Part shown: positions 1-64,000 of the stretch, piece by piece | How the letters are laid out: every line of letters starts with the position of its first letter | Numbering within the stretch: the first letter of the stretch is position 1 | Assembly (NCBI GenBank): GCA_009845905.1 | Contig: VXYS01000013.1 | Coordinates: 98,924 to 162,923, forward strand | DNA length: 64,000 bases | Source: Gammaproteobacteria bacterium | GTDB lineage: Bacteria; Pseudomonadota; Gammaproteobacteria; Steroidobacterales; Foliamicaceae | Direction of reading: 5' to 3' | Notes under the pieces: model-generated | Database searches by the model: none | What the model saw: only the letters and a program-made list of their open reading frames with translations | What the model was told of the DNA's origin: nothing | Program-made: the position numbers and the translations under genes

Positions 1-941
1 CCGCGCCAGCGCGGGAAGGCATCGCCTTCGTACACGATCAGGCCGGAAGCGCCGATGGACGGGGTCCAGTAGGTCGCGGGCTGCTCCATGCCTTCGCGCT
101 CGCTGGAGGCATGAATGGGCGTTCCGGTGACATAGTTCACGCCGAAGCCGATCACCGGCCAGCCGTAATTCAGGCCCGGCAGGATCAGGTTGAGTTCGTC
201 GCCGCCCTGAGGTCCATGCTCGGTTGACCAGAGTCGTCCGGTCGCCGGGTGATAGTGCAGACCCTGGGGATTGCGGTGACCATAGCTCCAGATCTCCGGC
301 AATGCGCCGGCATGGCCCGCAAAGGGATTGTCATCGGGCACGGAGCCGTCTTCCCTGAGCCTCAAAATGGCGCCCGCGTGGCTGCCGAGCAACTGTGCGC
401 CATGGCTTTCCAGGTTGTCCCGGGGCATTTCCATTCGATCGCCGACGGACATGAACAGGTGCCCGTTGGCGTCGAAGGCGATCTTTGCGCCGTAATGTCC
501 CGGGGCGGCGCTCCAGGCGTAAGCCTCGAAGATTTCCTCGACTTCTTGGAGACGGTCTCCGTCCAGCCGGGCGCGAACTAATGCGGTGGTGTTGCGATCG
601 TCTTCGGCCTTGGAGTAACTCAGATAGACGATGCGATTGGCCTCGAAGTCCGGATGCACCGCGACTTCCTGAAGCCCGCCCTGGCCCTGGACCAGGGCGT
701 CGGGGACGCCGGCGAGCGGCTGCTCCAGCAGCCTGCCGTCGCGCACCAGGCGCAATTCGCCGGTGCGCTGGGTGAAGAGCATGTCGCCGTCCGGCAGAAA
801 AGCGATGCTCCAGGGATGCTTCACGCCCTCCACCACCGTGACCACACGGAAGCGATGCTCTTCGGAGTCGTAAACCTCAGCCTGCGCCTGAGCGCACAGC
901 GCAGCAACCGCTAGGAGTGCGAGTGCGGCGCGCGGCAGCAT
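1..941 (-). CDS. PQQ-dependent sugar dehydrogenase (soluble aldose/sorbosone dehydrogenase, YliI-like); C-terminus runs off the window
   Basis: Absent from the ORF track because it has no stop inside the window. My minus-strand translation from the ATG at 941-939 gives MLPRAALALLAVAALCAQAQA (signal), then HPWSIAFLPDGDMLFTQRTGELR, YGHRNPQGL, STEHGPQGGDELN and GLNYGWP. These are hallmark motifs of the soluble quinoprotein glucose/sorbosone dehydrogenase beta-propeller family. Confidence 0.8.
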   Translation of the reverse strand, partial: MLPRAALALLAVAALCAQAQAEVYDSEEHRFRVVTVVEGVKHPWSIAFLPDGDMLFTQRTGELRLVRDGRLLEQPLAGVPDALVQGQGGLQEVAVHPDFEANRIVYLSYSKAEDDRNTTALVRARLDGDRLQEVEEIFEAYAWSAAPGHYGAKIAFDANGHLFMSVGDRMEMPRDNLESHGAQLLGSHAGAILRLREDGSVPDDNPFAGHAGALPEIWSYGHRNPQGLHYHPATGRLWSTEHGPQGGDELNLILPGLNYGWPVIGFGVNYVTGTPIHASSEREGMEQPATYWTPSIGASGLIVYEGDAFPRWR

Positions 942-957
942 GCGGGAGCGACTCCGG

Positions 958-2019
958 TCAGGATTGGCCGGCGGTTTCGAGCGCGTTGGCCTCGACCCAT
1001 TTCGCAAAGTCGGGATGGGCGGACAGGCCTTTTTCGTTGAAAGTGAATTCAAGGCCCTCGAAATCGACCGGGATCTTGTGCTGGATGCCGCGGGTGGAAA
1101 GCAGATAGCCCACCATGATCACGTCGAGCCCGGCGGCGCTGGCTTCCTCGATCCAGCCCCGCATGGTATCCACGTTCGCAGAGCGAATCTCGTCCGGGGC
1201 ATCGTCCTGGAAGTTGTATCCCTTGACGTCTGCGAAACCGCCTTCGGCCTTCACGCTCTCGACGTGTTTCTCAAGCATCTCCAGTTCGATCGCATTGTCC
1301 GCCGGATCGCCGGGGCCGTGGCCGACGATCAGCAGGAATTCTTTCTCGGGGTTCTGGCTGATTTCCTTCGCGTGATCGAGCAACATCCCGGCGGCCATGG
1401 GATGCTCGGCCAACGGAGCGGCAAAAGTCAGGGCCACGTTGGAGGTCACCCTTGGCGCAGGCAGGTAGGCGGCCTCTTCGCGCTCGCCGACGTAATAGGC
1501 CCACTGCTCATAGACGGTTCCCATGGGCGAGAGCGCCGCGGGCACGACCACGATCTTCCGGGCCCCGGCAGCCTCCAGCTGATCGATCGCCGACTGGATG
1601 TGATTGCCGTTCATCATCGCCATCCCGTAGCCGATTGCAACGGGATGTTGCCTGGCAAGCCCGGTCAGCGAATTGGCGAAGTAGGTGTCGCCCGGCTCGA
1701 AAGCGCCATGTGTCAGAACGATGATGCCCAGATCGCCCCTCAGTTCCGTATCGCTGATATAGCGCTCGTGCGTGGGCGGCATTTGCATCATGTTGTCCAT
1801 GATCTGCTCGTTGGTGTAATTACGGTAGGTGACGATCTTTGCCCGCAGCAGGTCGTACTCCTCCTGGGTCATGTCGTGATGTCCGGAATGGTCCATTCCT
1901 TCATGGTCCATTCCCTGGTGGTCCATCTCCTCGTGGTCCATCTCCTGCGTCTGGGCCACGCCGAAAACAAGCAGCGCGCCAAGGAGAACGGGAAGGATGC
2001 GCATGTTTCTGGGGTTCAT
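958..2019 (-). CDS. Secreted CbiX/SirB-fold (chelatase-like) protein with an N-terminal Met/Asp/His repeat
   Basis: 353-aa ORF. It has a signal peptide (MRILPVLLGALLVFGVAQT) followed by MDHEEMDHQGMDHEGMDHSGHHDM. Two CbiX-like halves follow (IIVLTHGAFEPGD...KIVVVPAAL and LLIVGHGPGDPADN...VIMVGYLLS). A 16-nt gap separates it from the downstream dehydrogenase gene. Confidence 0.6.
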   Translation of the reverse strand: MNPRNMRILPVLLGALLVFGVAQTQEMDHEEMDHQGMDHEGMDHSGHHDMTQEEYDLLRAKIVTYRNYTNEQIMDNMMQMPPTHERYISDTELRGDLGIIVLTHGAFEPGDTYFANSLTGLARQHPVAIGYGMAMMNGNHIQSAIDQLEAAGARKIVVVPAALSPMGTVYEQWAYYVGEREEAAYLPAPRVTSNVALTFAAPLAEHPMAAGMLLDHAKEISQNPEKEFLLIVGHGPGDPADNAIELEMLEKHVESVKAEGGFADVKGYNFQDDAPDEIRSANVDTMRGWIEEASAAGLDVIMVGYLLSTRGIQHKIPVDFEGLEFTFNEKGLSAHPDFAKWVEANALETAGQS

Positions 2020-2092
2020 GTCTAAACTCCTCTGAATAAAGCCTTAAGCCACGAACGGGCTCAAAAGCATATCACTCTTGCCCGGCGCCGCC

Positions 2093-3382
<1,290 letters not shown>

Positions 3383-3551
3383 TCCGCTTTTCCTTCCTGC
3401 TGTGTCTGTTGCGCGGGCATTATCCGCACCACGCCCGGCAACGGCAACCATGGCCGGCGGTTTTTCGGCGGGCGCGGCCGGCCCCGGGATGTTCACGGGA
3501 CCAATAGGCTGTACACTTCGCAGCCAATATTCGCAAGTTTCTTGGTGACCT

Positions 3552-4811
3552 ATGCGGGCTGCTAGCCTGAAACACACCCGGGGGCGCGTGAGATCACGGG
3601 GAGGACGGACTCTCCGCCGCCCGGCCTTCCTTCCTTTTGCGTTCGCCGCTTCCTTTGCCTTCCTGATACCGCCGGCCTCCGGAGCGTTTGAAATCGGCGA
3701 GGCGGTGGCGGGCGGGGAGACCGCGCTGGGTTTTCGCTACCGGCTTGAGACCGTTTCGCAGGACGGGATCGACGAGGACGCGCTGGCGTCCACGGCCCGC
3801 GCCCGCCTGACCTGGAATTCGGCGAAGTCCGGTTCCCTTTCCTTTGGCGTCGAGACGGATTATTCGCTGATACTGGGCATCGAGGACTTCAATTCGACCA
3901 CCAACGGCAAAACGGCATATCCGGTCGTCGCCGATCCGGACGGTTTCGACCTGAACCAGGCGTTTCTGAAGTTGGAGGAGAACGATTTCACCGTAACGGT
4001 GGGACGGCAGCGGATCAATCATGGCACGCAGCGCTTCATGGGCGGCGTGGCCTACCGCAACAATGAGCAGACCTACGATGGCGTGCGCATCCAGAGCGCC
4101 GCCGGGGCCCTCAACCTCGACTACGCCTACGTGCATAACATCAATCGAATCTTCGGGCCGGATGACGGCGCTCAGCCGGGTGACTGGTACGGCAATTCGC
4201 ATGCCTTGCGCGCGTCGATGGAGACCGCGCCGGGACACACGCTGGCGGGATATGCCTATCTGTGGGACCTGGAAAACGACAATGGCCCCGCCAACGCCAA
4301 CAGCACGTACGGGCTGGAGTACGTCGGGGCGTTCGATCCGCTGACGATTACCGCCGCGGTCTCCAACCAGAGCGACTACGGCGACAATCCGGTGTCGTAC
4401 GACGCCATGCACTACCTGATACAGGGCGATATCCGGCTGGAGGGCGTGAGCATCACGGTGGCCCATGAGGTGGTCGGGAGCGACGATGGCGCCGCGCAGT
4501 TCCGTTTTCCGGCCGCCACGCTGCACAAGTTTCAGGGATGGACGGACAAGTTTCTGATTGCACCGGTTACGGGTGTGCGTGACACCTGGTTCAGCGTGAC
4601 CGGCAAGGTGGGCGGCGCCACGGTCACGGGTGTTTTTCACGACTTTAGGGCGGATTCCGGCGGCGCCGACTACGGACAGGAACTGGGCCTTTCGATTACC
4701 TATCCCGTGCGGGACAACCTGTCGCTCCTGTTCAAGATCTCCAGCTATTCGGCGGATGAATTCGCCACGGACACGACCAAGGCGTGGTTGATGTTCGACT
4801 GGCGTTGGTAG
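3552..4811 (+). CDS. Outer-membrane beta-barrel porin, alginate-export (AlgE-like) family
   Basis: 419-aa ORF with a signal-like N-terminus (...[11 protein letters not shown]). It shows an alternating beta-strand residue pattern and an aromatic C-terminus (...AWLMFDWRW). The family assignment is from my recognition only, and the exact start is uncertain. Confidence 0.55.
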
Positions 4812-4832
4812 CCGGGAGTCTTCTCCTGCTTC

Positions 4833-4998
4833 CTCGCCCTTCGTTCGCCCCACTCCCCGTTGGAGACGCCATCCTGGCTCGATTCTCGCTGTCTGCGCTT
4901 ACTCGCCCTTCGTTCGTCCCCCTCCTCGTTGGAGACGCCATCCATGGCTCGATTCTCGCTTTCCTGCTCCAACGCTCCTACGAGGAGGGGGACGAACG
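4833..4998. repeat. MITE/REP-like element: two 58-bp direct repeats (period 70 bp) plus a perfect 19-bp inverted repeat
   Basis: Direct copies lie at 4833-4890 and 4903-4960 (ctcgcccttcgttcg.cccc.ctcc.cgttggagacgccatcc.tggctcgattctcgct). The inverted arms are CGTTCGTCCCCCTCCTCGT (4911-4929) and ACGAGGAGGGGGACGAACG (4980-4998). The element sits between two convergent genes. Confidence 0.85.
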
Positions 4999-5020
4999 AA
5001 CGGCTTTGGCTGGCGCGCCT

Positions 5021-6775
5021 TTAGTCGCCGCTGCCTGACGGCACGCGGATGCGGCGTACCAGGGCCTGGACGGGCGCCGGGGGCGCCGGGGTCAGCGCGC
5101 TGACTGCAAGGGTAACGGCCAGGTTGATCGCCGCGCCGATGGCGCCGATGCCCTCGGGTGAAATTCCGAACAGCCAGTTCCCGGGCACGTTCGCGGCAAA
5201 CGGCTCCACGAATACGCCCTTGAACCAGATGATGTAGCCCATCGTGAAAATCAGGCCCGACAGCATGCCGGCAATCGCTCCCTGCTTGTTGACGCGCATC
5301 GAGAGAATGCCCAGCAGGATGGCGGGGAAAAGCGATGCGGCAGCCAGGCCGAAGGCCAGCGCGACCACCTCGGCCACGAATCCGGGCGGGTTGAAGCCCA
5401 GGTAGCCGGCCAGCAGCACGGCAACGCCGGCGCTGATCCGGCCCGCGCGTAGTTCGGCGCGGTCGGAGATGTTGCGTGCGAACACGCTCTTGATCAGGTC
5501 GTGCGATACCGCGGCCGATATGACCAGCAGCAGGCCCGCGGCCGTGGACAGCGCTGCGGCGATGCCGCCGGCCGCAACCAGCGCGATCACCCAGTTCGGC
5601 AGGCCGGCGATTTCGGGGTTGGCCAGCACGATGATGTCCCGGTCCACCGTCAGCTCGTTGCCCCGCCAGCCCTGCGCCTCGGCGCGTTCGGCGAACTCCG
5701 GGTTGGCGTCGTTGTAATACTGGATGCGTCCGTCGCCGTTCAGGTCCTTGAAGCGCAGCAGCCTCGTGTCCTCCCAGGTCCGGAACCAGCCGGGTCGGTC
5801 CTCGTAGCGCAGGTTCGCGGTTTCCTCGAATACCGGACCGGTCTGGATCGTGGTCGTGAGGTTGAGACGGGCCAGCGCGCCCACCGCCGGGGCGGTGGTG
5901 TAGAGGATCGCGATGAACAGCAGGGCGTAGCCGGCCGAGACCCGGGCGTGACGCACCTTGGGCACGGTGAAGAAGCGCACCAGCACGTGCGGCAGCCCCG
6001 CCGTGCCGATCATCAGCGCCAGCGTGATGAAGAATATGTCCACGGTACTCTTCGAGCCGCCGGTGAAGGCCGTAAAGCCGAGATCGGTCACGATCCGGTC
6101 CAGGTTGGCCAGCAGGCGTCCGCCCCCGTCGAGCACCTCGCCGCCGAACGCGACCTGCGGAACCGCCACCCCCGTCACCTGCAGCGAAATGAACACGGCC
6201 GGCACCGTGTAGGCGAAGATCAGCACGCAGTACTGCGCGACCTGGGTGTAAGTGATGCCTTTCATCCCGCCAAGCACCGCGTACAGGAACACGACGCCCA
6301 TGCCCACCGCCAGCCCGACGCTGATGTCCACGTTCAGAAAGCGCGAGAACACGATGCCCACACCGCGCATCTGCCCGGCCACGTAGGTAAAGGAGATCAC
6401 GATCAGGCAGATCACGGCCACCACGCGGGCGGCGTCGGAGTAATAGCGCTCTCCGATGAATTCCGGCACCGTGAACTTGCCGAAGCGGCGCAGGTAGGGC
6501 GCCAGCAGCAATGCCAGCAGCACGTAACCGCCGGTCCAGCCCATCAGGTAAACGGAGCTGTCGTAACCCAGAAACGCAATCAGACCGGCCATTGAAATGA
6601 ACGAAGCCGCCGACATCCAGTCGGCCGCCGTGGCCATGCCGTTGGCCACCGGGTGCACGTGCTTGCCGGCCACGTAGAAGTCGCCGGTGGTGCGCGCCTT
6701 CGACCAGAAAGCGATGCCGATATACAGCGCGAAGGACAGCCCGACGACGATGTAGGTGAGCGTCTGGAGTTCCAT
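5021..6775 (-). CDS. Sodium:solute symporter (SSS family, ActP-like cation/acetate symporter type)
   Basis: 584-aa polytopic membrane protein. The N-terminal region (FYVAGKHVHPVANGMATAADWMSAASFISMAGL) is typical of the acetate-permease-like SSS subgroup. Its start shares one nucleotide with the stop of the upstream DUF4212 gene. Confidence 0.85.
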   Translation of the reverse strand: MELQTLTYIVVGLSFALYIGIAFWSKARTTGDFYVAGKHVHPVANGMATAADWMSAASFISMAGLIAFLGYDSSVYLMGWTGGYVLLALLLAPYLRRFGKFTVPEFIGERYYSDAARVVAVICLIVISFTYVAGQMRGVGIVFSRFLNVDISVGLAVGMGVVFLYAVLGGMKGITYTQVAQYCVLIFAYTVPAVFISLQVTGVAVPQVAFGGEVLDGGGRLLANLDRIVTDLGFTAFTGGSKSTVDIFFITLALMIGTAGLPHVLVRFFTVPKVRHARVSAGYALLFIAILYTTAPAVGALARLNLTTTIQTGPVFEETANLRYEDRPGWFRTWEDTRLLRFKDLNGDGRIQYYNDANPEFAERAEAQGWRGNELTVDRDIIVLANPEIAGLPNWVIALVAAGGIAAALSTAAGLLLVISAAVSHDLIKSVFARNISDRAELRAGRISAGVAVLLAGYLGFNPPGFVAEVVALAFGLAAASLFPAILLGILSMRVNKQGAIAGMLSGLIFTMGYIIWFKGVFVEPFAANVPGNWLFGISPEGIGAIGAAINLAVTLAVSALTPAPPAPVQALVRRIRVPSGSGD

Positions 6776-7023
6776 CAGTCTTCGCTCACCCGGTGCTTCT
6801 TGTCGATGCGCCCCATCAGGATCACATAGACGAAGATCAGCACGAGGAAGCCGTACATGCTGCCCTGCTGCGCGAACCAGAAACCGAGCTGGAATCCGCC
6901 CAGCGTGAACCGGTTGAGTACGTCCACCAGCAGTACGCCGCAGCCGAACGATATGGCGAACCAGACCGCCAGCAGGATCGCGATCAACCGGATGTTCTCG
7001 CCCCAGTAGGACAGCTTCCTCAT
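6775..7023 (-). CDS. DUF4212 small membrane protein (SSS-symporter accessory subunit)
   Basis: 82-aa two-TM protein (YWGENIRLIAILLAVWFAISFG...GFQLGFWFAQQGSMYGFLVLIFVY) immediately upstream of, and overlapping, the symporter gene. This is the usual DUF4212-symporter pairing. Confidence 0.8.
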   Translation of the reverse strand: MRKLSYWGENIRLIAILLAVWFAISFGCGVLLVDVLNRFTLGGFQLGFWFAQQGSMYGFLVLIFVYVILMGRIDKKHRVSED

Positions 7024-7065
7024 TCCTTCGCCCCGTCTACGCAGGCCCGCTAGTGTACCGGTGCC

Positions 7066-7986
7066 TCAAGCACCATCCGCGAGCGGCAATAGCTCCCGGT
7101 AGATGGCGGTATGGAGGGGCGTGGGAACGCCGGTTTGCTCGCCCATGCGGTGGATGGCGCCGGACAGCCACTCGATCTCCAGCGGGCGGCCGCGCTCGAG
7201 ATCGGTCAGCAGAGATGCCTTGCCGCCGTGAGCAAAGACGTTTCTCAGCGTGGCGCGGGTCTGCGCCTCGATGTTGTGGGGCAGGGGGACCTCAAGCGCG
7301 CGCGCCACGGCCAGCGCCTCCTGCTGGGCGATCTCCAGAAGCCACGGCATCGCCGGATTGTCTGCCATCGCGTCGAAACCGCTGCGCATCGCCACGTTGA
7401 TCGAGCTTGAACAGGCGACCATCAGGAATTTGAGCCACAGCATGGTTTTCATGTTGCGGTGAATTTCGGCCGCAATGCCCGTCGGCGCCAGCGCGTCCTC
7501 CAGGCTGCGCAGCCGTTCGCTCACTCCGCCCGAGGGTTCCGCGAGATTGATGTCGAGCGTTTCGCCTTCGCGCAGGATGACGCCGGGTTCCAGCAGCTTG
7601 GCGACCACCTGCACGGTCCCGCCCAACACCCTGTCCGGGGGCAAAAGCGCCGCGGCGGTTTCCTGCGCGTCCAGTCCGTTTTGCAGCGTGACGACGCTCT
7701 CGCATGAAGCGAGCCATTTCGCGTGGGTTTCGATTGCATCGATCAGGTCGTAGCGCTTCACGCAAAGCAGGACCGCCTCGGCGGGAGCCTGCCCATCGGG
7801 ATTCGAGGTCACATTGATCCTCTCGGCGCGAAAGGGCGAACGCTCGTGTTTCACGGTCAGTCCGCGTTCGGCAAGGGCGCGGGCGTTCTCGCCGCGCGCG
7901 ACAAACAGGACGTCGTGGCCGGCCCGCAAAAGGGCCGCTCCGAGGCTGCCGCCGACGCCGCCCACTCCGATGATTGCAAGGCGCAT
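7066..7986 (-). CDS. 2-dehydropantoate 2-reductase family (ApbA/PanE-like) oxidoreductase
   Basis: N-terminal Rossmann motif MRLAIIGVGGVGGSLGAALLRAGHDVLFVAR, and a length of 306 aa that fits ketopantoate-reductase family architecture. Confidence 0.7.
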   Translation of the reverse strand: MRLAIIGVGGVGGSLGAALLRAGHDVLFVARGENARALAERGLTVKHERSPFRAERINVTSNPDGQAPAEAVLLCVKRYDLIDAIETHAKWLASCESVVTLQNGLDAQETAAALLPPDRVLGGTVQVVAKLLEPGVILREGETLDINLAEPSGGVSERLRSLEDALAPTGIAAEIHRNMKTMLWLKFLMVACSSSINVAMRSGFDAMADNPAMPWLLEIAQQEALAVARALEVPLPHNIEAQTRATLRNVFAHGGKASLLTDLERGRPLEIEWLSGAIHRMGEQTGVPTPLHTAIYRELLPLADGA

Positions 7987-8036
7987 GCGGGCTATACTGC
8001 CCGTTTTTGCGCAGATTCAAAACTCCCTGATCCCCA

Positions 8037-10199
8037 ATGAAAAAGGGCCAAGCGAACGGATCACTCTCCAGCTTGCCGCCGGATTGGGCGGCCCGAGCCA
8101 AAAAGGAGCTCAAGGGCGCCGACGCCGCGGGCCTGATCTGGGACACGCCGGAAGGGATCCCGGTCAAGCCGCTGTACACGATCAAGGACCTTGAGGGCCT
8201 TGGCCACATCCGCAGCCTGCCCGGCGCGCCGCCGTACGTGCGCGGGCCGCGCGCCACGATGTATGCCGGCCGGCCCTGGACCGTTCGCCAGTACGCGGGA
8301 TTTTCCACCGCCGAGGAGTCCAACGCGTTCTACCGGCGCAATATCGCCGCCGGTCAGACGGGCCTGAGCGTCGCCTTCGACCTGCCCACGCACCGCGGCT
8401 ACGACTCGGACCATCCGCGCGCCCTGGGCGATGTGGGCAAGGCCGGGGTGGCCATCGATACCGTCGAGGACATGAAGCGCCTGTTCGACGGCATTTCGCT
8501 CAAGGAGATGTCGGTGTCCATGACCATGAACGGGGCGGTGCTGCCGGTCATGGCCATGTACATCGTGGCGGCGGAAGAGCAGGGGGCCCGTCTCGAGGAC
8601 CTTTCGGGCACCATGCAGAACGACATTCTCAAGGAGTTCATGGTCCGCAATACCTACATCTATCCGCCGGACCCCTCCATGCGGATCGTGGGCGACATCA
8701 TCGCGTTCAGCGCCCGCAACATGCCGCGTTTCAATCCCATATCGATTTCCGGGTACCACATGCTGGAAGCGGGCGCCACGGCGGTTCAGGAACTGGGCTA
8801 TACGCTGGCCGACGGCCTCGAGTACGTCCGCGCGGCCATGAGCGCCGGACTCGACGTGGACGACTTCGCTCCACGGCTGAGCTTCTTCTTCGGCATCGGC
8901 ATGAACTTCTTCATGGAGGCGGCCAAATTGCGGGCCGCGCGGCTGTTGTGGGCGGAGCTGATGCAGGAGCGGTTCGCCCCGGGCAATCCCCGCTCGCTAA
9001 TGCTGCGTACGCACTGTCAGACCTCCGGCGTAAGCCTTACCAGCCAGGATCCGTACAACAACGTGATTCGCACGACGGTCGAGGCGCTGGCAGCGGTACT
9101 GGGCGGCACGCAGTCGCTGCACACCAACAGCTTCGACGAGGCCCTCGCGTTGCCGAGCGATCATTCCGCGCACATCGCGCGCAACACGCAACTCGTGCTG
9201 CGCGAGGAAACCGGCGTGACCCGCGTTGCGGACCCGCTGGGAGGTTCGTACTATGTGGAGAGTCTTACCGCCTCCCTGGCGGCGGGGGCCCGCGAACTGA
9301 TCCGCGAAGTGGAGAACCTGGGCGGCATGACGCGCGCGATCGAGGCCGGGGTTCCCAAGCTGCGCATCGAGGAGGCGGCCGCGCGCCGCCAGGCCCGGAT
9401 GGAGCGCGGCGAGGACGTGGTGGTGGGGGTGAACCGGTACCGGGTTGCCGACGAAGCCGAGGTTGAACTGCTTGATATCGATAATCGCAAGGTGCGGGAA
9501 AGCCAGTTGCGACGGATCGCCGAGGTCCGGTCGCAGCGCGACGAGCAGGCCTGCCGGACTGCGCTTGCCGCGTTGCGGGAGGCGGCTTCGCGCGACGGGA
9601 CCGATCTCATTGCTCCCGCTCTGGAAGCGACCCGCCGCCGGGCCACCGTCGGGGAGATCTCGCTTGCGATGGAAGAGGTGTTCGGCCGGCACCGGGCCGT
9701 CGCGCAAACCGTGAGCGGCGTGTATTCGCAGGCCTACGAAGGCGATGAGGAATTCGCCGCCCTGCAGCAGCGCGTGCGCGAGTTCGGGAAACGGGAAGGA
9801 CGCAGGCCCCGGATCCTCGTGGCCAAGCTCGGCCAGGACGGGCACGATCGCGGCGCCCGGGTCGTCGCCTCGGCACTGGCCGACCTGGGTTTCGACGTGG
9901 ACATCGGGCCGCTGTTTCAGACCCCCGAAGAGGTCGCGCGGCAAGCGGTCGAGAACGACGTGCACCTGGTGGGCATTTCGTCGCAGGCGGCGGGGCACCG
10001 GGAGCTGGCGCCGCGCATGATCGAGGCGCTGCGCGCCGAGGGCGCGGAGGATGTGCGGGTGGTGATCGGCGGAATCATTCCCAGGCAGGACCGCAAGCTG
10101 CTGGAGGATGCGGGGGTGGCGTTGATATTCGAGCCCGGCGCCAACATTACGGCCGCCGCAACGGACATGCTGGCGCTGCTGGAAGGAGAGGGAGAGTGA
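8037..10199 (+). CDS. mcm: Methylmalonyl-CoA mutase (single-chain, catalytic plus B12-binding domains)
   Basis: 720 aa. Motifs include [36 protein letters not shown] and [21 protein letters not shown]. The C-terminal B12-binding domain shows [29 protein letters not shown]. Confidence 0.95.
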
Positions 10200-11737
10200 G
10201 CGAGCGTGCCCGTATGCTCGAGCGGCTGGAGGAGATGCGCGCGGCCTCGCGCGCCGGCGGCGGCGAGGCGCGCGTCAAGCGGCAGCACGAACGCGGTAAG
10301 CTGACGGCGCGCGAACGCCTGGAGGTGCTGCTCGACGCCGACAGCTTCGAGGAGTGGGACGCCTTCGTCGAGCACCGCAGCACCGATTTCGGCATGGACA
10401 AGCAACGCATCCCCGGCGACGGGGTGATATCCGGGCACGGGCGCATCAACGGCCGCCTCGTGTTCGTGTTCAGTCAGGATTTCACCGTCTTCGGCGGCTC
10501 GCTGTCGGAGACCAATGCCCGCAAGATCTGCAAGGTGATGGAGCAGGCCATCAAGGTGGGGGCGCCCATCATCGGCCTGAACGACTCCGGCGGCGCACGG
10601 ATCCAGGAGGGGGTGGCCTCGCTGGGCGGCTATGCCGACGTTTTCCAGCGCAACGTGCTGGCTTCGGGCGTGGTCCCTCAGGTCTCGCTGGTGATGGGAC
10701 CCTGCGCCGGCGGCGCCGTATATTCGCCGGCCATCACCGATTTCATCTTCATGGTGCGCGGCACTTCGTACATGTTCGTGACCGGGCCGGACGTGGTGAA
10801 GACGGTCACCGCCGAGGAAATAACCGCCGAGGAGCTGGGCGGGGCGGACACGCACAATTCCCGCTCCGGCGTTGCCGACCGGGCCTTCGACGACGACGTG
10901 GAGACGCTGCGCATGGCGCGCCTGCTGATGGGTTACCTGCCGTCCAGCAACCGCGAGCGCGCCCCGTCAAGACCGACCGACGACCCCGAAGACCGGGCCG
11001 AGCCTTCGCTCAACAGCCTTGTGCCCACCGATCCGGCCAAGCCGTACGACATCAAGGAACTGATCTACAAGGTGGCCGACGAGAGCGAGTTCTTCGAAAT
11101 GCAGCCCGATTTCGCGCGCAACATCGTGACCGGCTTCGTGCGCATCGCCGGAGAAACGGTGGGCGTGGTGGCCAATCAGCCGGCGGTCCTGGCCGGCTGC
11201 CTGGACATCGAAGCTTCCGTCAAGGGCGCGCGATTCGTTCGCTTCTGCGACGCTTTTTCGATTCCGCTGCTGACGCTGGTGGACGTGCCGGGCTTCATGC
11301 CGGGATCGCAGCAGGAATACGGCGGCATCATCCGCCACGGCGCCAAGCTGCTTTACGCCTACGCCGAAGCCACCGTGCCCAAGGTCACCGTGATCACGCG
11401 CAAGGCATACGGCGGCGCCTACGACGTGATGTCATCCAAGCACCTGCGCGGCGACGTCAATTTCGCCTGGCCCAGCGCCGAGATCGCCGTGATGGGGCCG
11501 CAGGGCGCGGTGGAGATCATCTTCCGCCAGGATATCGGCGACGCGGAGAAGATCGCCGCCCGCACCGAGGAATACCGGCGCAAATTCGCCCACCCGTACG
11601 TCGCAGCGGGACACGGCTATATCGACGACGTGATCGAGCCTAGCGTGACCCGTGCGCACCTGTGCCGCTCCTTCGCCATGCTGCGCAACAAGCGCATCAG
11701 GGACCCCTGGCGCAAACACGGCAACATCCCGCTTTGA
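10196..11737 (+). CDS. pccB: Propionyl-CoA carboxylase beta subunit / methylmalonyl-CoA carboxyltransferase
   Basis: 513 aa of the carboxyltransferase family ([44 protein letters not shown]). The GTG start at 10196 overlaps the mcm stop (GTGA). Confidence 0.93.
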
Positions 11738-13710
11738 AGAAGCTGCTGATCGCCAACCGCGGTGAGATCGCCTGCCGCATCATGCGGGGCGCGCAGGCAC
11801 TCGGCATACGCAGCGTCGCCGTCTATTCCGATGCCGATTCCGAGGCCCTGCACACGCGCACGGCCGACGAGGCCGTCTGCATAGGGGGCCTGACCGCGGC
11901 CGAGAGCTATCTCGACGTGGAAAAGATCATTGCGGCCTGCAAGGAGTCGGGCGCCGACGCACTGCACCCCGGCTACGGATTCCTGTCTGAGAATTCCGGT
12001 TTCGCCGCGGCGGTGGAGGAAGCCGGCATCACCTTCGTCGGACCTCCGGCGGAAGCGATCCGGCTGATGGGCGACAAGCTGGAAGCCAAGCGCATTGCCG
12101 CCGAAGCGGGCGTTCCCGTGATTCCCGGCCGAGCCGAGGCCATGGAAAGCGCCGATGCCGCTGCCGAAGCGGCCGCAGACATCGGCTACCCGATATTGCT
12201 GAAGGCCCAGGCCGGCGGCGGCGGGCGCGGCATGCGGATCGCGCGCGACGAAGCCGAGTGCCGCGCGGGCTACGAGCAGGCCGTGCGGGAAGCCGAGGCG
12301 GCATTCGCCGACGGGCGCGTTTTCGTCGAGAAATACCTGGAGCGCCCGCGCCACATCGAAGTCCAGATTCTGGCCGACGGCCACGGTTCGGTCGTGCATC
12401 TGGGAGAGCGCGAGTGCTCGATTCAGCGCCGCTACCAGAAAGTCATCGAGGAGGCGCCATCGCCCTTCGTGACGCCGGAAATGCGCGCCGAGATGGGCCA
12501 GGCCGCCGTTTCGCTGGCGAAGGCGATCGGCTACCGCTCCGCCGGAACCGTCGAATTTGTCGTTGATGCGTCGGGCAGCTTTCACCTGCTGGAAATGAAC
12601 ACCCGGCTGCAGGTGGAGCATCCGATCACCGAGTGGATCGCCGGCATCGACCTGGTTCAGTGGATGCTGCGGATTGCCGCCGGGGAAGAGCTGGATTTCA
12701 CCCAGGACGATGTCGAACTCAACGGCTGGTCCATGGAAGCCCGGATTTGCGCCGAAGATCCCGAGCGGGACTTTTTGCCCGCCGCCGGCCGGCTGATTCG
12801 CTGGCTGCCTCCTTCGACCGGCCTGGCGTTGCGGCTGGATGCCGGTGTGGAAGAGGGCGACGAGGCTTCGGTCTACTACGATTCGCTGGTCGCGAAGCTG
12901 GTGGTCTACGGCCGCGACCGGGACCAGGCGGCCGCACGGCTGGCCGCCGCGCTCGATAATTTCGCCGTGGAAGGACCGGCTACGAATGTTCTTTTCCTGG
13001 CTTCCCTGGCTCGCCATCCCCGGTTCGCGGCGGGCGATCTGACCACGGCCTTCATCGCCGAGGAATATCCCGAAGGCTTCCGGCCAGGCGCCGATGGTCC
13101 GGCTGCGCTGGCGCAACTGCTGGGCGCCGTGACGGTCCTGGCCCAGGATCGCGCCGCGCGCCTGATGCCCGGGGAGTGGACGCCGGCCGTGCTCCTTTCC
13201 GATGGCGAGGAGATGCCGCTAAAAAGGAAGTGGGAGAACGGGTGTGCAAGCGTCCGGTTCGGACGACGGGTGTATCGGCTGGAGAGCGGCTGGCGCCCGT
13301 TCGAGCCCATTGTCCGGTGCACTGTCCGCGTGCCCAGGGGCTCCGGATTGACGGGAGGCGAATTGTTTTTCGTCATCCAGCGCGAGGGACTGCGCGTCAC
13401 GGTCTCGCATGCGGGCGCCAAGCGTGATTTCGTGTACCTGCCGCCGCGTTCGGCCCGGCTGAAGGGCCGCATGGCGGCCCGGCCGGCGCACCTGGGCGTC
13501 ACCGTTCTGAACGCGCCGATGCCCGGCGTGCTTACCCAGCTGCGCGTGGAGGAGGGCGAGGAAGTGAAGACCGGCCAGGAAATCGGGGTCATCGAAGCGA
13601 TGAAGATGGAAAACAGCCTGCGCTCTCCCCGCGACGGCCGCATCCGGCAAATCGCCGTAAGTCCCGGCGATAACCTGGAGTCCAACCAGCTTATCCTGCG
13701 CTACGAATGA
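11734..13710 (+). CDS. pccA: Propionyl-CoA carboxylase alpha subunit (biotin carboxylase plus biotin carboxyl carrier)
   Basis: Biotin carboxylase N-terminus [17 protein letters not shown], an ATP-grasp core, and a C-terminal biotinyl motif [10 protein letters not shown] place the start at the TTG at 11734, which overlaps the pccB stop (TTGA). The track ORF start at 11662 adds 24 aa inside pccB. Confidence 0.9.
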
Positions 13711-14933
13711 GCGGACGGATCGAAACTCTGGCGGACGGCGTGCTGGCCGGCGATCGCCGCAGCCTGGCGCGGGCGTTGACCCTGGTGGAGTCGGAGCGGG
13801 ACGTTGACCGCAGTGCGGCGCGCGAGCTTGTCGAGCGGCTGCAGGCAGGGTCCAGTCCAGCCAGGCGAATCGGAATCACGGGCCCGCCCGGGGTCGGCAA
13901 GTCCACGCTGATCGAGCAACTCGGCCTGCGCCTAGTGGAGGCCGGCAAGCGCGTGTGCGTACTGGCCATCGATCCCACCTCGGCGCGCACCGGCGGCTCG
14001 ATCCTGGGAGACAAGACGCGGATGGCCGAACTGGCGCGCAAGGCCGGCGTGTTCATACGGCCCTCGCCCACAGGCGACGGCAGCGGCGCCCTCGGCGGCC
14101 GAACGCGCGAAGCCCTTGCCGTGCTGGGCAGTGGCCCCTTCGACTACGTGGTGCTCGAAACGGCCGGTTCGGGACAGGCCGACACGGATGTCGCCGATAT
14201 GGTGGACGTGCTCGTGCTGGTGCTGGCGCCCGGCGGGGGCGACGAGTTGCAGGGCATGAAGCGCGGGGTCCGGGAGCTGTCCGACCTGATCGTCGTCAAC
14301 AAGGCTGACGGCGAAACGCGTCAACTGGCCCGCTCAACGGCGTCCGACTACGCGCGTTCCGTCCCCGCGGCGGGGCGCGACGCGGTGGTCAGTTGCTCGG
14401 CGCTGGAGGGGACCGGCCTGGACGAACTCGCTGAACGGATCGCCGATCTGGCCGACTCGGCGCCGGACAGGCAGGCGGCGGAGCAGGCAACGGATCGCGA
14501 TGCGTCGGGCGCGATCGGCCGGCTGAACCACGTGGCGCTGGCCACGGCCGACGTGGAACAGGCCGCCGCGTTTTATCGCGATGTGCTGGGCGCCGAGGTT
14601 TCGGAACCGAAGCCGCTGCCCGAGCACGGCGTCACGACCGTCTTTGTCCGGTTGCCCAACACCGCGCTGGAGCTGCTGGAACCGCTGGGCGAGGACTCGC
14701 CGATCGGCGGATTTCTCAAGCGCGCGACGTCGGGCGGGATGCACCATATCTGCTGCGAGGTCGATGACATCCTGGCGGCGCGCGACCGGGTGCGCGAGCA
14801 GGGCGTGCGCATACTGGGGGACGGCGAACCCAGCATCGGCGCGCATGGCCTGCCGGTGCTGTTCCTGCATCCCAAGGACTGTTTCGGCGTGCTGATCGAG
14901 CTCGAGGAACGTGCTAGTGTTGAGTCCGTTTAA
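13707..14933 (+). CDS. meaB: MeaB/ArgK-type G-protein chaperone fused to a methylmalonyl-CoA epimerase (VOC fold) domain
   Basis: G-protein motifs GPPGVGKST, DPTSARTGGSILGDKTRM, ETAGSGQ and NKAD. From about residue 270 there is a glyoxalase/VOC epimerase-like domain (LNHVALATADVEQAAAFY...GGMHHICCEVDDI...LHPKDCFGVLIELEE). An ATGA overlap joins it to the pccA stop. Confidence 0.85.
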   Translation: MSGRIETLADGVLAGDRRSLARALTLVESERDVDRSAARELVERLQAGSSPARRIGITGPPGVGKSTLIEQLGLRLVEAGKRVCVLAIDPTSARTGGSILGDKTRMAELARKAGVFIRPSPTGDGSGALGGRTREALAVLGSGPFDYVVLETAGSGQADTDVADMVDVLVLVLAPGGGDELQGMKRGVRELSDLIVVNKADGETRQLARSTASDYARSVPAAGRDAVVSCSALEGTGLDELAERIADLADSAPDRQAAEQATDRDASGAIGRLNHVALATADVEQAAAFYRDVLGAEVSEPKPLPEHGVTTVFVRLPNTALELLEPLGEDSPIGGFLKRATSGGMHHICCEVDDILAARDRVREQGVRILGDGEPSIGAHGLPVLFLHPKDCFGVLIELEERASVESV

Positions 14934-14957
14934 GCCCGCGCTGGCGAGGAGGTTCTG

Positions 14958-15335
14958 ATGCCCCTGGTATTTGTCCTGTTGGCGACGCTGCTGCTGGCGT
15001 CATCCGTTTTTCTTGGCGCCTACGGAACGCACGGTCTTTACGAGGCGGGGGCGGCCATGACGGAAGTGCGCGCCTGGGACTGGGCGAACCAGATTCATGT
15101 GGCGCACTCCCTTGGATTGCTGGCCGTGGGGCTGATGCTGCGCCGCAGACCGGACATCTTTTTCTACAAGGTGGCCGGATGGCTGTTGATCGCGGGCATC
15201 GCGGTGTTTTCGGGCACGATCTACATGAAACTGCTGGGCGGTCCCGACTTCGCGCCGCTCACTCCCTATGGCGGGATGGCGCTCGCAGTCGCCTGGATCA
15301 GCGCCGCCGCCGGCGCCTGGCGCGACCTCCGCTAG
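14958..15335 (+). CDS. DUF423 (YgdD-like) small inner-membrane protein
   Basis: 125-aa protein with 4 TM segments and the characteristic N-terminus FLGAYGTHGL. Confidence 0.75.
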   Translation: MPLVFVLLATLLLASSVFLGAYGTHGLYEAGAAMTEVRAWDWANQIHVAHSLGLLAVGLMLRRRPDIFFYKVAGWLLIAGIAVFSGTIYMKLLGGPDFAPLTPYGGMALAVAWISAAAGAWRDLR

Positions 15336-16294
15336 CCCGGTTTCAGCGCGTGTGCGTCGTCGGCGTTGATGACGGCGCTGATTTCGGCTTCGTGGCCGGC
15401 GCCGCGGCAGTATTTTCTGAGGATGCCCTGCAGGTTCGGCCGCTTCTCCGCGGGCGTTTCGCCCCGCCCGATGCCGCCGCCCAGTTCCAGGAATGACCTC
15501 ACGCCGTTCTCCACCGCCCACTGCATGCAACCGACCCAGTTCACCGGGTTGATGAGCTGAAAGAAGAGCCGGGTCCGGACGGCGTCCGGCGCCGGATCGT
15601 GCGGCCGGGCCGTGTAATTGGACAGCACCGGGCAACGGGGAGGGCGGAATTCCGTGCGCTTGAGCACGTCGCGGAACTCCCGCGCCGCCGTCACCATGAG
15701 ATAGGTGTGGAATGCGCCCTCCGTGGCCAGGGGCGTACCCCGCTTGCGCGGATAGTTTTCCGCCAGGTCGGTGGCCAGTTGCTCCAGGTCGGCGTGGGTG
15801 CCGCCCACGACCGTCTGGGTCGGCAGGTTCAGGCCGGCCACCTGGCAGCAGTGCCTGTCGGCGAGCTGCCGCGCTTCTTCGGCATCCATCGCGAGCGCCA
15901 GCATGCCGCCTTCGCCGTACTCGCCCATCAGCCGGCCGCGCTCGCCGACCAGGCGTAGCGCATCGTCGAATGCCAGCGCCCCGGCGGCAACCAGCGCGCT
16001 GTACTCGCCCAGGCTGTGTCCGGCCGCGGCCAGCGGGGTCAATTCGCCGCCCGACTGCGCTTCCGTTACCCGCAGGCAGGCGATCGAATGGGTCAGCAGC
16101 GCGGGTTGCGTATAGCGGGTCAGCCCGATTTGTCCTTCGGGGTCGCTGAAGCTGAGCTCGCGCATGTCGTAGCCGAGCGCCTCGCCGGCCTCGTCGTAAA
16201 TCCTGCGGGCCGCGTCGAAGGTCTCGTAGAGATCGTTCCCCATGCCGGCGTACTGCGCGCCCTGGCCGGGGAATACCAGCATTCCCGTGTTCAT
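15332..16294 (-). CDS. Malonyl-CoA:ACP transacylase (FabD) family acyltransferase, atypical and outside a fab cluster
   Basis: Shows FPGQGAQYAGMG and the active-site GHSLGEYSALVAAG. The C-terminal third diverges from canonical FabD. Confidence 0.7.
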   Translation of the reverse strand: MNTGMLVFPGQGAQYAGMGNDLYETFDAARRIYDEAGEALGYDMRELSFSDPEGQIGLTRYTQPALLTHSIACLRVTEAQSGGELTPLAAAGHSLGEYSALVAAGALAFDDALRLVGERGRLMGEYGEGGMLALAMDAEEARQLADRHCCQVAGLNLPTQTVVGGTHADLEQLATDLAENYPRKRGTPLATEGAFHTYLMVTAAREFRDVLKRTEFRPPRCPVLSNYTARPHDPAPDAVRTRLFFQLINPVNWVGCMQWAVENGVRSFLELGGGIGRGETPAEKRPNLQGILRKYCRGAGHEAEISAVINADDAHALKPG

Positions 16295-16304
16295 GAGTGA
16301 AGTC

Positions 16305-17564
16305 TCAGGCTGCCTTTGCTTGCAGGCGGGAAGCTTCCTCGCCGATGATCCTCAGCCCTTCGAATACCATGTCGGCGTTCCCGCATACGTTGATCCTTAT
16401 GCATTCGCGCGAGTGGGCCCAAGCCTTTCGCAGCCCGGGAAAGAATTCGCTTCCGGAAAGGATCATGACGCCGCGCGCCTTGAGCCGGCGGTACAGGACC
16501 CGGTTGTCGTTAAGGCCGGGAAACCACAGCCAGAGAAACATCGAGCCTTCGGGTTTATGGATGTGATAGTCGCATGCGGTGAGGGTCTCGTGGCAAAAGC
16601 CCACAGCCTCGGTTACCTTGCGCTGGTAGAAGGGCCGGATCATCTCTCGCGCAATCCGCAGCAATTCACGGTTCTCCAGCAAGGGCGCCACAAGCGCCGC
16701 TCCAGCGGCGCCCACCGCGAGTTGAGTCAGCGCATTGACTCGGCCCAGGATCTCGGTTACTTCCTCGTTGGCCACCACGATGCCTGTGCGCAGGGCCGGC
16801 AGTCCGATCTTCGACAGGCTCATGGTCAGAATGGTGTTTTCATTCCATTGCGGCGAGGCATTCACGTAAATCATGCCCGGGAACGGCAGGCCGTAGGCGT
16901 TGTCCACGATCAGGGGTACGTTGCGCGCTTTCGCCACCTCGTCCAGCCTCGCCAGTTCGCTCTCGCGGATCACGTTGCCGGTGGGATTGGTGGGACGCGA
17001 TACGACAATCGCACCCATGTCCTCAATATCCTCAAGGCCATCCATGCGCAGGCCGTACTTGAACAGCCGGTCGGGAAGCTTGTGAATGACCGATCGCCTG
17101 GATGCCACATCTGACTTGTCTGCGAGCAGCCCCTTGTAGCCGATGTACTCCGGACACAACGGAATGATGATGCGGCGGCGCTTGCCGCCGGGGCCGACTC
17201 CGCCAAACAGTTGGAACAGGAAATAGAAGCCCAGCTGGCTGCCCGGTGTGAGCGCTACGTTCGCTGCGGTGAGCGGCCAGCCGTATTCCTCACGCAGAAG
17301 GTCCGCCAGGGCTTCACGGAAATGGTGATCGCCGAGGGGTTCCGAGTAGATGGAGGCCATCTGGTCGAAACGCTTGGAATCCGCGGCGATCTTTGCCAGT
17401 TCGGCGCGGAACAATTCGGCCACTTCGGGAATAATCGCAGGATTGCCGCCGCCCAGGCGATATACAGTGTCGATCCCGGGCGGGTTACATACCATGTCTT
17501 CCATCAACTCCTTCGCGCCGCTGTGGGCGTTGAAGGTCCTGACAAAATTGGAGTACTGCATCAA
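16305..17564 (-). CDS. avtA: Valine-pyruvate (AvtA-like) class I/II aminotransferase
   Basis: 419 aa. The N-terminal region FSxxFxxxSGxxELMEDM...RLGGGNPAIIPEV and the overall length match AvtA-type transaminases. Confidence 0.75.
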   Translation of the reverse strand: MMQYSNFVRTFNAHSGAKELMEDMVCNPPGIDTVYRLGGGNPAIIPEVAELFRAELAKIAADSKRFDQMASIYSEPLGDHHFREALADLLREEYGWPLTAANVALTPGSQLGFYFLFQLFGGVGPGGKRRRIIIPLCPEYIGYKGLLADKSDVASRRSVIHKLPDRLFKYGLRMDGLEDIEDMGAIVVSRPTNPTGNVIRESELARLDEVAKARNVPLIVDNAYGLPFPGMIYVNASPQWNENTILTMSLSKIGLPALRTGIVVANEEVTEILGRVNALTQLAVGAAGAALVAPLLENRELLRIAREMIRPFYQRKVTEAVGFCHETLTACDYHIHKPEGSMFLWLWFPGLNDNRVLYRRLKARGVMILSGSEFFPGLRKAWAHSRECIRINVCGNADMVFEGLRIIGEEASRLQAKAA

Positions 17565-17630
17565 ATTGCCCTGGCCGGTGTGCTCGCGTGCGGATTATGG
17601 ACTAGAAAGTTTACTGATCTACTATCGGAT

Positions 17631-18347
17631 ATGGGTCTATTCAGGCTGAATTCCAGCATAGCACAGCGGCGTGTTTGCGCGCTCGCGCTGGTGTTTCGCC
17701 GCCCGCGCGAGCGCCACGGCAAACGCCGCCTGGCGGCATCCCTGGACGAGCGGTCCGTCGTGGAGCTCTGCCGGCTGATGCTGGACTGCGCGCTGGAGGA
17801 CCTTCGGGTCTGGCGCGGACCGGTCGTGCTGGTCCCGGAAGACCGCGACGATCTTGACTGGGCGCGCTCGTTGCCGACAAGTCGTTCGGACGGCCGGACG
17901 CCGGTCACGGTGCTTGCGCAGGGCGCCGGCAATCTGGGCAGGCGGCTGGAAAGGCTGGACCGGGCGCTCGACGCGAAGCAATTAAAACGCCGGATCTATA
18001 TCGGCAGCGATGCGCCGGCGCTGAAGCCGCGGCACTACCGGCGCGTGATCGCAGGCCTTGGCAGCTACGACACGGTGCTGGCGACCGCCCGCGACGGCGG
18101 CGTAACGATGATGGCCACGCGGCGAGGCTGGCCTTCCCTGGCGGGGCTTCCCTGGGGCACGCCGGGCCTGGCCCATGCATTGAGCGCCGCCTGCCGCAAG
18201 ACCGGCCGTCCGGCGCTTGAGATTCCCGGCGGATTCGACGTGGATCGCCGTTCGGACCTGGCGCCGCTGGCGCGGGCGCTGCGCGGCGATGTGAGGCCGT
18301 CGCGGCGCGAGTTGCATCGCTGGCTCGTGCTGAACCGGCTCGCCTGA
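17631..18347 (+). CDS. DUF2064 family protein (CofC-like nucleotidyltransferase-fold transferase)
   Basis: Start set at the ATG at 17631, because the track ORF from 17211 is antisense to avtA. The sequence ALVFRRPRERHGKRRLAASL...IYIGSDAPALKPRHY...DGGVTMM fits DUF2064. Its stop shares one nucleotide with the next gene's ATG. Confidence 0.6.
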   Translation: MGLFRLNSSIAQRRVCALALVFRRPRERHGKRRLAASLDERSVVELCRLMLDCALEDLRVWRGPVVLVPEDRDDLDWARSLPTSRSDGRTPVTVLAQGAGNLGRRLERLDRALDAKQLKRRIYIGSDAPALKPRHYRRVIAGLGSYDTVLATARDGGVTMMATRRGWPSLAGLPWGTPGLAHALSAACRKTGRPALEIPGGFDVDRRSDLAPLARALRGDVRPSRRELHRWLVLNRLA

Positions 18348-19027
18348 TGGACGTTTCCGTCGTCATCCCCGTATACCGCGACCGGCAGGCGCTGGAGCGC
18401 ATGCTCGAGGCACTCGCGAGGCTCGATCCGCGGCCGTCGGAGATCATCATCGTGGATGGCGGGAGCGAACCGGAGATCGAGGCGCTGTGCGCCGAAGCAG
18501 GCTGTCGCTATCTCGCGTCCCGCGCATGCCGGGGCAATCAGATGGATCGCGGCGCGCGCGCGGCGTCAAATGAACTGTTGTGGTTTCTGCATGCCGACAA
18601 CGCGCCGCGGCCGGACTCCATTGCCGTTATTCGCGCACACATGGGCACGGGGACCGTAGGCGGCTGGTTCCGATTCGTTTTCGAACGCGAGCGTTGCTGG
18701 CAGGCGCGGTTGTTGGCCTTTCTGATCAACCTGCGTGCGCGAGTCGGAACGCCGTACGGCGATCAGGGACTCTTCATGCACCGCGATGCGTATCGTCAAG
18801 CCGGGGGCTTTCCCCCTCGCGCGCTGTTCGAAGAACCACCGCTCGTGAAGCGCCTGCGGAAATCGGGGCGGTTCGCGCCCGTGCCGGCTGCCCTGGGCGT
18901 GTCGGCCCGGCGGTGGAAGCGTGATGGGTGGTTCAGGCGCAGCCTCAGGAATCGGCTGCTGGCCCTGGCGTATATCCTGCGCCGTTCCCCCGATGAGTTG
19001 GCGCGGGGCTATTTTCGGCGCGGTTAA
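18347..19027 (+). CDS. Family-2 glycosyltransferase-like protein (the type usually paired with DUF2064)
   Basis: Motifs VSVVIPVYRDRQALERML, IIIVDGGS, FLHADNAPRPDS and YGDQGLFMHRDAYRQAGGFP. Confidence 0.7.
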   Translation: MDVSVVIPVYRDRQALERMLEALARLDPRPSEIIIVDGGSEPEIEALCAEAGCRYLASRACRGNQMDRGARAASNELLWFLHADNAPRPDSIAVIRAHMGTGTVGGWFRFVFERERCWQARLLAFLINLRARVGTPYGDQGLFMHRDAYRQAGGFPPRALFEEPPLVKRLRKSGRFAPVPAALGVSARRWKRDGWFRRSLRNRLLALAYILRRSPDELARGYFRRG

Positions 19028-19034
19028 CGCGGAT

Positions 19035-20402
19035 TCAGGATCCCGGCTCGCAAACCCCGCCCAGCATCTGCGCGTCCCGCCATTCGGCGGGCCATTCGGA
19101 GGGCGCCGGTGGCCCGGTCAGTTCCGGATTCGGCACGCCGGACATCGACGGCAAGGGATCGGGCGACCGGCTGGCCATGCGGTAAGCCGGCGCGTCCGGC
19201 GTTACCCATGCGCCGTCGGTGGACGCGATCGCTCGTTCCGGATCTACTGGCACACGCTTTGATTGCGGGGGCGTCGAGGCAGACGGGCCGGATTTGGCGG
19301 CGCCCGCCAGTTCACCGCCGGCCTTTGCGGCCAGTTTCGCTCCCCGGACTTCAGGCCTGTTGCGTATGGAATCCACAGCCAGGTCCTTGGCGCCGTCCAC
19401 CGCCGCGTCCGCAAGCCTGCCGGCGATCTTGCCGCCGAGCCCCGAACCTTGCGATTGCGTCCCACCTGGCTGGGGGCTTCCGGTCGCGGGAGTCACCCAT
19501 GATCCCGCCTGGGGCGCCGTGTTCGCGCTCAGACTGTTCGTGTCCGCGCTCAGACTGTTTGCTGCACCGCCGGGCGTATTGCGCCCCGCGGCGATACGTG
19601 AATTCATACTCCCGGGCTGGCCGGGCGCGGAACCGGCCACGGTCTCCGCATCCTCGTCCCCGGCGAAGCGCAGGTCCACATCCGACTCGCCCCCGCCTTC
19701 ATTGCTTGCCGGTGCCGCTTCCGGAGAAACAGGCGGCACGGATTCATCGAGAACGATGAGGAAATGCTGCGCGACAGGCGGCAATTCCACTTGTTCGTTC
19801 TCCAGCAGGGTCCGGCCGTCCAGCCCGATGGCATCGTTGTAGAACTCGACATTGGAGTCCTTTTCGGTCCTGAGAACGCCGCCCTCCAGTGAAACGCCCG
19901 CGAACAGGCCCTTGGAGCGGGCCATCATGACGATCCGGTTTTCCAGCTTGTTGTCCGTGCCCGCAGTCGCGCTGCCGCCCAACTCTCCCGCCGCGTAGCC
20001 GGCGTCGGCGCCGATCGTGAACTGCCCGCCGGAAATCGCCTCTACGGCCTTGGGGTCCTTGAACACGATCAGCAGTTGCGACATCGAGACGCCGAATTGC
20101 AGGCCGAAGCTGCCGCTGGTGATGCGAACGAAGGCCGGCCTGCTCCAGCCACCCGACTCGAGCCGCGTGGACAGCACGCCCCGGCCATGTTTCACGCCGC
20201 CGAAAAGACCTACCTTCACGAATTCCGGAAAGATCGCGACGGCATGGGCGTTTTCGAGGACTCCGGGGGCTTCTTCTTCGAGGGGCCCGCGGATTTCCTG
20301 CAGGATCGATGCGGAGTGCATCATCCTGTCATTGAGAGTCTCTTCGGCGACCAGTGGCGCCGCGAGCAGAAAGAGAGTAATTCCAACAACTGCTTTGCGC
20401 AT
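19035..20402 (-). CDS. Secreted SYLF (Ysc84/DUF500) lipid-binding-domain protein with a long low-complexity C-terminal tail
   Basis: A signal peptide is followed by a SYLF-like core (AVAIFPEFVKVGLFGGVKHGRGVL...GSFGLQFGV...FTIGADAGYAAGELG...KGLFAGVSLEGGVL). About 230 Pro/Ala/Gly/Ser-rich residues follow, including the repeat NSLSADTNSLSANT. Confidence 0.65.
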   Translation of the reverse strand: MRKAVVGITLFLLAAPLVAEETLNDRMMHSASILQEIRGPLEEEAPGVLENAHAVAIFPEFVKVGLFGGVKHGRGVLSTRLESGGWSRPAFVRITSGSFGLQFGVSMSQLLIVFKDPKAVEAISGGQFTIGADAGYAAGELGGSATAGTDNKLENRIVMMARSKGLFAGVSLEGGVLRTEKDSNVEFYNDAIGLDGRTLLENEQVELPPVAQHFLIVLDESVPPVSPEAAPASNEGGGESDVDLRFAGDEDAETVAGSAPGQPGSMNSRIAAGRNTPGGAANSLSADTNSLSANTAPQAGSWVTPATGSPQPGGTQSQGSGLGGKIAGRLADAAVDGAKDLAVDSIRNRPEVRGAKLAAKAGGELAGAAKSGPSASTPPQSKRVPVDPERAIASTDGAWVTPDAPAYRMASRSPDPLPSMSGVPNPELTGPPAPSEWPAEWRDAQMLGGVCEPGS

Positions 20403-20438
20403 TATCGTTGCCCTAATGGTGGCGTTGTTGGTTCAGCA

Positions 20439-20466
20439 AATATACATTATTTCATGGGCTTGTCAA
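20439..20466 (-). promoter_or_regulatory. Candidate sigma70 promoter for the SYLF gene
   Basis: On the minus strand: TTGACA (20466-20461), a 16-nt spacer, then TATATT (20444-20439). It lies in an AT-rich stretch about 35 nt upstream of the start at 20402. Confidence 0.4.
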
Positions 20467-20497
20467 TGATTTTTACATCACTATTCAAGCAATTTAA

Positions 20498-20574
20498 TGG
20501 TCGGGGTGACTGGATTTGAACCAGCGACTCCTGCCACCCGAAGACAGTGCTCTACCAGGCTGAGCTACACCCCG
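20498..20574 (-). tRNA. tRNA-Pro (anticodon CGG)
   Basis: Manual cloverleaf of the minus strand: CGGGGTG-TA-GCTC-AGCCTGGTA-GAGC-A-CTGTC-TTCGGGT-GGCAG-GAGTC-GCTGG-TTCAAAT-CCAGT-CACCCCG-A-CCA. It is 77 nt with an encoded CCA. Confidence 0.9.
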
Positions 20575-20598
20575 ACCGTAGGGTTGAGTACCCGGATG

Positions 20599-21627
20599 CT
20601 AGTAACTGCGCTCCGCCGCGAACCGCGCCAGCGATTTCAACACTTCGCGAAAGCGGTTTTCGGGCAGGGCGGACAGGGCATCCGCGGCGCGCTGCGAAGC
20701 TTCACGTGCGCGCCCGGCGGCGTATTTTAGCGCCCCCGTGGATTCGATCGCTTCCATGACGCCGGAAAGGTTGCCCAGACCCCCGGTACGCAGGGCATCG
20801 CGCAGCACGCTCTGCTGTGCGGGAGACCCGACCCGCATGGCATGAAGCATGGGCAGGGTCGTCTTTCCCTCCTTCAGGTCGGTGCCGACGTTCTTGCCGA
20901 ACGCTTCCTCGCCGCCGGAGTAATCCAGCACGTCGTCGGTGATCTGGTAGGCCATCCCGAGCTCGAGCCCGTAGCGGGCGGCCGCGTCTTCGACATCCCT
21001 GTCGCTGTGCGCCAGGATGGCGCCGATCCGCGCACAGGCCTCGAACAGGGAGGCGGTCTTGCGCCGAATGACCTCGAGGTACTGCTCTTCGGTCACGGCC
21101 AACTCGTTCAGATTCATCAGTTGCATGACTTCGCCTTCGGCGATCTGGTTGGTGGTGGACGCGAGGACCTCCACGGCCCGGCGCTGCTCGAGCAGTTCGA
21201 CGATCAACTGAAACGCGCGCGAGTAGAGGAAATCGCCCACCAGGACGCTGGCCGCGGGCCCGTGCAGCACGTTGGCCGCCGACTTGCCGCGGCGCATTTC
21301 CGCCTCGTCCACGACGTCGTCGTGCAGCAGCGTGGCCGAATGGATGTATTCAACGATGACGCCGGCACGTACCTGGGGGCCGCCCGGAGCGCAGCCCAGC
21401 GCGCGCGCCACAAGCATCAGCAACAGGGGGCGTATGCGCTTGCCGCCCGAGTTCAGGAGGTATTGCGCTACCCGCCCGACCAGCGGAACGTCGCTGCGCA
21501 AGTGGCTGTAGATGAGTCGGTTGAGGAGGTTGAAGTCCTTCCCCACCAACCGCAAGGCCTGCCGGAATACGTCCGAATTGGACACCGCGCCAATGATATC
21601 AATTTGCCGCCGCCAAGCGGTCGCCAA
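20599..21627 (-). CDS. ispB: Octaprenyl-diphosphate synthase (trans-polyprenyl diphosphate synthase)
   Basis: Motifs GGKRIRPLLLMLVARALG, the first Asp-rich motif LLHDDVVDE, and the second YQITDDVLDY. The start is uncertain: TTG at 21627 or GTG at 21585. Confidence 0.88.
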   Translation of the reverse strand: MATAWRRQIDIIGAVSNSDVFRQALRLVGKDFNLLNRLIYSHLRSDVPLVGRVAQYLLNSGGKRIRPLLLMLVARALGCAPGGPQVRAGVIVEYIHSATLLHDDVVDEAEMRRGKSAANVLHGPAASVLVGDFLYSRAFQLIVELLEQRRAVEVLASTTNQIAEGEVMQLMNLNELAVTEEQYLEVIRRKTASLFEACARIGAILAHSDRDVEDAAARYGLELGMAYQITDDVLDYSGGEEAFGKNVGTDLKEGKTTLPMLHAMRVGSPAQQSVLRDALRTGGLGNLSGVMEAIESTGALKYAAGRAREASQRAADALSALPENRFREVLKSLARFAAERSY

Positions 21628-21666
21628 CGGCTAGAATTCAGGCTCATTTCCTCTGGATTACCTGCA

Positions 21667-23778
21667 ATGCGTAGATCAGGCCTTTTCCTTGCGTTCGCCT
21701 TTCTTGCCGCAAGTTGCTCTCCGCCGGGGAGCGACGGACTCGAATACCCGTCCGCGGCGCGCTCCGAACAGCAGGACGACTATTTCGGCGTTCAGGTTTC
21801 CGACCCCTATCGCTGGATGGAGGAGATGGACGCTCCCGATACCGCGGCCTGGATCGCGGCCCAGAACCAACTGGTCGAGCCCTACCTGGCGTCGATTGAA
21901 TTGAGAGAGCGGCTCAAGGACAGGCTGACCGAGGTCTGGAACTATCCGCGCCGCTCCGCGCCCTGGCGCGAAGGACCCTGGTATTTCGAGTTCCGCAACG
22001 ACGGCCTTCAGAACCACAGCGTGCTTTACGTGCGCGACGGCCTTGACGGCGAAGCGCGGATACTGCTCGATCCCAACTCCTGGAGCGAGGACGGGACGGT
22101 CAGCCTGGCGGGCAACTCCGTAAGTCCCAGCGGCCGCTACATCGCCTATGCGAAGTCCGACGGCGGTTCCGACTGGCGCGACTGGCACGTTAGCGAAGTC
22201 GCAACCGGCGAGGACTTGCCTGATCACCTGACCTACACCAAGTTCAGCGGCGTTTCCTGGACTCCGGACGAGCGCGGCTTCTACTACAGCCGTTACCCGG
22301 CGGACGAGCAGGGCGCCGGCGACGACAAGAAGGCCGTGTCGGTGTACTTTCACGAACTCGGGACAGACCAGGCCAACGACCGGGTCGTGCTTCAAATGCC
22401 GCCGGACGAAGGCCGCAACGCCTACGCGGCCGTCACCGAGGACGGCGCCTACCTGATCGTCATATTGCAGGAGGGCTATCTGAGCAACGCGGTCCACTAC
22501 CGGCGCATGGACGAACCGGATTCGGCGATACGGCCGTTGCTGGACGAATGGGACGCCATATACAGCTACGTCGCGAACGAGGGCGATACCTTCTTCTTCT
22601 CGACCAACCGGGACGCGCCGCGCCGCAAGGTAATTTCACTGGACATCGACAGCCCGCAGGAGTGGACCGAAGTCATTCCCGAGAGCGAGAACACCTTGCT
22701 GAATATCAGCGCGGTGGGCGGGCGGCTGATCGCCTCCTATTTGCAGGACGTCAAGCCGCTGGTGCTCGTGCGTGAGGTCGACGGCAGCCTGGTCGAGCAG
22801 ATCGAACTGCCCGGCATCGGTTCGGTGAGCGGCTTCGGCGGCAAATGGGACGATCCCGAAACGTTCTACAACTTCTCCGGCTTTACCGATCCCGGCGCCA
22901 TTTACCGCTACGACGTGGGCACGGGCGAGAGCACACTGCACCACCGTACCGTAACGTCGATCGACGGCACGCAGTTCGTGACCCGCCAGGTCTTCTACGA
23001 CAGCAAGGACGGCACCCGGGTCCCGATGTTCCTCGTGCACCGCAGGGACCTGGAAAGGACCGGCGATCACCCCACGCTGCTGTACGGCTACGGCGGCTTC
23101 AACATATCGCTGAGGCCCGTTTACAGCAGCTCCCGCCTGGTGTGGCTGGAGCTCGGCGGCATGCTCGCGATCCCCAACCTGCGCGGCGGCGGCGAATACG
23201 GACGCGAGTGGCACCTGGCGGGTACCCGCGAGCGCAAGCAGAACGTGTTCGACGATTTCATCGCGGCGGCGCAGTGGCTGATCGACGAGGGCTACACGAT
23301 GCCGTCGCGGCTCGTCATACAGGGCAGCAGCAACGGCGGCCTGCTGGTGGGCGCCGTGATGACCCAGCGCCCGGACCTGTTCGGCGCGGCGCTGCCGGAC
23401 GTGGGCGTGCTCGACATGCTTCGCTACCACACGCCCAGCGCCAACGCGCGCGCCTGGTCGGACGATTACGGTCTGTCGGAGAACGAAGCGGATTTTCGCG
23501 CCCAGTATGCCTATTCGCCGGTGCACCGCGTTGACGAGGGCATCTGCTATCCGCCAACTCTGGTCACGACCGCAGATCATGACGACCGGGTCGTGCCCTG
23601 GCACAGCTACAAGTTCGCCGCGGCGCTGCAGCATGCCCAGGGCTGCGCCAGGCCGGTGCTGATCCGCATCGAGACGCGCGCGGGACACGGCGCCGGCACG
23701 CCCACCTGGATGCGGATCGAGGACGTAGCCAACCAGTTCGCGTTCGCCGCCGACGCGGTCGGGCTGGACGGCAGATAG
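21667..23778 (+). CDS. Prolyl oligopeptidase (S9A serine peptidase), probable lipoprotein
   Basis: Start at the ATG at 21667 (MRRSGLFLAFAFLAASCSPP). Motifs include DPYRWMEEMD, a beta-propeller region, and the catalytic-Ser context QGSSNGGLLVGA. The track ORF from 20842 is an artefactual extension antisense to ispB. Confidence 0.88.
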   Translation: MRRSGLFLAFAFLAASCSPPGSDGLEYPSAARSEQQDDYFGVQVSDPYRWMEEMDAPDTAAWIAAQNQLVEPYLASIELRERLKDRLTEVWNYPRRSAPWREGPWYFEFRNDGLQNHSVLYVRDGLDGEARILLDPNSWSEDGTVSLAGNSVSPSGRYIAYAKSDGGSDWRDWHVSEVATGEDLPDHLTYTKFSGVSWTPDERGFYYSRYPADEQGAGDDKKAVSVYFHELGTDQANDRVVLQMPPDEGRNAYAAVTEDGAYLIVILQEGYLSNAVHYRRMDEPDSAIRPLLDEWDAIYSYVANEGDTFFFSTNRDAPRRKVISLDIDSPQEWTEVIPESENTLLNISAVGGRLIASYLQDVKPLVLVREVDGSLVEQIELPGIGSVSGFGGKWDDPETFYNFSGFTDPGAIYRYDVGTGESTLHHRTVTSIDGTQFVTRQVFYDSKDGTRVPMFLVHRRDLERTGDHPTLLYGYGGFNISLRPVYSSSRLVWLELGGMLAIPNLRGGGEYGREWHLAGTRERKQNVFDDFIAAAQWLIDEGYTMPSRLVIQGSSNGGLLVGAVMTQRPDLFGAALPDVGVLDMLRYHTPSANARAWSDDYGLSENEADFRAQYAYSPVHRVDEGICYPPTLVTTADHDDRVVPWHSYKFAAALQHAQGCARPVLIRIETRAGHGAGTPTWMRIEDVANQFAFAADAVGLDGR

Positions 23779-23845
23779 ATTGTCCAGCCGGGGGCTTGAG
23801 CGGATATAATCGCGCCCCGGCCAGTCAGGTTCCCGGAGAGTCCAG

Positions 23846-24301
23846 ATGTTTGCGGTGATCGCCACCGGCGGCAAGCAGTATTGCGTTTCCGAAGGTCAGC
23901 GGGTGCGCGTCGAGCGCCTCAGCGCCGATGTCGGCGACGAACTGCGCTTCGACGCGATGCTGATCGGCGGGCAGGAAGGCTCGGAGACGCGAATCGCGAC
24001 TTCGGGCAAGCCGGTGGGCCAGGTTCGGGCCACCGTCTGTGAGCATGGCCGGGCGAAAAAGATTGAAGTGATCAAGTTCAAGCGGCGCAAGGACTATCGC
24101 CGCACGCTGGGGCATCGCCAGCAATTCACGACCGTGGAGATTGCCGGCATCGATCTGCCGAAGGCGCCCGCGAAGAAGGCTCCGGCGAAAAAGGCGCCCG
24201 CGAATCAGGCCGCCGACAAGAAAGCCCCGGCGAAGAAAACCGCTGCCAGGAAGGCCCCGGCGAAGAAAGCCGCGGCGGACAAGGCGGGCGAGGAGAGTTG
24301 A
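23846..24301 (+). CDS. rplU: 50S ribosomal protein L21 with a Lys/Ala/Pro-rich C-terminal extension
   Basis: [25 protein letters not shown]...[22 protein letters not shown] is a canonical L21 core of about 103 aa. It is followed by [46 protein letters not shown]. Confidence 0.93.
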
Positions 24302-24304
24302 CCT

Positions 24305-24562
24305 ATGGCGCATAAGAAAGCTGCGGGCAGTTCCCGCAACGGCCGCGATTCCGAATCGAAGCGGCTGGGAATCAAGAAGTTCGGCGGCGAGCAGGTGCTG
24401 GCCGGCAATATCCTCGTGCGCCAGCGCGGGACCGCCTTTCATGCCGGCCCCAACGTGGGCCTGGGACGCGATCACACCCTGTTCGCCACCAGCGACGGCG
24501 TCGTTCGCTACGAGCGCAAGGGCCCGGCAAACCGCCGCTTCGTCTCCGTAATCCCCTCCTGA
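24305..24562 (+). CDS. rpmA: 50S ribosomal protein L27
   Basis: [29 protein letters not shown]...RQRGT.FHAG.NVG is a canonical L27 sequence. Confidence 0.95.
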
Positions 24563-24563
24563 T

Positions 24564-24640
24564 CCCGGGAGCGAGGGCGTCCCGCCCTCAACCCTGGGAT
24601 AGAGGGCGTCCCGCCCTCCGGGAAGGCGAGACGCCTTCCC
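24564..24640. repeat. Three tandem GC-rich REP-like hairpins
   Basis: GAGGGCG-TCC-CGCCCTC occurs at 24573-24589 and again at 24602-24618, and GGGAAGGCG-AGA-CGCCTTCCC at 24620-24640. They are preceded by CCCGGGAGCGAGGGC, a prefix also present at 26058-26072. Confidence 0.85.
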
Positions 24641-24678
24641 TCCGGCCTCCCATCCCAAGCCGCTCCCACCCGTGGTAG

Positions 24679-26056
<1,378 letters not shown>

Positions 26057-26083
26057 CCCCGGGAGCGAGGGCATGTCCCTCGC
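26057..26083. repeat. REP-like hairpin (same prefix family as 24564-24640)
   Basis: CCCCGGGAGCGAGGG-CATGT-CCCTCGC, with a stem GCGAGGG/CCCTCGC at 26065-26083. It lies between the convergent ybjQ-like and rpsT genes. Confidence 0.75.
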
Positions 26084-26126
26084 GGCGTTCCGCCCTGAAC
26101 GCGAAAGACTCTGGAACTGCCGGCGC

Positions 26127-26396
26127 CTAGTCGGCGCTGAGGGCTTGCAGGCGTTTGTTGAGGCGGCTCTTGTGGCGGGCGGCCTTGTTGGCGTGGATGA
26201 TGCCCTTGCCGACCATGGAGTCGATGACGGGTCTGGCTTGCTCGTAGGCGGCCGCGGCTTTTTCGGCGTCGCCGGAGTCGAGGGCTCGGACAGTCCTGGA
26301 TATGGCGGTGCGCAGTTCGGAGCGCGCCGACATATTGCGCGCGCGGCGGCCGACGGCCTGGCGGGCGCGCTTGGAGGCTTGTGCTGAATTCGCCAT
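26127..26396 (-). CDS. rpsT: 30S ribosomal protein S20
   Basis: MANSAQASKRARQAVGRRARNMSARSELRTAI...IHANKAARHKSRL. The start is at the internal ATG at 26396, because the track ORF to 26492 is over-extended. Confidence 0.92.
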   Translation of the reverse strand: MANSAQASKRARQAVGRRARNMSARSELRTAISRTVRALDSGDAEKAAAAYEQARPVIDSMVGKGIIHANKAARHKSRLNKRLQALSAD

Positions 26397-26477
26397 GGGC
26401 GCGCATTGTAGCCGAAGCGCCCGCGCCTGTGAGCCTGTTGGTGTCCAGTTTGCACGGAGGATTCGGGGGCTGCTATC

Positions 26478-27701
26478 GTGCCGCGACAGCAATCGCCGGG
26501 GCCGGCCATTCTTTCCGACCTGCTCAGCCGCAACATTCTGATCCTGCTCGTGGCGCAGGCCGCTTCCGTTACCGGTACGGTCGCGATCGTTACGGTGGGT
26601 GGAATCCTGGGCCGCAATCTGGCGGGGAACCCGGCACTGGCCACGCTGCCGCTGTCGATGCTGATCGTCGCCACGGCGCTTTCCACCATCGTTGCCGCTT
26701 CGATTATGTCCCGTATCGGGCGGCCCCGGGGTTTTGCTCTGGGCTCGGCCCTCGGCGCCGCGGGAGCGGGGTGCGCCTGGGCCGCCACTGTGGTGGGGAG
26801 CTTCGCCCTGTTCTGCCTGGGTTCAATACTCATAGGCTGCGCCACGGCCTTCGCGCAGCAGTACCGGTTCGCCGCCACGGAGAGCGTCAGGCCTGCTGCG
26901 GCGCCTACGGCGGTCGCGGTGGTGCTGACGGGCTCGATGGCCGGCGCGATACTGGGCCCCAGCCTGGTTGCGCGCGGCGAGTCCTGGATTGCCGGCGCGC
27001 AGTTCGGCGGCAGCTTCGCGGCGATGGCGGCTTGCTACGCGCTGGCCGGCGCCGTTCTCCTGGCGCTGCGCCCGGCCTCGTCTAAAGCGCGGGAGGAATC
27101 CGGCGGCGACGTCCGCCCACTGAGGAACATTGCCGAGAGCCGGCTGTTCATTGTGGCCGTGGTCGGCGCGGCGATGGGGCAGGGCGTCATGGCCTTCATG
27201 ATGACGGCGGCCCCGTTGGCCATGCACGTCGTTGACGGGCATTCCCTGGCCGCGACGGCGGCGATCATCCAGGCGCATGTGCTGGCGATGTACGCGCCGT
27301 CGCTCGTTGCCGGGGGGCTGATCACGCGATTCGGCGCCGGGCGCGTCATGATGGCGGGCGCGGTTCTTCTTGGCGTGACACTTGCCGCGGGGCTGGCGGG
27401 CCGGGAGGTCATGCACTACGGGATTGCCATGGTGGCGCTGGGTTTCGGCTGGAATTTCCTGTATGTGGGCGGAACGACGCTGCTGGCGCGCTCCTATCGA
27501 CCGGCGGAACGTTTTCGCGTCCAGGGCCTCAACGATTTCATCGTGCTGGGATGCGCGGCTGTGGGATCTCTGAGCGCCGGGGCGGTGATGCAGCTTCTGG
27601 GCTGGGACGCCGTGCTGTACGCTTCCATGCCTGCGATCATGCTGGCGATGGCGGCGATTATCTGGGCTCGGCCGGATCGTGAACGCGTGGTTGCGGGCTG
27701 A
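26478..27701 (+). CDS. MFS transporter
   Basis: 407-aa protein with about 12 TM segments and a typical MFS two-halves layout. Substrate is unknown. It has a GTG start. Confidence 0.75.
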   Translation: MPRQQSPGPAILSDLLSRNILILLVAQAASVTGTVAIVTVGGILGRNLAGNPALATLPLSMLIVATALSTIVAASIMSRIGRPRGFALGSALGAAGAGCAWAATVVGSFALFCLGSILIGCATAFAQQYRFAATESVRPAAAPTAVAVVLTGSMAGAILGPSLVARGESWIAGAQFGGSFAAMAACYALAGAVLLALRPASSKAREESGGDVRPLRNIAESRLFIVAVVGAAMGQGVMAFMMTAAPLAMHVVDGHSLAATAAIIQAHVLAMYAPSLVAGGLITRFGAGRVMMAGAVLLGVTLAAGLAGREVMHYGIAMVALGFGWNFLYVGGTTLLARSYRPAERFRVQGLNDFIVLGCAAVGSLSAGAVMQLLGWDAVLYASMPAIMLAMAAIIWARPDRERVVAG

Positions 27702-27711
27702 AATGCCTGTC

Positions 27712-29721
27712 ATGAAATCCGTATTCGCGAAGATTCCTGTCGTGGTCATCTGGGCCGCGTTGATATGCGGTTGCGCCGCGGTTGCGCCACGCGACATCGC
27801 AAGCGGTCCGGAAGCGTCGCGGTATTCGGCCGCCATGCCGGCCGGGGGCCTCGTGCATTACACGGAAGAGCGCGAAGCCTGTGCGAATCGAAACCCCTAT
27901 CGCAACGCCTACTTCGGCGATCTGCACGTCCATACTTCCTATTCCTACGACGCCCGGCCCCTGGGCGTGACGACGCTGCCGGCGGACGCATACCGCTACG
28001 CGCGCGGCGAGGAAATCCAGCTACCTCCCTATGAGGAGGGCGGGGAATTGGTGCCGGTCCGGAAGATCGGTCCCGCACTGGACTTTGCCGCCGTCACCGA
28101 CCACGCGGAGTTCTTCGGCGAACACGCCCTGTGCGCGGACGCCAGCAGCGAGGCCTACGGCAGCCGAAGCTGCGAGGCCATCCGCAGCGGCGGCCCCACC
28201 GCGATCCTGGTCCTGGTGCGAGGCCTGTCGAGAGACGTCCCGACGCGCAGCGCGGACATCTGCGGCGACGACGGCGCCCGTTGCGCGGAAGCCGCCCGGA
28301 CGTACTGGGAGCGCACCCGCGAGATGGCGGAAGCGGCCTACGACCGCTCCTCGAACTGCGGCTTCACGAGCTTCGTAGCCTATGAGCACAGCGCCAGCCG
28401 CGACAACAACTCCTACCATCGCAACGTGATCTTTCGCAACGACAAGGTGCCGGAGTTGCCGATTTCCACCTTCGAGGCGCCGACTGACAGGGAGCTGTTC
28501 GACCTGCTGGGCGTCGAGTGCCTCGAGGGCCTGGCGGGATGCGATGTGCTATCCATACCGCACAGTTCCAACCTGAGTTCCGGGGTCCTGTTTACCTCCG
28601 CTGTCGATGGATCGGATTCCGCCCGGGCCGCAACAATCGCGGCGCGGCAGCGCAATCTGCTGGAGCCGATCGTGGAAATCTTTCAGCACAAGGGCAGCGC
28701 GGAGTGCTTCAACGGGCTTCCCGGCATCCTGGGCGGGCCGGACGAGTTGTGCGACATGGAAGAACTGCGCCGGTATTACCGGGGATTGCCGGCGGAGGAC
28801 AACCCGCCGCCGTTCTGCGGCGAAGGCGAGACGGGGATGGGCGCCAGCCTGAACGCCGGATGCGTTTCCAGGAACGACTATTACCGCGGCATTCTCCTGA
28901 CCGGCCTGCAAATCGGTCGACGGCTTGGCGCCAATCCCTACAAGTTCGGCGTTATCGGCTCGACGGACACGCATCTGTCCACGTCCGGCGACGTCGATGA
29001 GAGCGGTTGGCGCGGCCATACCGTTTCCGAGACCGATCTCGGCGAGCGCCTCACGCCCAGCCCCGTGCATCCGATCGGACTGTATACGAATCCGGGCGGC
29101 CTGGCGGGCGTCTGGGCGGTCGAGAACTCGCGCGACGCCCTGTTCGAAGCGCTGAAGCGGCGCGAAGTGTTCGGGACGACCGGTCCCCGCATCCGGCCGC
29201 GTTTCTTCGGCGGTTGGGACTATTCCGAAGACGCCTGCAAGTCCGTGGCGGAAACCGGGTACGCGAAAGGCGTGCCGATGGGAGAGGACCTGCCTGCCGG
29301 CCCAACCGGCTCTTCGCCGCGCTTTCTGGTGGTGGCCGGGCGCGATCTCGAAAGCGCGCCCCTGCTGCGTCTGCAGGTGATCAAGGGCTGGGTGGACGAC
29401 AACGACCAGGCACACTACAAGGTGTTTGATGTCGCCGGAGATTCCGAGTCCAGCGGCGCGATAGATCCGGAAACGGGAGTCTGGAGCGGCCCCGGACACG
29501 ATGCGCTTTGCGGCGTGTTCGAGGACCCTGAATTCGATCCGGATGAGCCGAGCTACTACTACATGCGGGCGGTGGAGACGCCGTCGCTGCGGTGGAGTTG
29601 GCGCCAGTGTCTGGAACTGCCGGTTGACGCGCGTCCGGCGGAATGCGCAAATACGGCGCCCAAAATCATTCGGGAGCTGGCCTGGAGTTCGCCCATCTGG
29701 TACACGCCCGGCGACAGTTAG
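27712..29721 (+). CDS. DUF3604 family protein (PHP-like metal-dependent hydrolase fold), probable lipoprotein
   Basis: MKSVFAKIPVVVIWAALICGCAA is the leader. It is followed by YFGDLHVHTSYSYDA, DFAAVTDHAEF, YEHSAS and IGSTDTHLS, a metal-ligand-like motif set typical of DUF3604. The start could also be 27679. Confidence 0.7.
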   Translation: MKSVFAKIPVVVIWAALICGCAAVAPRDIASGPEASRYSAAMPAGGLVHYTEEREACANRNPYRNAYFGDLHVHTSYSYDARPLGVTTLPADAYRYARGEEIQLPPYEEGGELVPVRKIGPALDFAAVTDHAEFFGEHALCADASSEAYGSRSCEAIRSGGPTAILVLVRGLSRDVPTRSADICGDDGARCAEAARTYWERTREMAEAAYDRSSNCGFTSFVAYEHSASRDNNSYHRNVIFRNDKVPELPISTFEAPTDRELFDLLGVECLEGLAGCDVLSIPHSSNLSSGVLFTSAVDGSDSARAATIAARQRNLLEPIVEIFQHKGSAECFNGLPGILGGPDELCDMEELRRYYRGLPAEDNPPPFCGEGETGMGASLNAGCVSRNDYYRGILLTGLQIGRRLGANPYKFGVIGSTDTHLSTSGDVDESGWRGHTVSETDLGERLTPSPVHPIGLYTNPGGLAGVWAVENSRDALFEALKRREVFGTTGPRIRPRFFGGWDYSEDACKSVAETGYAKGVPMGEDLPAGPTGSSPRFLVVAGRDLESAPLLRLQVIKGWVDDNDQAHYKVFDVAGDSESSGAIDPETGVWSGPGHDALCGVFEDPEFDPDEPSYYYMRAVETPSLRWSWRQCLELPVDARPAECANTAPKIIRELAWSSPIWYTPGDS

Positions 29722-29739
29722 CCCGGATAAAATTCCGGA

Positions 29740-30711
29740 ATGAGCAATGCAATTCAGGTAGACCGGGCGGGCGGCCCGGAAGTGATGGAGTGGCGCGCCG
29801 TCGATGTGGGCGCTCCCGGACCCGGCGAACTGCTTATCGGTAACCGGGCCATCGGTTTCAACTTTATTGACACCTACTTTCGCACAGGCGTCTATCCGCT
29901 GGAATATCCGAGCGGACTGGGCTCCGAAGGCGCGGGCGAAGTGCTGGCGGTAGGCGAGGGTGTCGAAGGGTTCGCCCCGGGAGATCGGGTGGCCTATTGC
30001 ACGCCGCCGATAGGGGCCTATTCGGAGGAAAGAGTTTATCCCGCGGACCGTACCGTGCCTCTTCCGGATTCCGTCAGCTACGAGCAGGCCGCCGCCATGA
30101 TGCTGAAAGGACTGACGAGCTGGTACCTGCTGCACCACAGCTACCCGGTGCAGGAAGGCGACGATGTACTGCTGTATGCGGCTGCCGGGGGCGTAGGGCA
30201 GATCGCCGCGCAGTGGGCGGCGCTTCTGGGAGCGCGCGTCATCGGCATCGTGGGCAGCAGCGGCAAGGTGGACGAGGCGCGCCGGGCAGGCTGCGCCGAT
30301 GTCGTGCTGGCCGACGATCCGGATCTCGTGGCCAGGGTGCGGGAACTGAGCGGGGGCGGCGTGGCTGCTGTCTATGACTCGCTGGGGAAGGACACGTTCA
30401 TGCAGTCGCTGGACTGCCTGCGTCCGCTCGGCACGATGGTCACTTTCGGCAATGCGACCGGCCTGGTGGAGCCGATCGCGCCCATTGATCTGGCGCGGCG
30501 CGGCTCATTGAAGCTGACCCGGCCGATCCTGTTCGATTTCGTGTCGACCGAGGAGCAACTGCGCAACGCGGCCGCAACGTTGTTCGAGCAGGTCGGATCA
30601 GGCGCCCTCTCGATCAAGATCGGTCAGCGCTACCCCTTGCAGGAAGTGGCCCGGGCGCACCGCGACGCCGAGGGCCGGCGCACCACCGGCTCTACGATTC
30701 TGCTTCCCTGA
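29740..30711 (+). CDS. qor: NADPH:quinone oxidoreductase (zeta-crystallin/Qor type MDR)
   Basis: GGPEVMEWRAVDVGAPGPGELLIGNRAIGFNFIDTYFRTGVYP and AAAGGVGQIAAQWA. It is collinear with E. coli Qor. Confidence 0.85.
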   Translation: MSNAIQVDRAGGPEVMEWRAVDVGAPGPGELLIGNRAIGFNFIDTYFRTGVYPLEYPSGLGSEGAGEVLAVGEGVEGFAPGDRVAYCTPPIGAYSEERVYPADRTVPLPDSVSYEQAAAMMLKGLTSWYLLHHSYPVQEGDDVLLYAAAGGVGQIAAQWAALLGARVIGIVGSSGKVDEARRAGCADVVLADDPDLVARVRELSGGGVAAVYDSLGKDTFMQSLDCLRPLGTMVTFGNATGLVEPIAPIDLARRGSLKLTRPILFDFVSTEEQLRNAAATLFEQVGSGALSIKIGQRYPLQEVARAHRDAEGRRTTGSTILLP

Positions 30712-30728
30712 GCGAAACGGTACGGGAG

Positions 30729-30834
30729 CCGTTCGTTACCTCCCTTCTTCCGGGAGTTTGTGAGCCAGGGATGGCGGAACAAAGCTCCATGGATGGATTC
30801 ATGCGTCTCCCGGAAGAAGGGAGGTAGCGAACGG
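30729..30834. repeat. MITE/REP-like palindromic element related to 4833-4998
   Basis: 27-nt inverted termini CGTTCGTTACCTCCCTTCTTCCGGGAG (30730-30756) and CTCCCGGAAGAAGGGAGGTAGCGAACG (30807-30833) match at 26 of 27 positions. On the opposite strand the core contains GCCATCCCTGGCTCA, compared with GCCATCCTGGCTCGA in the 4.9-kb element. It sits between convergent genes. Confidence 0.8.
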
Positions 30835-30854
30835 CGGAATAGAAGCGCCTCCCG

Positions 30855-31850
30855 TCAGGCGTTGGGCAGGACGATGATCTTGCCGTCGCGGGCCGAGCCG
30901 GTGCGTCCGGCGTGGGCGAAGGCTTCACGCCATTCATCCAGCGTGTAGCGGGCGGCGATCTTTGCGCTCAGGCGCCCGTCGGCCGCCATCAGCGCGATCT
31001 CCTCCTGTAACTCGTCGATTTCCGCTTCGGTGCGGGTCGCGAAACAGCGTGTCGTCGACATGCCGCACAGGCGGATGTCGTGCAGGAACATCTGCCAGAA
31101 ATCGATCCGGCAGGGCTCGTCGGTCAGCGTCCCGTAATTAACGATCAGGCCGCCGTCGGCCAGGCAGTCGGCCATGCGCATGACCCCTTCTCCGGCGATG
31201 GCGTCGATCCCGAGGCGGATATCCGCCCCGCCGGTGGCCTCGCGGATGCGCGCCGGCAGGTCCGGTCCGTCCAGAACCACGGCGTCGGCGCCCAGGTCCT
31301 TCAGTTCCTGAACAACTTCCTCGCGCCGTACGAGATTGACTGTGCGATAGCCCCACTTTGCCGCCAGGACGATCAGATACCGCCCCACATTGGAATTGGC
31401 CGCGTCCTGCAGCACCCATTCGCCCTGCTCGAGGTCCACGAAGTCCTGCAGCAGCGTCCAGGCGGTTGCGCCGTTGATATTCGAAAGCACGAGCTGTTCC
31501 GCGTCACCAGCCGGCGCGCGCCGCATGCCCATGGCGTTCCTGTGGACCCGCACGTACTCGGAGAACGTGCCGCAGCCCAGCGGAAGAAACACACGGTCGC
31601 CGACTTGGTAGCCCGAATCGGCGCCGGTCTCCACAACGGTTCCCACGCCCTCGAAGCCCGGCGTGACGGGCAGGGGACGGCGTAGCGCGTCGATGCCCTG
31701 CACCAGCTTGATGTCGGCGATATGCATCGCGCTGGCTTCCAGCCTGGCGATGACCTCGCCCGGCCCCGGATCGCCGAGTTCAACCTCCTCCAGCCGCACC
31801 ACGTCAGCCGGTTCGCCGTTTTCGTCGAACCTAAGCCGGCGTGTCCGCAT
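30855..31850 (-). CDS. Medium-chain dehydrogenase/reductase (MDR) family, enoyl-reductase/quinone-reductase-like
   Basis: 331 aa with GEVIARLEASAMHIADIKLVQG and a GroES-like plus Rossmann layout (VLQDAANSNVGRYLIVLAKWGY). There is no structural-zinc Cys cluster. It overlaps the upstream gene by 20 nt. Confidence 0.7.
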   Translation of the reverse strand: MRTRRLRFDENGEPADVVRLEEVELGDPGPGEVIARLEASAMHIADIKLVQGIDALRRPLPVTPGFEGVGTVVETGADSGYQVGDRVFLPLGCGTFSEYVRVHRNAMGMRRAPAGDAEQLVLSNINGATAWTLLQDFVDLEQGEWVLQDAANSNVGRYLIVLAAKWGYRTVNLVRREEVVQELKDLGADAVVLDGPDLPARIREATGGADIRLGIDAIAGEGVMRMADCLADGGLIVNYGTLTDEPCRIDFWQMFLHDIRLCGMSTTRCFATRTEAEIDELQEEIALMAADGRLSAKIAARYTLDEWREAFAHAGRTGSARDGKIIVLPNA

Positions 31851-32721
31851 CGGTGCGATATCTGTCCAGCAGTTCCTCGCTGAGGCCGAATTCCCGGGCC
31901 AGTCCCTTGAACAGTTCGCCGGTCACGGCGTTCTCGCCCCGGTCGAGCAGCGTGCCTTCGACCTGGCCCCTGACCATCTTCTGCAGGGCCTTGGGTACCC
32001 CGTCGAGCATTTCCAGCGCCTGGGCGTCCCACTCCATCGCGTCGGTTTCCGCGGCTTCCTCCGCTTCTTCCGTCTCCACGGGCGGCACGTACACGTCCGG
32101 CGGATCGCCCAGTACGTGCATGACCACGTCGCGGGTAGAGGTATGGAAATAGTCCCTGCGTTTCTCATCGCCCAGCCCCACCGGCAGGGCCATGGCCGGC
32201 AGGCGCTCGGCGCGGGGCAGGGCGGCCAGGCCCTTGTCCATCACGATGGCTTCGATATTGCCGATCACGTGGGCCTGGGTGCGGTCGAGTTCGTAGAACT
32301 TGTCGACCGTGCATTCCATGATCTGCGGGCACTCGGCGATGCTCGGCGGCTTGACCTTGCGCGAAGGGATCATCGTGTAGCCGGTGTAATCCAGTTCGTT
32401 GGCGCCCTCGGGATAGAAACGGCCGGTCTCCATCATGTCGTCGAGGGTCTCGTACTTCGGGCAGTTGATGACGAACTCCCCCGTGTCCCTTATGTTGATC
32501 ATCGTGTGCGCGGTGTTGCGGCCGCCCAGCAATATGCGCGGTTTCTTGTGCATCACGTCGTACTGCATGATGTGCGAAAAGGCGCCGGCGTTCACGCGGC
32601 CGTGCTTGTCCAGCGTGGTGACGATGGTGATGAGCTTGGGGAAGATCCAGTAATCCGAATACCAGAACGGCCGGATCCGCACTTCCTCCTTCTCGGGCAG
32701 TGTCTTAACTTGTGCGTCCAT
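31831..32721 (-). CDS. Flavin-reductase-like (FMN-binding split barrel) protein with a PCP_red-like C-terminal module
   Basis: Start at the ATG at 32721 (MDAQVKTLPEK...). The core is LITIVTTLDKHGRVNAGAFSH...NIRDTGEFVINCP. After an acidic linker the C-terminus reads WDAQALEMLDGVPKALQKMVRGQVEGTLLDRG, resembling the small helical domain at the end of BchB/ChlB. Confidence 0.6.
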   Translation of the reverse strand: MDAQVKTLPEKEEVRIRPFWYSDYWIFPKLITIVTTLDKHGRVNAGAFSHIMQYDVMHKKPRILLGGRNTAHTMINIRDTGEFVINCPKYETLDDMMETGRFYPEGANELDYTGYTMIPSRKVKPPSIAECPQIMECTVDKFYELDRTQAHVIGNIEAIVMDKGLAALPRAERLPAMALPVGLGDEKRRDYFHTSTRDVVMHVLGDPPDVYVPPVETEEAEEAAETDAMEWDAQALEMLDGVPKALQKMVRGQVEGTLLDRGENAVTGELFKGLAREFGLSEELLDRYRTDADTPA

Positions 32722-32847
32722 GTCGCGGAAGTATAGCCGCCATCCCTGATCCGGCGCGTGATTTTTCGATCTGCTAGACTCGCGCCGCGTCGCGTAGGTC
32801 GACCGGCCGGCCGGCGCCACATCGATACCAACAGGCGGAAAGATTCA

Positions 32848-33729
32848 ATGGGTTTGCTGGACCGCGTATTCGGCCCGAAGACGATCGACGAAAAGTTCGT
32901 CAACAGCCCGATGCGCGACAACTGGTACCAGGCCAGTTCGTACTGGCCGTCGTCCTTCTCGTTGATTACGACGGTCAGCGAAGATGGTTTGACCAATATC
33001 GGCCCGTATCAACTGACCCTTCCGTTCGAGGTCATCAAGGAGCGGTCCTTCCTGGTCTGCAGCCGCAAGGGATCGAATACCGAGACCAACCTGCATCGCA
33101 ATCCCAGGTGCGCCGTGAACTTCGTCGAGTTCGACCGGAAGAAGCTGAAGAAGATCGTGGGTCTGGGCTATCCGGGCCAGACCACCGAGGAGAAGATGGC
33201 GGACAACCCGTACACGCTGATCGAGAGTCCCACGCCCGGACGCGGAACGGCGGACGGATGCCCGCTGATCATCAAGGAAGCGTTCCAGGTGCATGAAGCG
33301 CACTGGGACGAGACGTTCCGGATCAAGGACGACGGCAGGACGCCCGAATACCTGGTGCTCCGGCTCGAGAACATCCTGCTGAAGGAAACCTGGGCGAAGA
33401 ACATCGAGAACGGCACCCGGCGCATGCCCAACATGCCCATCACGTTCGGGTTCCGTGACGGAGAGAAGTTCTGGTTCGCCGAAAGAAAAAAGGCCTTCTG
33501 GTTCCCGACGCCAACCGACAAGGGCCCTAAGGAAGAGTCGGTGCTCTACGAAGCCAACCGCATCGACCCGGAAGTCAGGTTCACGCGCGAAGCCTGCAAG
33601 CAACTGACCGGCATACCCAAGCCCTTCATCAAGACGGCACTCAAGGGAATCATCAAGCAGGCCAAGGAGCGCGGCGTCACCGAAGTCGACCGCGAATTCG
33701 TCGAGATGCTGAACAAGGAGCGCGGCTGA
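32848..33729 (+). CDS. Flavin-reductase-like protein with a PCP_red-like C-terminal module (paralogous architecture)
   Basis: Start at the ATG at 32848 (MGLLDRVFGPK...). The core is SLITTVSEDGLTNIGPYQL...NLHRNPRCAVNFV. The C-terminus reads VRFTREACKQLTGIPKPFIKTALKGIIKQAKERGVTEVDREFVEML. Confidence 0.6.
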   Translation: MGLLDRVFGPKTIDEKFVNSPMRDNWYQASSYWPSSFSLITTVSEDGLTNIGPYQLTLPFEVIKERSFLVCSRKGSNTETNLHRNPRCAVNFVEFDRKKLKKIVGLGYPGQTTEEKMADNPYTLIESPTPGRGTADGCPLIIKEAFQVHEAHWDETFRIKDDGRTPEYLVLRLENILLKETWAKNIENGTRRMPNMPITFGFRDGEKFWFAERKKAFWFPTPTDKGPKEESVLYEANRIDPEVRFTREACKQLTGIPKPFIKTALKGIIKQAKERGVTEVDREFVEMLNKERG

Positions 33730-33751
33730 ACGCCCCGGCTAACGGCCCTGA

Positions 33752-34288
33752 TCAGGCTCCCCCCGCGGGACTCAACACGATCGCCGCCCGGATCTCGTCA
33801 AAAACCGAGTCAGCAAACCCGTGGATCTGCTCGGTGGTCCGGTTCAGTACCGGGTGAGGCGTATACACGGACGCGCCGTCAAAACCTATCTTCGAGCACT
33901 GTTGCTCGAACGCCTGCTTGAACGCGGTCGTCAGGACGCTGACGCCGGGAATACCCAGGTTGTCGAGATCATTCAGGTCATGGGTCGAACACGATGTGCA
34001 CGACCCGCAGTCAGAGAGAGCCAATACGACCACATCGGTTTCGGTGACGATGTCCTGGATTATCTCGGTGGGGGCCGTGCGCGTATTCGTCGGTTTCTTG
34101 TACCGTTTGGTGGAAACTTTCGACTCGGTGAACAATTGTTCGAGGCGATCGACGAATTCGTCTCCCCGCATCTTGCCGATATCGAGCAGGGCCACGGTCT
34201 TGCCATCCAGTGACGCGGGTGGCGGCTGCCGCGGCCTGTTCACGGCAGCCGATTCCGCCGTGGGGTCTCGCAGGGTAATCGCGCTCAC
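33752..34288 (-). CDS. UGSC-family (seleno)protein homolog, Cys variant (CGSC)
   Basis: About 178 aa with the motif LALSDCGSCTSCSTHD. I recall an NCBI family named for a U-G-S-C motif, and here the first position is Cys. I set the start at the GTG at 34288, which forms a GTGA overlap with the upstream stop. The track ORF to 34351 lies inside the upstream gene. Confidence 0.5.
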   Translation of the reverse strand: MSAITLRDPTAESAAVNRPRQPPPASLDGKTVALLDIGKMRGDEFVDRLEQLFTESKVSTKRYKKPTNTRTAPTEIIQDIVTETDVVVLALSDCGSCTSCSTHDLNDLDNLGIPGVSVLTTAFKQAFEQQCSKIGFDGASVYTPHPVLNRTTEQIHGFADSVFDEIRAAIVLSPAGGA

Positions 34289-35730
34289 AACACGATTTCC
34301 CTCGTGACGGGCTGAGATTCCTCCCGAAAACGGCCACCGGTCCAGCCGCAAAGAATCGCCGAGTACAAGCCAGCCTGTCCGCCGGCGCGCACGATCAGCA
34401 GACCTTCGGGCCAGAACTTATTGACAGTCTCTTCGGCGCGGGCGGGATCGATACCCTCTCCGACGCCCTGGGCGCCCTGCATGATCTCGGCCCCGGGTCT
34501 CTTCAGGTTGTCGTGCAGCGACGCCGTGATGTCGGCGCGGTTCCATCCCGCATCGCGAAAGATGGCGTGATGCTCCGGCGACAGCACGAGCATCGCGTTC
34601 GTGAACTCGGCGAGCTTTACGTGGCCGACCGCCAGCAACGACATGGCCAGCGACTTGCTGAGTTCTTCAGGCGTATTGGAGCGCCAGTCGATGATCCCCT
34701 GCACCCCGTCGCCCTGGAACAAGGTGACGGTGTTCTGCCCCCGCGCAAACCCACGCGATACCGACAGCGGTTCCCAATCGGGATCTGTGTACTCGTCCTC
34801 GGCGAAACAGAACGTGTGTTTTCCCGGGCCGCCCAGCGTCGAGCGATCCAGATCGCCCGGTATGCCGCCGCCGACATTGCGCACGATCAACTGCAGTGCG
34901 CGGCCGATCGTCGAATTCGCCCGATTGCCCTGGCCGAGCGCGTTGATTCCCCAGTTCATCCCGATCCTTTTGGCGATCGGCCCGTTGACGACGATGATCG
35001 GCGACGAGAAGCACGTTGTGCAGAGCAGCCCGTGAAGCGTGAAGACGGGTTCGAGCGCGGCCTCCAGCGCGGCCAGAACGACCGGAAAATACTCGGGCTT
35101 GCAGCCTGCCATGACCGCGTTGACCGCGGCTTTTTCAACCGTGATCGACGCCAGGTTGGGCGGGACCTTGCCGATGACTTCGTCGGCTGCACGGCTCGTT
35201 CCCTTGAGCATGCGAAGAATGCGCGCATCGGTCGGTGGCGTGACCGGCAGGCCATCGGTCCAACCGTGATCGAAGCAGGACTCCATTTCGTCGTCCCAGT
35301 CCTCTAGGCGAACGACCCGTGCGGACAACCCGGGGTCTCCATACCTTGCGACCAGATTCTCGTAAATTCCGGGCTCGATGCTCCTGGAACCACACCCGGG
35401 GCGAAACTCGGGCAGGTCCTCCGCCAGCGTCGGCAAGTCCAGCATTTCTCGCCAGCCGGCCCTGTCCCAGCCATCGACGCGACCCGTTTCACTGTCGTGG
35501 TCGAGCGCGATCAGAGTCGGCGTCGTCTCCACGTTCCAGCGGTACGACTCTTCCAGCAACGTATCGTCGCCGGGCGAATGCGCGCCGAGAAATGCCGGAT
35601 CGTCCTGTACCAGGATTCTTATCGCCTTGCCGGCATCGATTGCTTCTCCGATGACCGGCTCGATCAGTTGACAGGTCTCGCACTCCGCCTTGACGAACAG
35701 GAGGTGCGAAATTTGCGAGGCATCGCCCAT
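34285..35730 (-). CDS. Thioredoxin-fold domain (CxxC = CETC) fused to a large uncharacterised conserved domain
   Basis: Start at the ATG at 35730. The first ~110 aa look like a thioredoxin fold (LLFVKAECETCQLIEPVI...TTPTLIAL). The remaining ~370 aa (GWTDGLPVTPPT...TVEKAAVNAVMAGCKPEYFPVVLAA...VVNGPIAKRIGMN...GNRANSTIGRALQLIVRNVGGG...) match no family I can name. Confidence 0.55.
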   Translation of the reverse strand: MGDASQISHLLFVKAECETCQLIEPVIGEAIDAGKAIRILVQDDPAFLGAHSPGDDTLLEESYRWNVETTPTLIALDHDSETGRVDGWDRAGWREMLDLPTLAEDLPEFRPGCGSRSIEPGIYENLVARYGDPGLSARVVRLEDWDDEMESCFDHGWTDGLPVTPPTDARILRMLKGTSRAADEVIGKVPPNLASITVEKAAVNAVMAGCKPEYFPVVLAALEAALEPVFTLHGLLCTTCFSSPIIVVNGPIAKRIGMNWGINALGQGNRANSTIGRALQLIVRNVGGGIPGDLDRSTLGGPGKHTFCFAEDEYTDPDWEPLSVSRGFARGQNTVTLFQGDGVQGIIDWRSNTPEELSKSLAMSLLAVGHVKLAEFTNAMLVLSPEHHAIFRDAGWNRADITASLHDNLKRPGAEIMQGAQGVGEGIDPARAEETVNKFWPEGLLIVRAGGQAGLYSAILCGWTGGRFREESQPVTREIVL

Positions 35731-35753
35731 TTTCAAGCGCCTTCAAAAAATAC

Positions 35754-35782
35754 TTGAATGGTAGTATGGTAAATGGCATACT
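35754..35782 (+). promoter_or_regulatory. Candidate sigma70 promoter for the TonB-dependent receptor, overlapping a 6-bp inverted repeat
   Basis: TTGAAT (35754-35759), a 17-nt spacer, then CATACT (35777-35782), in the only AT-rich stretch of the divergent intergenic region. The inverted repeat is AGTATG-N8-CATACT at 35763-35782. Confidence 0.3.
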
Positions 35783-35874
35783 CCCTGATGTCTACATGAG
35801 CGAGTGGCGACTCTTGGTTGTGTAGAGGGAAAACCGAACAATGGACCAGCCGCAGGTCCGAAGGAGAAATCCAC

Positions 35875-38871
35875 ATGAAAAATCAACTGAGATTCGCCCT
35901 GCCAATGCTCGCGCTGCTGGTGGCCAATCCCGCGATCGCTCAGGATGCTGCATCGGATGATGTGGACGGAAATGATGCGATCGTGGAGGAGGTGGTCGTT
36001 ACGGGTTCACGTATTGCCAGAAATCCGGCCGACGTCGCGGCGCCCTTGGTCTCGGTCGGTTCGGACGACGTACTTTATTCCAACACACCGGATCTGGGTC
36101 AATTTTTACAGGAATTGCCCCAGCTTTCCAGCTTCGGTGGGCGTCAGTCCATTTCGGCGGACGAACGCAACGGGTCAACCAGCAGTACAGGATTGAGTCG
36201 GGCCAATCTGCGCGGTCTGGGCACGTCTCGGACTCTGGTTCTGGTGAATGGCAAGCGGCATGTTTCCGGGGCTGCCGGCACCCAGGCAATCGACCTGTCG
36301 ACCATTCCTCCTATCCTGATCCGGTCGGTGGAGGTCATCACCGGCGGCGCATCCGCGGTTTACGGATCTGATGCGGTAACCGGTGTGGTGAACATCATCC
36401 TCGACGATGAACTGGAAGGCATTGTCTTTGACACCAACTACAACCGCCGATTCGAGAATTCCGCCGGCGAAAACTACCGGTTCGCCATTGCGGGCGGTTC
36501 GGAACTGGCGGACGGGCGCGGGCATATCACCGCGTCTGTCCAGTACGACCGGCAAAGCCTCATGTTGGCGCCCGATCAGCCATTCTCGAACAATTATCAG
36601 AGGGTGAACGTCACCGACGCCAATAACGTCAGGGGCGACGGCAATCCCGATCACGTGATATTGCCGAATGTAGCCGAAGACATCATAGGCCCCTTCAGTG
36701 TTTTCAACGTGTTCGGTGAATATGCCGCGGCATTGGGTGATACCGGGCGCTGGAGCTTTACCGAAGACGGCCGCGACATATTCAGATTGCCTGAACCTAT
36801 TGTCGCCGGGCGGTATCCGCGTCCCCAGAACCTTATTCTGGGTGACTTCGCCGAAATCACTCCCGCGCTTGGGCCGCGTGATCCGTACCTGACCATTATT
36901 CCCTCGGCCGAGCGATTCGTCAGTACTGCAAGCGTAAAGTTTGACGTGGGCGCCAGTTTTGAAGCTTATGCCGACACCAAGTACTCCAAGACTTCCGGCC
37001 GCGATGTCGATTTTCCCCGGCAAATCATTTTTGCGCGGATCAATGTTGCGGACAATCCCTACCTTCCGGAATCGGTTCGCGCCCGGTTCCTGGCCGGCGG
37101 GGTAGGGGAGGTTCGAATTCTGGACAACGTACTTGAGCTTGAAACTTCCGGGGAGTGGTATGACCGCCAGTCTTCAACCATCGTTGCCGGTCTTCGCGGC
37201 GACTTCGATGCAGGATTCTCCGCACTGACGCTTGACGCCTATGCGCAATACGGTTCAACCCGTAATGAGATTCGCCGGGCGCCGCAACGAATCACACCCA
37301 ACCTGGGCGCGGCCATCGATGCCGTAATCGATCCGGCCACGGGCAGGCCCGCGTGCCGCAGCCATGTGCCGTCCGCGCAGCCTGCCGGCTATCGCAGTCC
37401 GGCGAGTGTCGATGCCGGCAATTGCGCGCCCCTGAATCCGTTCGGCATTGGCCTCGTATCGCAGGAAGCGCTCGACTTCGTGTTCAAGCCGGCGACCAAC
37501 CTCCAGGAGGTCGACCAGGCCGTCCTGGGTCTTACGTTCACGGGCGACACCAATCGCTTTGCCAATCTTCCCGGCGGGCCGGTCTATTTTGCGGGCGGCG
37601 TCGAGTATCGGGACGAATCGGCCGCCTTTGACTGGGATACGCTCGAGGAACTCGGGGCTTTTGGAGGCCCCGCTTCGGATTCATCGGCCTCGTTCGATGT
37701 ATCCGAGGTTTTCGCCGAGGTGAGTGTGCCGGTGCTGGATACTCTGACGCTCGATGGAGCGGTCCGCTACGCGGACTACAGTCATGCCGGCGGAGCGACG
37801 GCCTGGAAGGTCAGCGGCAATTTCGCGCCCGTAGAGAGATTCGGTATCCGCGGCACGTACTCCGAGGCCGTGAGAGCGCCGAACCTGACGGAGGCCTTCT
37901 CGCCCGCGTCACAGATGAACTTCCTGCCCGACGACTTGTGCGACTTCGAGTTCCTGGCAAACGAAACGCAGACCGTTGCCAACAACTGCGCCGCCCTGGG
38001 TCTGGGCCCCGACTTCGATGCCTTTGACGGCTTGACGATTTTCGGATCGGTCAGCGGGAACGAGAATCTGACGCCCGAGGAGTCGGAAAGCTACACCTTC
38101 GGCGTTGTCTTCAGGCCATTCGAAGGCTGGGAATTCTCCATTGACTACTACTCGATCGAGATTACCGACGCGATCGCTTCCATTGGCGGGCAGGACATCG
38201 TCAATCTTTGTCTGCGCGACGAGACCGGAATCAACAACCAGTTCTGTGACCGTATTGCACGGAACCCGGGACCGGGCGATACGCCGCGCGGCGTTCCAGT
38301 CGGCGGCATTATCGACATCGCTTCCGGCTTCGTGAATGTCGCAGCGCTCGAGACCAGCGGTTTCGATGTCGCGGGTTCGTTTTTCGGGGACGCGAGCGAT
38401 CTGACATTCGGGATGCTCAAGACGGGCACGATGTCCTTCAACATCGTATATACCAATGTGGACGAGCTGTCGGAGTTCCCGTTCCAGAACGATCCGTCCA
38501 GGGAAGACGTCAAGGCCGGTGAGATTGGCCGTCCGAAGCATCAATTCAAGGCAGCTCTCGCATACAGCGGAGGCCTGTTTGATGTTCGGTGGGAATTGCT
38601 CTATATCGGCAATCAGGTAGCGAGGAACATTTCCTTCGACGAGCCCGACATTGTGTCGCCGGATGACACGGGCACGACCCTTTACAACGATGTGTTCGTT
38701 TCGAAGACTCTGGACTGGTTTGGGTCGGAAACCATGGTTTATGCAGGAATCAACAATCTGTTCGATGAGGAACCCCCCATAGCGGCGCTGGAACTCACCG
38801 CGCGGAACGAGGCTGCCAACTTTGATCAATACGGCCGCAACTACGTGCTCGGCGCCAGGGTCCAGTTCTAA
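35875..38871 (+). CDS. TonB-dependent outer-membrane receptor
   Basis: Start at the ATG at 35875 (MKNQLRFALPMLALLVANPAIAQD). It has a TonB-box/plug region EEVVVTGSRIARN and NLRGLGTSRTLVLVNGKR, a long beta-barrel, and a terminal ...YVLGARVQF. Confidence 0.9.
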   Translation: MKNQLRFALPMLALLVANPAIAQDAASDDVDGNDAIVEEVVVTGSRIARNPADVAAPLVSVGSDDVLYSNTPDLGQFLQELPQLSSFGGRQSISADERNGSTSSTGLSRANLRGLGTSRTLVLVNGKRHVSGAAGTQAIDLSTIPPILIRSVEVITGGASAVYGSDAVTGVVNIILDDELEGIVFDTNYNRRFENSAGENYRFAIAGGSELADGRGHITASVQYDRQSLMLAPDQPFSNNYQRVNVTDANNVRGDGNPDHVILPNVAEDIIGPFSVFNVFGEYAAALGDTGRWSFTEDGRDIFRLPEPIVAGRYPRPQNLILGDFAEITPALGPRDPYLTIIPSAERFVSTASVKFDVGASFEAYADTKYSKTSGRDVDFPRQIIFARINVADNPYLPESVRARFLAGGVGEVRILDNVLELETSGEWYDRQSSTIVAGLRGDFDAGFSALTLDAYAQYGSTRNEIRRAPQRITPNLGAAIDAVIDPATGRPACRSHVPSAQPAGYRSPASVDAGNCAPLNPFGIGLVSQEALDFVFKPATNLQEVDQAVLGLTFTGDTNRFANLPGGPVYFAGGVEYRDESAAFDWDTLEELGAFGGPASDSSASFDVSEVFAEVSVPVLDTLTLDGAVRYADYSHAGGATAWKVSGNFAPVERFGIRGTYSEAVRAPNLTEAFSPASQMNFLPDDLCDFEFLANETQTVANNCAALGLGPDFDAFDGLTIFGSVSGNENLTPEESESYTFGVVFRPFEGWEFSIDYYSIEITDAIASIGGQDIVNLCLRDETGINNQFCDRIARNPGPGDTPRGVPVGGIIDIASGFVNVAALETSGFDVAGSFFGDASDLTFGMLKTGTMSFNIVYTNVDELSEFPFQNDPSREDVKAGEIGRPKHQFKAALAYSGGLFDVRWELLYIGNQVARNISFDEPDIVSPDDTGTTLYNDVFVSKTLDWFGSETMVYAGINNLFDEEPPIAALELTARNEAANFDQYGRNYVLGARVQF

Positions 38872-38922
38872 TTCCGGGGTCCCCATGTTCATGGGCGAAC
38901 AGTCTGAACGTCCATGACTAAC

Positions 38923-38959
38923 GCTGTGCGCTCACCGACCCGTTCGGTGAGCGCACAGC
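38923..38959 (+). terminator. Strong stem-loop downstream of the receptor gene (putative terminator or attenuator)
   Basis: Perfect 16-bp stem GCTGTGCGCTCACCGA / TCGGTGAGCGCACAGC with the 5-nt loop CCCGT. No T-tract follows it, so its role as an intrinsic terminator is uncertain. Confidence 0.45.
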
Positions 38960-39040
38960 CATCTACAAGCCAGAGCCAGGCGCGTGGCCGGAGCCTCGCT
39001 GAATCGGTGAGGGGCTCCATTCGGATAAGGTACGTTCACT

Positions 39041-41131
39041 GTGAAGATTTCATCAGGCATTTGCAGTAGTGCATTGCCGATACTGTTCGCGGCAGCGGCG
39101 GGACTGTCTGTTTCAGCCTGCGGCGAAGGCCGCGAATCGACTGCCCCGCTCGATGACCGGGATCCTTCAACGGTGGTCGACGGGAATTGGCCGAATACCG
39201 GACGAAATTTCAGCGAGGACCGGTTTTCCCCGCTGGATCAGATATCACACTCCAATGTCTCCGAATTGGGACTCGCCTGGCGCATGCCGGTCGCTACGGC
39301 AACGAACCTCAAGGGCACTCCGATCGCGGTGAACGGATCCCTTTTCGTCACCGACGGATGGGGTGTCGTGAGCAAGGTTGACGGCGCCTCCGGAGAGCTG
39401 ATCTGGAGATACGCCCCCGAGCCCGATCACAGTGCGGTGCGGGGAGCCTGCTGCACCGTCCTGAACAGGGGTCCCACGAGTTCGGACGGCAAGGTCTTCG
39501 CGGCCGCTTTCGATGGTCAGCTTTTCGCTCTGGACATGGAGAGCGGTGAGGAGATCTGGAAAGTGGACACGATAGACGGCGAAGGGCTCTATTCAAGCTC
39601 GGGGGCGCCGCGTATTGCCGGAGAAAACGTCCTTATCGGGAACGCCGGCGCCGAGTTCGCTGTCCGGGGTTATGTGTCGGCCTACAACAAGGACACGGGC
39701 GAACTGGCCTGGCGCTTTTACACGGTACCCGGGAACCCGGGAGACGGGTTCGAGAATGCCGCCATGGAAATGGCTGCCGGCACCTGGAACGGCGCCTGGT
39801 GGGAAAACGGCGGCGGTGGAACCGTCTGGGACTCCATGTCCTATGACCCGGAGCTGGATCTTGTCTACATCGGTGTGGGGAACGGGTCTCCATGGAATCG
39901 GGAGACCCGCAGCCCGGGTGGGGGCGACAATCTTTTCCTCTCGTCCATCGTTGCGCTCAATGCGACGACCGGGGACTACGTCTGGCACTACCAGACCACG
40001 CCAGGCGATTCCTGGGACTTTACCGCTACCTCGCCCATGGTCCTGACCGATATCGAGATTGATGGCCAGTTGCGCCAGGTCATCATGCAGTCGCCGAAAA
40101 ACGGCTTCTTTTATGTGCTGGATCGCCGTTCCGGCGAACTCCTGTCGGCGGACCCGATTGCCACCGTGAACTGGGCCTCGCATGTTGACATGGAGACCGG
40201 TCGCCCCGTCGAACACCCCAATGCAAGATTCATCGAAGAACCGTTCCTGGGCATCCCGGGGCCGAGTGGCCACCGGAATTGGCACGGCATGTCTTTTCAC
40301 CGGCCTTCCGGGCTGATGTTCATGGCGGTAAACGAAACGGCCTTCCTGTTTACCCAGACCGACGACATCGTTGAAGTGCAGGGCCGTTTCCGGCAGGACC
40401 TGGGATACAGGCCGTGGCAGGATCTGGCTTCGATCCTCGAGGAAAGGGGCGTGACGCTCGAGGGTCAATACCTGCTCGCCTGGGACCCGGTGGCCCGGAA
40501 AGAGGCCTGGCGGGCCAGCCGTAATCCGCCGCGCGGCGGCAGCGTTCTTTCAACCGCCGGAGAACTGGTGTTTCAGTCCGATCGATCCGGTGAGTTTGCG
40601 GCCTACCATGCAAGGACGGGCGAAAGGCTTTGGTCGGCCTCCCTCAACACGGGCGCCGTCGGCGGGCCGATTTCCTATGAGGTGGACGGTCGGCAATACA
40701 TAGCCATTCTTGGGGGCCATGCGCATCCAGGCTACAACATGGCTAGAAACGCGGCCCTGTTCGCTTTCAGCTTGGGCGGCGACCGCCCCTTGCCTGCAAG
40801 AATCGAATGGCCGGTGGACAACTATGAAGCGGTGACCCTTACCGCGGAGCAGTCAGCAATGGTTGGACTTGGCGACAGGCTGTACCATGCGCACTGCCTG
40901 CATTGCCACGGTCCGAATGCCGCAAGTGGCGGCAATGTTTCCGACCTGAGGTACTCGCACATTTCAATCTTTGACATCTGGACGGAAATTGTCCTTGACG
41001 GGACGCTTGAATCCAACGGAATGCCCGCGCATGCCGATGTTCTGACGCAGGAAGAGTCCGACGCAATCAAGTACTACGTCCAGGATCAAGCCAACCTCAG
41101 AAAAGTTGCCCTTTCCGGCGCCGACGACTGA
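39041..41131 (+). CDS. Quinohemoprotein alcohol dehydrogenase (PQQ propeller plus C-terminal cytochrome c), lipoprotein-type leader
   Basis: GTG start with leader ...AAAGLSVSAC (a lipobox-like sequence). PQQ-ADH features include the vicinal-Cys VRGACCTVLNRG and repeated W-motifs. The C-terminal heme site is CLHCHG with the downstream Met region SNGMPAH. Confidence 0.88.
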   Translation: MKISSGICSSALPILFAAAAGLSVSACGEGRESTAPLDDRDPSTVVDGNWPNTGRNFSEDRFSPLDQISHSNVSELGLAWRMPVATATNLKGTPIAVNGSLFVTDGWGVVSKVDGASGELIWRYAPEPDHSAVRGACCTVLNRGPTSSDGKVFAAAFDGQLFALDMESGEEIWKVDTIDGEGLYSSSGAPRIAGENVLIGNAGAEFAVRGYVSAYNKDTGELAWRFYTVPGNPGDGFENAAMEMAAGTWNGAWWENGGGGTVWDSMSYDPELDLVYIGVGNGSPWNRETRSPGGGDNLFLSSIVALNATTGDYVWHYQTTPGDSWDFTATSPMVLTDIEIDGQLRQVIMQSPKNGFFYVLDRRSGELLSADPIATVNWASHVDMETGRPVEHPNARFIEEPFLGIPGPSGHRNWHGMSFHRPSGLMFMAVNETAFLFTQTDDIVEVQGRFRQDLGYRPWQDLASILEERGVTLEGQYLLAWDPVARKEAWRASRNPPRGGSVLSTAGELVFQSDRSGEFAAYHARTGERLWSASLNTGAVGGPISYEVDGRQYIAILGGHAHPGYNMARNAALFAFSLGGDRPLPARIEWPVDNYEAVTLTAEQSAMVGLGDRLYHAHCLHCHGPNAASGGNVSDLRYSHISIFDIWTEIVLDGTLESNGMPAHADVLTQEESDAIKYYVQDQANLRKVALSGADD

Positions 41132-41184
41132 TCTTCAGTTCGGTAATACCCTGAACGGGCCGCATTGGCCGGATGGGGGCGGTC

Positions 41185-42747
41185 TCAATGAAGGCTTTTC
41201 AACGGCCTTGTAAGCGGCAGTACCCGGGCGGGATTGCCCGTCATGATGTCGTTAATTTGAGCTTCCGTCATCCCCTGGTCGCGGAAATAAGGCAACAGCA
41301 CCGTATGCACATATTTCAGTCCGAAGCCCCCGAACCGGGTCAGCTGAAATTTCGTACACATGTCATGCGACACCAGGATCTGTTTTGAGTAGCCCTTTGC
41401 CACGAGCGAAAGAATGGCTTCGGCGCCACGCAGATCATTCATGCTCAACTGCCAGGGGTTTCCGAACACGTCAAACTGAAGAAAGACTCCCCGCTGCAAC
41501 AGACCCTCAAGAAATGTAAGGTCCGCCACCGCCGCGTTCGATATGTGGCCCAGGATGACGCGGGAAAGGTCCGCGCCATCTCTTTCGAGCAGGTCGAGGG
41601 CCAGCGTGAGTTTTGACATATCGTAAAAATCGCTGTGAATCGAAATGGCCGCGCCCGTCCATGAACTGGCCATCGCCGCCGCCCTAAGTACTTTCGATTC
41701 ACCCGTTACGGGCTCTGCGGAAGTGATTTTCTCTATCGGTATTTCGCCGATGATTCCCGCCTTTACCGTCGTGCCATTCACGCCGACGGTGATGTCCTCA
41801 TACATCCGCAGGGCCAGATCACGGACGCTCATGTCCATCAGCGTTACGGGATGCCAGGCGGTTCGGTAATAGCCGGTGCCCATCACAATCCGGACTCCCG
41901 TGCGCTCCGATACCTCTCTCAATTTTTCCGGTTGCCTGTTGAGTCCGATGGACGTGACGTCAACAATCGCGCCTCCCCCAAGCTCACGAAAATCGGACAC
42001 CTCATCCAGTGCGTCCTGCAGGCTGTCCAGAGTGAAGGCATCCCTGTTGGCCCACAGGCGAGCGGCCATCCCGGCGCGGTTGTGCATGGTCAAGGGCTGT
42101 CTCCATGCATTCAATTCCTCGGGAGAATTGGGCGGAGTCCGGCCGAATAGCTGGTTCCAGCGGGCCGGCTCATCGGCAGGCAACCAGAAGTCGATGAACA
42201 GATGCTCATGCATCAGTGTTTCGCCCAGCCGGTCGGGCTCTATGGCGCCCGTGACCGTGAGCACCTTGCCGATGTAATCAGGGCCGGGAGCGTTGTCAAT
42301 CTTGAGTATCAGTTTCCGACGAACTTCCGCGGCGCGGGTCATGAGAGGTTTCTCACGCAGACGGCCGACCTCCTTCTCGTCATATGGAGAAAAAGAGTCG
42401 GGGATGTTTTCCTTGTCGAACTTCCTGAGCATCCAGTTCAACAGTTCCGCCACCTCGGAATCGGAGAGACTGGCAAAGGCGACGCCGGGCACGCGAACCA
42501 GGTATTGCCGCCCGCCTTCCACCTTGAGGAAGCGGGACACCTGGCCCGCCATGTTCGGCGCGCCACCTTCGGTTCCCTCGGCATTCGTCCCGTGGCAACC
42601 TCTGCAACTCATGGTCCAGTTGAGTTCCGCGCCGGACAGGGCCGGTGCATTTTCAGGATCGGGAGGTTCCGAGGCGTTGCCGCCCACGGACAGCAGCAGC
42701 CCCGAAACGCAGACGGCGAGAAAGCGCACAGCCGGGGCCGCCGCCAC
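41185..42747 (-). CDS. Periplasmic monoheme cytochrome c fused to a phosphotriesterase-family (PTE/PHP amidohydrolase) domain
   Basis: Signal-like N-terminus (AAAPAVRFLAVCVSGLLLSVGG) and heme motif CRGCHG with APNMAG. The PTE metal-ligand set follows: LMHEHL, VKAGIIGEI, ISIHS, ILGHIS and VSHDM. The start is uncertain: GTG at 42747 touches the mauA-like stop, GTG at 42729 is an alternative, and the track start at 42822 lies inside the upstream gene. Confidence 0.7.
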   Translation of the reverse strand: MAAAPAVRFLAVCVSGLLLSVGGNASEPPDPENAPALSGAELNWTMSCRGCHGTNAEGTEGGAPNMAGQVSRFLKVEGGRQYLVRVPGVAFASLSDSEVAELLNWMLRKFDKENIPDSFSPYDEKEVGRLREKPLMTRAAEVRRKLILKIDNAPGPDYIGKVLTVTGAIEPDRLGETLMHEHLFIDFWLPADEPARWNQLFGRTPPNSPEELNAWRQPLTMHNRAGMAARLWANRDAFTLDSLQDALDEVSDFRELGGGAIVDVTSIGLNRQPEKLREVSERTGVRIVMGTGYYRTAWHPVTLMDMSVRDLALRMYEDITVGVNGTTVKAGIIGEIPIEKITSAEPVTGESKVLRAAAMASSWTGAAISIHSDFYDMSKLTLALDLLERDGADLSRVILGHISNAAVADLTFLEGLLQRGVFLQFDVFGNPWQLSMNDLRGAEAILSLVAKGYSKQILVSHDMCTKFQLTRFGGFGLKYVHTVLLPYFRDQGMTEAQINDIMTGNPARVLPLTRPLKSLH

Positions 42748-43304
42748 TACTTTTGCTGGACGGCTATGCCGACGACATTCGAGGTCGAGCAGGTAAACGT
42801 CGTTTCCCCGGAGCCCATGCACCAGAGGTAGGCCCGGCTCGACTGCGACCTGATCGGGGGCTTCGCATTGGGATCATGCGGAGAACACAAACATCTCTTG
42901 CACGTGGGTTTCCCGCAACAATCGTTGTAGGAAATGATGTAGTAGACGTCGTCGGCAGGATTGAGGCACGTTCCGATCCAGGAGAGCGGTGACATGACGG
43001 TCCCCGGCGGGCAGGCATTTGCGCTGCCTCCGCAACATGCGCATAGCGGTCCGCCGATGCCGCAGTAACGCCAGTAGTCGCAGCTCGTCTGGCTTCCCTC
43101 TTCCCCGTCACTCACCGGCGGCCTGGGGGCAACCCCTTCATAGCCCCCGGGCTCCTGGTCGGCATGGACCCTGGCCACAGGCAAAAGGGGCAGGGCGGCG
43201 CCGCCCACGAGCAGCGAACCCAGGCCGCCAAGCAGGCTGCGCCGGGAGGTGCGTTGCGCCAGTTGCCGTGTTATTTTTTCCGACAGCTTCTCTACAAACG
43301 ACAT
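42747..43304 (-). CDS. mauA: TTQ-dependent amine dehydrogenase light (small) subunit, MauA/AauA family
   Basis: Long Tat-type leader (...QRTSRRSLLGGLGSLLVGGAALPLLPV). The mature part aligns motif by motif with methylamine dehydrogenase light chains: CDYWRYC, LCACCGG, CPPGT, LSW, CLNP.D, YIISYNDCCG, RCLC, LWCMG and FTCS. Confidence 0.85.
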   Translation of the reverse strand: MSFVEKLSEKITRQLAQRTSRRSLLGGLGSLLVGGAALPLLPVARVHADQEPGGYEGVAPRPPVSDGEEGSQTSCDYWRYCGIGGPLCACCGGSANACPPGTVMSPLSWIGTCLNPADDVYYIISYNDCCGKPTCKRCLCSPHDPNAKPPIRSQSSRAYLWCMGSGETTFTCSTSNVVGIAVQQK

Positions 43305-43341
43305 ATGCCCCTCCCGGGCCGAAAGTGATTGCGGGACCCGG

Positions 43342-43992
43342 TCATTGAGGCCGCACGTTGGCGCTATCGGGCGCCTTGATGCCGAAATCGACCAGTTCCA
43401 GGTGTTCCTGTATGGTCGAGACCTTCATCACTTGCGTTTCGATCAGACTCTCCAGGTGCTCGCGCGAATTTGTCAGCCCCAGTCCGCTGATTCGACCGTC
43501 GTCATCGATGAGTACCGCGAACGGCAGTTGACTGACCCCGAACTCAATACCGAGCGACTGCGACAAGACGTACGGGTAACTGCCGATCCTGTGCCTGTCG
43601 ATAAACTCGACGTGCGCGTCGCGCGATTCGCCATCGCTGGCGAACACAAGGTCAAGCCAGCCACGCTCCCTGGCCGCGATTGACTTGATGGCCGGCAGCA
43701 GGGTCTTGCAGATCGGACACCCGGGAGCGAGGAAAAATATCAGCTGCGCCTTGTCTTTGCTGGCGGCATCGGCGGGTTTGCCGATTTCGATTTTTCCTCC
43801 GTCGATCGTGTCCAGACGCATCGTCGGAGCGACATCGCCGCCGGCCAGCTTCCTGTTCATCGCGAGCGCGCCCACCGGTGCGATTCGCTCGAACAGGACC
43901 CCAACCTGACGCGCAAGGGCAAAGGCAATGACGCCGAGCGCCAATACCAGGATCCAGAGGATCAGATTGGAAACTACGAGAAAACTGGTCAT
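43342..43992 (-). CDS. mauD: MauD-like thiol-disulfide oxidoreductase (membrane-anchored redoxin)
   Basis: Start at the ATG at 43992, giving an ATGA overlap with the mauE-like stop. It has an N-terminal TM helix and a thioredoxin-fold motif FLAPGCPICK. Its position between mauE and mauA matches known clusters. Confidence 0.8.
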   Translation of the reverse strand: MTSFLVVSNLILWILVLALGVIAFALARQVGVLFERIAPVGALAMNRKLAGGDVAPTMRLDTIDGGKIEIGKPADAASKDKAQLIFFLAPGCPICKTLLPAIKSIAARERGWLDLVFASDGESRDAHVEFIDRHRIGSYPYVLSQSLGIEFGVSQLPFAVLIDDDGRISGLGLTNSREHLESLIETQVMKVSTIQEHLELVDFGIKAPDSANVRPQ

Positions 43993-44558
43993 GCTGTTGA
44001 GTTCGGGGTCAGATAACTTCTGTTCGCAAGCAACGTATCGACCAGGACATACAGCATACCGGCGGCCAGTACCATCAACGGCAGATGGAGCCAATCAATG
44101 GTTTGCAGCTCACGCGCGGTGACGGGCAGCACGCCGGCCAGACAAATCAGGATCAGGACGCCATTCCGGCAGAGATGCCAGGCCGAGATCAGTGATCGTT
44201 GCTTCCGAAAGGAGCAACCGCAGTCTATTTCTCGATTTCCTCTTGCAAGAGAGTAAGCCATCAACAACAGGTACGCGAACAGGAGCGCCGCGCCCGCAGC
44301 AAATCCACCCATTCCGAGAATCCGCAATTGCGGGAACAGGAGAGACGTCAAGAGCGCGAGTCCGATAGTCGTCTCAACCGCCACGACCAGGCCCGCGGCG
44401 AGGGCAAGCAGATTCGGACGAACGACGTCATATTTCCCCAGCAGCGAAACAAATCGTTCAAAATCCCTGAACTTGTGGAACCCGCCGGACAGGAAAAATC
44501 CCGCCAGGAAAAGAGCGATAAGCCAATGCGCCAGCGGATCGATCATGGGCCAGCTCAT
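43989..44558 (-). CDS. mauE: MauE-like integral membrane protein (amine dehydrogenase maturation)
   Basis: Start at the ATG at 44558, giving an ATGA overlap with the mauB-like stop. It has about 4-5 TM helices, with GGFHKFRDFERFVSLLGKYDVV and a CGC motif (EIDCGCSF). Confidence 0.75.
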   Translation of the reverse strand: MSWPMIDPLAHWLIALFLAGFFLSGGFHKFRDFERFVSLLGKYDVVRPNLLALAAGLVVAVETTIGLALLTSLLFPQLRILGMGGFAAGAALLFAYLLLMAYSLARGNREIDCGCSFRKQRSLISAWHLCRNGVLILICLAGVLPVTARELQTIDWLHLPLMVLAAGMLYVLVDTLLANRSYLTPNSTA

Positions 44559-45709
44559 TTGTTGGTGTGGATCAGCTGAAACGTCGTCGCGTCTTCCCAC
44601 CAGCCTCCTATCTCCTGGATGAATTCTCCGGTTTTCGCTTCATAAACGCCGAATCCATTTCCGGAAAGCAATACCAGGTGGGGGCTGTCTCCCCCCGTGA
44701 CTGCAAGCGCGGATGCGTCCTTGCGTAACCCGATGCGCCCGACGCGCTTTCGGGCTGCCGGATCGAACGACCAGACTTCGGATGTGCCCCCGATGCGCGC
44801 GCCGTCTTCTTCAACCCTGTGCATCAGCACGTAGAGAGTTCCGGAGCGGTCGACATCAACCGTTTCACGCCTTACGGGCCGCCAGCGGTCCTGCTCTTCT
44901 TCGTCGCTGATCAGGCTCCAGTCCGGAAGAACTACCGGCTTGGCGCCTGACAGATCGACCGGTTGCAACCTGCCGAACTGAGTCGGGAAATAAAAAATCT
45001 GATCGAAGACGCCCGGTGTCATGTACATGGCATCGTTATCGATATCGTTGAACGGATCGGTCAGCCCCTCTTCAATCACGTCGCCGGACGCATTCAAGGT
45101 GAAGTGGGCCAGGGATCCGTCGCCGCACAGCGTGAAGAAACTCTGGTCCGCATACGGATAGATGAAAGTGCAGCCCGGAATCTGGACTTCACCCGCAACA
45201 ATCCTTTGTTCCATGTCGACGACCGTGACGGATGCGGCGGGCGTGAAGTTGTAGAGAAGCAGGAATCGCTCATTGCCGGTCAGGCGCGTCATCGCGGTTC
45301 GGGGGCTCATGAATGCCCGCTTGTTGCCGGGCAGCGGGACCTTGCCGATTGCCTGCAGGTTTGCCTGTTCGTATATCGTCACCAGATCGCTGCGCCGACC
45401 GTAGCCCACGTTTTCGTAGTAGCTCTCGGCAACGTAGAGCTCGGCGCGTTTTTTCGACCAGGCAAGGCCTGCGAACTGCGCCCCCTGAAACTGGCCTTTC
45501 ACCTGATCGGTTTTCGCGGCAACGTCTATGATGATGTAGCCGCCCAGCACCATCGTCGGATAGTTGAAGTCCTGAACGATGACCCAGCTTTCGGGATATT
45601 CCCCGGGGAGCGTGCGCGAATTGGGAATGGTGTCCAGAGGAACCTGCGCCAAGGCGCCGGCCGAAAAAATCGACAGCATCAGCAGGGAGGACAGTACGGC
45701 CAGGAACAC
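44555..45709 (-). CDS. mauB: TTQ amine dehydrogenase heavy (large) subunit, MauB/AauB family beta-propeller
   Basis: 384 aa with a signal peptide (FLAVLSSLLMLSIFSAGALA). It is collinear with methylamine dehydrogenase heavy chains (ELYVAESYY...RRSDLVTIY, FLLLYNFTPAASVTVVD, CGDGSL, LYVLMH) and sits first in a B-E-D-A gene order. Confidence 0.8.
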   Translation of the reverse strand: MFLAVLSSLLMLSIFSAGALAQVPLDTIPNSRTLPGEYPESWVIVQDFNYPTMVLGGYIIIDVAAKTDQVKGQFQGAQFAGLAWSKKRAELYVAESYYENVGYGRRSDLVTIYEQANLQAIGKVPLPGNKRAFMSPRTAMTRLTGNERFLLLYNFTPAASVTVVDMEQRIVAGEVQIPGCTFIYPYADQSFFTLCGDGSLAHFTLNASGDVIEEGLTDPFNDIDNDAMYMTPGVFDQIFYFPTQFGRLQPVDLSGAKPVVLPDWSLISDEEEQDRWRPVRRETVDVDRSGTLYVLMHRVEEDGARIGGTSEVWSFDPAARKRVGRIGLRKDASALAVTGGDSPHLVLLSGNGFGVYEAKTGEFIQEIGGWWEDATTFQLIHTNK

Positions 45710-45772
45710 GGGAACTTGCAGCCTTGGAGGAAAGATATACTAATATACTCGGGCGGGAAGGGGTAGTTCATC

Positions 45773-46267
45773 ATGCACGTGAAAACAGGATACCTGACCT
45801 TACTCGGGGCTCTTCACCTGTTGTTTCCGTTGCAGCCCTCATATGCACAGTCACTGCGCCCGACACTGGATTCCGATGCGGCGCAGACCATCATTGAAGC
45901 GTGCAAGCGGAAAGCCCTGGAAAACGACTGGAAAATGGCGATCGCCATTTACGACGACAGGGCGACTCTCCTGGCTTTCCTGAGGATGGACGGCGTCAAG
46001 ACCGGCAACGTCAGGATCGCGCTTCTCAAGGCGGAGGCAGCGGCAAGCTATGGCCGGCCGACGAAACTGTGGGCCGAGCGCGCGGAGAAGAATCCCGCTT
46101 ACCTGGGGCTGCCCGCCTTTCCCGGATTCGGCGGAGGGGAAGCCATTTTTGCGAGCGATGGGACGTTGCTGGGCGGGGTCGGTGTATCCGGTTCGTCGGA
46201 CAGCAACGACGCCGCCTGTGCGCAGGCAGGTATTCTGGCGGCTGAATTGCAATTCCAGACAAATTGA
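45773..46267 (+). CDS. Secreted GlcG/HbpS-like (DUF336) putative heme-binding protein
   Basis: Signal peptide LLGALHLLFPLQPSYAQS, then a DUF336 core (AIAIYDDRATLLAFLRMDG...ALLKAEAAASYGRPT...GGVGVSGSSDSNDAACAQAG). Confidence 0.7.
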   Translation: MHVKTGYLTLLGALHLLFPLQPSYAQSLRPTLDSDAAQTIIEACKRKALENDWKMAIAIYDDRATLLAFLRMDGVKTGNVRIALLKAEAAASYGRPTKLWAERAEKNPAYLGLPAFPGFGGGEAIFASDGTLLGGVGVSGSSDSNDAACAQAGILAAELQFQTN

Positions 46268-46309
46268 GATAATTGTCGGCTGAATGACGTTATCGACGGA
46301 ACTTAGGGT

Positions 46310-47029
46310 GTGAATCGAACGAATTTAAACATTCTGGACATGAAAGTGGCGCCGCTGAGGGTGAAGGTGGCGCATATGCTCCGTGAGGAGATCACCTCGG
46401 GGCGACTTCCGCTTGGATCTCAGATTTCCGAGCAAAGCATAGCGGAAGACCTGCAGATCAGCCGGACTCCCGTACGGGAAGCGATCATGTCGCTTGCCGT
46501 CGAGGGGCTCGTGGATGTCAGGCCCCAGTCCGGCACCTACGTTTTTGGCCCCGACCCCGATGAAATCGTGTCGATCTGCCAGATGCGTCTCGTGTTGGAA
46601 TCGGCGGCTCTCAAGATTCTGGCGAAATCCGACCACAAGGAAATTTTCGTTCAGACATTGGTCGACAACGTGAGACAGGCCGCCAAGGCGCTCAGCGTCA
46701 ATCTCGAAGAGTGTCATCAACTGGACACCGCTTTTCACCGCGCACTGATCGAGGCGAGCGAGAATCCTTTCCTTATTCAGTCCTATCACGGCATTTCCAA
46801 CAGATTGCATGCTCTAAGGCAACTGTTGCCGTTCACGAAGACCCGGTTGAATGCCGCGCTGAAACAGCATCGTCAATTGATTGCGGCCATCAAGCAAAAC
46901 GACATAAAGGGCGCGCAGTCGATTATTGAAGAGCATATTGCCAACGTCGAGGCCATGCTCCTTGAAAGGCTCGACAAGCCCAGGGGCAGTCACACGGTGA
47001 TTCGCTCGCGCGGTTCCAAGCGCGCTTAG
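46310..47029 (+). CDS. GntR-family transcriptional regulator (FadR/FCD subfamily)
   Basis: N-terminal winged HTH (GSQISEQSIAEDLQISRTPVREAIMSLAVEGLVDVRPQSGTYV) and a C-terminal all-helical FCD-like domain. It has a GTG start. Confidence 0.85.
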   Translation: MNRTNLNILDMKVAPLRVKVAHMLREEITSGRLPLGSQISEQSIAEDLQISRTPVREAIMSLAVEGLVDVRPQSGTYVFGPDPDEIVSICQMRLVLESAALKILAKSDHKEIFVQTLVDNVRQAAKALSVNLEECHQLDTAFHRALIEASENPFLIQSYHGISNRLHALRQLLPFTKTRLNAALKQHRQLIAAIKQNDIKGAQSIIEEHIANVEAMLLERLDKPRGSHTVIRSRGSKRA

Positions 47030-47076
47030 TCTCGCTTTGGCATGAGCCACGCTGCGGCGGCGCCCGGCGCAGGCCG

Positions 47077-48489
47077 CTATCTGGGCGTCGGATGGGCAAC
47101 CCCGCCCTTGATCACCATTTCGATCGAGCAGAGCGCATCGATGTCTTTCGTCGGGTCCGTCGAGGTGGCGATAACGTCTGCGTAGTATCCCTCCTGGATT
47201 CTGCCGATTTGGTCCGCCATGCCCAGATTCTCCGCGGCATTGACCAGAGAGGCCAGCAAGGCCTCCTCGTTGGAAAGACCGGCTTCCACCAGCAGGCCGA
47301 ACTCTCCGCAGTTCTTGCCGTGACCGTCCATGCCGGAATCCGAACCCAGGGCAATCCTTATTCCCGCTTCGTGCGCCTTGCGGGTTGCCGTGAGCATCTG
47401 AGGACCCACGACAAGGGCCTTTTCCTTTTGAGCTGCGGGAAGGGGAGAATCCTCCAGTTCCGCCCAGCGCGAAATGGTATCGCCCGCCAGAAGCGTCGGG
47501 ACCAGAAAGGCGCCACTCTCCCTGAAGCGAAGAATGCTGCTTTCGTCCAGAAAAGTGCCGTGCTCTATGGAATCGGCGCCCGCGTCCAAAGCGGCATTGA
47601 TTCCGTCCAGGCCGTGGGCATGGGCCGCAACCCTTCGCCCCAGGGAATGGGCGGTATCGACTATTGATTCCAGCTCCGCGCTTGTGAACTGTTGACCTAC
47701 GCCGGCGCTGGCTGCGCTGAGAACGCCTCCTGTGGATGTCAACTTGATGGCTTCCGCCGAGTCTCTGATTTGCCGTCGCACGGCCTTGGCGCACTCGTCC
47801 GCACCGTCGCACACGCCGGAAGGAGTAAAAAATTCGAAAAGTCCGTGCCGAAACCCGGTACTCCTGTCAATATGTCCGCCTGTCGGGGTAATGGTCTGCC
47901 CCGACGCCAGGATTCTTGGACCGGCAACGTCACCGCGGCTGATTCCATCACGCAGCGCATATATCGAATCGGGTCCCCGGGCGCCCAGGTCGCGAACCGT
48001 AGTAAACCCGGCCAAAAGAGTCCTCTTGGCGGCCGCCGCGCCAAGAATGGCGCGGTCCGCGTCCGAAAGAACCACAAAGCCCAGGCGCCTGTTACCTACC
48101 GGCAGCGCGGTGAGATGGACATGTCCGTCTATCAGCCCTGGAAGAACGTAACTGTCCTTGAGATCAATCAGTGTCGCGGAGCTCGAATCCTCAAACCCCA
48201 ACTCCCCGGGGGTGGGAAAACCATCCTCCACTCGCGCGACCTTGTCCCCGACGATCACGATCGTCCTGGATTTGGTGGATTCCAGGGCCCCGTCGACGGG
48301 AGTTATCAAGGTGCCCGCATGGATAATGGCGACATTCTCGGCAGGGACGGGATTGCCCACCAGCAGAAACACCAACCCGACTATCAAACACCGTGCCCTC
48401 CGTGCCTGAACGGCCACGGAATTACCGGCCAGAGACGGGGTATGCAGGAGAATTCTGGCTTCCGGCTGACTCAAGATCATTGTTCCCAC
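47077..48489 (-). CDS. Amidohydrolase-superfamily metallohydrolase (imidazolonepropionase/Xaa-Pro-dipeptidase-like), probably exported
   Basis: It has a hydrophobic leader (CLIVGLVFLLVGNPVPAEN), the motif PGLIDGHVHL, a later AHAHG, and IEHGTF. The start is uncertain. Confidence 0.7.
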   Translation of the reverse strand: MGTMILSQPEARILLHTPSLAGNSVAVQARRARCLIVGLVFLLVGNPVPAENVAIIHAGTLITPVDGALESTKSRTIVIVGDKVARVEDGFPTPGELGFEDSSSATLIDLKDSYVLPGLIDGHVHLTALPVGNRRLGFVVLSDADRAILGAAAAKRTLLAGFTTVRDLGARGPDSIYALRDGISRGDVAGPRILASGQTITPTGGHIDRSTGFRHGLFEFFTPSGVCDGADECAKAVRRQIRDSAEAIKLTSTGGVLSAASAGVGQQFTSAELESIVDTAHSLGRRVAAHAHGLDGINAALDAGADSIEHGTFLDESSILRFRESGAFLVPTLLAGDTISRWAELEDSPLPAAQKEKALVVGPQMLTATRKAHEAGIRIALGSDSGMDGHGKNCGEFGLLVEAGLSNEEALLASLVNAAENLGMADQIGRIQEGYYADVIATSTDPTKDIDALCSIEMVIKGGVAHPTPR

Positions 48490-48603
48490 AATTCTGAAAT
48501 ACTATGTTAATTCACCCTTGCTATTGTGAAATGCAGAGCCATGGGACGAGTCCGGTAGCGTGACAGACGTGATGACAATAAAACCCGGTTCGAGGCCTCG
48601 GGC

Positions 48604-49311
48604 GTGAGCGGTCTATCTGCAAGCTTCAAGACTGTCGGCGTCCTGGGCGGCATGGGTCCGGACGCGACCATCGACTTCCTGTCTGAAGTGGTCTCGCTCA
48701 CCAAGGCCGGCTGTGACCAGGACCACATCCCGATGCTGGTCGACAACAACACCAAGGTGCCGAACAGGCAGGCCGCCATCCTGGGAGACGGCGATGATCC
48801 GGGTCCGATCATCGGGCAGATGGGACGGCGGCTGGAGGCCGCCGGCGCCGACTTCCTCGTGATGCCGTGCAACTCCGCGCATGCCTTTCTGGAGCCGCTA
48901 GCGGAACTCACGACCATACCGCTGATATCGATCATTGAAGTGACCGCCGACGCCTGCAATGACTGCTCGAGCGTCGGGATTCTCGCAACGGACGGCTGCC
49001 TCGAGTTCGGAGGTTTCCAGCAAGCCCTGCGCGACCGGGGCATTGCGCCCGTTGTTCCCGACGCACCGGATGTGGCCGGGCTCATGCGACTGATCACCCG
49101 AATCAAGGCAGGCGACAAGGGCCCCGAAGTCCAGCGGTTAATGCGCGTTCTCGCCGGGACGCTGGTCGAGCAGGGGGCCGAGGCAATCATCGCCGGCTGC
49201 ACCGAGATCCCGCTTGTTCTAAGCGAAGGCGAACTGCCCGTTCCGGTCATCAGCTCTACCCGGGCACTGGCCAGGGCGACGGTTGCGGCGGCGGTGGCGG
49301 AGAGTCGATGA
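48604..49311 (+). CDS. Aspartate/glutamate racemase family protein (aspartate racemase-like)
   Basis: Shows GVLGGMGPDATIDF plus the two catalytic-Cys contexts MPCNSAH and AGCTEIP. Confidence 0.8.
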   Translation: MSGLSASFKTVGVLGGMGPDATIDFLSEVVSLTKAGCDQDHIPMLVDNNTKVPNRQAAILGDGDDPGPIIGQMGRRLEAAGADFLVMPCNSAHAFLEPLAELTTIPLISIIEVTADACNDCSSVGILATDGCLEFGGFQQALRDRGIAPVVPDAPDVAGLMRLITRIKAGDKGPEVQRLMRVLAGTLVEQGAEAIIAGCTEIPLVLSEGELPVPVISSTRALARATVAAAVAESR

Positions 49312-49348
49312 GTGCGAGAAGGCGATCGTCTCGCGTGTCCCTTCCGGA

Positions 49349-50542
49349 CTATGCGCGTATTTCGGCCTTCGTTTCGGCAAATTTCTCCACGGCGGTTTCC
49401 AGGTCCTCCAGCGAATGCGCGGCCGAAATCTGTGTGCGAATGCGGGCCTTGCCTTTTGGCACGACCGGGTAGGAAAACCCGATTACGTAGACCCCTTTCT
49501 CGAGCATTCGGTTGGCGAACCGGTTGGCGAGCGCGGCGTCGCCCAGCATGATCGGCACGATGGGGTGCTGTCCCGGCAGGATCTCGAACCCGGCTGCCGC
49601 GATCCGCTCCCTGAAAAACCGGGTGTTGGCCCACAAGCGGTCGCGAAGTTCGTTGTCGGCCACGAGAAGTTCGATGGCTTTGAGCGATGCGGTCACGATC
49701 GACGGCGCCAATGAATTGGAGAACAGGTACGGCCGGGACCGCTGGCGCAGCAGGTCCACGATCTCCTGCCGCGCGGCGGTATAGCCGCCGCTGGCGCCCC
49801 CCAGCGCCTTGCCCAGTGTGCCGGTGACGATGTCGATGCGTTCGACGACCCGGTGATGTTCGGGAGTGCCCCGTCCGTTGTCTCCCATGAATCCCACGCC
49901 ATGCGAGTCGTCCACCATGACCAGCGCGCCATACCTGTCGGCCAGGTCGCATATACCGGGCAGGTCGGCGACCGCGCCGTCCATGGAAAAGACCCCGTCG
50001 GTCGCGATCAGGCGGGTTCGCGCACCGGAAGCGTCCTGAAGCCTGGTCTCAAGCGCCTCCATGTCGTTGTTGCGATAGCGGTGACGCTGCGCCTTGCAGA
50101 GCCGGATGCCGTCGATGATGCTGGCATGGTTCAACTCGTCTGAAATGATGGCGTCGTCCGGCCCCAGAAGCGTTTCGAACAGGCCCGTATTCGCGTCGAA
50201 GCAGGACGTGTAGAGAATGGTGTCGTCCATTCCCAGGAACTTCGACAGGCTGGCCTCCAGCTCCTTGTGGATCGCCTGGGTTCCGCAGATGAACCGTACC
50301 GACGAGAGACCGTATCCCCACCGGTCCAGGCCCTCGTGGGCCGCGCCGATGACTTCCGGATGATCCGCCAGCCCGAGGTAGTTGTTGGCGCACAGGTTGA
50401 TCACCTGCGCACCGCCGGCCACACCGATGTGGGCCCGCTGGGGCGTGGTCAGTACGCGCTCGTCCTTGTGCAGGCCCTGATCCCGGATCGCTCCCAGAGT
50501 CGCGTCGAGTTGACGCGAAACGGCTTCGTACGAATCAGTCAT
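49349..50542 (-). CDS. kbl: Glycine C-acetyltransferase (2-amino-3-ketobutyrate CoA ligase)
   Basis: 397 aa of the alpha-oxoamine synthase family ([35 protein letters not shown]). It overlaps tdh by 8 nt, forming the classic tdh-kbl pair. Confidence 0.9.
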
Positions 50543-51563
50543 TCCAGTGCAGAATGATCTTCCCGCAATCTCCGGACCGCATGATCTCGAAGGCCTTGGC
50601 GAATTCCGAATAATGGAACTGATGGGTGATGACCGGTGTAATGTCGAGCCCGCTCTGCAACATCACGGTCATCTTGTACCAGGTCTCGTACATCTCGCGG
50701 CCGTAGATTCCCTTGATGGTCAGCATGTTGAAAACGACCTTGTTCCAGTCGATCGCCATCTTCGTCTTCGGAATCCCCAGCATGGCCACCTTGCCGCCGT
50801 GGCACATGTTGTCCAGCATCTCCTCGAAGGCGCGGTCATTGCCCGACATTTCCAAGCCTACATCGAAACCCTCCACCATGCCGAGCTTTTTCTGGGCATC
50901 CGCGACGCGCTCGGTTCGCGCGTCCAGCACCAGGGTCGCGCCCATCTTCCTGGCCAGGTCCAATCGGTAGGGATTGACGTCGGTCGCGACCACGTAGCGG
51001 GCGCCGGCGTGTCGGGCGACGGCCACCGCCATTGCGCCGATCGGTCCCGAACCGGTGACCAGCACGTCTTCGCCCAGCACCGGAACGGACAGCGCGGTAT
51101 GCACGGCGTTGCCGAAAGGATCGAAGATCGACGCCACGTCCAGATCGACGTCCGGCGCGTGATGCCAGACGTTGGTCATGGGCAGGACCAGGTATTCGGC
51201 AAATGCGCCGGGGCGGTTCACGCCGATCCCCCGGGTATCCGCGCAGAGGTGCCGGCGCCCGGCCAGGCAGTTCCGGCAGGTGCCGCAGACCACGTGGCCT
51301 TCGCCGCTGACGATTGCTCCCGGCTCAAAATCGCTCACGTTCGAACCGGTTTCGATCACTTCACCGACGAATTCATGACCCACGACCATGGGCACGTTTA
51401 TGGTCGCCTGCGCCCAGGCGTCCCAGTTGAAGATACTCAAATCCGTGCCGCAGACACCGGTCCGGTCGATGCGCACGAGAACGTCGTTGATGCCGAGTAC
51501 CGGTTCCGCAACATCCTGCAACCAGAGCCCCGGTTCGGATCGCGTCTTGACGAGGGCCTTCAT
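50535..51563 (-). CDS. tdh: L-threonine 3-dehydrogenase
   Basis: [52 protein letters not shown] is near-collinear with E. coli Tdh. Confidence 0.92.
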
Positions 51564-51753
51564 GTCGCGAGCGCGTGATTTGGCTTGGAAACCGCTCCAA
51601 CCGCTTTAATCCGCCAACGGACCATGCACTGCCCAGGTTGCTCGCTTCCCGCTCAAGTCTACCATACTAGTATGCTTTCCTGTAAACACCTTGCCTTGCC
51701 GAACCTTATGGGACAGAACACTGGGGCCGCGCGTCGGTAAACTGCCGGCTGGG

Positions 51754-53328
51754 ATGAACGACATCAAGAAGAAAGGGCTGCTGGGGTCGTGGTCGCTGGT
51801 AGCGGGGCTTACGACCGTGTCCCGCGTGCTGGGACTCGCGCGCGAGATCGCCTTCGCATGGTTCGTCGGCGCGGGCGTGGTCATGGACGCGTTCATCGTC
51901 GCCTTCCGGATCCCTAGCCTGTTCCGGCATTTCTTCGCCGAGGGGGCGCTGTCGCAGAGCTTCGTGCCGGTTTACTCGGAGCGCATGGAGGCCGGAGACG
52001 GCGGGGAAGAGCTGGCGGACCTGCTGGGCCGGGTCATGGGCACGCTGGGCGCGGTGGTGGCCCTGGTGTCGCTGGTCGGAGTGATATTTGCGCCGATCTT
52101 CGTGTGGCTGTGCGCTCCCGGTTTCGCGCTGCAGGGCGGCGAGTCCTACGAACAGGCGATCACGATGCTGCGCCGCACCTTCCCGTACCTGTTCTTCATC
52201 TCGATCACGGCCATGCTGGCCGCGGTGCTGAACGCCCACCGCAAGTTTGCCGCAGCGGCCTTCACCCCCGTCATGATGAACATCTGCCTCATTGCGGCGG
52301 CAAGCCTTTACGCAATGCAGTCGGAAACGCAGGGCGCGGTGCTCGGCTGGGGCGTGTTCGTCGCGGGGCTGGCGCAGATGACGTTCCTGCTGTTCTTCGC
52401 CCGCTCCACCTGCGGTCCGTTCCGGCTGCAATGGGGCTGGCGCGACTCGAAGGTGCGGCGAATCCTGACCCTGATGGTGCCGGTCATCATCGGTTCGTCG
52501 GCGGCCCAGGTGGGCGTGGTCCTGGACACGATCCTTGCCAGCTTCCTGGTGTCCGGGAGCATCAGCTGGCTCAACTTTTCCCAGCGCCTGATGGAATTTC
52601 CGCTGGGCGTGTTCGGCGTGGCGCTGGCCACGGTGGCGCTGCCCAAGCTGTCGCGCCTGCACGCCGCCGGAGAACGTGAAGAGTACCTGGCGTCCACGGG
52701 CTGGGCGATCCGTTCGGGGCTGGCCATTTCGCTGCCCTGCGCCGCCGGGCTGTTCATCCTCGCGGAGCCGATCATGGCGACCCTGTTCCTCGGCGGAAAG
52801 TTCAGTCTCCAGGATGTCGAAATGGCGGCCGTGAGTCTCCAGGCCTATGCCGTGGGACTGCCCGGACTGATCGGGATCAAGACGCTGGTGCCGTCGTTCT
52901 TCGCCCGCCAGGACATGAAGACGCCGGTCAAGGTGGCGGTGGCGGCGCTGGCCTGCAAGTTCGCGGTGACGCTGCCGTTGCTCTGGTACTGGGTGGCACA
53001 GGATCTGCACGCGCCGCACGCGGTGCTGGCGGGCGGCACGGCGCTGGGCGCGACGATCAATGCGGCCGTCCTGTGGCTGCTGTTCAGGCGCCAGGACCCC
53101 GAGGGCAAGCGGGGCGCGATGTTCAAGCCGCTGCTCAGGATCGCGGTCGCGGTGGGCCTGTTATCGATGCTGCTGATCGAATTCGCGCCCGCGCCGGCGC
53201 TCTGGCCGGAGGTTTCGCGAATCGTACGGGTGCTGTGGATACTGGCTTGCGTGGGCGGCGCCGCGGCGGCCTATTTCCTCTGCCTGTTCCTGACCGGCCA
53301 CCGCTGGCGCGATACTTCCTACCTATAA
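51754..53328 (+). CDS. murJ: Lipid II flippase MurJ (MviN)
   Basis: Start at the ATG at 51754 (MNDIKKKGLLGSWSLVAGLTTVSRVLGLAREIAFAWFVGAG...FRIPSLFRHFFAEGALSQSFVP). Confidence 0.9.
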   Translation: MNDIKKKGLLGSWSLVAGLTTVSRVLGLAREIAFAWFVGAGVVMDAFIVAFRIPSLFRHFFAEGALSQSFVPVYSERMEAGDGGEELADLLGRVMGTLGAVVALVSLVGVIFAPIFVWLCAPGFALQGGESYEQAITMLRRTFPYLFFISITAMLAAVLNAHRKFAAAAFTPVMMNICLIAAASLYAMQSETQGAVLGWGVFVAGLAQMTFLLFFARSTCGPFRLQWGWRDSKVRRILTLMVPVIIGSSAAQVGVVLDTILASFLVSGSISWLNFSQRLMEFPLGVFGVALATVALPKLSRLHAAGEREEYLASTGWAIRSGLAISLPCAAGLFILAEPIMATLFLGGKFSLQDVEMAAVSLQAYAVGLPGLIGIKTLVPSFFARQDMKTPVKVAVAALACKFAVTLPLLWYWVAQDLHAPHAVLAGGTALGATINAAVLWLLFRRQDPEGKRGAMFKPLLRIAVAVGLLSMLLIEFAPAPALWPEVSRIVRVLWILACVGGAAAAYFLCLFLTGHRWRDTSYL

Positions 53329-53362
53329 TTCCATACACCGTAGCTTTTCCGCGCCGCAAGCG

Positions 53363-54298
53363 ATGCTTCTCCTACGCCGAATTTCCCGCTTGCCGGCCTC
53401 CATCGACCGCGGATGCGCCGTAACCATCGGCGGTTTCGACGGAATGCACGTCGGTCACCAGGAGGTCCTCGGCCGGGTCCTCAAGGCGGCCCGCGAACGC
53501 GACCTGGCGTCGGTCGTGTTCAGTTTCGAGCCGTCTGCCAAGGAATTCATGGCGCGCGGAACGCCACCGCCCCGGCTGATGTCGCTGCGCGAGAAATGCG
53601 CCGCGCTGAACGCCGCCGGCGTCGATGCCTTCTATTGCCCGCCGTTCAACGATGCGATCCGCACGCTTTCGCCCGACAACTTCATGCGCGATCTGCTGGC
53701 CGGACTGCTCAAGGCGCGGCACGTGATCCAGGGGCCGGATTTCCGGTTCGGCTACAGGCGCAGCGGCGGCATGGATGAACTGGCGGCGGGCGGGCGGCAG
53801 CTCGGATTCAGCGTGGAGCAGGCGCCGCCCGTGAGTGTCGACGGCGAGCGTGTTTCCAGCACCGGAGTGCGGCGGGCGCTGGCGGCCTCGGACCTGACGC
53901 AGGCCGCGAGGCTCCTGGGGCGCCGCTACTGCATGGGCGGGCGCGTCATTCACGGCCTGAAGATCGGCGCCGCAAAGCTGGGCTATCCAACGGCCAACAT
54001 TGCCCTGAAAGGCCGCGTCAGTCCCATTGACGGGATCTTCGCCGTGCGCGTGCACGGGGTGGAGGAAGAGCCGCTGGCGGGCGTGGCCAGCATCGGCTAT
54101 CGGCCCACGGTGGGCGGCACGGAGAAGATCCTGGAAGCGCATATCTTCGACTTCAGCGGCAATCTGTACGGACGTTTCCTGGACATCGAGCCGGTGGCGA
54201 AGCTGCGCGACGAAGTGCATTTCAAGAACCTCGAGGAATTGCGCGTGCAGATGGACCGCGACGCCGACCAGGCCCGCGAACTCTTGCGCGCCGCGTAG
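53363..54298 (+). CDS. ribF: Bifunctional riboflavin kinase / FMN adenylyltransferase
   Basis: Shows [13 protein letters not shown] plus the C-terminal kinase domain [28 protein letters not shown]...[14 protein letters not shown]. Confidence 0.93.
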
Positions 54299-54339
54299 TC
54301 GTTCGCCACACTTCCGCTTCAAGCACAGTTCACAGCGAC

Positions 54340-57114
54340 ATGCCCGACTACCGCGATACCCTGAACCTGCCGCGTACGGCTTTCCCGATGCGCGCCAACC
54401 TGGCGCGCCGCGAGCCGGAAATGCTGCGCGAGTGGGAGAGCAGCGGCCGCTACGGGCGCATCCGCGAGCACATGGCCGGGCGCGAGAAGTTCACGTTGCT
54501 GGACGGCCCGCCGTACGCCAACGGCTCGATCCACATTGGTCACGCCTACAACAAGGTGCTCAAGGACCTCATCGTGAAGTCGAAGATCCTCGACGGTTAC
54601 GACGCGCCCTACGTTCCAGGCTGGGATTGCCACGGCCTGCCGATCGAGGTGCGCGTGGAGCGGGAACTGGGACACGAGGCCGCCGCAATCGACGGCGCGG
54701 CCTTTCGCGAAGCCTGCCGGCGCTACGCAGCCAGCCAGGTCGACGGCCAGCGCGAGGATTTCCGCCGGCTGGGCGTGCTGGGCGAGTGGGAGCGCCCGTA
54801 CCTGACCATGGCGGCACGGTACGAGGCCAACCAGATCCGGGCGTTCGCCGAGATATTCGCCCGCGGGCACGTCTATCGCGGCCAGAAGCCGGTCCACTGG
54901 TGCCTGGACTGCGGGTCCGCGCTGGCGGAAGCGGAAGTCGAATACGAGGACAAGACCTCGATTGCCGTCGACGTGCGTTTCGTGGCCGACGATCCCGTCG
55001 ATTTCCTTGCCCGCATTCCGGGCGTGGAGGCAAGCGACGCACTACTGTGCATCCCGATCTGGACCACCACGCCGTGGACCCTGCCGGCCAATCGCGCGGT
55101 GGTGCTCAGCGACACTTTCGACTACGTGCTCATGGAGGCGGAGATCGACGGGCGGACCGAGCGCCTGATTTTGGCGCGCGGGCTTGCCGACGACGCCCTT
55201 GAGCGCTACGGCGCGACCGGCGCGCGCGAACTGGCTGCGCTCAAGGGCGCGCAACTCGCGGGCGTGAATTTACGGCATCCCTTCTACGATCGCCTGGCGC
55301 CCGTGCTGATCGCCGACTACGTCACGCTGGAAGCGGGCACCGGCGCCGTGCACACCGCGCCTGCGCACGGGCTGGACGACTTTGCGACCTGCCGCAAGGC
55401 GGGTCTGCCGGTGGACAACCCGCTGGGTATCGATGGCCGCTTCCGGAAAGACACGGGCCTGGTGGGCGGGCTGCATGTCGAGGAGGCCGACAAGCGCATT
55501 CCCGACCTGCTCGCGGAGCGCGGCATGCTGCTTTGCCGGGAGAGCTACCGGCACAGCTATCCGCACTGCTGGCGGCACCATCGGCCGCTCTTGTTTACGT
55601 CGACGCCGCAGTGGTTTGTGGGGCTTGACCGGGAGGGTCTGCGCGACCAGGCGGCCGGCGCCATCGGGACAGTGGACTGGTATCCGGGATGGGCCGAACA
55701 GCGCATCGCGGGAATGGTCGAGACCCGCCCGGACTGGTGCATCTCGCGCAGCCGCTCCTGGGGCGTCCCGCTGCCGCTGCTGGTGGATCGGGAAACCGGC
55801 GAGCCGCACCCGGACTCGGCGCGTCTGATGTACGAGATCGCCGAACGGATGGACGAGAAGGGCATCGAGGCGTGGTTCGCGCTGGACCCGGCCGAAATGC
55901 TTGGAGACGAGGCGGAGCGCTACCGCAAGGTGACCGACGTGATGGACGTCTGGATGGACTCCGGCCTCGTGCATCGCTGCGTGGGCGCCGAGCACCCGGA
56001 GATCGACAACCCCGCCGACCTCTACGTGGAAGGTTCCGATCAGCACCGCGGCTGGTTCCAGTCGTCCCTGCTGACCTCGGTGGCCATCGACGGCCGCGCG
56101 CCGTATCGCGCGGTTTTGACGCACGGTTTCGCGGTGGACGAGCAGGGGCGCAAGCAGTCGAAGTCGCTCGGCAACGTGGTGGATCCGCGCGATGTGGTCG
56201 ACAAGCTGGGCGCGGACGTGCTCCGGCTGTGGGTCATGACCACCGACTACCGGCGCGAAATGAGCATTTCTCCGGACATCCTCACGCGCGCGTCCGACGC
56301 CTATCGCCGTATGCGCAACACGGCCCGGTTCCTGCTCGGCAACCTCAACGATTTCGATCCCGCCCGACATGCGGTGGCGCCGGAGAACGCCGTGGACCTG
56401 GACCTCTGGGCGCTGCGGCGGACCCGCGAACTCAATGAATCGGTGTGGAAGCACTACCGCAACTACGAGTTCCACCCGATATTCCAGCAGGTGCACAACT
56501 TCTGCGTCGTGGACATGGGCAATTTCTACCTGGACGTGATCAAGGACCGCCTCTACACGATGCCGGCGGACAGCCACGGCAGGCGCTCGGCGCAGACCAC
56601 GCTGTGGCACATCGGCGAATGCCTGGCGCGCTGGCTGGCCCCGGTGCTCAGCTTCACCATCGAGGAGTTCTGGAAGGAATTTCCCGGCGACCGCCCCGAA
56701 TCAGTGTTCATGTCCGAGCCGCACGAGCTGCCGGATCTGCCCGAATGCCGGGCGGACTGGGACACGTTGCGCGAGACGCGCACGCAGGTGCTGGGTGTAA
56801 TGGAGGAAGCACGCAAGGCCGGCGAGGTGGGCTCGTCGCTGGAGGCGGAGCTTGTCGTGCCGGCCGATGACGCCACGCTGCCCGCATTGAGGGAACTGGG
56901 AGACGAGTTGCGCTTCGTATTTATTTCCGCGGCGGTGGAGCTTGAGACGGGCGAGGCGGGACAGGCGCCCTTGTGCCGGGCAAGCGAGCATCCGAAGTGT
57001 GAGCGCTGCTGGCACCGCCTGCCGGTGCGCCCGGAAGGTGAAGAACATGCGGGTTTGTGCGAACGTTGCGTCTTGAACGTCGAAGGCGAGGGCGAGGAGC
57101 GGGTCTGGGCATGA
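54340..57114 (+). CDS. ileS: Isoleucyl-tRNA synthetase
   Basis: 924 aa. It has the HIGH motif [13 protein letters not shown], the KMSKS variant KQSKSLGN, and a C-terminal Zn-finger (CERCWHR...CERC). Confidence 0.96.
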
Positions 57115-57599
57115 AAGCGCCTAGGTTCAGCGCATTACTTTGGGTGTCTGCCGGCGTGGCTGTCGCGGACCAGATCGTGAAGTGGATTGTCGCCGCGCGC
57201 CTCGACGAGTTGCAGCGCATCGTGGTGCTGCCGTTCTTCGACCTGGTGCGCTGGCACAACACCGGCGCCGCCTTCGGCCTGCTGTCCAGCGCGTCGGGCT
57301 GGCAGAACGCGATGTTCCTTGTGCTGGGACTGGTGCTGGTGGCATTCCTGGTATCGATGATGCGCGGCGCCTCGAAGGATGGAGACGCGCTGTGGGGGTT
57401 GGGGCTGGCGTTGATGACCGGCGGCGCGGTGGGCAATCTGATCGACCGCGTTGCGCGCGGCTATGTGCTGGACTTCATCTCGGTGCACTACGGCGGCTGG
57501 TACTTCCCGGCCTTCAACGTCGCCGATTCGGCCATCACCGTGGGCGTTTCCCTGGTGCTCCTGTACCTGATCCAACAAACCCGCACCACCTCAAATTAG
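57111..57599 (+). CDS. lspA: Lipoprotein signal peptidase II
   Basis: Start at the ATG at 57111, giving an ATGA overlap with the ileS stop. Motifs include [25 protein letters not shown] and FNVADSAI. Confidence 0.92.
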
Positions 57600-58063
57600 G
57601 GCCAGCAGGCGTCCGTAGTGTCTTCACCGTCGGCGCTTTCGGATGCGCGCCGGCCAGTGGAATCAACGGACAGAACGCGGCACTGCTCGTCGCCGGCCTG
57701 GGGGCCTTCCAGGTCAGTGACTGCCTCTACCGCGAAGCCGTTGGACAAAGCGCCTTCTGGCGCCCGCAGGCGAAGTTGGTAGTAGCCGCGCTCGGTGCCG
57801 GCGACGCCCAGTCCCGCGGGCGGGGGTGCCGCCAGTTCGACCGCGCGGGCATAGCGACCGTTTTCGAAATAGAAGCGCTCCTGCAGGACCGCTACGCGCA
57901 CCAGCGCGTCGGTGGCGTCCAGCCGCCGCGCTCGCTCAATCTGTTTGATCCACAGGGGCGTGGCCGCCGCGGCCAGCAACGCGAGGATGGCCAGCGTCAC
58001 CAACAGCTCCGTCAAACTGAAACCCCAGCCACCCTGGGAGGGAGGGCGTCCCCGCCCTCCCAT
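57596..58063 (-). CDS. pilE: Type IV pilin-like protein (PilE-type minor pilin)
   Basis: Prepilin motif G/FSLTELLVTLAILALLAAAA and a C-terminal Cys pair (EQCRV...DACWP). The start is the ATG at 58063, which gives a 14-aa leader, or the ATG at 58096, which gives an ATGA overlap with pilX. Its stop codon overlaps the convergent lspA stop. Confidence 0.75.
   Translation of the reverse strand: MGGRGRPPSQGGWGFSLTELLVTLAILALLAAAATPLWIKQIERARRLDATDALVRVAVLQERFYFENGRYARAVELAAPPPAGLGVAGTERGYYQLRLRAPEGALSNGFAVEAVTDLEGPQAGDEQCRVLSVDSTGRRASESADGEDTTDACWP
58040..58061. repeat. REP-like GC palindrome located inside the pilE leader-peptide codons
   Basis: GGGAGGGCG-TCCC-CGCCCTCCC. It belongs to the same GAGGGCG...CGCCCTC core family as the intergenic hairpins at 24573-24618. 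Confidence 0.75.
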
Positions 58064-58092
58064 CACACACACCTGAGGCACGCAACCGGGTC

Positions 58093-58626
58093 TCATTCCA
58101 CGTCCTCGCGCCAATAACGCCGAACGGGCGGTTCCGCGGAATCCTCCGGGCAATCGTCGTCCTTCCGGCAAATTTCGATCTCGTCCGGCAATTCGGCGTC
58201 CAGCTCGCCGTTCGCCAGCAGCATGAAGCCCACGACGACCGGCGCTCGGGCTCGCGGCCCGGCGGTCCCCAACGCGCCAATCTCGAAGTGCAGTGCTCGT
58301 TGCGGAGTCTCCGCCTCTTCAAATCCGGCCGGAACCGCGGTCGTTTCAACATGTCGCACGGACCACTCCACACAGCGGGAAGCGATTCGGCAATAACGGC
58401 CGTTCTGCGGCGCATCCAGCCGAAAACGCTCGGCGGACAGCGCCATTGCAACTCCTGTTTCCGCCAGCCGGACCGCCTCTGCGTATTCCCTTGCGTTGCG
58501 GACCTGCAGCCATTGCAGCGCTACATCGCCCTTGCCGGCCACGGCCAGCAGCGAAAGCGCCGCCAGCACCATCAGCACCACGGCCAGGACGACTCCGCTC
58601 TCGGAATCCTCAATCCTGGCGTGCAT
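58093..58626 (-). CDS. pilX: PilX-like type IV pilus minor pilin
   Basis: It has an N-terminal hydrophobic segment GVVLAVVLMVLAALSLLAVAG followed by QVRNAREYAEAVRLAE, a PilX_N-like sequence. It sits between pilW and pilE. Confidence 0.6.
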   Translation of the reverse strand: MHARIEDSESGVVLAVVLMVLAALSLLAVAGKGDVALQWLQVRNAREYAEAVRLAETGVAMALSAERFRLDAPQNGRYCRIASRCVEWSVRHVETTAVPAGFEEAETPQRALHFEIGALGTAGPRARAPVVVGFMLLANGELDAELPDEIEICRKDDDCPEDSAEPPVRRYWREDVE

Positions 58627-59536
58627 TCGCCACCACCTCGCTCGCGCTCACCAGAAGGCGGCGCCTTGCATCATCGAAACTGCGCGCCGCGCGGTCCGCG
58701 TAGGTGTAGGTACTCCCGTCCACATGCCCGGTCTCGGGGCTGTCGTGCCGCAACAGCAGCCAGAACCGGACCGCCACGACCCGCGCTCCGGACGGCCTGG
58801 ACGCCGCCGCATCGACCACCCGGTCCGCCACGCCGTCGCGGTCGGTGTCGAGCGCCAGGCGAACCTGGAAGTCCTCCACGCCCGCCAGGATCTCCTCGTC
58901 GCGCAGCAGTCCGCCCCTGACCAGCGTCTTGCGCCGCAGCGACGGCTCGCCGGAGTCGTGACTGGACCGGGCGGAAACATACCAGGCGTGCACGACGAGA
59001 TCTCGAATCTCGGTTTCGCCTTCCAGGGGCGGTGGCGAGCCTGCAGAGAACACGATTGCTTCCAGGCGCGACGAATGAACCTGCAACCTCCGCGATTCCA
59101 CGCCGGTGGTCGCCTGGCCCGCGCGGCGAATCTCCAGCACGTCGGTTCCCGGTTGCAGACGGTTTCGGTACGGGGAGCAGGGCAGGGGCCATTCATCGGC
59201 GGCGGCCACGTATTCGTCGAACCGAAAGGCCCAGGAGCTCACGTCCGCCCTGCTGCAGCGCACCGACGCCCCTGCTGCCACGCGAAGCGCCATGGCATCC
59301 GAATTGAGCCCCCAGAATCCCGCCGAACGAATGTCGGCGCGCAGTAGTTCCAGCGCGAAACGCGCTTTCTCCTCGAGGCTGTGCAGATTGTCCGCCGCCC
59401 GGGCGGACTGGCGCATGGACTGCGCGGAGCCGAAGACCCCCAGCAGCAGCAGGCTTGAGACGGCGAGCGATACGAGCAGCTCGGCCAGGCTGTTGCCACT
59501 CTGGCTTTCGCGGCCGGGCTCTATCGGCCGGCCCAC
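58610..59536 (-). CDS. pilW: PilW-like type IV pilus minor pilin
   Basis: SGNSLAELLVSLAVSSLLLLGVFG...LEEKARFALELLRADIRSAGFWG is typical of PilW. I place the start at the GTG at 59536. The track ORF to 59848 runs through pilV. Confidence 0.65.
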   Translation of the reverse strand: MGRPIEPGRESQSGNSLAELLVSLAVSSLLLLGVFGSAQSMRQSARAADNLHSLEEKARFALELLRADIRSAGFWGLNSDAMALRVAAGASVRCSRADVSSWAFRFDEYVAAADEWPLPCSPYRNRLQPGTDVLEIRRAGQATTGVESRRLQVHSSRLEAIVFSAGSPPPLEGETEIRDLVVHAWYVSARSSHDSGEPSLRRKTLVRGGLLRDEEILAGVEDFQVRLALDTDRDGVADRVVDAAASRPSGARVVAVRFWLLLRHDSPETGHVDGSTYTYADRAARSFDDARRRLLVSASEVVANARQD

Positions 59537-59907
59537 AGAACCAGCCGGGTATCGTCGCCAACGCCCGCGGGCCAGCTCAGCTCGACCCGATATGCCGGTG
59601 GCGTGCCGCCCAGCGCCGTTACCTCGCATTGCAGTCCCGGCAAGGCGGACGCGGCCTGCCGCCGCCACGCGCCCAACTCTCCTCCGCCGGCCGCCGAAGG
59701 ACTCGCGCCGATCCGGGCGGCGAGGTCCTGCGCCAGCATCTCGGCAAGAAAGTAACTGTGTGCGGCGCGGCTTTCCTTCAAACGCTCGCTGATCAGCGCA
59801 CCGGCCCCGAGCAGGCCCAGGCTGAACACGGCCACTGCGAGCAGGCATTCGACCAGGCTGAAGCCGCTTTCCGGCTCAGCCGGGCGGGCAGGAAAGCGGG
59901 TCGCCAC
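59521..59907 (-). CDS. pilV: PilV-like type IV pilus minor pilin
   Basis: Prepilin motif SGFSLVECLLAVAVFSLGLLG. It is small (about 128 aa), and the start at the GTG at 59907 is tentative. Confidence 0.6.
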   Translation of the reverse strand: MATRFPARPAEPESGFSLVECLLAVAVFSLGLLGAGALISERLKESRAAHSYFLAEMLAQDLAARIGASPSAAGGGELGAWRRQAASALPGLQCEVTALGGTPPAYRVELSWPAGVGDDTRLVLWAGR

Positions 59908-60400
59908 CGCTGGCGGTATCGGCAAGCCGCGGCCTGCCGATGTTGTTGACGACGATTGCGCGCGCCGCGCTGCTTCCGCGCCGGTCGCAGACGACCAGCG
60001 TGCCGTTGGTGGAGCGCCCGCGGAACGGCCTGAACACGAACCGGGTGCGATTCGAGCGAATGGACAAACCGGCCTGGCCCCGCGATCGGTAGAGGATCGA
60101 ATCCGGCGGCGGTGCATAGGGCGTGGAACCCGTTGAGCCGTCGTGGACAATCCAGCCGGCGCCCCAATCCTCCGCGGCCCCGCACCGCGATCCGTCCGGG
60201 CTGGGACACACAGTCGTGTCCCGGCCGTTCTCGGCGGCCGTGCGGCGTGCGAAGTGCAGGCTGCGGATCAATCCGTTGATCGTCGTGCTCCGCTGCAGAT
60301 TGAGCATTCCGGTAGTGATCACGGGCTGGGCCAGGAGGACTGCAATGGAGCTGACAGTCAGTGCGATCAGGAGTTCCAAAAGCGAAAAGCCACGCATCAT
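59876..60400 (-). CDS. fimT: FimT/FimU (GspH-domain) type IV minor pilin
   Basis: MMRGFSLLELLIALTVSSIAVLLAQP, followed by a GspH-like body (LIRSLHFARRTA...). Confidence 0.75.
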   Translation of the reverse strand: MMRGFSLLELLIALTVSSIAVLLAQPVITTGMLNLQRSTTINGLIRSLHFARRTAAENGRDTTVCPSPDGSRCGAAEDWGAGWIVHDGSTGSTPYAPPPDSILYRSRGQAGLSIRSNRTRFVFRPFRGRSTNGTLVVCDRRGSSAARAIVVNNIGRPRLADTASGGDPLSCPPG

Positions 60401-60599
60401 GCGATCCCTTGCAAGCGCCGTTCCCGCGGGCGCAGAAGGGAAAATACGCGCTTGACGGAGCCCGCTGAAGACACCAATTGCGCGCGTTCGCCGACTAATC
60501 CGGCAAACGGGGTTTGCGATACAATCCGGCCTCTCTGGTGCAGCGCAAGGCGCTCGCGCGCAAGGGATTGGGCGAACGCAGTTAGCGCTGGACCACCCG

Positions 60600-60675
<76 letters not shown>

Positions 60676-60687
60676 CATAAGAATCGC

Positions 60688-61266
60688 ATGCGACTCATTA
60701 TTGGAATTTCGGGCGCCAGCGGCGTGATTTACGGCATCCGGCTGCTGGAGGCGCTGCGCGAAGCCCCGGAGGTGGAGACTCACCTTATTATCAGCAACGG
60801 GGGCAAGGTCAATATCGCGCTGGAGACGGACTGGAAGGTCCGGGACGTGGAGGCGCTGGCGGACGTCGTGTACTCCGACAGCGACGTGGCGGCCACGATC
60901 GCCAGCGGCTCTTTCGCTACCGGCGGGATGATCGTGGCGCCCTGTTCGATGAAGACGCTGGGCGCGATCGTGAATTCCTACGCGGCCAACCTGCTGGTGC
61001 GCGCGGCGGACGTCACGCTGAAGGAGGGCCGGAAGCTGGTGCTGGCGCCGCGCGAGACGCCGCTGCACGCCGGCCATTTGCGGCTGATGCACGAGGCGGC
61101 GCTGATGGGGGCGGTCGTTGCGCCGCCGGTTCCGGGCTTCTACGCCAAGCCCGCCAGCGTGGAAGACGTCGTCAACCACACCGTCGGAAGGCTGATGGAC
61201 CTGTTCGGCCTGGAAACGGACCTCGTGCGCCGCTGGCCGGGCGGCAAGGAAGCCGCGAAGAACTAA
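60688..61266 (+). CDS. ubiX: Flavin prenyltransferase UbiX
   Basis: Shows MRLIIGISGASGVIYGIRLLEAL, APCSMKTLGAI and ETPLH. Confidence 0.92.
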   Translation: MRLIIGISGASGVIYGIRLLEALREAPEVETHLIISNGGKVNIALETDWKVRDVEALADVVYSDSDVAATIASGSFATGGMIVAPCSMKTLGAIVNSYAANLLVRAADVTLKEGRKLVLAPRETPLHAGHLRLMHEAALMGAVVAPPVPGFYAKPASVEDVVNHTVGRLMDLFGLETDLVRRWPGGKEAAKN

Positions 61267-61745
61267 GAGGTAGGCGGGCGCCGGGCGCAGGTGGTCCAGT
61301 GACGGATGCGCCAGTCGCCGTCTATTTTCTCCGCCACCAGCGTACCCATGCCTTGCTTGGTGCGCCTCTGCCCGTCCCGCTCGGCGGAGGCCGTGAATAC
61401 GAACACACCGTAGGAAAGATCGCCGTTGCCGAAGGCGTGCACCAGTTCCGCCTTGTATTCCATGTTTTTCAACACTCCCAGCTCAAGGCTGAGGTGATTC
61501 TTGTCATAGTCCTCCCAGCCGTAGTTGGGATAGCTGGATTCGACACTCAGAAACGCCTCGTCGGTACGCATGCAGGCCTCGACTTCGGAAAGCTTCGCAG
61601 ACTCGACGCCCTTGGCGTAACGATCCAGCAATTCCTGCAGTTCGCGTTGCACTCCGCTCAGGGATTCCGCGGGACCGAGCAACGGCATGTCGGACAAGGG
61701 GCGCGTCACCCACGCCGGCATTTCTCTTCCACCTGGTGCGGCCAT
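61263..61745 (-). CDS. SnoaL/NTF2-like fold protein of unknown function
   Basis: 160 aa. The size and the pattern (...LLDRYAKGVESAKLSEVEACM...GDWRIRHW) suggest a SnoaL-like or DUF4440-like protein. This is a weak assignment. Confidence 0.45.
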   Translation of the reverse strand: MAAPGGREMPAWVTRPLSDMPLLGPAESLSGVQRELQELLDRYAKGVESAKLSEVEACMRTDEAFLSVESSYPNYGWEDYDKNHLSLELGVLKNMEYKAELVHAFGNGDLSYGVFVFTASAERDGQRRTKQGMGTLVAEKIDGDWRIRHWTTCARRPPTS

Positions 61746-61811
61746 GACGATGTCTCCTGTTGTGCGTGAACCGGTCTCAACTTTACCGCAGACTCGGCGT
61801 ACCGGCTAGAA

Positions 61812-62615
61812 TTGCGCGCCATGAACGAGCGGAAAACGGCCATCGTAACGGGATCGGCCACAGGTGTCGGCGCGGCCGCGGCGGAGTTGCTGGCGGAACG
61901 CGGCTGCAACGTCGTCGTGAACTACACGCGCAGCGAGAAAGAGGCGCACGAGACGGCCGGGCGCTGCGAGGCGGCCGGCGCGGAGACGCGGGTCGTGCAG
62001 GCGGACGTTTCCGAGGACGACGACTGCCTGAAGTTGGCGGCGGCGGCCATGGACGCCTGGGGGCGGATCGATTACCTGGTCAACAACGCCGGGCGGACCA
62101 AGTTCAACCCCTTCGCCAATCTTCACGGCATCGACAAGCAGGACTTCCTCGACATCTACGCGGTCAACGTGGTGGGCACCTACCAGATGATCCGCGCCGT
62201 GGAGCCGCACATGCGGGCGCTGGACAGCGGCGCCGTGGTCAACAACTCTTCGATCGGAGGCGTGACGGGCATTGCGTCCTCGATTCCCTATGCCGCGTCC
62301 AAGGCCGCCCTGAACCTGATGACGAAGTCGCTTGCGCACGTGCTGGGACCGGAAATCCGCATCAACAGCGTCGCGCCCGGCATGATACAGACGCGCTGGC
62401 TGCAGGGCGGCATGGGCGACGAGGCTTACCAGGCGATGCTGGACATGGCCACCCAGGCACTGCCGCTGAAACAGGTCGCCGAGCCGCACCACGTCGCCGA
62501 GGTCATCGTCTGGTTCCTGGAAGGCGCCCCGCTGGTGACCGGCGAGACCCTGATCGCCGACAGCGGCATACACCTGGGCCAACTGCCCACACTCGCCACC
62601 GGCGACTCCGACTAG
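61812..62615 (+). CDS. Short-chain dehydrogenase/reductase (SDR)
   Basis: Cofactor motif TGSATGVGAA, NNAG, and the catalytic YAASKAAL. Confidence 0.85.
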   Translation: MRAMNERKTAIVTGSATGVGAAAAELLAERGCNVVVNYTRSEKEAHETAGRCEAAGAETRVVQADVSEDDDCLKLAAAAMDAWGRIDYLVNNAGRTKFNPFANLHGIDKQDFLDIYAVNVVGTYQMIRAVEPHMRALDSGAVVNNSSIGGVTGIASSIPYAASKAALNLMTKSLAHVLGPEIRINSVAPGMIQTRWLQGGMGDEAYQAMLDMATQALPLKQVAEPHHVAEVIVWFLEGAPLVTGETLIADSGIHLGQLPTLATGDSD

Positions 62616-62622
62616 TGCTCCG

Positions 62623-63600
62623 TTGACACCGGGCGCGGATACGAGCGCCGGTCTGGCGCAACTCAAGGCGCGGCTGAAGCTGCCGGCGTTCGCCGCGCCC
62701 ATGTTCCTGGTTTCCGGGCCCGACCTCGTGATCGAGGCCTGCAGGGGCGGCCTGATCGGCGCATTCCCGTCGCTCAACGCCCGTCCTCTCGAGACGCTGG
62801 AGGACTGGCTCAAGCAAATTTCGACGACGCTGGATGAAGAAGAGCGGGCAAATTCCGGCACGACCGCTCCCTGGGCCGTCAACCTGATCGTTCATCGCAC
62901 CAACAAGCGGCTGGCCGCCGACCTCGACCTCACCGTCAAATACCAGGCCCCGATGGTCATCAGCTCGCTGGGCAGCCCGAGGCTGGTGCGCGAGGAAGTG
63001 CATTCCTACGGCGGCCTGCTGTATTGCGACGTCAACAGCCTGTTCTACGCACACAAGGCGGCCGACGCTGGCGTCGACGGCCTGATCCTGGTGGCGGCCG
63101 GCGCCGGCGGACATACCGGCATGATCACGCCGTTCGCGTTCGTGGCCGAGGTGCGCAAGTTCTTCGACGGCGCCATCGTGCTGGCCGGAGGCATCTCCTC
63201 GGGCGCCGACATTGCCGCGGCAATTGCGATGGGCGCGGATTTCGCCTACGTCGGAACCCGGTTCATCGCCGCGCGCGAAAGCCTGGCGTCGGACGGCTAC
63301 AAGCAGATGCTCGTGGACAGTGGCGCCGACGACCTGGTGCTGACTCCCTACTTCACCGGCGTACCCGCCAACTTCCTCAAGGCGAGCATTAAGAAAGCCG
63401 GGATCGACCCCGCCGAGTTGGGGAAGGCCAATCCGGAAATCCAGTTCGACAACGAGGAGAAGCGCGGAAATGCCTGGCGCGACATCTGGTCGGCCGGGCA
63501 GGGCGTGGGATCGGTCGAGAGCGTGCTCAGCACCGCCGAACTCGTCGCGGAGCTCGAAGACGGCTACCGCGAGGCCATAGCTCGCCTCAACAGGAACTAG
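62623..63600 (+). CDS. Nitronate monooxygenase (NMO / 2-nitropropane dioxygenase-like FMN TIM barrel)
   Basis: Shows PAFAAPMFLVSGPDLV, AAGAGGHTG and YVGTRFIAARES. It has a TTG start at 62623. Confidence 0.8.
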   Translation: MTPGADTSAGLAQLKARLKLPAFAAPMFLVSGPDLVIEACRGGLIGAFPSLNARPLETLEDWLKQISTTLDEEERANSGTTAPWAVNLIVHRTNKRLAADLDLTVKYQAPMVISSLGSPRLVREEVHSYGGLLYCDVNSLFYAHKAADAGVDGLILVAAGAGGHTGMITPFAFVAEVRKFFDGAIVLAGGISSGADIAAAIAMGADFAYVGTRFIAARESLASDGYKQMLVDSGADDLVLTPYFTGVPANFLKASIKKAGIDPAELGKANPEIQFDNEEKRGNAWRDIWSAGQGVGSVESVLSTAELVAELEDGYREAIARLNRN

Positions 63601-63630
63601 CAGGCAGCCTGGACTGGCTCGGTGCCCCGC

Positions 63631-64000
63631 CTAGCCGGTGGGCCAGCGGGTGTGGTGCAGGTCGATCACGTAGTCGTGCGAGTGGCGCAGGGGCTCGTGG
63701 CGGTGCGGATGGCTGTGCGGTTCCTCGCCTTCGTCGCCTTGGTGAGCATGCTGGTGATGGCGGTCGTGGAAGTGCCTGTGGGTGTGTTCCACCCCCTCAT
63801 GCTCGTGCAGGAGTTCCTCGTGGTCCTTGCGCGGCCACAGCCGAGTGCCCGCCAGCGCCAGCACGATGCAGAGCAGTCCGAGGATCAGGCCGGCGGTCGA
63901 TAGTCCAAGCGTCGTGCCCAGCCATCCCGCTAACGGATACCCCACCAGCCACGCGCAATGCGACAGCGAGAAGTGCGCCGAGAAATACGCTGGCAGGTCG
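63631..64000 (-). CDS. C-terminal part of a membrane transporter (MFS-like) with a His-rich cytoplasmic tail; N-terminus beyond the window
   Basis: The reading frame stays open to the window edge (...LPAYFSAHFSLSHCAWLVGYPLAGWLGTTLG...). The tail reads HEHEGVEHTHRHFHDRHHQHAHQGDEGEEPHSHPHRHEPLRHSHD. Confidence 0.55.
   Translation of the reverse strand, partial: DLPAYFSAHFSLSHCAWLVGYPLAGWLGTTLGLSTAGLILGLLCIVLALAGTRLWPRKDHEELLHEHEGVEHTHRHFHDRHHQHAHQGDEGEEPHSHPHRHEPLRHSHDYVIDLHHTRWPTG

Follow-up and report, generated by a model that had tools for sequence, protein, structure and literature searches.

Why would two divergently transcribed genes of a sponge-associated marine bacterium each encode a flavin-reductase-like protein ending in a helical module that resembles PCP_red (PF08369), the small C-terminal domain of the dark protochlorophyllide reductase (DPOR) subunit BchB/ChlB? 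The two genes, here called A and B, lie within the window, the 64,000-nucleotide stretch of DNA that was analysed, beside genes for an MDR-family reductase and a UGSC-family protein.

Organization and conservation of the locus

Gene A (31831..32721, minus strand) encodes a 296-aa protein with the N-terminus MDAQVK. Its split beta-barrel core (Flavin_Reduct, PF01613) spans residues 27-164 (32230..32643, minus strand), and its PCP_red-type helical module spans residues 229-296 (31834..32037, minus strand), with the Pfam match at residues 231-271. Gene B (32848..33729, plus strand; 293 aa, N-terminus MGLLDR) is a paralogue of the same architecture, comprising a split beta-barrel of the PNPOx/flavin-reductase-like type at residues about 22-190 (32911..33417, plus strand), identified by PNPOx_N and Foldseek, and a divergent PCP_red-like helical module at residues 243-293 (VRFTREACKQLTGIPKPFIKTALKGIIKQAKERGVTEVDREFVEMLNKERG; 33574..33726, plus strand), identified by the PCP_red match of the isolated tail. 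Both parts predicted for each protein are thus present. The re-derived coordinates also confirmed the head-to-head arrangement around a 126-bp spacer (32722..32847); this spacer is conserved across the five genomes with the same arrangement, and a simple scan found no sigma-70 consensus promoter in it.

The MDR gene (30855..31850, minus strand; 331 aa) lies downstream of A and overlaps it by 20 nt, as originally predicted, so that its ATG falls within the coding end of A. Its product has the Pfam domains ADH_N and ADH_zinc_N and belongs to the zinc-independent, NAD(P)H MDR family, closest to the MECR/ETR-type 2-enoyl thioester reductases; it matches PDB entries 2vcy, 7ayc and 1zsy with an E-value of 8e-30, consistent with an MECR/ETR1-like enzyme, and scores below the NCBIfam cut-off for every specific equivalog. 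On the other side of the pair, the UGSC-family open reading frame (33752..34351, minus strand; PF24696, E 8.5e-35; also NF041046) is convergent with B, and the reported 22 nt between the B stop codon and the end of this frame was confirmed by the coordinates.

The original prediction grouped five genes, including these four, into one redox neighbourhood. This was compared with 18 A loci of the sponge-symbiont clade (76-98% clade). The overlapping A-MDR junction is kept in all 18 and is absent elsewhere, which upholds that part of the claim. The linkage of A to B, UGSC and a 483-aa gene is not conserved: B adjoins A in 5 of the 18 loci and lies 7 kb away in a sixth, and the other 12 have no B within 10 kb of A. 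The UGSC and 483-aa genes accompany B at only four loci (L010, L011, L016 and L017), and close B orthologues elsewhere (91-94% identity) have neither A nor UGSC within 10 kb. We therefore rejected the idea of one conserved five-gene redox cluster, and UGSC is treated as context only, with no consistent link to A or B.

Relationship of A and B and their split-barrel domains

Pairwise and family alignments established A and B as full-length homologues, as had been proposed. BLASTP aligns the two proteins at 23% identity (E 5e-11), collinear through to the C-terminus, and hhalign of the family alignments gives a probability of 98.4% and an E-value of 5e-15 over 245 columns. A loop, R-x(2-3)-S-[HN]-T-x(2)-N-[IL], is invariant in the A family and in the B family and is aligned between them. 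Each family contains about 430 clusters at 90% identity; because both are conserved to this extent, what they share is not a chance feature.

Domain searches placed A and B in the flavin-reductase-like superfamily with differing strength. A matches Flavin_Reduct with an E-value of 2.9e-15 and 57.2 bits, above the Pfam gathering cut-off of 27. B falls below the gathering score for this family (17.5 bits, E 0.0047) and lies marginally over the cut-off of 28.1 for PNPOx_N (28.9 bits), so that it is the fold alone that suggests flavin binding by B. Searches of the PDB matched 1eje to A (E 3.5e-18 with the sequence, 5e-24 with the family profile) and to the B family profile (E 5.6e-4), and matched NbaA to the A family profile (E 5.5e-16); a sequence search of the PDB with the whole B protein returned no match. 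Further sequence or profile matches for the fold family were 3bpk, PH0856 and flavoredoxin.

Structural models agreed with these assignments. The AF2 model of A is of low confidence overall (pLDDT 66.5), and that of B has a pLDDT of 83.5 and a pTM of 0.79. The best Foldseek matches were 1eje, 3bnk and 4z85 for A, and 3e4v (3e-9), 1eje (1.4e-8) and 4z85 (1.5e-8) for B. Foldseek gave a probability of 1.0 for both models against 1eje, 3e4v, 4z85, 3bnk and 2d5m, with TM-scores normalised to the target of 0.5-0.67, the A model being the low-confidence one. The models thus show A and B in the split beta-barrel fold of the superfamily, and the agreement of Pfam, PDB profiles and Foldseek bears out the prediction that each has an FMN-type split-barrel domain. 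From this fold and the R..S[HN]T..N[IL] loop, both proteins are predicted to bind FMN or FAD and to oxidize NAD(P)H.

In fold and sequence family, A and B resemble MTH152 (1eje), flavoredoxin (2d5m, 3bnk), PH0856 (2r6v) and the 2-nitrobenzoate nitroreductase NbaA (4z85). Known members of this FMN-binding branch are single-domain proteins of about 180-215 aa, to which A and B add a conserved beta extension of roughly 40 aa, a linker and a PCP_red helical module of 50-70 aa. The two-component reductases HpaC, PheA2, NtaB, SgcE6 and CtcQ share the same Pfam family and fold, but A and B match them less well than they match the FMN-retaining branch.

The C-terminal PCP_red module

With single sequences, the match of the tails to PCP_red stays below the Pfam gathering score of 32.5 bits. 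A scores 26.6 bits (E 6.3e-6) as a whole protein and 30 bits as an isolated tail. The whole B protein gave no PCP_red match in Pfam, NCBIfam or PDB sequence searches, and its isolated tail scores 16 bits (E 0.012) over profile positions 2-42 of 45. A profile built from the A-family tails matched the PDB entries 2kru (E 4.4e-9), 2xdq_B (5.7e-4) and 2l09 (1.6e-3). When this profile was searched against 1.84 billion proteins, PF08369 was present above threshold in 130 of the 131 top matches, just two of which contained Flavin_Reduct. All 25 isolated A-family tails match PCP_red, with a best E-value of 7.6e-12. For the B family, 17 of 27 isolated tails match it weakly (best E 7e-4, none reaching the gathering score), and PCP_red is the sole recurrent Pfam match of these tails; the B tail profile matched nothing significantly in the PDB and recognised no BchB/ChlB domain there. 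Aligning the two tail profiles by hhalign gave an E-value of 4.7e-5 at a probability of just 68%. The B tail also aligns with the A module in the full-length BLASTP and hhalign comparisons, and P0359, a relative in the B family, reaches 31.2 bits against PCP_red over the module that corresponds to the B tail.

Judged by these profile comparisons, the A tail is a genuine relative of PCP_red, and the B tail is a divergent copy, tied to the domain by its alignment to the A profile and by the bridge through P0359. The predicted resemblance to PCP_red therefore holds for A and, weakly, for B. Generic amphipathic helices could produce a convergent or spurious likeness, in which case the tails would be family-specific extensions, and the subthreshold scores of the window's own A and B, the B tail profile without a PDB match and the 68% probability between the tail profiles are all in keeping with this. 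We nevertheless regard it as very improbable, given the specificity of the A tail profile for BchB C-termini, the near-universal presence of PF08369 among its top matches, the proportion of isolated tails that match in each family and the intermediate position of P0359; for A it is effectively refuted already.

The AF2 model of A has four helices (residues 233-292) following a linker with pLDDT below 50, and this linker is acidic and poorly conserved. A-type tails carry one extra conserved helix, EFG-LSEELLDRYR, beyond the PCP_red match. The B tail is modelled with a pLDDT of 91-96. In both families the tail is highly conserved.

The modules of A and B share their helical nature and C-terminal position with the PCP_red domains of BchB/ChlB (2kru, 2xdq_B, 3aek_B) and with the stand-alone protein Asr4154 (2l09), and have in common with them the pattern W-x(3)-A-x(3)-L-x(2)-[IV]-P-x(2)-[LV]-[RK]-x(7)-E-x(2)-A-x(2)-G-x(3)-[IV]-T. 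Unlike BchB/ChlB, A and B lack a nitrogenase-like Oxidored_nitro domain (by Pfam search) and ligands for an Fe-S cluster, and chlorophyll genes are absent from their surroundings. Nor does A qualify as a BchB subunit of DPOR: the NCBIfam BchB models cover residues 216-273 alone and score 26 bits, where the cut-off is 509.

PCP_red is a small domain of every dark protochlorophyllide reductase and of hundreds of unrelated, uncharacterised proteins. It is widespread outside photosynthesis, in fusions with domains of the Usp, rubredoxin-like and radical-SAM kinds and often in tandem arrays. The multi-copy proteins retrieved by the A tail profile, which likewise use the module outside photosynthesis, include Usp with three to six PCP_red copies and a rubredoxin-like domain, radical SAM/SPASM with PCP_red, and Haem_oxygenas_2 with PCP_red; they differ from A and B in their tandem arrays and other catalytic domains, and all are uncharacterised. 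No published account of the A/B architecture turned up in literature searches on PCP_red/PF08369, on Foliamicus, and on fusions of flavoredoxin or split-barrel proteins. Precomputed Pfam annotation already assigns PF08369 together with PF01613 to most A homologues, so the architecture is not very unusual, and the original prediction overstated the point in calling it so. The finding is a well-supported observation of domain architecture, the reuse of a module that is fairly ordinary and would not surprise a specialist; A and B themselves are uncharacterised flavoprotein families whose functions can be predicted only.

Gene neighbourhoods and proposed function

In other lineages, A or B is found directly upstream of other oxidoreductase genes. 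At 12 loci A, and at 2 loci B, is followed after 13-73 bp by a gene on the same strand for a Mer-like luciferase-type (LLM) oxidoreductase. An aldehyde dehydrogenase gene follows A at 25 of 71 loci, at a median distance of about 50 bp, and UbiD is divergent from A in three lineages and near B in two. Because the neighbours vary by lineage (MDR, LLM oxidoreductase, aldehyde dehydrogenase, UbiD, symporter), no single pathway emerges, and much of the apparent conservation may be synteny within clades. A link to assimilatory sulfite reductase was suggested by CysI, DUF934 and DUF2849 about 3 kb from A at 12 of 71 loci; these genes do not adjoin A and run on the opposite strand, and we set the link aside as likely clade synteny.

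Our best explanation, to which we assign a probability of roughly 55% as a whole, is that A and B are FMN-dependent reductase partners whose tail serves as a lid or docking element. Within it, the two would be ancient sister families of the MTH152/flavoredoxin/NbaA branch, and their common ancestor would already have had a C-terminal PCP_red module. Each would be a dimeric FMN enzyme supplied with reducing equivalents, probably by NAD(P)H, and would either itself reduce a small substrate, in the manner of NbaA, or hand reduced flavin or electrons to an enzyme encoded by a neighbouring gene. In this genome A may partner the translationally coupled MECR-like enoyl reductase, the pair perhaps carrying out two successive reductions of one unsaturated, quinone-like or nitro-aromatic compound, and B would be transcribed separately, as a paralogue serving a substrate or partner of its own. 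On its flexible linker, the PCP_red tail may form a lid over the flavin or substrate pocket or, alternatively, a clasp or docking element to another subunit or a partner enzyme. The nearest precedent is BchB, in which a C-terminal helix, one that may or may not belong to the PCP_red module, covers the substrate cavity of DPOR.

A and B might instead act as classical free-flavin reductases, the small components of two-component flavin-dependent systems, and supply luciferase-like oxygenases or the UbiX/UbiD prFMN system with FMNH2; the tail would then be no more than an appendage to the structure, and the linkage to MDR in this clade a coincidence. The naming and classification of A and B in the flavin reductase (DIM6/NTAB) family, the luciferase-like genes directly downstream of A and of B, an adjacency reminiscent of two-component systems in those lineages, and the recurrence of UbiD speak for this reading, which we hold to be distinctly less probable. 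The nearest solved relatives (1eje, NbaA, flavoredoxin and PH0856) are of the FMN-retaining rather than the HpaC/PheA2 type, and the adjacent LLM proteins are most like F420-dependent Mer, not FMNH2-dependent monooxygenases, so that a plain two-component scheme with an FMN monooxygenase fits them poorly. Beside most A and B genes there is no oxygenase gene, and none adjoins A or B in the window by open reading frames and Pfam. The high conservation of the tail in both families also argues against a dispensable appendage.

A more doubtful proposal is that the PCP_red modules join A to B, or B to some other protein with an A-type tail, in a hetero-complex, the divergent gene pair encoding two halves of one enzyme or electron relay. 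The two families do occur together, in CP070671 (L006, L067), OZ244979 (L007, L077) and one 79-kb contig (L001, L009), and their linkage recurs in several lineages in differing arrangements: divergent in the clade of the window, in tandem (L087), as A-hydrolase-B (L083, L132), and with A divergent from a membrane-protein-B operon (L100, L108, L109). At 16 loci of another clade, B is the divergent partner of a DUF169 protein ending in a PCP_red tail of the A type; a search of the window found no DUF169 homologue. Against a hetero-complex, in most genomes A and B stand alone, each as a single unlinked gene, with A-B adjacency in few lineages outside the sponge-symbiont clade, two-thirds of whose loci have no B near A. 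Collapsing B-centred loci at 75% identity left 9 lineages with full flanks, just 1 of which showed the linkage. Split-barrel flavoproteins are also normally homodimers. It is similarly unlikely, in our estimate, that PCP_red is a portable docking module by which A-type and B-type tails bind each other or a common partner. The A-type tail is carried by the A flavoprotein in several lineages and by the DUF169 protein in another. If docking of this kind does occur, B and an A-type-tail protein would assemble into a modular electron relay of flavoproteins in marine Proteobacteria, and PCP_red would gain a general function covering BchB and the Usp/rubredoxin tandem arrays.

Should the tail prove to be a lid or docking element in the FMN-dependent reductase partners that we favour, a function could be assigned to PCP_red, and two widespread families of marine proteobacterial flavoproteins would be defined. 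The partners of these families would include enoyl reductases, Mer-like oxidoreductases, aldehyde dehydrogenases and UbiD decarboxylases. B-family proteins, now mostly labelled hypothetical or as a generic flavin reductase, can be described as putative split-barrel flavoproteins with a divergent PCP_red tail.

Layout and fold of the divergent gene pair

Genes A (31831-32721, minus strand; 296 aa, N-terminus MDAQVK) and B (32848-33729, plus strand; 293 aa, N-terminus MGLLDR) lie head to head across a 126-bp spacer (32722-32847), and the conserved N-termini of homologues support both start codons. The last 20 nt of A overlap the ATG-proximal end of the MDR gene (30855-31850, minus strand), whereas a UGSC-family ORF convergent with B (33752-34351, minus strand) ends 22 nt from the B stop codon. 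The ORF map and the sequence thus agree with the original prediction on the positions of A, B and the spacer, on the 20-nt overlap and on the 22-nt gap. As listed with a TTG start, the UGSC ORF also overlaps the upstream 483-aa gene (34285-35736, minus strand) by 67 nt; because the alignment to the NCBIfam UGSC model begins only at residue 49, and that to the Pfam model at residue 27, the true start probably lies downstream of this TTG. The 483-aa protein has no match in Pfam or NCBIfam. A DUF3604 gene (680-aa product, E 2.6e-145) and an NADPH:quinone reductase-like MDR gene (332.5 bits, against a cut-off of 348) occupy 27679-30711 on the plus strand, convergent to the A-MDR operon, so that two MDR reductases stand back to back in this genome. 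In the sponge-symbiont clade, most loci keep the DUF3604/MDR pair close to A.

Within the spacer, a TATACT hexamer (32730-32735, minus strand) ends 8 nt upstream of the ATG of A, in a block that is invariant across the five genomes with the divergent A/B arrangement. This proximity and invariance suggest that the A-MDR transcript has a very short leader or is leaderless; no matching -35 element was found, and a promoter scan of the spacer gave no match. The block TTTTTCGATCTGCTAGACTCGCGCCGCGTCG (32760-32800) is near-invariant in five genomes, unlike the variable intergenic sequence on either side, and is a candidate regulatory site.

Protein A exceeded the gathering score of Pfam Flavin_Reduct (E 2.9e-15); B narrowly passed that of PNPOx_N (28.9 bits, against 28.1) and matched Flavin_Reduct at E 0.0047. 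The solved structures closest to A, searched as a single sequence, were MTH152 (1eje, E 3.5e-18), the NbaA nitroreductase (4z85), PH0856, 3bpk, 3e4v and flavoredoxin, and its family profile matched 1eje at 5e-24 and NbaA at 5.5e-16. The single sequence of B matched nothing in the PDB, and the sole match of its family profile was 1eje (5.6e-4). The AF2 model was good for B (pLDDT 83.5, pTM 0.79) and mediocre for A (pLDDT 66.5, with the linker before the helical tail below 50); in Foldseek, both models matched FMN-binding split-barrel proteins with a probability of 1.0. In the sponge-symbiont clade this linker of A (residues ~207-228; 32038-32103, minus strand) carries a 9-residue acidic insertion (VETEEAEEAAETD region), which is missing in all A homologues of 50-59% identity.

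The predicted homology of A and B extends over their full length. By BLASTP they align collinearly from an N-terminal W-Y motif to the last helix (23% identity, E 5e-11), and hhalign of the two family alignments gave 98.4% probability (E 5e-15, 245 columns). Judged from these alignments, the architecture of barrel, beta extension, linker and helical tail is older than the split between the families, whose descent from a common full-length ancestor is new here. The A and B families comprise 425 and 435 clusters, respectively, at E <= 1e-3, with mean column identities of 66% and 62% in sampled alignments. Their members come from marine Gammaproteobacteria (sponge symbionts near Candidatus Foliamicus, Woeseia, Chromatiales), some Alphaproteobacteria and one Marinimicrobia MAG.

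Identity of the C-terminal tails

Both tails had been described as resembling PCP_red, the C-terminal domain of BchB/ChlB; this holds for A at the family level, whereas the tail of B is only a divergent relative, and neither passes the Pfam gathering score. In whole-protein searches, residues 231-271 of A matched PCP_red (26.6 bits, E 6.3e-6; gathering score 32.5 bits), and B had no PCP_red match. A as a single sequence matched the BchB domain structure 2kru at E 0.036, and its family profile did so at 5.7e-6. A profile built from 25 A-family tails matched 2kru at E 4.4e-9, ChlB (2xdq_B) at 5.7e-4 and the stand-alone PCP_red protein Asr4154 (2l09) at 1.6e-3. When isolated, all 25 of these tails matched PCP_red (best 7.6e-12), although the tail of A itself reached only 30 bits. 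By these profile matches, the A tail is a PCP_red domain at the family level.

For the B family, 17 of 27 isolated tails matched PCP_red (best E 7e-4), which was the sole recurrent Pfam match; the tail of B itself did so at E 0.012, covering positions 2-42 of the 45 in the model. The A and B tail profiles aligned at E 4.7e-5 but with just 68% probability, and the B tail profile by itself found nothing in the PDB. A metagenomic relative of B, P0359 (336 aa; 35% identity, E 5e-56), carries two tandem C-terminal modules, the equivalent of the B tail (PCP_red 31.2 bits) followed by an A-type copy. Because the 17 tails, the profile alignment and P0359 agree, we regard the B tail as a probable divergent PCP_red derivative, outside the family by the Pfam criterion; the evidence is indirect but consistent. 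This cryptic tail of the B family is also new here.

Searched against 1.84 billion representative proteins, the A tail profile found 570, and 130 of the best 131, which were scanned further, carry PF08369. Most of the best matches have 2-6 tandem copies, and among the 131 the fusions include Usp (25), rubredoxin-like (13), radical SAM/SPASM (4-6) and haem-oxygenase-like domains, with Flavin_Reduct in only two. The multi-copy proteins (P0241-P0390; for example L172:1877-4198), whose fusion partners are Usp, rubredoxin-like (RUBY_RBDX), radical SAM/SPASM, DUF7129/DUF7130 or haem-oxygenase-like domains, are uncharacterised. These many tandem fusions indicate that PCP_red is widely reused beyond chlorophyll synthesis, so its presence outside photosynthesis is not unusual. 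Nor is the two-part architecture very unusual: most A homologues already have Flavin_Reduct plus PCP_red in their precomputed Pfam annotation, and our literature search found no paper on this combination. The NCBIfam BchB models match A in the tail alone, and we see no functional kinship of A or B with BchB. A and B are flavin-reductase-like proteins that carry, in addition, a conserved and uncharacterised module at the C-terminus; they are nothing categorically new.

Conservation of the gene neighbourhood

Scanning a genome collection with the A-family alignment gave 80 loci, onto all of which the window proteins were mapped; the best (98% identity) is in the Gammaproteobacteria MAG SB0673_bin_2. 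The single redox neighbourhood of the original prediction survives only in part. The MDR gene follows A with the same overlapping junction in 18 of 18 loci at 76-98% A identity, but in 0 of 62 at 50-57%. B adjoins A divergently in only 5 of the 18 clade loci (L010, L011, L012, L017, L020) and lies 7 kb off in L016, a locus that ends within the 483-aa gene. Four loci have both UGSC and the 483-aa gene together with B, three of them with a TonB-dependent receptor as well. Since murJ abuts A where B is missing, it looks as if B, either alone or together with the UGSC block, had been inserted between these two genes. That this redox island is a lineage-specific juxtaposition is new here.

A metagenome scan with the B alignment gave a further 80 loci, in which B orthologues of 91-94% identity had neither A nor UGSC within 10 kb. 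Individual homologue look-ups returned single A or B genes in unrelated contexts, and members of both families are found together, though far apart, in the genomes CP070671 and OZ244979, and they also share one 79-kb contig. A few other lineages do link A to B, in differing arrangements: in tandem in L087 (a gap of ~50 bp by tblastn, or 22 bp measured between the called ORFs), as A-hydrolase-B in L083 and L132, and in L100, L108 and L109 with a membrane-protein-B operon running divergently from A. When B-centred loci were collapsed at 75% identity, just one of nine lineages with full flanks encoded a protein with an A-type tail within 3 kb.

Recurrent partners and possible function

Recurrent neighbours were identified by clustering all ORFs of 169 loci, and many of the counts come from related genomes rather than independent events. 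Among 71 distant A loci, a putative symporter gene, which from its sequence we take to be of the sodium:alanine type, overlaps the A start in 19, and 25 have an aldehyde dehydrogenase gene downstream of A at a median distance of ~50 bp. A luciferase-like oxidoreductase is encoded 13-73 bp downstream of A, on the same strand, in 12 loci (L040, L048, L051, L053, L065, L067, L071, L074, L077-L080), and the same protein cluster directly follows B in L083 and L131. This oxidoreductase most resembles F420-dependent methylene-H4MPT reductases, but its scores fall far short of the cut-offs for the family. A UbiD decarboxylase gene stands divergent to A in three lineages and close to B in two, and 18 of 83 loci have a PEMT/ICMT-like methyltransferase gene after B.

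A third family with the same tail stands beside B, which is again new. In 16 loci (L141-L168) of one low-GC clade, a DUF169 (PF02596) protein, divergently paired with B at 70-915 bp (for example L147:8124-9086, minus strand), has an A-type PCP_red tail at its C-terminus (26.4 bits in Pfam; BLAST to A tails E ~1e-8). An alphaproteobacterial MAG encodes a homologue of 54% identity (L073:1695-2762) at 2.3 kb from A, and the window contains no DUF169 homologue.

A and B share a fold and an architecture and are paralogues, and A is tightly coupled, within one clade, to an MECR-like NAD(P)H enoyl reductase. Both are probably dimeric FMN enzymes of the FMN-retaining branch, presumably reduced by NAD(P)H, and would act on a small electrophilic substrate themselves, in the manner of NbaA, or else pass reducing equivalents to a neighbouring oxidoreductase. 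Because the partners are varied yet consistently of redox type (MDR, luciferase-like, aldehyde dehydrogenase, UbiD), a general-purpose reductase module fits better than one fixed pathway. By analogy with a C-terminal helix of BchB that lies over the DPOR substrate cavity, the PCP_red tail might serve as a lid or clasp, the conjecture we favour, or alternatively in docking to a partner.

An assimilatory sulfite reductase cluster (DUF2849, NIR_SIR hemoprotein, DUF934) lies ~3 kb from A on the opposite strand in L002-L005 and in 12 of the 71 distant A loci. Its position deserves mention because flavoredoxins have been linked to sulfite/thiosulfate reduction; it probably reflects clade synteny. 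A DUF1838 protein, often with an NmrA-like gene, also recurs beside A- and B-family genes (L001:3317-4174, L007:6832-7842, L090 and 14 of the 71 distant A loci), and the L090 example has a Tat-like signal.

Follow-up and report, generated by a model that had tools for sequence, protein, structure and literature searches.

Organization of the locus

The window, i.e., the whole 64 kb stretch of DNA that was analysed, comes from a sponge-associated gammaproteobacterium. Five co-directional ORFs on its minus strand encode a heavy chain, MauE, MauD, a light chain and a fusion of a cytochrome c with a phosphotriesterase (PTE)-family hydrolase (cyt c::PTE). These genes and their neighbours are as follows.

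35818..38871, plus strand: TonB-dependent outer-membrane receptor (plug and barrel domains in syntenic relatives)
39041..41131, plus strand: type II quinohaemoprotein, a PQQ alcohol/aldehyde dehydrogenase that has a cytochrome c domain at its C-terminus and is transcribed towards the operon (TIGR03075, 522 bits, cut-off 480; 1kv9, 595 bits)
41185..42747, minus strand: whole cyt c::PTE fusion (PF00034 at residues 39-75, PF02126 at residues 169-510)
41185..42282, minus strand: hydrolase part of the fusion, residues about 156-520, from the PTE family of the amidohydrolase superfamily (PF02126, E 3e-61)
42298..42747, minus strand: N-terminal part of the fusion (residues 1-150), a cytochrome c domain with a signal peptide followed by the haem motif (PF00034)
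42747..43304, minus strand: tryptophan tryptophylquinone (TTQ) dehydrogenase light (beta) subunit precursor with Tat leader (PF02975, E 8e-38)
43342..43992, minus strand: MauD-like periplasmic thioredoxin-fold protein with CPIC motif (TIGR02661, E 1e-49)
43989..44558, minus strand: MauE-like membrane thiol oxidase, DsbB-like, with the CXC motif DCGC (PF07291, E 1e-20)
44555..45709, minus strand: TTQ dehydrogenase heavy (alpha) subunit, beta-propeller, with Sec-type signal peptide (PF06433, E 2e-31)
45773..46267, plus strand: periplasmic protein of the HbpS/GlcG type, transcribed away from the heavy-chain gene (PF03928, E 2e-29)
46310..47029, plus strand: GntR/FCD-family regulator (PF00392 and PF07729; syntenic in L001-L005)
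47077..48489, minus strand: exported Amidohydro_1 metallo-amidase/carboxypeptidase-like enzyme (PF01979, E 3e-45; syntenic in L001-L005)

The first four genes of the operon had been described in an earlier note as a mau-type set, and each of them was found in place and matched by its family profile. The tight gene junctions claimed there were also seen in a base-by-base reading. The heavy-chain stop and the mauE start share ATGA at 44558-44555, and the mauE stop and the mauD start share ATGA at 43992-43989. The light-chain stop TAG and the fusion start GTG share the G at 42747 (TAGTG at 42749-42745). A 95%-identical database protein uses this same GTG as its start; an in-frame GTG upstream, at 42822, is a possible alternative. 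According to a preprint, a CXC motif is the active site of MauE (10.64898/2026.03.05.709764).

Enzyme class and TTQ residues

Judged by sequence, the locus is a real TTQ amine dehydrogenase operon of the aromatic amine dehydrogenase (AADH) type, closer to the Alcaligenes AADH than to methylamine dehydrogenase (MADH). The best solved relatives of the heavy chain are AADH heavy chains (2h3x/2agl, 114 bits, versus 89 bits for MADH), and the light chain scores 121 bits against AADH and 93 bits against MADH. Neither chain reaches its MADH equivalog cut-off: the heavy chain has 118 bits (TIGR02658), where 454 are required, and the light chain 148, where 197 are required. This agrees with the earlier description of a TTQ-type dehydrogenase with no assigned substrate. 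MauD reaches 168 bits against TIGR02661, for which the cut-off is 188.6.

The Tat leader and the two TTQ tryptophan contexts that had been noticed on the light chain hold up in alignments. The leader reads TSRRSLLG. W109 (in LSWIGTC, codon 42978-42980) and W161 (in YLWCMG, codon 42822-42824) align with the TTQ tryptophans of the MADH and AADH crystal-structure chains (3c75_L, 2agl_D), and both columns are invariant in a 14-sequence alignment. The catalytic Asp128 is present, and the 14 cysteines follow the AADH pattern, whereas MADH has 12. The position equivalent to MADH Asp32 and AADH Asp84 is occupied by Gly84. Mutagenesis of MADH has shown this active-site Asp to be important both for the biogenesis of TTQ and for the affinity for the substrate. 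A Gly, Ala, Ser or His at this position defines a whole monophyletic light-chain clade with intact operons.

The closest described system is the aau locus of A. faecalis, which reads orf1-aauB-E-D-A, a 166 aa monohaem cytochrome c, AraC, orf and hemE. The aau cluster is said to have been described by Chistoserdov in 2001 (in Microbiology) as orf-1, aauBEDA, orf-2 cytochrome c, orf-3, orf-4 and hemE, an order that the locus examined here reproduces. The window shares with it the order heavy chain, MauE, MauD, light chain and monohaem cytochrome c and the lack of mauF, mauG and a cupredoxin gene. The light chains agree in their 14 cysteines, the two TTQ tryptophans and the catalytic Asp. Several differences exist. 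Light-chain identity is only about 45%, Asp84-beta is replaced by Gly, and the second TTQ tryptophan stands in VNWC in AADH and in YLWC in the window. A PTE hydrolase is attached to the cytochrome only in the window, which has the TonB-dependent receptor and the PQQ dehydrogenase as neighbours instead of the porin-like orf-1 and NAD aldehyde dehydrogenase of aau. As for the mau clusters of Paracoccus and Methylorubrum (mauFBEDACJGMN), they encode the same family of two-subunit TTQ enzyme, with MauE/MauD helpers and a Tat-type light-chain leader. In contrast to the window, they also contain mauF, amicyanin (mauC), mauJ and mauG, and their acceptor is a cupredoxin instead of a c-type cytochrome.

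The electron acceptor

The absence of mauF, mauG and a cupredoxin gene, already pointed out for the operon, extends to the 64 kb window. Of the ORFs of at least 70 aa in the window, only two carry CxxCH, the cyt c::PTE fusion and the PQQ dehydrogenase next to it, with one motif each, so that the window contains no dihaem MauG candidate. No amicyanin-, azurin-, pseudoazurin- or plastocyanin-like ORF was found in it either (best E-value 0.74).

The earlier note had taken these absences as a departure from the characterised mau and aau clusters, in which it assumed the light-chain gene to be followed by one for a cupredoxin and mauG to be present. For aau, this premise is mistaken: the A. faecalis locus has a monohaem cytochrome in that place, and neither mauG nor a cupredoxin gene lies within 10 kb of it. 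Indeed, a c-type cytochrome directly follows the light chain in 74 of 80 species-level loci, and all but one of them (73/74) are homologous to the haem domain of the window. A cupredoxin or a CCP/MauG-type protein occurs within 10 kb in none of the 80, and a PTE gene in none of them. The haem domain is 34% identical to A. faecalis orf-2 (E 8e-22) and matches the stand-alone cytochromes of L171 and L177-L179 with E-values of 1e-40 to 1e-46. It is the orthologue of aau orf-2 and of the cytochrome termed "type 2" in AADH-type clusters. Because of this orthology, the idea that another gene had taken the acceptor slot and provided a non-canonical electron exit is rejected. The electron exit is the normal acceptor of the clade with a hydrolase added at its C-terminus. 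A non-canonical maturation route, the other possibility raised in the earlier note, is conceivable. A locus without mauG is a trait of the whole AADH-type clade and is normal there, as is the lack of a copper protein.

The fusion and its hydrolase domain

The fusion itself is one unusual feature of the locus. It is in frame, young and restricted to one narrow lineage. Its haem motif, CRGCH, lies at residues 48-52 (42592-42606). Its youth is evident from relatives with 85-88% identity, which carry separate genes: in P0366 (85% identity) the cytochrome stands alone and ends in LILKMQ and a stop codon, and P0002 (88% identity) is a separate PTE that has a signal peptide of its own. At the junction, LILK is followed by IDNAPGPDYIGKV, which matches the mature N-terminus of P0002. 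The fusion is also rare: no other protein spanning both domains was found among the best 150 of 5,497 matches (1.84 billion representatives). The fusion is nonetheless real and under selection; it is intact in four independent assemblies (95% identity), with a dN/dS of 0.15. In the relative L005, it is frameshift-split or otherwise broken, its cytochrome and PTE halves being out of frame with each other, and mauE and mauD are absent at the locus. In the AlphaFold model, the cytochrome domain has a pLDDT below 50 and is thus uninformative on domain packing, whereas the PTE domain exceeds 90.

The hydrolase domain looks competent from its sequence. The set of binuclear-metal ligands is complete (H180, H182, E335, H371, H401 and D462), and these columns are invariant or nearly so. 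The best solved relatives are Rsp3690 (3k2g, 186 bits), PTER (9efa, 157 bits) and Pmi1525 (128 bits), with 31-35% identity and target-normalised TM-scores of 0.86-0.88. These form the esterase/amidase branch of the family; the lactonase branch reaches about 111 bits or less. The domain shares with these three enzymes the TIM-barrel metal centre (HxH, Glu, His, His and Asp ligands) and the oxyanion Tyr in a GTGYY motif. Unlike them, it is exported to the periplasm, behind a cytochrome c. Rsp3690 is a non-specific carboxylesterase (PMC5341072) and PTER an N-acetyl-amine amidase (PMC11374699). Amidase chemistry is not assured for the window domain, since the general-acid His305 of PTER is replaced by Cys, and its sulfonate- (taurine-) binding Arg209 and Arg238 by Phe and Asn.

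Recurrent neighbours

A second distinctive feature is the light-chain clade, in which Gly takes the place of the active-site Asp and which is found recurrently beside PTE and quinohaemoprotein PQQ dehydrogenase genes. PTE genes accompany three of six Gly-clade lineages and PQQ dehydrogenase genes four of six, compared to none of 80 Asp-type loci for either. In L177, heavy chain, MauE, MauD and light chain are followed by two cytochromes, a 181 aa protein, PTE, a quinohaemoprotein ADH and HbpS, so the HbpS/GlcG family adjoins a PQQ dehydrogenase there; the module also holds a soluble GSDH-type PQQ dehydrogenase. L006 has the order receptor, PTE, heavy chain, MauD, light chain and cytochrome, with a PQQ dehydrogenase nearby. 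A PQQ dehydrogenase comes after the cytochromes in L179, where L178 has a molybdo-aldehyde oxidoreductase.

The TonB-dependent receptor is a probable importer of the substrate; in L006, L007 and L009, a receptor of this kind immediately precedes the heavy chain. The GntR/FCD protein is a candidate regulator of the locus. The nearest solved relatives of the Amidohydro_1 enzyme are Xaa-Pro dipeptidase (2qs8), ochratoxin-type amide hydrolases and the Cc2672 carboxypeptidase.

Proposed pathway and alternatives

The locus probably encodes a periplasmic module in which a hydrolase, an amine dehydrogenase and an aldehyde/alcohol dehydrogenase act in turn and feed c-type cytochromes, the AADH-type operon with its fused acceptor being one part of it. 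Uptake would be handled by the TonB-dependent receptor. The PTE domain, probably together with the Amidohydro_1 enzyme, would hydrolyse an ester or amide conjugate and so free an amine, an alcohol or both. Heavy and light chains would assemble as a periplasmic alpha2beta2 enzyme, the 14-Cys light chain being oxidatively folded by MauE and MauD. This TTQ dehydrogenase would convert a primary amine into aldehyde and ammonium and pass electrons singly to the monohaem cytochrome c encoded right after the light chain. In this lineage, the cytochrome gene has fused in frame with the neighbouring gene for an exported PTE-family metallohydrolase, losing its stop codon, and the hydrolase lost its signal peptide. 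A single Sec-exported polypeptide is now both electron acceptor and hydrolase. The type II quinohaemoprotein PQQ dehydrogenase would oxidise the aldehyde or alcohol, and all steps would deliver to the c-type cytochrome pool. We infer the pathway direction (hydrolase upstream of dehydrogenase), the substrate class and any kinetic gain from tethering.

The fusion may be without mechanistic meaning, because it is young, confined to a narrow lineage and broken in L005. The cytochrome would then be an ordinary TTQ acceptor and the PTE an independent esterase, like its nearest characterised homologue, delivering an alcohol to the PQQ dehydrogenase with no tie to amine oxidation. Indeed, the hydrolase may serve the alcohol dehydrogenase instead of the amine dehydrogenase, since the closest stand-alone PTE homologues (about 50% identity) adjoin PQQ dehydrogenases, and no TTQ genes are seen around them (L171: cytochrome, 179 aa protein, PTE, SSF, PQQ ADH; L173: three tannases, two PTEs, cyt c::PQQ ADH). 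However, the PTE stands beside the TTQ operon in three separate Gly-clade lineages, in three arrangements, and never at the Asp-type loci, and the L171 PTE is also preceded by the type-2 cytochrome that follows TTQ light chains. Such a neutral accident is considered conceivable but rather unlikely.

Two further readings carry less weight. The PTE could act downstream, opening a lactone formed by the TTQ and PQQ enzymes from an amino alcohol via a hydroxy-aldehyde or lactol. PTE-like lactonases are well known, and PQQ dehydrogenases turn lactols into lactones. The fold matches of the domain include the lactonases Lmo2620, GkaP and VmoLac, and the GSDH-type enzyme of L177 would fit. Nevertheless, the domain is nearer to the Rsp3690/PTER/Pmi1525 branch than to lactonases, and the reading is improbable. 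Decay or loss of function, suggested by the missing mauG, the Gly at the MADH Asp32 position and the broken locus of L005, is highly improbable. The window and four other assemblies have each of the five ORFs intact, dN/dS values are 0.15-0.63, and the TTQ tryptophans, Asp128, the 14 cysteines, the CXC and CxxC motifs and the PTE metal ligands are all kept. Moreover, the Gly/Ala/Ser/His state marks an entire clade with intact operons, and a locus without mauG is usual for the AADH type, also for the A. faecalis enzyme, which is biochemically active.

The favoured hydrolase-dehydrogenase module has a counterpart in the pva (polyvinyl-alcohol) operon of Sphingopyxis, which combines a periplasmic hydrolase, a quinohaemoprotein and a cytochrome c. 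The pva hydrolase belongs to another family, and the TTQ enzyme and the gene fusion are found in the window only, but both follow one logic, with a periplasmic hydrolase next to a quinohaemoprotein dehydrogenase that uses PQQ and a c-type cytochrome dedicated to the system.

The amine dehydrogenase operon

The earlier note had read a run of five co-directional ORFs on the minus strand. All five lie where it had placed them, and profile searches bore out their families:

44555-45709, minus: heavy chain of a tryptophan tryptophylquinone (TTQ) dehydrogenase (PF06433, E 2e-31)
43989-44558, minus: MauE (PF07291, E 1e-20), CXC motif present
43342-43992, minus: MauD (TIGR02661, E 1e-49), CPIC present
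42747-43304, minus: TTQ light chain (PF02975, E 8e-38), twin-arginine leader
41185-42747, minus: fusion of cytochrome c and phosphotriesterase (PTE) family domains, 520 residues; cytochrome c match at residues 39-75, PTE domain at 169-510 (E 3e-61)

The junctions were checked base by base. ATGA overlaps link the first three genes at 44558-44555 and 43992-43989, and the light-chain TAG shares the G at 42747 with the GTG of the fusion, as had been described. The active site of MauE is the CXC motif according to a preprint (10.64898/2026.03.05.709764). No promoter-like sites were found in a scan of 40.9-46.4 kb, and terminator-like sites were no more frequent there than in shuffled sequence.

PF06433, PF02975 and matches to solved structures show that a heavy beta-propeller and a small disulfide-rich light subunit are encoded together. 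The proposed alignment of the light chain to those of methylamine dehydrogenase (MADH) and aromatic amine dehydrogenase (AADH) was carried out and placed Trp at both TTQ positions. W109 and W161 match the TTQ tryptophans of 3c75_L and 2agl_D and are invariant among the 14 aligned sequences. The twin-arginine leader and both tryptophans read from the DNA were confirmed. The catalytic-base aspartate D128, in the motif YNDCCG, is also invariant (MADH beta-Asp76, AADH Asp128-beta).

Both subunits score higher against the solved structures of AADH than against those of MADH (mature light chain 121 versus 93 bits, heavy chain 114 versus 89 bits), and the 14 cysteines of the light chain follow the AADH pattern, MADH having 12. 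None of the four mau-like proteins reaches the MADH equivalog cut-offs; the heavy chain scores 118 bits with TIGR02658 (cut-off 454) and the light chain 148 bits with TIGR02659 (cut-off 196.85). The operon differs from the mau system in these low scores and in the absence of amicyanin, mauF and mauG from the cluster and its 64-kb window. CxxCH motifs occur in just two ORFs of at least 70 aa in the entire 64 kb, one motif each; hence the window holds no dihaem MauG candidate, as had been claimed for 41.1-46.3 kb. The lack of a cupredoxin-like ORF, claimed for the same interval, was likewise upheld, the best match to amicyanin, azurin, pseudoazurin or plastocyanin in the 64 kb having an E-value of 0.74. 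The operon is predicted to encode a TTQ-dependent amine dehydrogenase of the AADH type.

Synonymous divergence from the syntenic relative L001 varies along the operon, with the highest dS in the fusion (0.139), intermediate values in the heavy chain, mauE and mauD (0.045-0.056) and the lowest in the light chain (0.007), a hint of recombination inside the operon.

AADH-type clusters without mauG

The operon had been labelled non-canonical on the premise that aau clusters carry a cupredoxin gene and mauG. The description of the locus was correct, but the label was not appropriate, as the features concerned are for the most part usual in AADH-type clusters. The premise was wrong because the Alcaligenes faecalis locus and a survey of 80 loci show the absence of MauG and amicyanin to be the rule. 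The A. faecalis locus, which encodes the crystallised AADH light chain, has the order porin-like orf, aauB, aauE, aauD, aauA, 166-aa protein, AraC regulator, orf and hemE, with neither MauG nor a cupredoxin within 10 kb. Its 166-aa protein carries one CAGCH motif and shares 34% identity with the window's haem domain (E 8e-22). The window thus has the same order of heavy chain, MauE, MauD and light chain genes, followed by an orf-2-type monohaem cytochrome c, without mauG or cupredoxin. The order reportedly given for the A. faecalis aau cluster by Chistoserdov in 2001 agrees with this locus, and its lack of mauG and amicyanin is said to have been on record since then.

A light-chain scan of one genome per species yielded at least 599 confirmed loci. 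The best 80 were read; they are concentrated in marine gammaproteobacteria and sphingomonads. The heavy chain was present in 78 of the 80, and in 74 a CxxCH ORF begins at most 900 bp downstream of the light chain, all but one of these (73) being homologues of the window's cytochrome domain. Neither a cupredoxin match nor a PTE gene was found in any of the best 80 loci. The sole MauG-sized dihaem ORF among them, at locus L083, was rejected as MauG, being a PF00034/PF13442 cytochrome and not of the CCP/MauG type. Judged from gene content, the AADH-type clade is very large and its TTQ operons usually lack mauG and amicyanin. This norm corrects a view centred on MADH, and the compact MauG-less operons are handy material for studying, across the clade, how TTQ matures in the absence of a linked MauG. 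What is new here is a cytochrome c::PTE fusion that is rare and of recent origin, together with a light-chain clade that has Gly in place of an active-site Asp and is tied to PTE and quinohaemoprotein genes.

In seven marine gammaproteobacterial loci (L049-L051, L062, L063, L087 and L090), an extra heavy-light pair lies directly upstream of the full operon of heavy chain, mauE, mauD, light chain and cytochrome. The extra pairs come without mauE, mauD or cytochrome, which suggests paralogous TTQ enzymes using one common helper set.

The light-chain clade lacking the active-site aspartate

The position of MADH beta-Asp32 (AADH Asp84-beta) is occupied in the window by Gly84, in the motif GIGGPLC (43053-43055, minus strand). 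Among the 108 of the top 120 matches that fit the motif, this residue is Gly in 23, His in 9, Ala in 4 and Ser in 2, and Asp is kept in all 98 AADH-near matches fitting the motif (98/98). The light chains with Gly, Ala, Ser or His form one monophyletic clade (the Gly-type clade), which includes that of the window; its members have YLWC at the second TTQ tryptophan, where TNWC or VNWC is found elsewhere. The aspartate is thought to be important in MADH, and the clade therefore offers a natural test of its role.

AADH acts on aromatic primary amines, with azurin as acceptor in vitro. With an active-site residue altered, such substrates, or azurin, should not be assumed for the predicted window enzyme.

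The acceptor cytochrome and TTQ maturation

In these clusters, two paralogous monohaem cytochromes usually lie downstream of the light chain. Type 1 is marked by a GxMPxQ loop and type 2 by NWxMxC[QR]GCH ... GRxYLxRVPG ... LNW. The haem domain of the window (42298-42747, minus strand), with the haem motif CRGCH, belongs to type 2 and is orthologous to A. faecalis orf-2. The Met of its APNMAG segment (P-x-M) is the sole candidate for the distal ligand. That column holds Met in 62% of 84 non-redundant family members and Phe in A. faecalis orf-2. No invariant Met or second His, nor any other conserved Met or His column, was found among these 84 orf-2-type sequences (window, L005-L090 and L171-L179), and haem ligation in the family may be unusual.

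Nearly all MauG-less AADH-type clusters have an orf-2-type monohaem cytochrome just after the light chain. One could imagine that this cytochrome serves both as acceptor and as the missing oxidant that completes TTQ, and that in the window it is also tethered to the hydrolase supplying the amine, making a periplasmic complex of three functions, but we regard this as a very long shot.

The cytochrome-phosphotriesterase fusion

Residues 1-150 of the fusion comprise a signal peptide and the cytochrome, followed by a short linker and the mature PTE domain. Close relatives encode the two parts separately. One stand-alone cytochrome (85% identity) ends in ...LILKMQ*, and one stand-alone PTE (88% identity) has its own signal peptide and a mature N-terminus, DTGNTPGSDFTGKV, that is the counterpart of IDNAPGPDYIGKV in the window. 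The fusion therefore arose in frame, with the stop codon, spacer and signal peptide all being lost. No protein spanning both domains was found among the best 150 matches of a phmmer search of 1.84 billion representatives. The fused ORF is unbroken in four further sponge-metagenome assemblies (95% identity) and has a dN/dS of 0.15; intact in five assemblies at this ratio, it is in the window neither a pseudogene nor an assembly artefact. The fusion constitutes a natural Rosetta-stone link between the cytochrome of this clade and an exported esterase/amidase-like enzyme.

In the syntenic relative L005 (4.77 Mb contig, ~83% identity; 7357-10909), the heavy and light genes adjoin, mauE and mauD are cleanly missing, and the cytochrome and PTE sequences occupy separate frames, the PTE frame having no start codon ahead of its HxH motif. 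This broken state may stem from decay or from an indel error in the long reads. In two unfused modules, the type-2 cytochrome and PTE genes are separated by the gene for a conserved exported protein of ~180 aa without family match (L177, 4252-4797; L171, 1742-2281). It has been lost from the fused version of the window.

The PTE domain matches PF02126 with 208 bits (cut-off 22.4) and keeps all binuclear-metal ligands (H180, H182, E335, H371, H401 and D462), which are invariant or nearly so in the PTE alignment. All stand-alone PTE relatives bear export signals. In an AlphaFold model of the fusion, pLDDT exceeds 90 for the PTE domain and is below 50 for the cytochrome domain, because the input for the latter was limited to sequences of the window lineage; domain packing and the distal haem ligand are thus not readable from it. 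Sequence and fold searches placed the domain nearest to Rsp3690, a non-specific carboxylesterase (PMC5341072), to PTER, an amidase acting on N-acetyltaurine and N-acetyl-beta-alanine (PMC11374699), and to the methylphosphonate esterase Pmi1525. The window domain is predicted to be an exported, esterase/amidase-like enzyme.

Hydrolysis of N-acetyltaurine was an attractive idea, since the host is a sponge symbiont, a sponge PTER is the second-best structural match and a gene for cysteate racemase is close by. In PTER, Arg209 and Arg238 bind the sulfonate and His305 is the general acid (PMC11374699). The alignment shows Phe, Asn and Cys in their places in the window. Because these residues are replaced, PTER specificity was not assigned and the idea was dropped.

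Gene neighbourhoods and a proposed periplasmic pathway

The window operon is flanked by a gene for a type II quinohaemoprotein dehydrogenase (595 bits against 1kv9) and by genes for a TonB-dependent receptor, a periplasmic HbpS-like protein, a GntR regulator and an exported Amidohydro_1 amidase. Similar partners recur in the Gly-type clade. Locus L177 has the order heavy chain, mauE, mauD, light chain, two cytochromes, 181-aa protein, PTE, quinohaemoprotein PQQ dehydrogenase and HbpS-like protein, and L006 has receptor, PTE, heavy chain, mauD, light chain and cytochrome, with a PQQ dehydrogenase close by. At L179 the cytochromes are followed by a PQQ dehydrogenase, the place of which is taken at L178 by a molybdo-aldehyde oxidoreductase. 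In Sphingosinicella microcystinivorans, a gene resembling the dimethylformamidase large subunit (DMFA2_C; L008, 2650-5073; L007, 4864-5073) and a TonB-dependent receptor lie upstream of the Gly-type operon; an IS element interrupts the DMFA2_C gene in the complete genome. Its predicted product is a further amide hydrolase paired with the Gly-type clade. PTE and PQQ genes were found in none of 80 Asp-type loci. No TTQ genes lay beside distant PTE homologues (33-41% identity) in 80 metagenome loci, so the association of PTE with TTQ genes is restricted to the close PTE subfamily.

The findings fit best with a periplasmic catabolic module feeding c-type cytochromes. A substrate would enter through the TonB-dependent receptor, and the PTE domain, perhaps with the Amidohydro_1 amidase, would hydrolyse it to free an amine and/or an alcohol. 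The TTQ enzyme would oxidise the amine and pass the electrons to the fused cytochrome, and the quinohaemoprotein would oxidise the aldehyde or alcohol. What the genes are, the orthology of the haem domain and the pattern of neighbours are established; the order of these steps, the substrate and any benefit of tethering are inferred. The fusion and the recurrent PTE and quinohaemoprotein neighbours point to an uncharacterised periplasmic route in which a conjugated amine is released and converted to aldehyde and then acid, all electrons going to c-type cytochromes.

This reading still has rivals. The fusion may be neutral, with the hydrolase serving the PQQ enzyme alone: PTE homologues of ~50% identity adjoin PQQ dehydrogenases at L171 and L173 with no TTQ genes in view, the type-2 cytochrome still preceding the PTE at L171. 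On the other side stand L177 and L006, where the PTE accompanies a Gly-type TTQ operon. A much less likely rival makes the PTE domain a lactonase acting downstream, to be weighed against nearest matches that are esterases and an amidase. Decay of the locus is unlikely, the broken frames of L005 notwithstanding, as the fused ORF is intact in the window. The periplasmic module remains preferred.

Further features of the flanks

Three further genes lie in the flanks:

48604-49311, plus: Asp/Glu-type racemase (252.8 bits with the cysteate racemase CuyB NCBIfam equivalog, cut-off 190)
34285-35736, minus: 483-aa conserved protein, no Pfam or NCBIfam match
33752-34351, minus: UGSC-family protein, after the 483-aa protein

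Synteny of the CuyB-type racemase gene with the amidohydrolase, GntR and TTQ genes extends to the relatives L001-L005, a hint that this sponge symbiont metabolises sulfonated amino acids. In the 63-bp divergent spacer between the heavy-chain and HbpS-like genes (45710-45772), there is an AT-rich direct repeat, GAGTATAT-TAGTATAT, which may serve the adjacent GntR/FCD regulator as an operator. The repeat is identical in L001 and L004, but these sequences are so closely related that its conservation says little.

G+C content is 57-62% at ~32000-52000 and 64-68% in most flanks, and in the relatives one edge of the syntenic block carries genes for a phage-type integrase and a PIN-domain protein, which suggests that the entire catabolic block was acquired horizontally as an island. 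The pair of 483-aa and UGSC-family genes adjoins the TonB-dependent receptor gene in the window and in L001, L002 and L005.

What the first reader, a model, noticed from the sequence alone, without database searches (positions are those of the whole stretch)
41185..42747. Periplasmic cytochrome c fused to a phosphotriesterase-family binuclear-metal hydrolase
One ORF carries three parts. The first is a hydrophobic leader. The second is a class-I-like cytochrome c module of about 120 aa (CRGCHG, a candidate Met ligand in APNMAG, and the typical LSDSEVAELLNWML helix). The third is a complete PTE/PHP amidohydrolase domain with every metal ligand in order: HxH in LMHEHL, the carboxylated-Lys position in VKAGIIGEI, His in ISIHS, His in ILGHIS and Asp in VSHDM. 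PTE-family proteins that I know of are stand-alone enzymes without redox domains. A heme-tethered, exported version coupled to a TTQ dehydrogenase light-chain gene is an architecture I cannot place. One idea is that the cytochrome domain accepts electrons from the TTQ subunit. The hydrolase domain could then unmask or process the substrate or product, for example a lactone, lactam or ester derivative of an amine. Both ideas are inference.
Basis: partly seen in the sequence, partly recalled or inferred. Interest (0 to 1): 0.72.

Follow-up and report, generated by a model that had tools for sequence, protein, structure and literature searches.

The report
Cytochrome c fused to exported hydrolase
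The gene is real: in some sponge-associated bacteria a 128-base deletion joined two neighbouring genes, a small cytochrome c that always follows a quinone-cofactor amine dehydrogenase and an exported metal-dependent hydrolase, so the fusion is a recent local oddity, though the cytochrome family is uncharacterised and unusual.

Summary
Window 41185-42747 (minus strand) is one 520-aa ORF. It has a Sec-type leader, a c-type cytochrome module (C48-x-x-C51-H52) and a complete phosphotriesterase-family (PF02126) domain (E 3e-61).

It is not an assembly artefact. The same fused gene occurs in at least five other assemblies, including a 2.83-Mb chromosome. Both halves are under purifying selection (dN/dS 0.10-0.26).

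The fusion is young and narrow. Relatives of similar divergence (cluster DNA 78-96% identical) carry the same cluster with two separate genes. A 128-nt deletion removed the cytochrome's stop codon and the hydrolase's signal peptide.

The cytochrome belongs to a large family of ~150-aa stand-alone proteins. In 74 of 74 testable genomes it lies directly downstream of a TTQ (tryptophan tryptophylquinone) dehydrogenase light-chain gene.

The hydrolase is PTER/Rsp3690-like. Its bridging metal ligand is a Glu, not a carboxylated Lys. It recurs next to PQQ (pyrroloquinoline quinone) and TTQ dehydrogenases in four other gene contexts.

Best reading: an electron-acceptor cytochrome and a pathway hydrolase, tethered incidentally. 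The substrate is unknown. Interest is moderate.

The parts
41185..42747 (-). Fused ORF of 520 aa (stop codon 41185-41187): leader, cytochrome c module, short linker, PTE-family hydrolase. An alternative GTG start lies at 42729.
   Evidence: ORF list and sequence. Pfam PTE E 3.2e-61 and Cytochrom_C E 7.7e-5. The same fused ORF occurs in L001-L004, L012 and L013.
42673..42747 (-). Sec-type signal peptide, residues 1-25 (Arg8, hydrophobic FLAVCVSGLLLSV, GNA|SE).
   Evidence: Read from the translation. Stand-alone relatives of the cytochrome carry equivalent leaders. No predictor was run.
42304..42672 (-). Cytochrome c module, residues 26-148. It is Thermus-c552-like but lacks the Met-ligand loop, and it belongs to the TTQ-operon cytochrome family.
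   Evidence: PDB sequence match to 1C52/2FWL at E 1.6e-12, with the region between query residues 86 and 90 left unaligned. AF2 pLDDT 94.9. Foldseek TM 0.67-0.68 to 1C52/1DT1. Family alignment A3.
42592..42606 (-). Haem attachment motif C48-R-G-C51-H52.
   Evidence: Invariant in 93 of 93 relatives. It is one of only two CxxCH motifs in ORFs of at least 80 aa in the whole window.
42475..42495 (-). Family signature RVPGVAF. It replaces the roughly 20-residue loop that carries Met69 in Thermus c552, and Ala sits where the Met ligand would be.
   Evidence: HMMER alignment to 1C52. P62 and G63 of the 130-aa alignment query (Pro87 and Gly88 of the protein) are invariant, and no Met/His/Lys/Tyr column is invariant.
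42268..42303 (-). Fusion junction and linker, residues 149-160 (IDNAPGPDYIGK). The deletion breakpoint lies between 42299 and 42298.
   Evidence: DNA alignment against unfused L006/L007/L005. Exact count of 128 nt missing, with 2-nt AT microhomology. pLDDT below 50 for residues 144-158 in the full-length model.
41188..42267 (-). PTE-family binuclear-metal hydrolase domain, residues 161-520. Ligands: H180, H182, E335 (bridging), H371, H401, D462.
   Evidence: Pfam. PDB sequence matches 3K2G at E 3.4e-54, 9EFA at 2.9e-45 and 1BF6 at 2e-34, with ligand columns shown aligned for 3K2G and 9EFA. Model pLDDT 80-95. Foldseek 9EFA TMt 0.86 and 3K2G 0.85. Residue coordinates.
42747..43304 (-). TTQ dehydrogenase light chain (185 aa). 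Its stop TAG overlaps the GTG of the fused ORF by one base.
   Evidence: Pfam Me-amine-dh_L at E 8e-38. For the mature protein, aromatic amine dehydrogenase (AADH) 2AGL_D scores E 3e-34 against 1e-25 for methylamine dehydrogenase (MADH); the top hit overall is the 3C75 MADH precursor, E 2.1e-40, whose alignment includes the leader. Both TTQ Trp contexts (SWIGTC, LWCMG) are kept.
43342..44094 (-). MauD-like thioredoxin-fold accessory protein. The true start is probably later, because relatives are called at 216 aa.
   Evidence: NCBIfam TIGR02661 at E 2e-49. Gene calls in L001.
43989..44600 (-). MauE-like membrane accessory protein.
   Evidence: Pfam MauE at E 1.5e-20.
44555..45709 (-). TTQ dehydrogenase heavy chain (384 aa).
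   Evidence: Pfam Me-amine-dh_H at E 2e-31. It is closer to AADH (E 3e-32) than to MADH (E 2e-24).
39041..41131 (+). PQQ-dependent dehydrogenase with a C-terminal cytochrome c domain (quinohaemoprotein), convergent with the fused ORF.
   Evidence: Pfam PQQ at E 4e-75 plus Cytochrome_CBB3. NCBIfam TIGR03075 at 521.9 bits, above its cut-off. It is adjacent to PTE homologues in L009, L022, L092 and L093.
35818..38871 (+). TonB-dependent outer-membrane receptor of the same conserved cluster.
   Evidence: Conserved next to the cluster in L001, L005, L006, L012 and L013. TonB receptors also flank PTE homologues in L092, L096 and L097.

Best explanation
The ORF is a recent natural gene fusion.

Ancestral state. 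In the ancestral operon, still present in relatives of similar divergence, the order is TTQ dehydrogenase heavy chain, MauE, MauD, light chain, then a roughly 150-aa periplasmic monohaem cytochrome c, then a roughly 410-aa exported PTE-family hydrolase with its own signal peptide.

The fusion event (shown). One 128-nt deletion with 2-nt microhomology removed the last two codons and stop of the cytochrome gene and the first 41 codons of the hydrolase gene, which encode its signal peptide. This placed the mature hydrolase in frame behind the cytochrome. The single remaining leader now exports both modules.

Expected biogenesis (inferred). Haem would be attached in the periplasm to C48/C51/H52. 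The hydrolase would fold there around a binuclear metal site (H180, H182, E335, H371, H401, D462), as its stand-alone exported relatives must.

Likely functions (inferred):
- The cytochrome module is the dedicated redox partner of the aromatic-amine-dehydrogenase-like TTQ enzyme. It occupies the operon position that amicyanin holds in classical methylamine clusters, and it may also serve the neighbouring PQQ quinohaemoprotein.
- The hydrolase module cleaves an ester, lactone or amide bond of a compound imported through the TonB-dependent receptor. This step comes before or after oxidation by the two quinoprotein dehydrogenases.
- The two modules probably work independently. The fusion tethers them and guarantees equal dosage, without creating a new catalytic mechanism.
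For: The fusion is real and maintained:
- The fused ORF is present in the window, L001-L004, L012 and L013 (a 2.83-Mb chromosome).
- Cluster DNA identity to the window is 97%, 96% and 91.5% for L001, L012 and L013.
- There are no indels over 491 codons, and dN/dS is 0.10-0.26 in each domain.

Origin by deletion:
- L006, L007 and L008 carry the same cluster with separate genes of 151 aa and 408-412 aa.
- P0002 is an unfused hydrolase, 88% identical, with its own leader.
- L005/L014 is also unfused.
- The breakpoint was aligned and counted.

The cytochrome belongs to the TTQ enzyme:
- In 74 of 74 species-level genome loci with at least 1.5 kb upstream, a TTQ light-chain gene lies directly upstream on the same strand. 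Heavy chain is present in 68 and MauD in 69.
- No cupredoxin-sized unassigned ORF lies inside the cluster.

The hydrolase belongs to the pathway:
- PTE homologues of about 50% identity sit beside PQQ quinohaemoprotein genes in L009, L022, L092 and L093.
- They sit beside TTQ genes plus this cytochrome in L022 and L092, in a different gene order.

The hydrolase looks competent:
- All ligand columns align with 3K2G and 9EFA.
- The fold matches PTER and Rsp3690 at TMt 0.85-0.86.
- Rsp3690 and Pmi1525 are reported as metal-stimulated esterases (PMC5341072). PTER is an N-acyl-amine amidohydrolase (PMC11374699, PMC12873775).

Independent modules: linker residues 144-158 have pLDDT below 50.
Against: - No experiment bears on any step.
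- The cytochrome has no conserved sixth haem ligand, which is unusual for a simple electron carrier.
- A. faecalis aromatic amine dehydrogenase is known to use azurin (my recollection, not tested here), so a cytochrome acceptor is not established for this enzyme class.
- In L009 the cytochrome sits with the hydrolase and a PQQ dehydrogenase, with no TTQ gene in the 1.27 kb available upstream. Its partner may therefore not be exclusively the TTQ enzyme.
- The hydrolase substrate is unknown. The PTER residues that hold taurine and protonate the leaving amine are not conserved: Arg209 is Phe, Arg238 is Asn and His305 is Cys464 (with PMC12873775).
- Hydrolase relatives at 43-47% identity are not linked to quinoproteins at all.
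- The interdomain arrangement could not be assessed, because no PAE output or multimer prediction was available.
Confidence: 0.6

Rival explanations
1. The cytochrome module is not mainly an electron acceptor. It is a haem protein needed to make the TTQ cofactor, a functional substitute for the dihaem enzyme MauG in MauG-less operons. It would act alone or with the canonical c552-like cytochrome that precedes it in many operons.
For: - 79 of 80 operons carrying this cytochrome have no ORF with two CxxCH motifs within 10 kb either side, and the 64-kb window has none.
- The Met-ligand loop is deleted, and no replacement ligand is conserved in 93 sequences. This is compatible with an open or five-coordinate, reactive haem.
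- 45 of 74 operons carry a second gene of about 0.5 kb between the light chain and this cytochrome. In the one read in full (L011) it is a canonical Met-loop cytochrome.
- Some proteins fuse the two kinds (P0122). That gives a two-haem system loosely analogous to MauG.
Against: - MauG could be encoded elsewhere in these genomes; only 20 kb per genome was seen.
- A class I monohaem cytochrome is not known to perform such chemistry.
- The window's own operon lacks the second cytochrome.
- Operon position immediately after the light chain fits an electron acceptor equally well.
- L009 has the cytochrome with no TTQ genes in view.
Confidence: 0.12
2. The fusion creates a real functional coupling. 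The hydrolase and cytochrome act as one unit docked on the TTQ or PQQ dehydrogenase, so that substrate unmasking or product hydrolysis is channelled to the oxidation step.
For: - Both modules are kept under purifying selection in the fused state across about 8.5% nucleotide divergence.
- Hydrolase, TTQ enzyme, cytochrome and PQQ enzyme co-occur repeatedly.
- The linker is short, about 12 residues.
Against: - Relatives of similar divergence with the same cluster do without the fusion.
- The event is a single deletion with no further adaptation visible at the junction.
- The linker is predicted to be flexible, and no confident interdomain packing was obtained.
- The fusion is confined to one narrow clade.
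Confidence: 0.15
3. The single ORF is a sequencing or assembly artefact, or a decaying pseudogene, that merely joins two genes.
For: - Related loci do show decay or errors.
- L005/L014 needs one extra A in a homopolymer for a proper hydrolase start, and it lacks MauE/MauD.
- L098 has lost the TTQ genes and keeps only a cytochrome remnant.
Against: - The same breakpoint and frame occur in six independent assemblies from different samples and assemblers, including a chromosome-level one.
- The deletion is 128 nt, not a one-base slip.
- dN/dS is 0.10-0.26 and there are no indels.
- All catalytic and haem-binding residues are intact.
Confidence: 0.02

Closest known systems
Aromatic amine dehydrogenase operon of Alcaligenes faecalis (aauBEDA followed by orf-2, described as a small periplasmic monohaem cytochrome c; no mauG in the cluster). 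This is recalled from Chistoserdov 2001, Microbiology 147:2195. I could not retrieve it in the paper library.
   Same: - The gene order is the same: heavy chain, MauE, MauD, light chain, then a small c-type cytochrome.
- No MauG lies nearby.
- Both subunits are closer to solved AADH than to methylamine dehydrogenase.
   Different: - Here the cytochrome is fused to a hydrolase.
- The cluster also holds a PQQ quinohaemoprotein and a TonB-dependent receptor.
- Whether A. faecalis orf-2 belongs to the Met-less cytochrome family was not tested.
Thermus thermophilus cytochrome c552 (PDB 1C52, 1DT1)
   Same: - It is the best sequence match (E 1.6e-12) and the best fold match (TM 0.67-0.68).
- It shares CxxCH, the GGR-YL motif, the LNxx helix and the C-terminal F-x-P-[FY]...E...LR extension.
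   Different: - The roughly 20-residue loop that carries the Met69 ligand is missing.
- An Ala sits at the Met position, and no other ligand is conserved.
- Biologically, c552 feeds the ba3 oxidase, whereas this family is tied to TTQ operons.
Amicyanin (mauC) of classical methylamine dehydrogenase clusters
   Same: It holds the operon position directly after the light-chain gene, and the presumed role is first electron acceptor of a TTQ enzyme.
   Different: Amicyanin is a cupredoxin, whereas this is a haem protein with no sequence or fold relation. The role here is inferred from gene context only.
PTER (N-acetyltaurine amidohydrolase, PDB 9EFA) and Rsp3690 (PDB 3K2G) / Pmi1525 (3RHG), the PTER-like branch of the phosphotriesterase family
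   Same: - These are the best structural and sequence matches.
- They share the N-terminal insertion after the HxH motif and the GIIGEI/GLIGEI motif that carries the bridging Glu.
- The oxyanion Tyr in GTGYY is conserved.
   Different: - This protein is exported rather than cytosolic.
- The PTER taurine-binding Arg209 and Arg238 and the acid His305 are replaced by Phe, Asn and Cys464 (with PMC12873775).
- The substrate is therefore different and unknown.
Periplasmic 'dehydrogenase + hydrolase + cytochrome c' operons such as the polyvinyl-alcohol operon of Sphingopyxis (PQQ quinohaemoprotein PVA dehydrogenase, oxidised-PVA hydrolase, cytochrome c). This is from my recollection and was not checked.
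   Same: The logic is the same: a quinoprotein oxidation and a hydrolytic step carried out in the periplasm, with a dedicated cytochrome c.
   Different: The hydrolase family is different (serine hydrolase against binuclear-metal PTE). There is no TTQ enzyme and no fusion.

Membership tests
Phosphotriesterase family (PF02126, amidohydrolase superfamily) | The profile HMM match is above the curated threshold over the full domain. | tested here: met
   207.8 bits against a cut-off of 22.4, profile positions 1-297 of 298.
Phosphotriesterase family (PF02126, amidohydrolase superfamily) | A complete binuclear metal ligand set is present: HxH, a bridging carboxylate or carbamate, two His and an Asp. 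| tested here: met
   H180/H182, E335, H371, H401 and D462 align with the equivalent columns of 3K2G and 9EFA. The bridging residue is Glu, not carboxylated Lys.
Phosphotriesterase family (PF02126, amidohydrolase superfamily) | The domain has the (beta/alpha)8 barrel fold. | tested here: met
   Model pLDDT is 80-95 over the domain. Foldseek gives 9EFA TMt 0.86, 3K2G 0.85 and 1BF6 0.89.
Phosphotriesterase family (PF02126, amidohydrolase superfamily) | The protein has metal-dependent hydrolytic activity. | not testable with these tools
   This needs the expressed protein.
PTER-type N-acetyltaurine amidohydrolase | The substrate-binding and leaving-group residues are present: Arg209, Arg238 and His305 of the crystallised PTER. 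| tested here: not met
   The aligned residues are Phe, Asn and Cys464. Only the oxyanion Tyr (GTGYY) is kept (alignment read against PMC12873775).
Class I c-type cytochrome (Thermus c552 type) | A CxxCH haem attachment motif sits behind an export signal. | tested here: met
   C48-R-G-C51-H52 is invariant in 93 of 93 relatives. The leader was read by eye.
Class I c-type cytochrome (Thermus c552 type) | The module has the class I fold. | tested here: met
   pLDDT 94.9. Foldseek top hits are 1QYZ, 1DT1 and 1C52 at TM 0.67-0.68, probability 1.00.
Class I c-type cytochrome (Thermus c552 type) | A conserved Met is the sixth haem ligand. | tested here: not met
   The Met69 loop of c552 is absent and Ala occupies that position. 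No invariant Met/His/Lys/Tyr/Cys exists outside CxxCH.
TTQ-operon cytochrome c family (defined here by context) | The gene lies directly downstream of a TTQ light-chain gene on the same strand. | tested here: met
   This holds in the window and in 74 of 74 genome loci with enough upstream sequence.
MauG / bacterial dihaem peroxidase | The protein has two CxxCH motifs in a roughly 350-400-aa CCP_MauG fold. | tested here: not met
   There is one CxxCH, no CCP_MauG Pfam hit, and the fold is c552-like.
Amicyanin / cupredoxin electron acceptor | The protein has a cupredoxin fold and a type 1 copper site. | tested here: not met
   There is no cupredoxin Pfam hit in the ORF or its cluster neighbours, and the fold is an all-alpha cytochrome.
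TTQ amine dehydrogenase (neighbouring genes) | The light chain keeps both TTQ tryptophans, and a heavy-chain propeller and MauE/MauD accessory genes are present. | tested here: met
   Pfam and NCBIfam hits. The SWIGTC and LWCMG contexts align with AADH and MADH. The NCBIfam equivalog cut-offs for methylamine dehydrogenase are NOT reached (148 against 196.85; 118 against 454), so it is not an orthologue of MADH proper.

The most novel reading that the evidence does not exclude
The Met-less c552-like cytochrome, whether free-standing or fused as here, may be the missing haem factor that completes TTQ biogenesis in the large group of aromatic-amine-dehydrogenase-like operons with no MauG nearby. 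It could also serve as the enzyme's electron acceptor. The fused hydrolase would then be an incidental passenger. The evidence does not exclude this: the cytochrome is 74 of 74 linked to light-chain genes, has no conserved distal haem ligand, often pairs with a second, canonical cytochrome, and MauG is absent locally in 79 of 80 operons.
Probability: 0.12. Interest if true: 0.8.

Novelty: new variant of a known kind. Interest (0 to 1): 0.42.

Why it matters
- The fusion is a dated, clean example of how a bifunctional exported protein arises. One deletion removes a stop codon and the downstream signal peptide, and the product is then maintained by selection. This acts as a 'Rosetta stone' link between an exported PTE-family hydrolase and periplasmic quinoprotein oxidation.
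- The cytochrome half is the more useful lead. It identifies an uncharacterised, widespread cytochrome c family (over 1,200 representatives at E<=1e-3) that is strictly tied to TTQ dehydrogenase operons and lacks the usual Met ligand.
- That family gives testable candidates for two open questions. The first is the natural electron acceptor of aromatic-amine-type TTQ enzymes that have no cupredoxin gene nearby. The second is how TTQ is matured where MauG is not encoded in the cluster.
- The cluster may also define an amine, ester or amide catabolic route in sponge symbionts.

Tried and rejected
- Frameshift or assembly artefact: rejected.
- Met66 of APNMAG as haem ligand: rejected on conservation.
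- Lys of VKAG as carboxylated bridging ligand: rejected, because it is Arg in both solved relatives.
- Orthology to PTER N-acetyltaurine hydrolase: rejected on active-site residues (PMC12873775).
- A second, independent cytochrome-hydrolase fusion in L098: rejected. That locus is a decayed cluster with a cytochrome remnant and a separate hydrolase carrying its own leader.
- Exact-pattern scan of metagenome contigs for the region upstream of the junction: no hits.
- Mixed alignments of many cytochrome and hydrolase relatives misaligned (A2, A6). The full-length model therefore used a shallow alignment, and its cytochrome half is unreliable.
- Promoter and terminator scan of 40900-46400: nothing above chance.
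- Literature searches for the A. faecalis aau cluster returned nothing usable. That comparison rests on memory.
- The first related-loci run with the 93-sequence alignment failed for lack of a conserved stretch. It was repeated with 22 sequences.
Full report
**1. What is in the sequence**

On the minus strand, 41185-42747 is one uninterrupted ORF of 520 codons. Its GTG start overlaps the TAG stop of the upstream gene by one base (TAGTG).

Pfam finds two domains:
- A full-length phosphotriesterase-family domain at residues 169-510, E 3.2e-61.
- The haem-binding end of a cytochrome c at residues 39-75, E 7.7e-5, just above the curated cut-off.

NCBIfam gives only sub-threshold matches to named PTE-family equivalogs.

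The upstream genes on the same strand are a TTQ (tryptophan tryptophylquinone) dehydrogenase light chain, a MauD-like protein, a MauE-like protein and a TTQ dehydrogenase heavy chain. A PQQ (pyrroloquinoline quinone) dehydrogenase with a C-terminal cytochrome c domain converges on the ORF from the other strand, and a TonB-dependent receptor follows it.

Only two CxxCH motifs occur in ORFs of at least 80 aa in the whole 64-kb window, one in this ORF and one in the PQQ enzyme. The window therefore encodes no dihaem MauG-like protein.

**2. Is the single ORF real?**

Yes. A search of 5.8 billion protein clusters returned one full-length relative, P0001 (95% identity, 519 aa). All other hits covered only the hydrolase part.
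- P0001 is encoded in the same gene cluster on contigs from several sponge metagenome samples and a MAG (L001-L004).
- A scan of one genome per species found two more fused copies. L012 is Gammaproteobacteria bacterium COS2_bin_9. L013 is OZ220729.1, a 2.83-Mb chromosome.
- The whole cluster is 97%, 96% and 91.5% identical in DNA to the window in L001, L012 and L013.
- The four fused alleles have identical length over 491 aligned codons.
- Pairwise dN/dS is 0.13-0.26 for the cytochrome part and 0.10-0.16 for the hydrolase part.

This pattern indicates a maintained, functional gene, not an artefact or a pseudogene.

**3. How the fusion arose**

Other relatives of similar divergence carry the same cluster with two genes.
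- L006, L007 and L008 have a 151-aa cytochrome (P0271, 92% identical) followed by a 408-412-aa hydrolase.
- P0002 (88% identical) is a stand-alone hydrolase with its own leader.
- L005/L014 (Candidatus Azophilus sp., about 80% identical) has a cytochrome gene ending in TAG, an intergenic stretch, and a hydrolase whose N-terminus reads as a lipoprotein signal peptide if one A is added to a homopolymer.

Aligning the DNA shows that the fused alleles lack exactly 128 nt present in L006/L007, with a 2-nt AT microhomology at the breakpoint.
- The lost segment holds the last two codons and TGA of the cytochrome gene.
- It also holds the overlapping ATG and the first 41 codons of the hydrolase gene, which encode its signal peptide MSRRMHHPDRNGDSDTGVFGIFIACVLVHCLAAGTATADDD.
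- The two genes were in different frames, so a 128-nt loss joins them in frame.
- In the window the breakpoint lies between 42299 and 42298.

L006/L007 are 91.4% identical to the window on the TTQ side of the breakpoint and 96.2% on the hydrolase side. This suggests recombination among these lineages.

No fused copy was found in the metagenome contig collection. The one locus that looked like a second fusion (L098) is a decayed cluster. There the TTQ genes and most of the cytochrome gene are gone, and the hydrolase keeps its own leader.

**4. The cytochrome module**

Searched alone against 1.84 billion representatives, it has 1,271 relatives at E<=1e-3.
- Most of the best 150 are proteins of about 110-200 aa.
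- About 20 are proteins of 250-374 aa that match in two or three stretches.
- None is longer than 374 aa.

Its closest solved relative is Thermus thermophilus cytochrome c552 (E 1.6e-12). A model built with 93 relatives has pLDDT 94.9, and its best fold matches are c552 structures at TM 0.67-0.68.

The HMMER alignment to c552 breaks between query residues 86 and 90. The c552 stretch left out is the loop carrying its Met69 ligand (ligand identity from my knowledge of 1C52). The family instead has the conserved motif RVPGVAF, with Ala at the Met position.

In the 93-sequence alignment, the invariant residues (numbered in the 130-aa alignment query) are C23, G25, C26, H27, P39, R55, P62, G63, N79, R106 and R118. 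No Met, His, Lys, Tyr or Cys column is invariant outside CxxCH. The sixth ligand is therefore unexplained.

**5. What the cytochrome goes with**

The genome scan found 311 relatives of the cytochrome and kept the best 80 loci. Of these, 74 have at least 1.5 kb of sequence upstream.
- All 74 have a TTQ light-chain gene directly upstream on the same strand.
- MauD is present in 69 and a heavy chain in 68.
- In 29 loci the cytochrome follows the light chain directly, as in the window.
- In 45 loci a gene of about 0.5 kb intervenes. In the one read in full (L011) it is a canonical c552-like cytochrome that does have the Met loop.
- Some proteins, such as P0122, fuse a canonical domain to a Met-less one.
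- Only one of the 80 loci has an ORF with two CxxCH motifs within 10 kb.

The TTQ subunits here are closer to solved aromatic amine dehydrogenase than to methylamine dehydrogenase:
- Heavy chain: E 3e-32 against 2e-24.
- Mature light chain: E 3e-34 against 1e-25.
- Both fall below the NCBIfam equivalog cut-offs for methylamine dehydrogenase.

As I recall it, this matches the A. faecalis aauBEDA-orf2 arrangement, in which orf-2 is a small monohaem cytochrome and mauG is absent. I could not retrieve that paper.

**6. The hydrolase module**

The best solved relatives by sequence are Rsp3690 (3K2G, E 3.4e-54), PTER (9EFA, E 2.9e-45), Pmi1525 and E. coli PHP. By fold, PTER scores TMt 0.86 and Rsp3690 0.85.

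All metal ligands align: H180, H182, E335, H371, H401 and D462. The bridging ligand is the Glu of GIIGEI, not a carboxylated Lys.

Rsp3690 and Pmi1525 are reported as metal-stimulated esterases (PMC5341072). PTER hydrolyses N-acetyltaurine (PMC11374699).

Read against the PTER crystal-structure paper (PMC12873775), the oxyanion Tyr is kept. The two Arg residues that hold the sulfonate and the His proposed to protonate the leaving amine are Phe, Asn and Cys464 here. The substrate is therefore different.

Stand-alone relatives of about 50% identity all carry signal peptides, so this is an exported branch of the family. They recur beside quinoprotein genes:
- L009: cytochrome, unknown gene, hydrolase, transporter, PQQ dehydrogenase.
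- L022: PQQ dehydrogenase, heavy chain, MauE, MauD, light chain, cytochrome, hydrolase.
- L092: TonB receptor, hydrolase, heavy chain, MauD, light chain, cytochrome, with a PQQ quinohaemoprotein nearby.
- L093/L094: two hydrolases next to a PQQ quinohaemoprotein and three tannases.

Relatives at 43-47% identity instead sit with TonB receptors, S15 peptidases and other amidohydrolases, without quinoproteins.

**7. Mechanism**

Shown:
- One leader, one haem-attachment motif and a complete binuclear-metal hydrolase lie in one polypeptide.
- The fusion was created by a single deletion and is maintained by selection.

Inferred from gene context:
- The cytochrome is the redox partner of the TTQ enzyme, and possibly also of the PQQ enzyme.
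- The hydrolase acts in the same periplasmic pathway on a compound taken up through the TonB-dependent receptor.

Inferred from chemistry only, with no direct evidence, either of two routes is possible:
- The hydrolase frees an amine or alcohol from an amide or ester, which the quinoproteins then oxidise.
- It opens a lactone that forms after oxidation of a hydroxy-aldehyde or lactol.

The full-length model gives a confident hydrolase domain and a low-confidence linker at residues 144-158. Its cytochrome half is unreliable because the mixed alignment was shallow. I therefore make no claim about domain packing. I consider the modules independent and the tether incidental, at about 60% confidence for the whole account.

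**8. Novelty and score**

Each domain belongs to a known family, and the operon type resembles a described one. The domain architecture appears undescribed and is confined to a narrow clade of sponge-associated Gammaproteobacteria. It is a new variant of a known kind.

It is a large, unannotated cytochrome c family strictly tied to TTQ operons, without the usual Met ligand, in operons with no MauG nearby. Overall interest is 0.42.

Noticed in passing
L011 7510-8004 and the gene of about 0.5 kb between the light chain and the cytochrome in 45 of 74 genome loci (L015-L091): Many TTQ operons carry two c552-like cytochromes in tandem: a canonical one with the Met loop, then the Met-less one. Some proteins (P0122, 285 aa) fuse the two kinds.
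   Followed up: partly
L012-L091, 10 kb either side of the cytochrome: Only 1 of 80 TTQ operons of this type (L066) has an ORF with two CxxCH motifs nearby. MauG is therefore not encoded locally in this large group of TTQ dehydrogenase operons.
   Followed up: partly
L005 / L014 7357-10909 (Candidatus Azophilus sp., OZ244892.1): The heavy- and light-chain genes are adjacent with no MauE or MauD between them. The hydrolase gene needs one extra A in a homopolymer near 9737 to gain a start and a lipoprotein signal peptide. This is either decay or a long-read indel error.
   Followed up: partly
L098 2425-3115 (MDTE01179083.1): This is a decayed version of the cluster. The amidohydrolase and GntR genes are followed directly by a short cytochrome remnant (ADLLNWMLSKFDKK) and an intact hydrolase with its own leader. 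The TTQ genes are gone.
   Followed up: yes
window 42299 boundary, compared with L006/L007: The unfused relatives are 91.4% identical to the window on the TTQ/cytochrome side of the breakpoint but 96.2% identical on the hydrolase/PQQ/TonB side. This suggests recombination within the cluster.
   Followed up: no
window 34285-35736 (-): A 483-aa ORF with no Pfam match lies next to the TonB-dependent receptor. It is conserved at that position (481 aa) in L001, L002, L005 and L006.
   Followed up: no
window 45773-46267 (+), 46310-47029 (+), 47077-48489 (-): An HbpS-like/GlcG-type protein lies divergent from the heavy-chain gene, next to a GntR/FCD regulator and a 470-aa Amidohydro_1 protein with a hydrophobic N-terminus. 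The regulator and amidohydrolase are conserved with the cluster in all sponge-symbiont relatives, and the HbpS-like gene in all but L005/L014. They are likely part of the same pathway.
   Followed up: partly
L001-L003 1-1004, compared with window 51691-53328: In L001-L003 a phage-type integrase and a PIN-domain gene lie just beyond the cluster's alcohol dehydrogenase and aminotransferase genes. The window has a MurJ flippase gene in that region instead, so the flank differs between strains.
   Followed up: no
window 20842-23778 (+) and 27679-29721 (+): There is a 978-aa prolyl oligopeptidase with a roughly 300-aa N-terminal extension that has no Pfam match. There is also a DUF3604 protein (E 3e-145). 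Neither was examined further.
   Followed up: no
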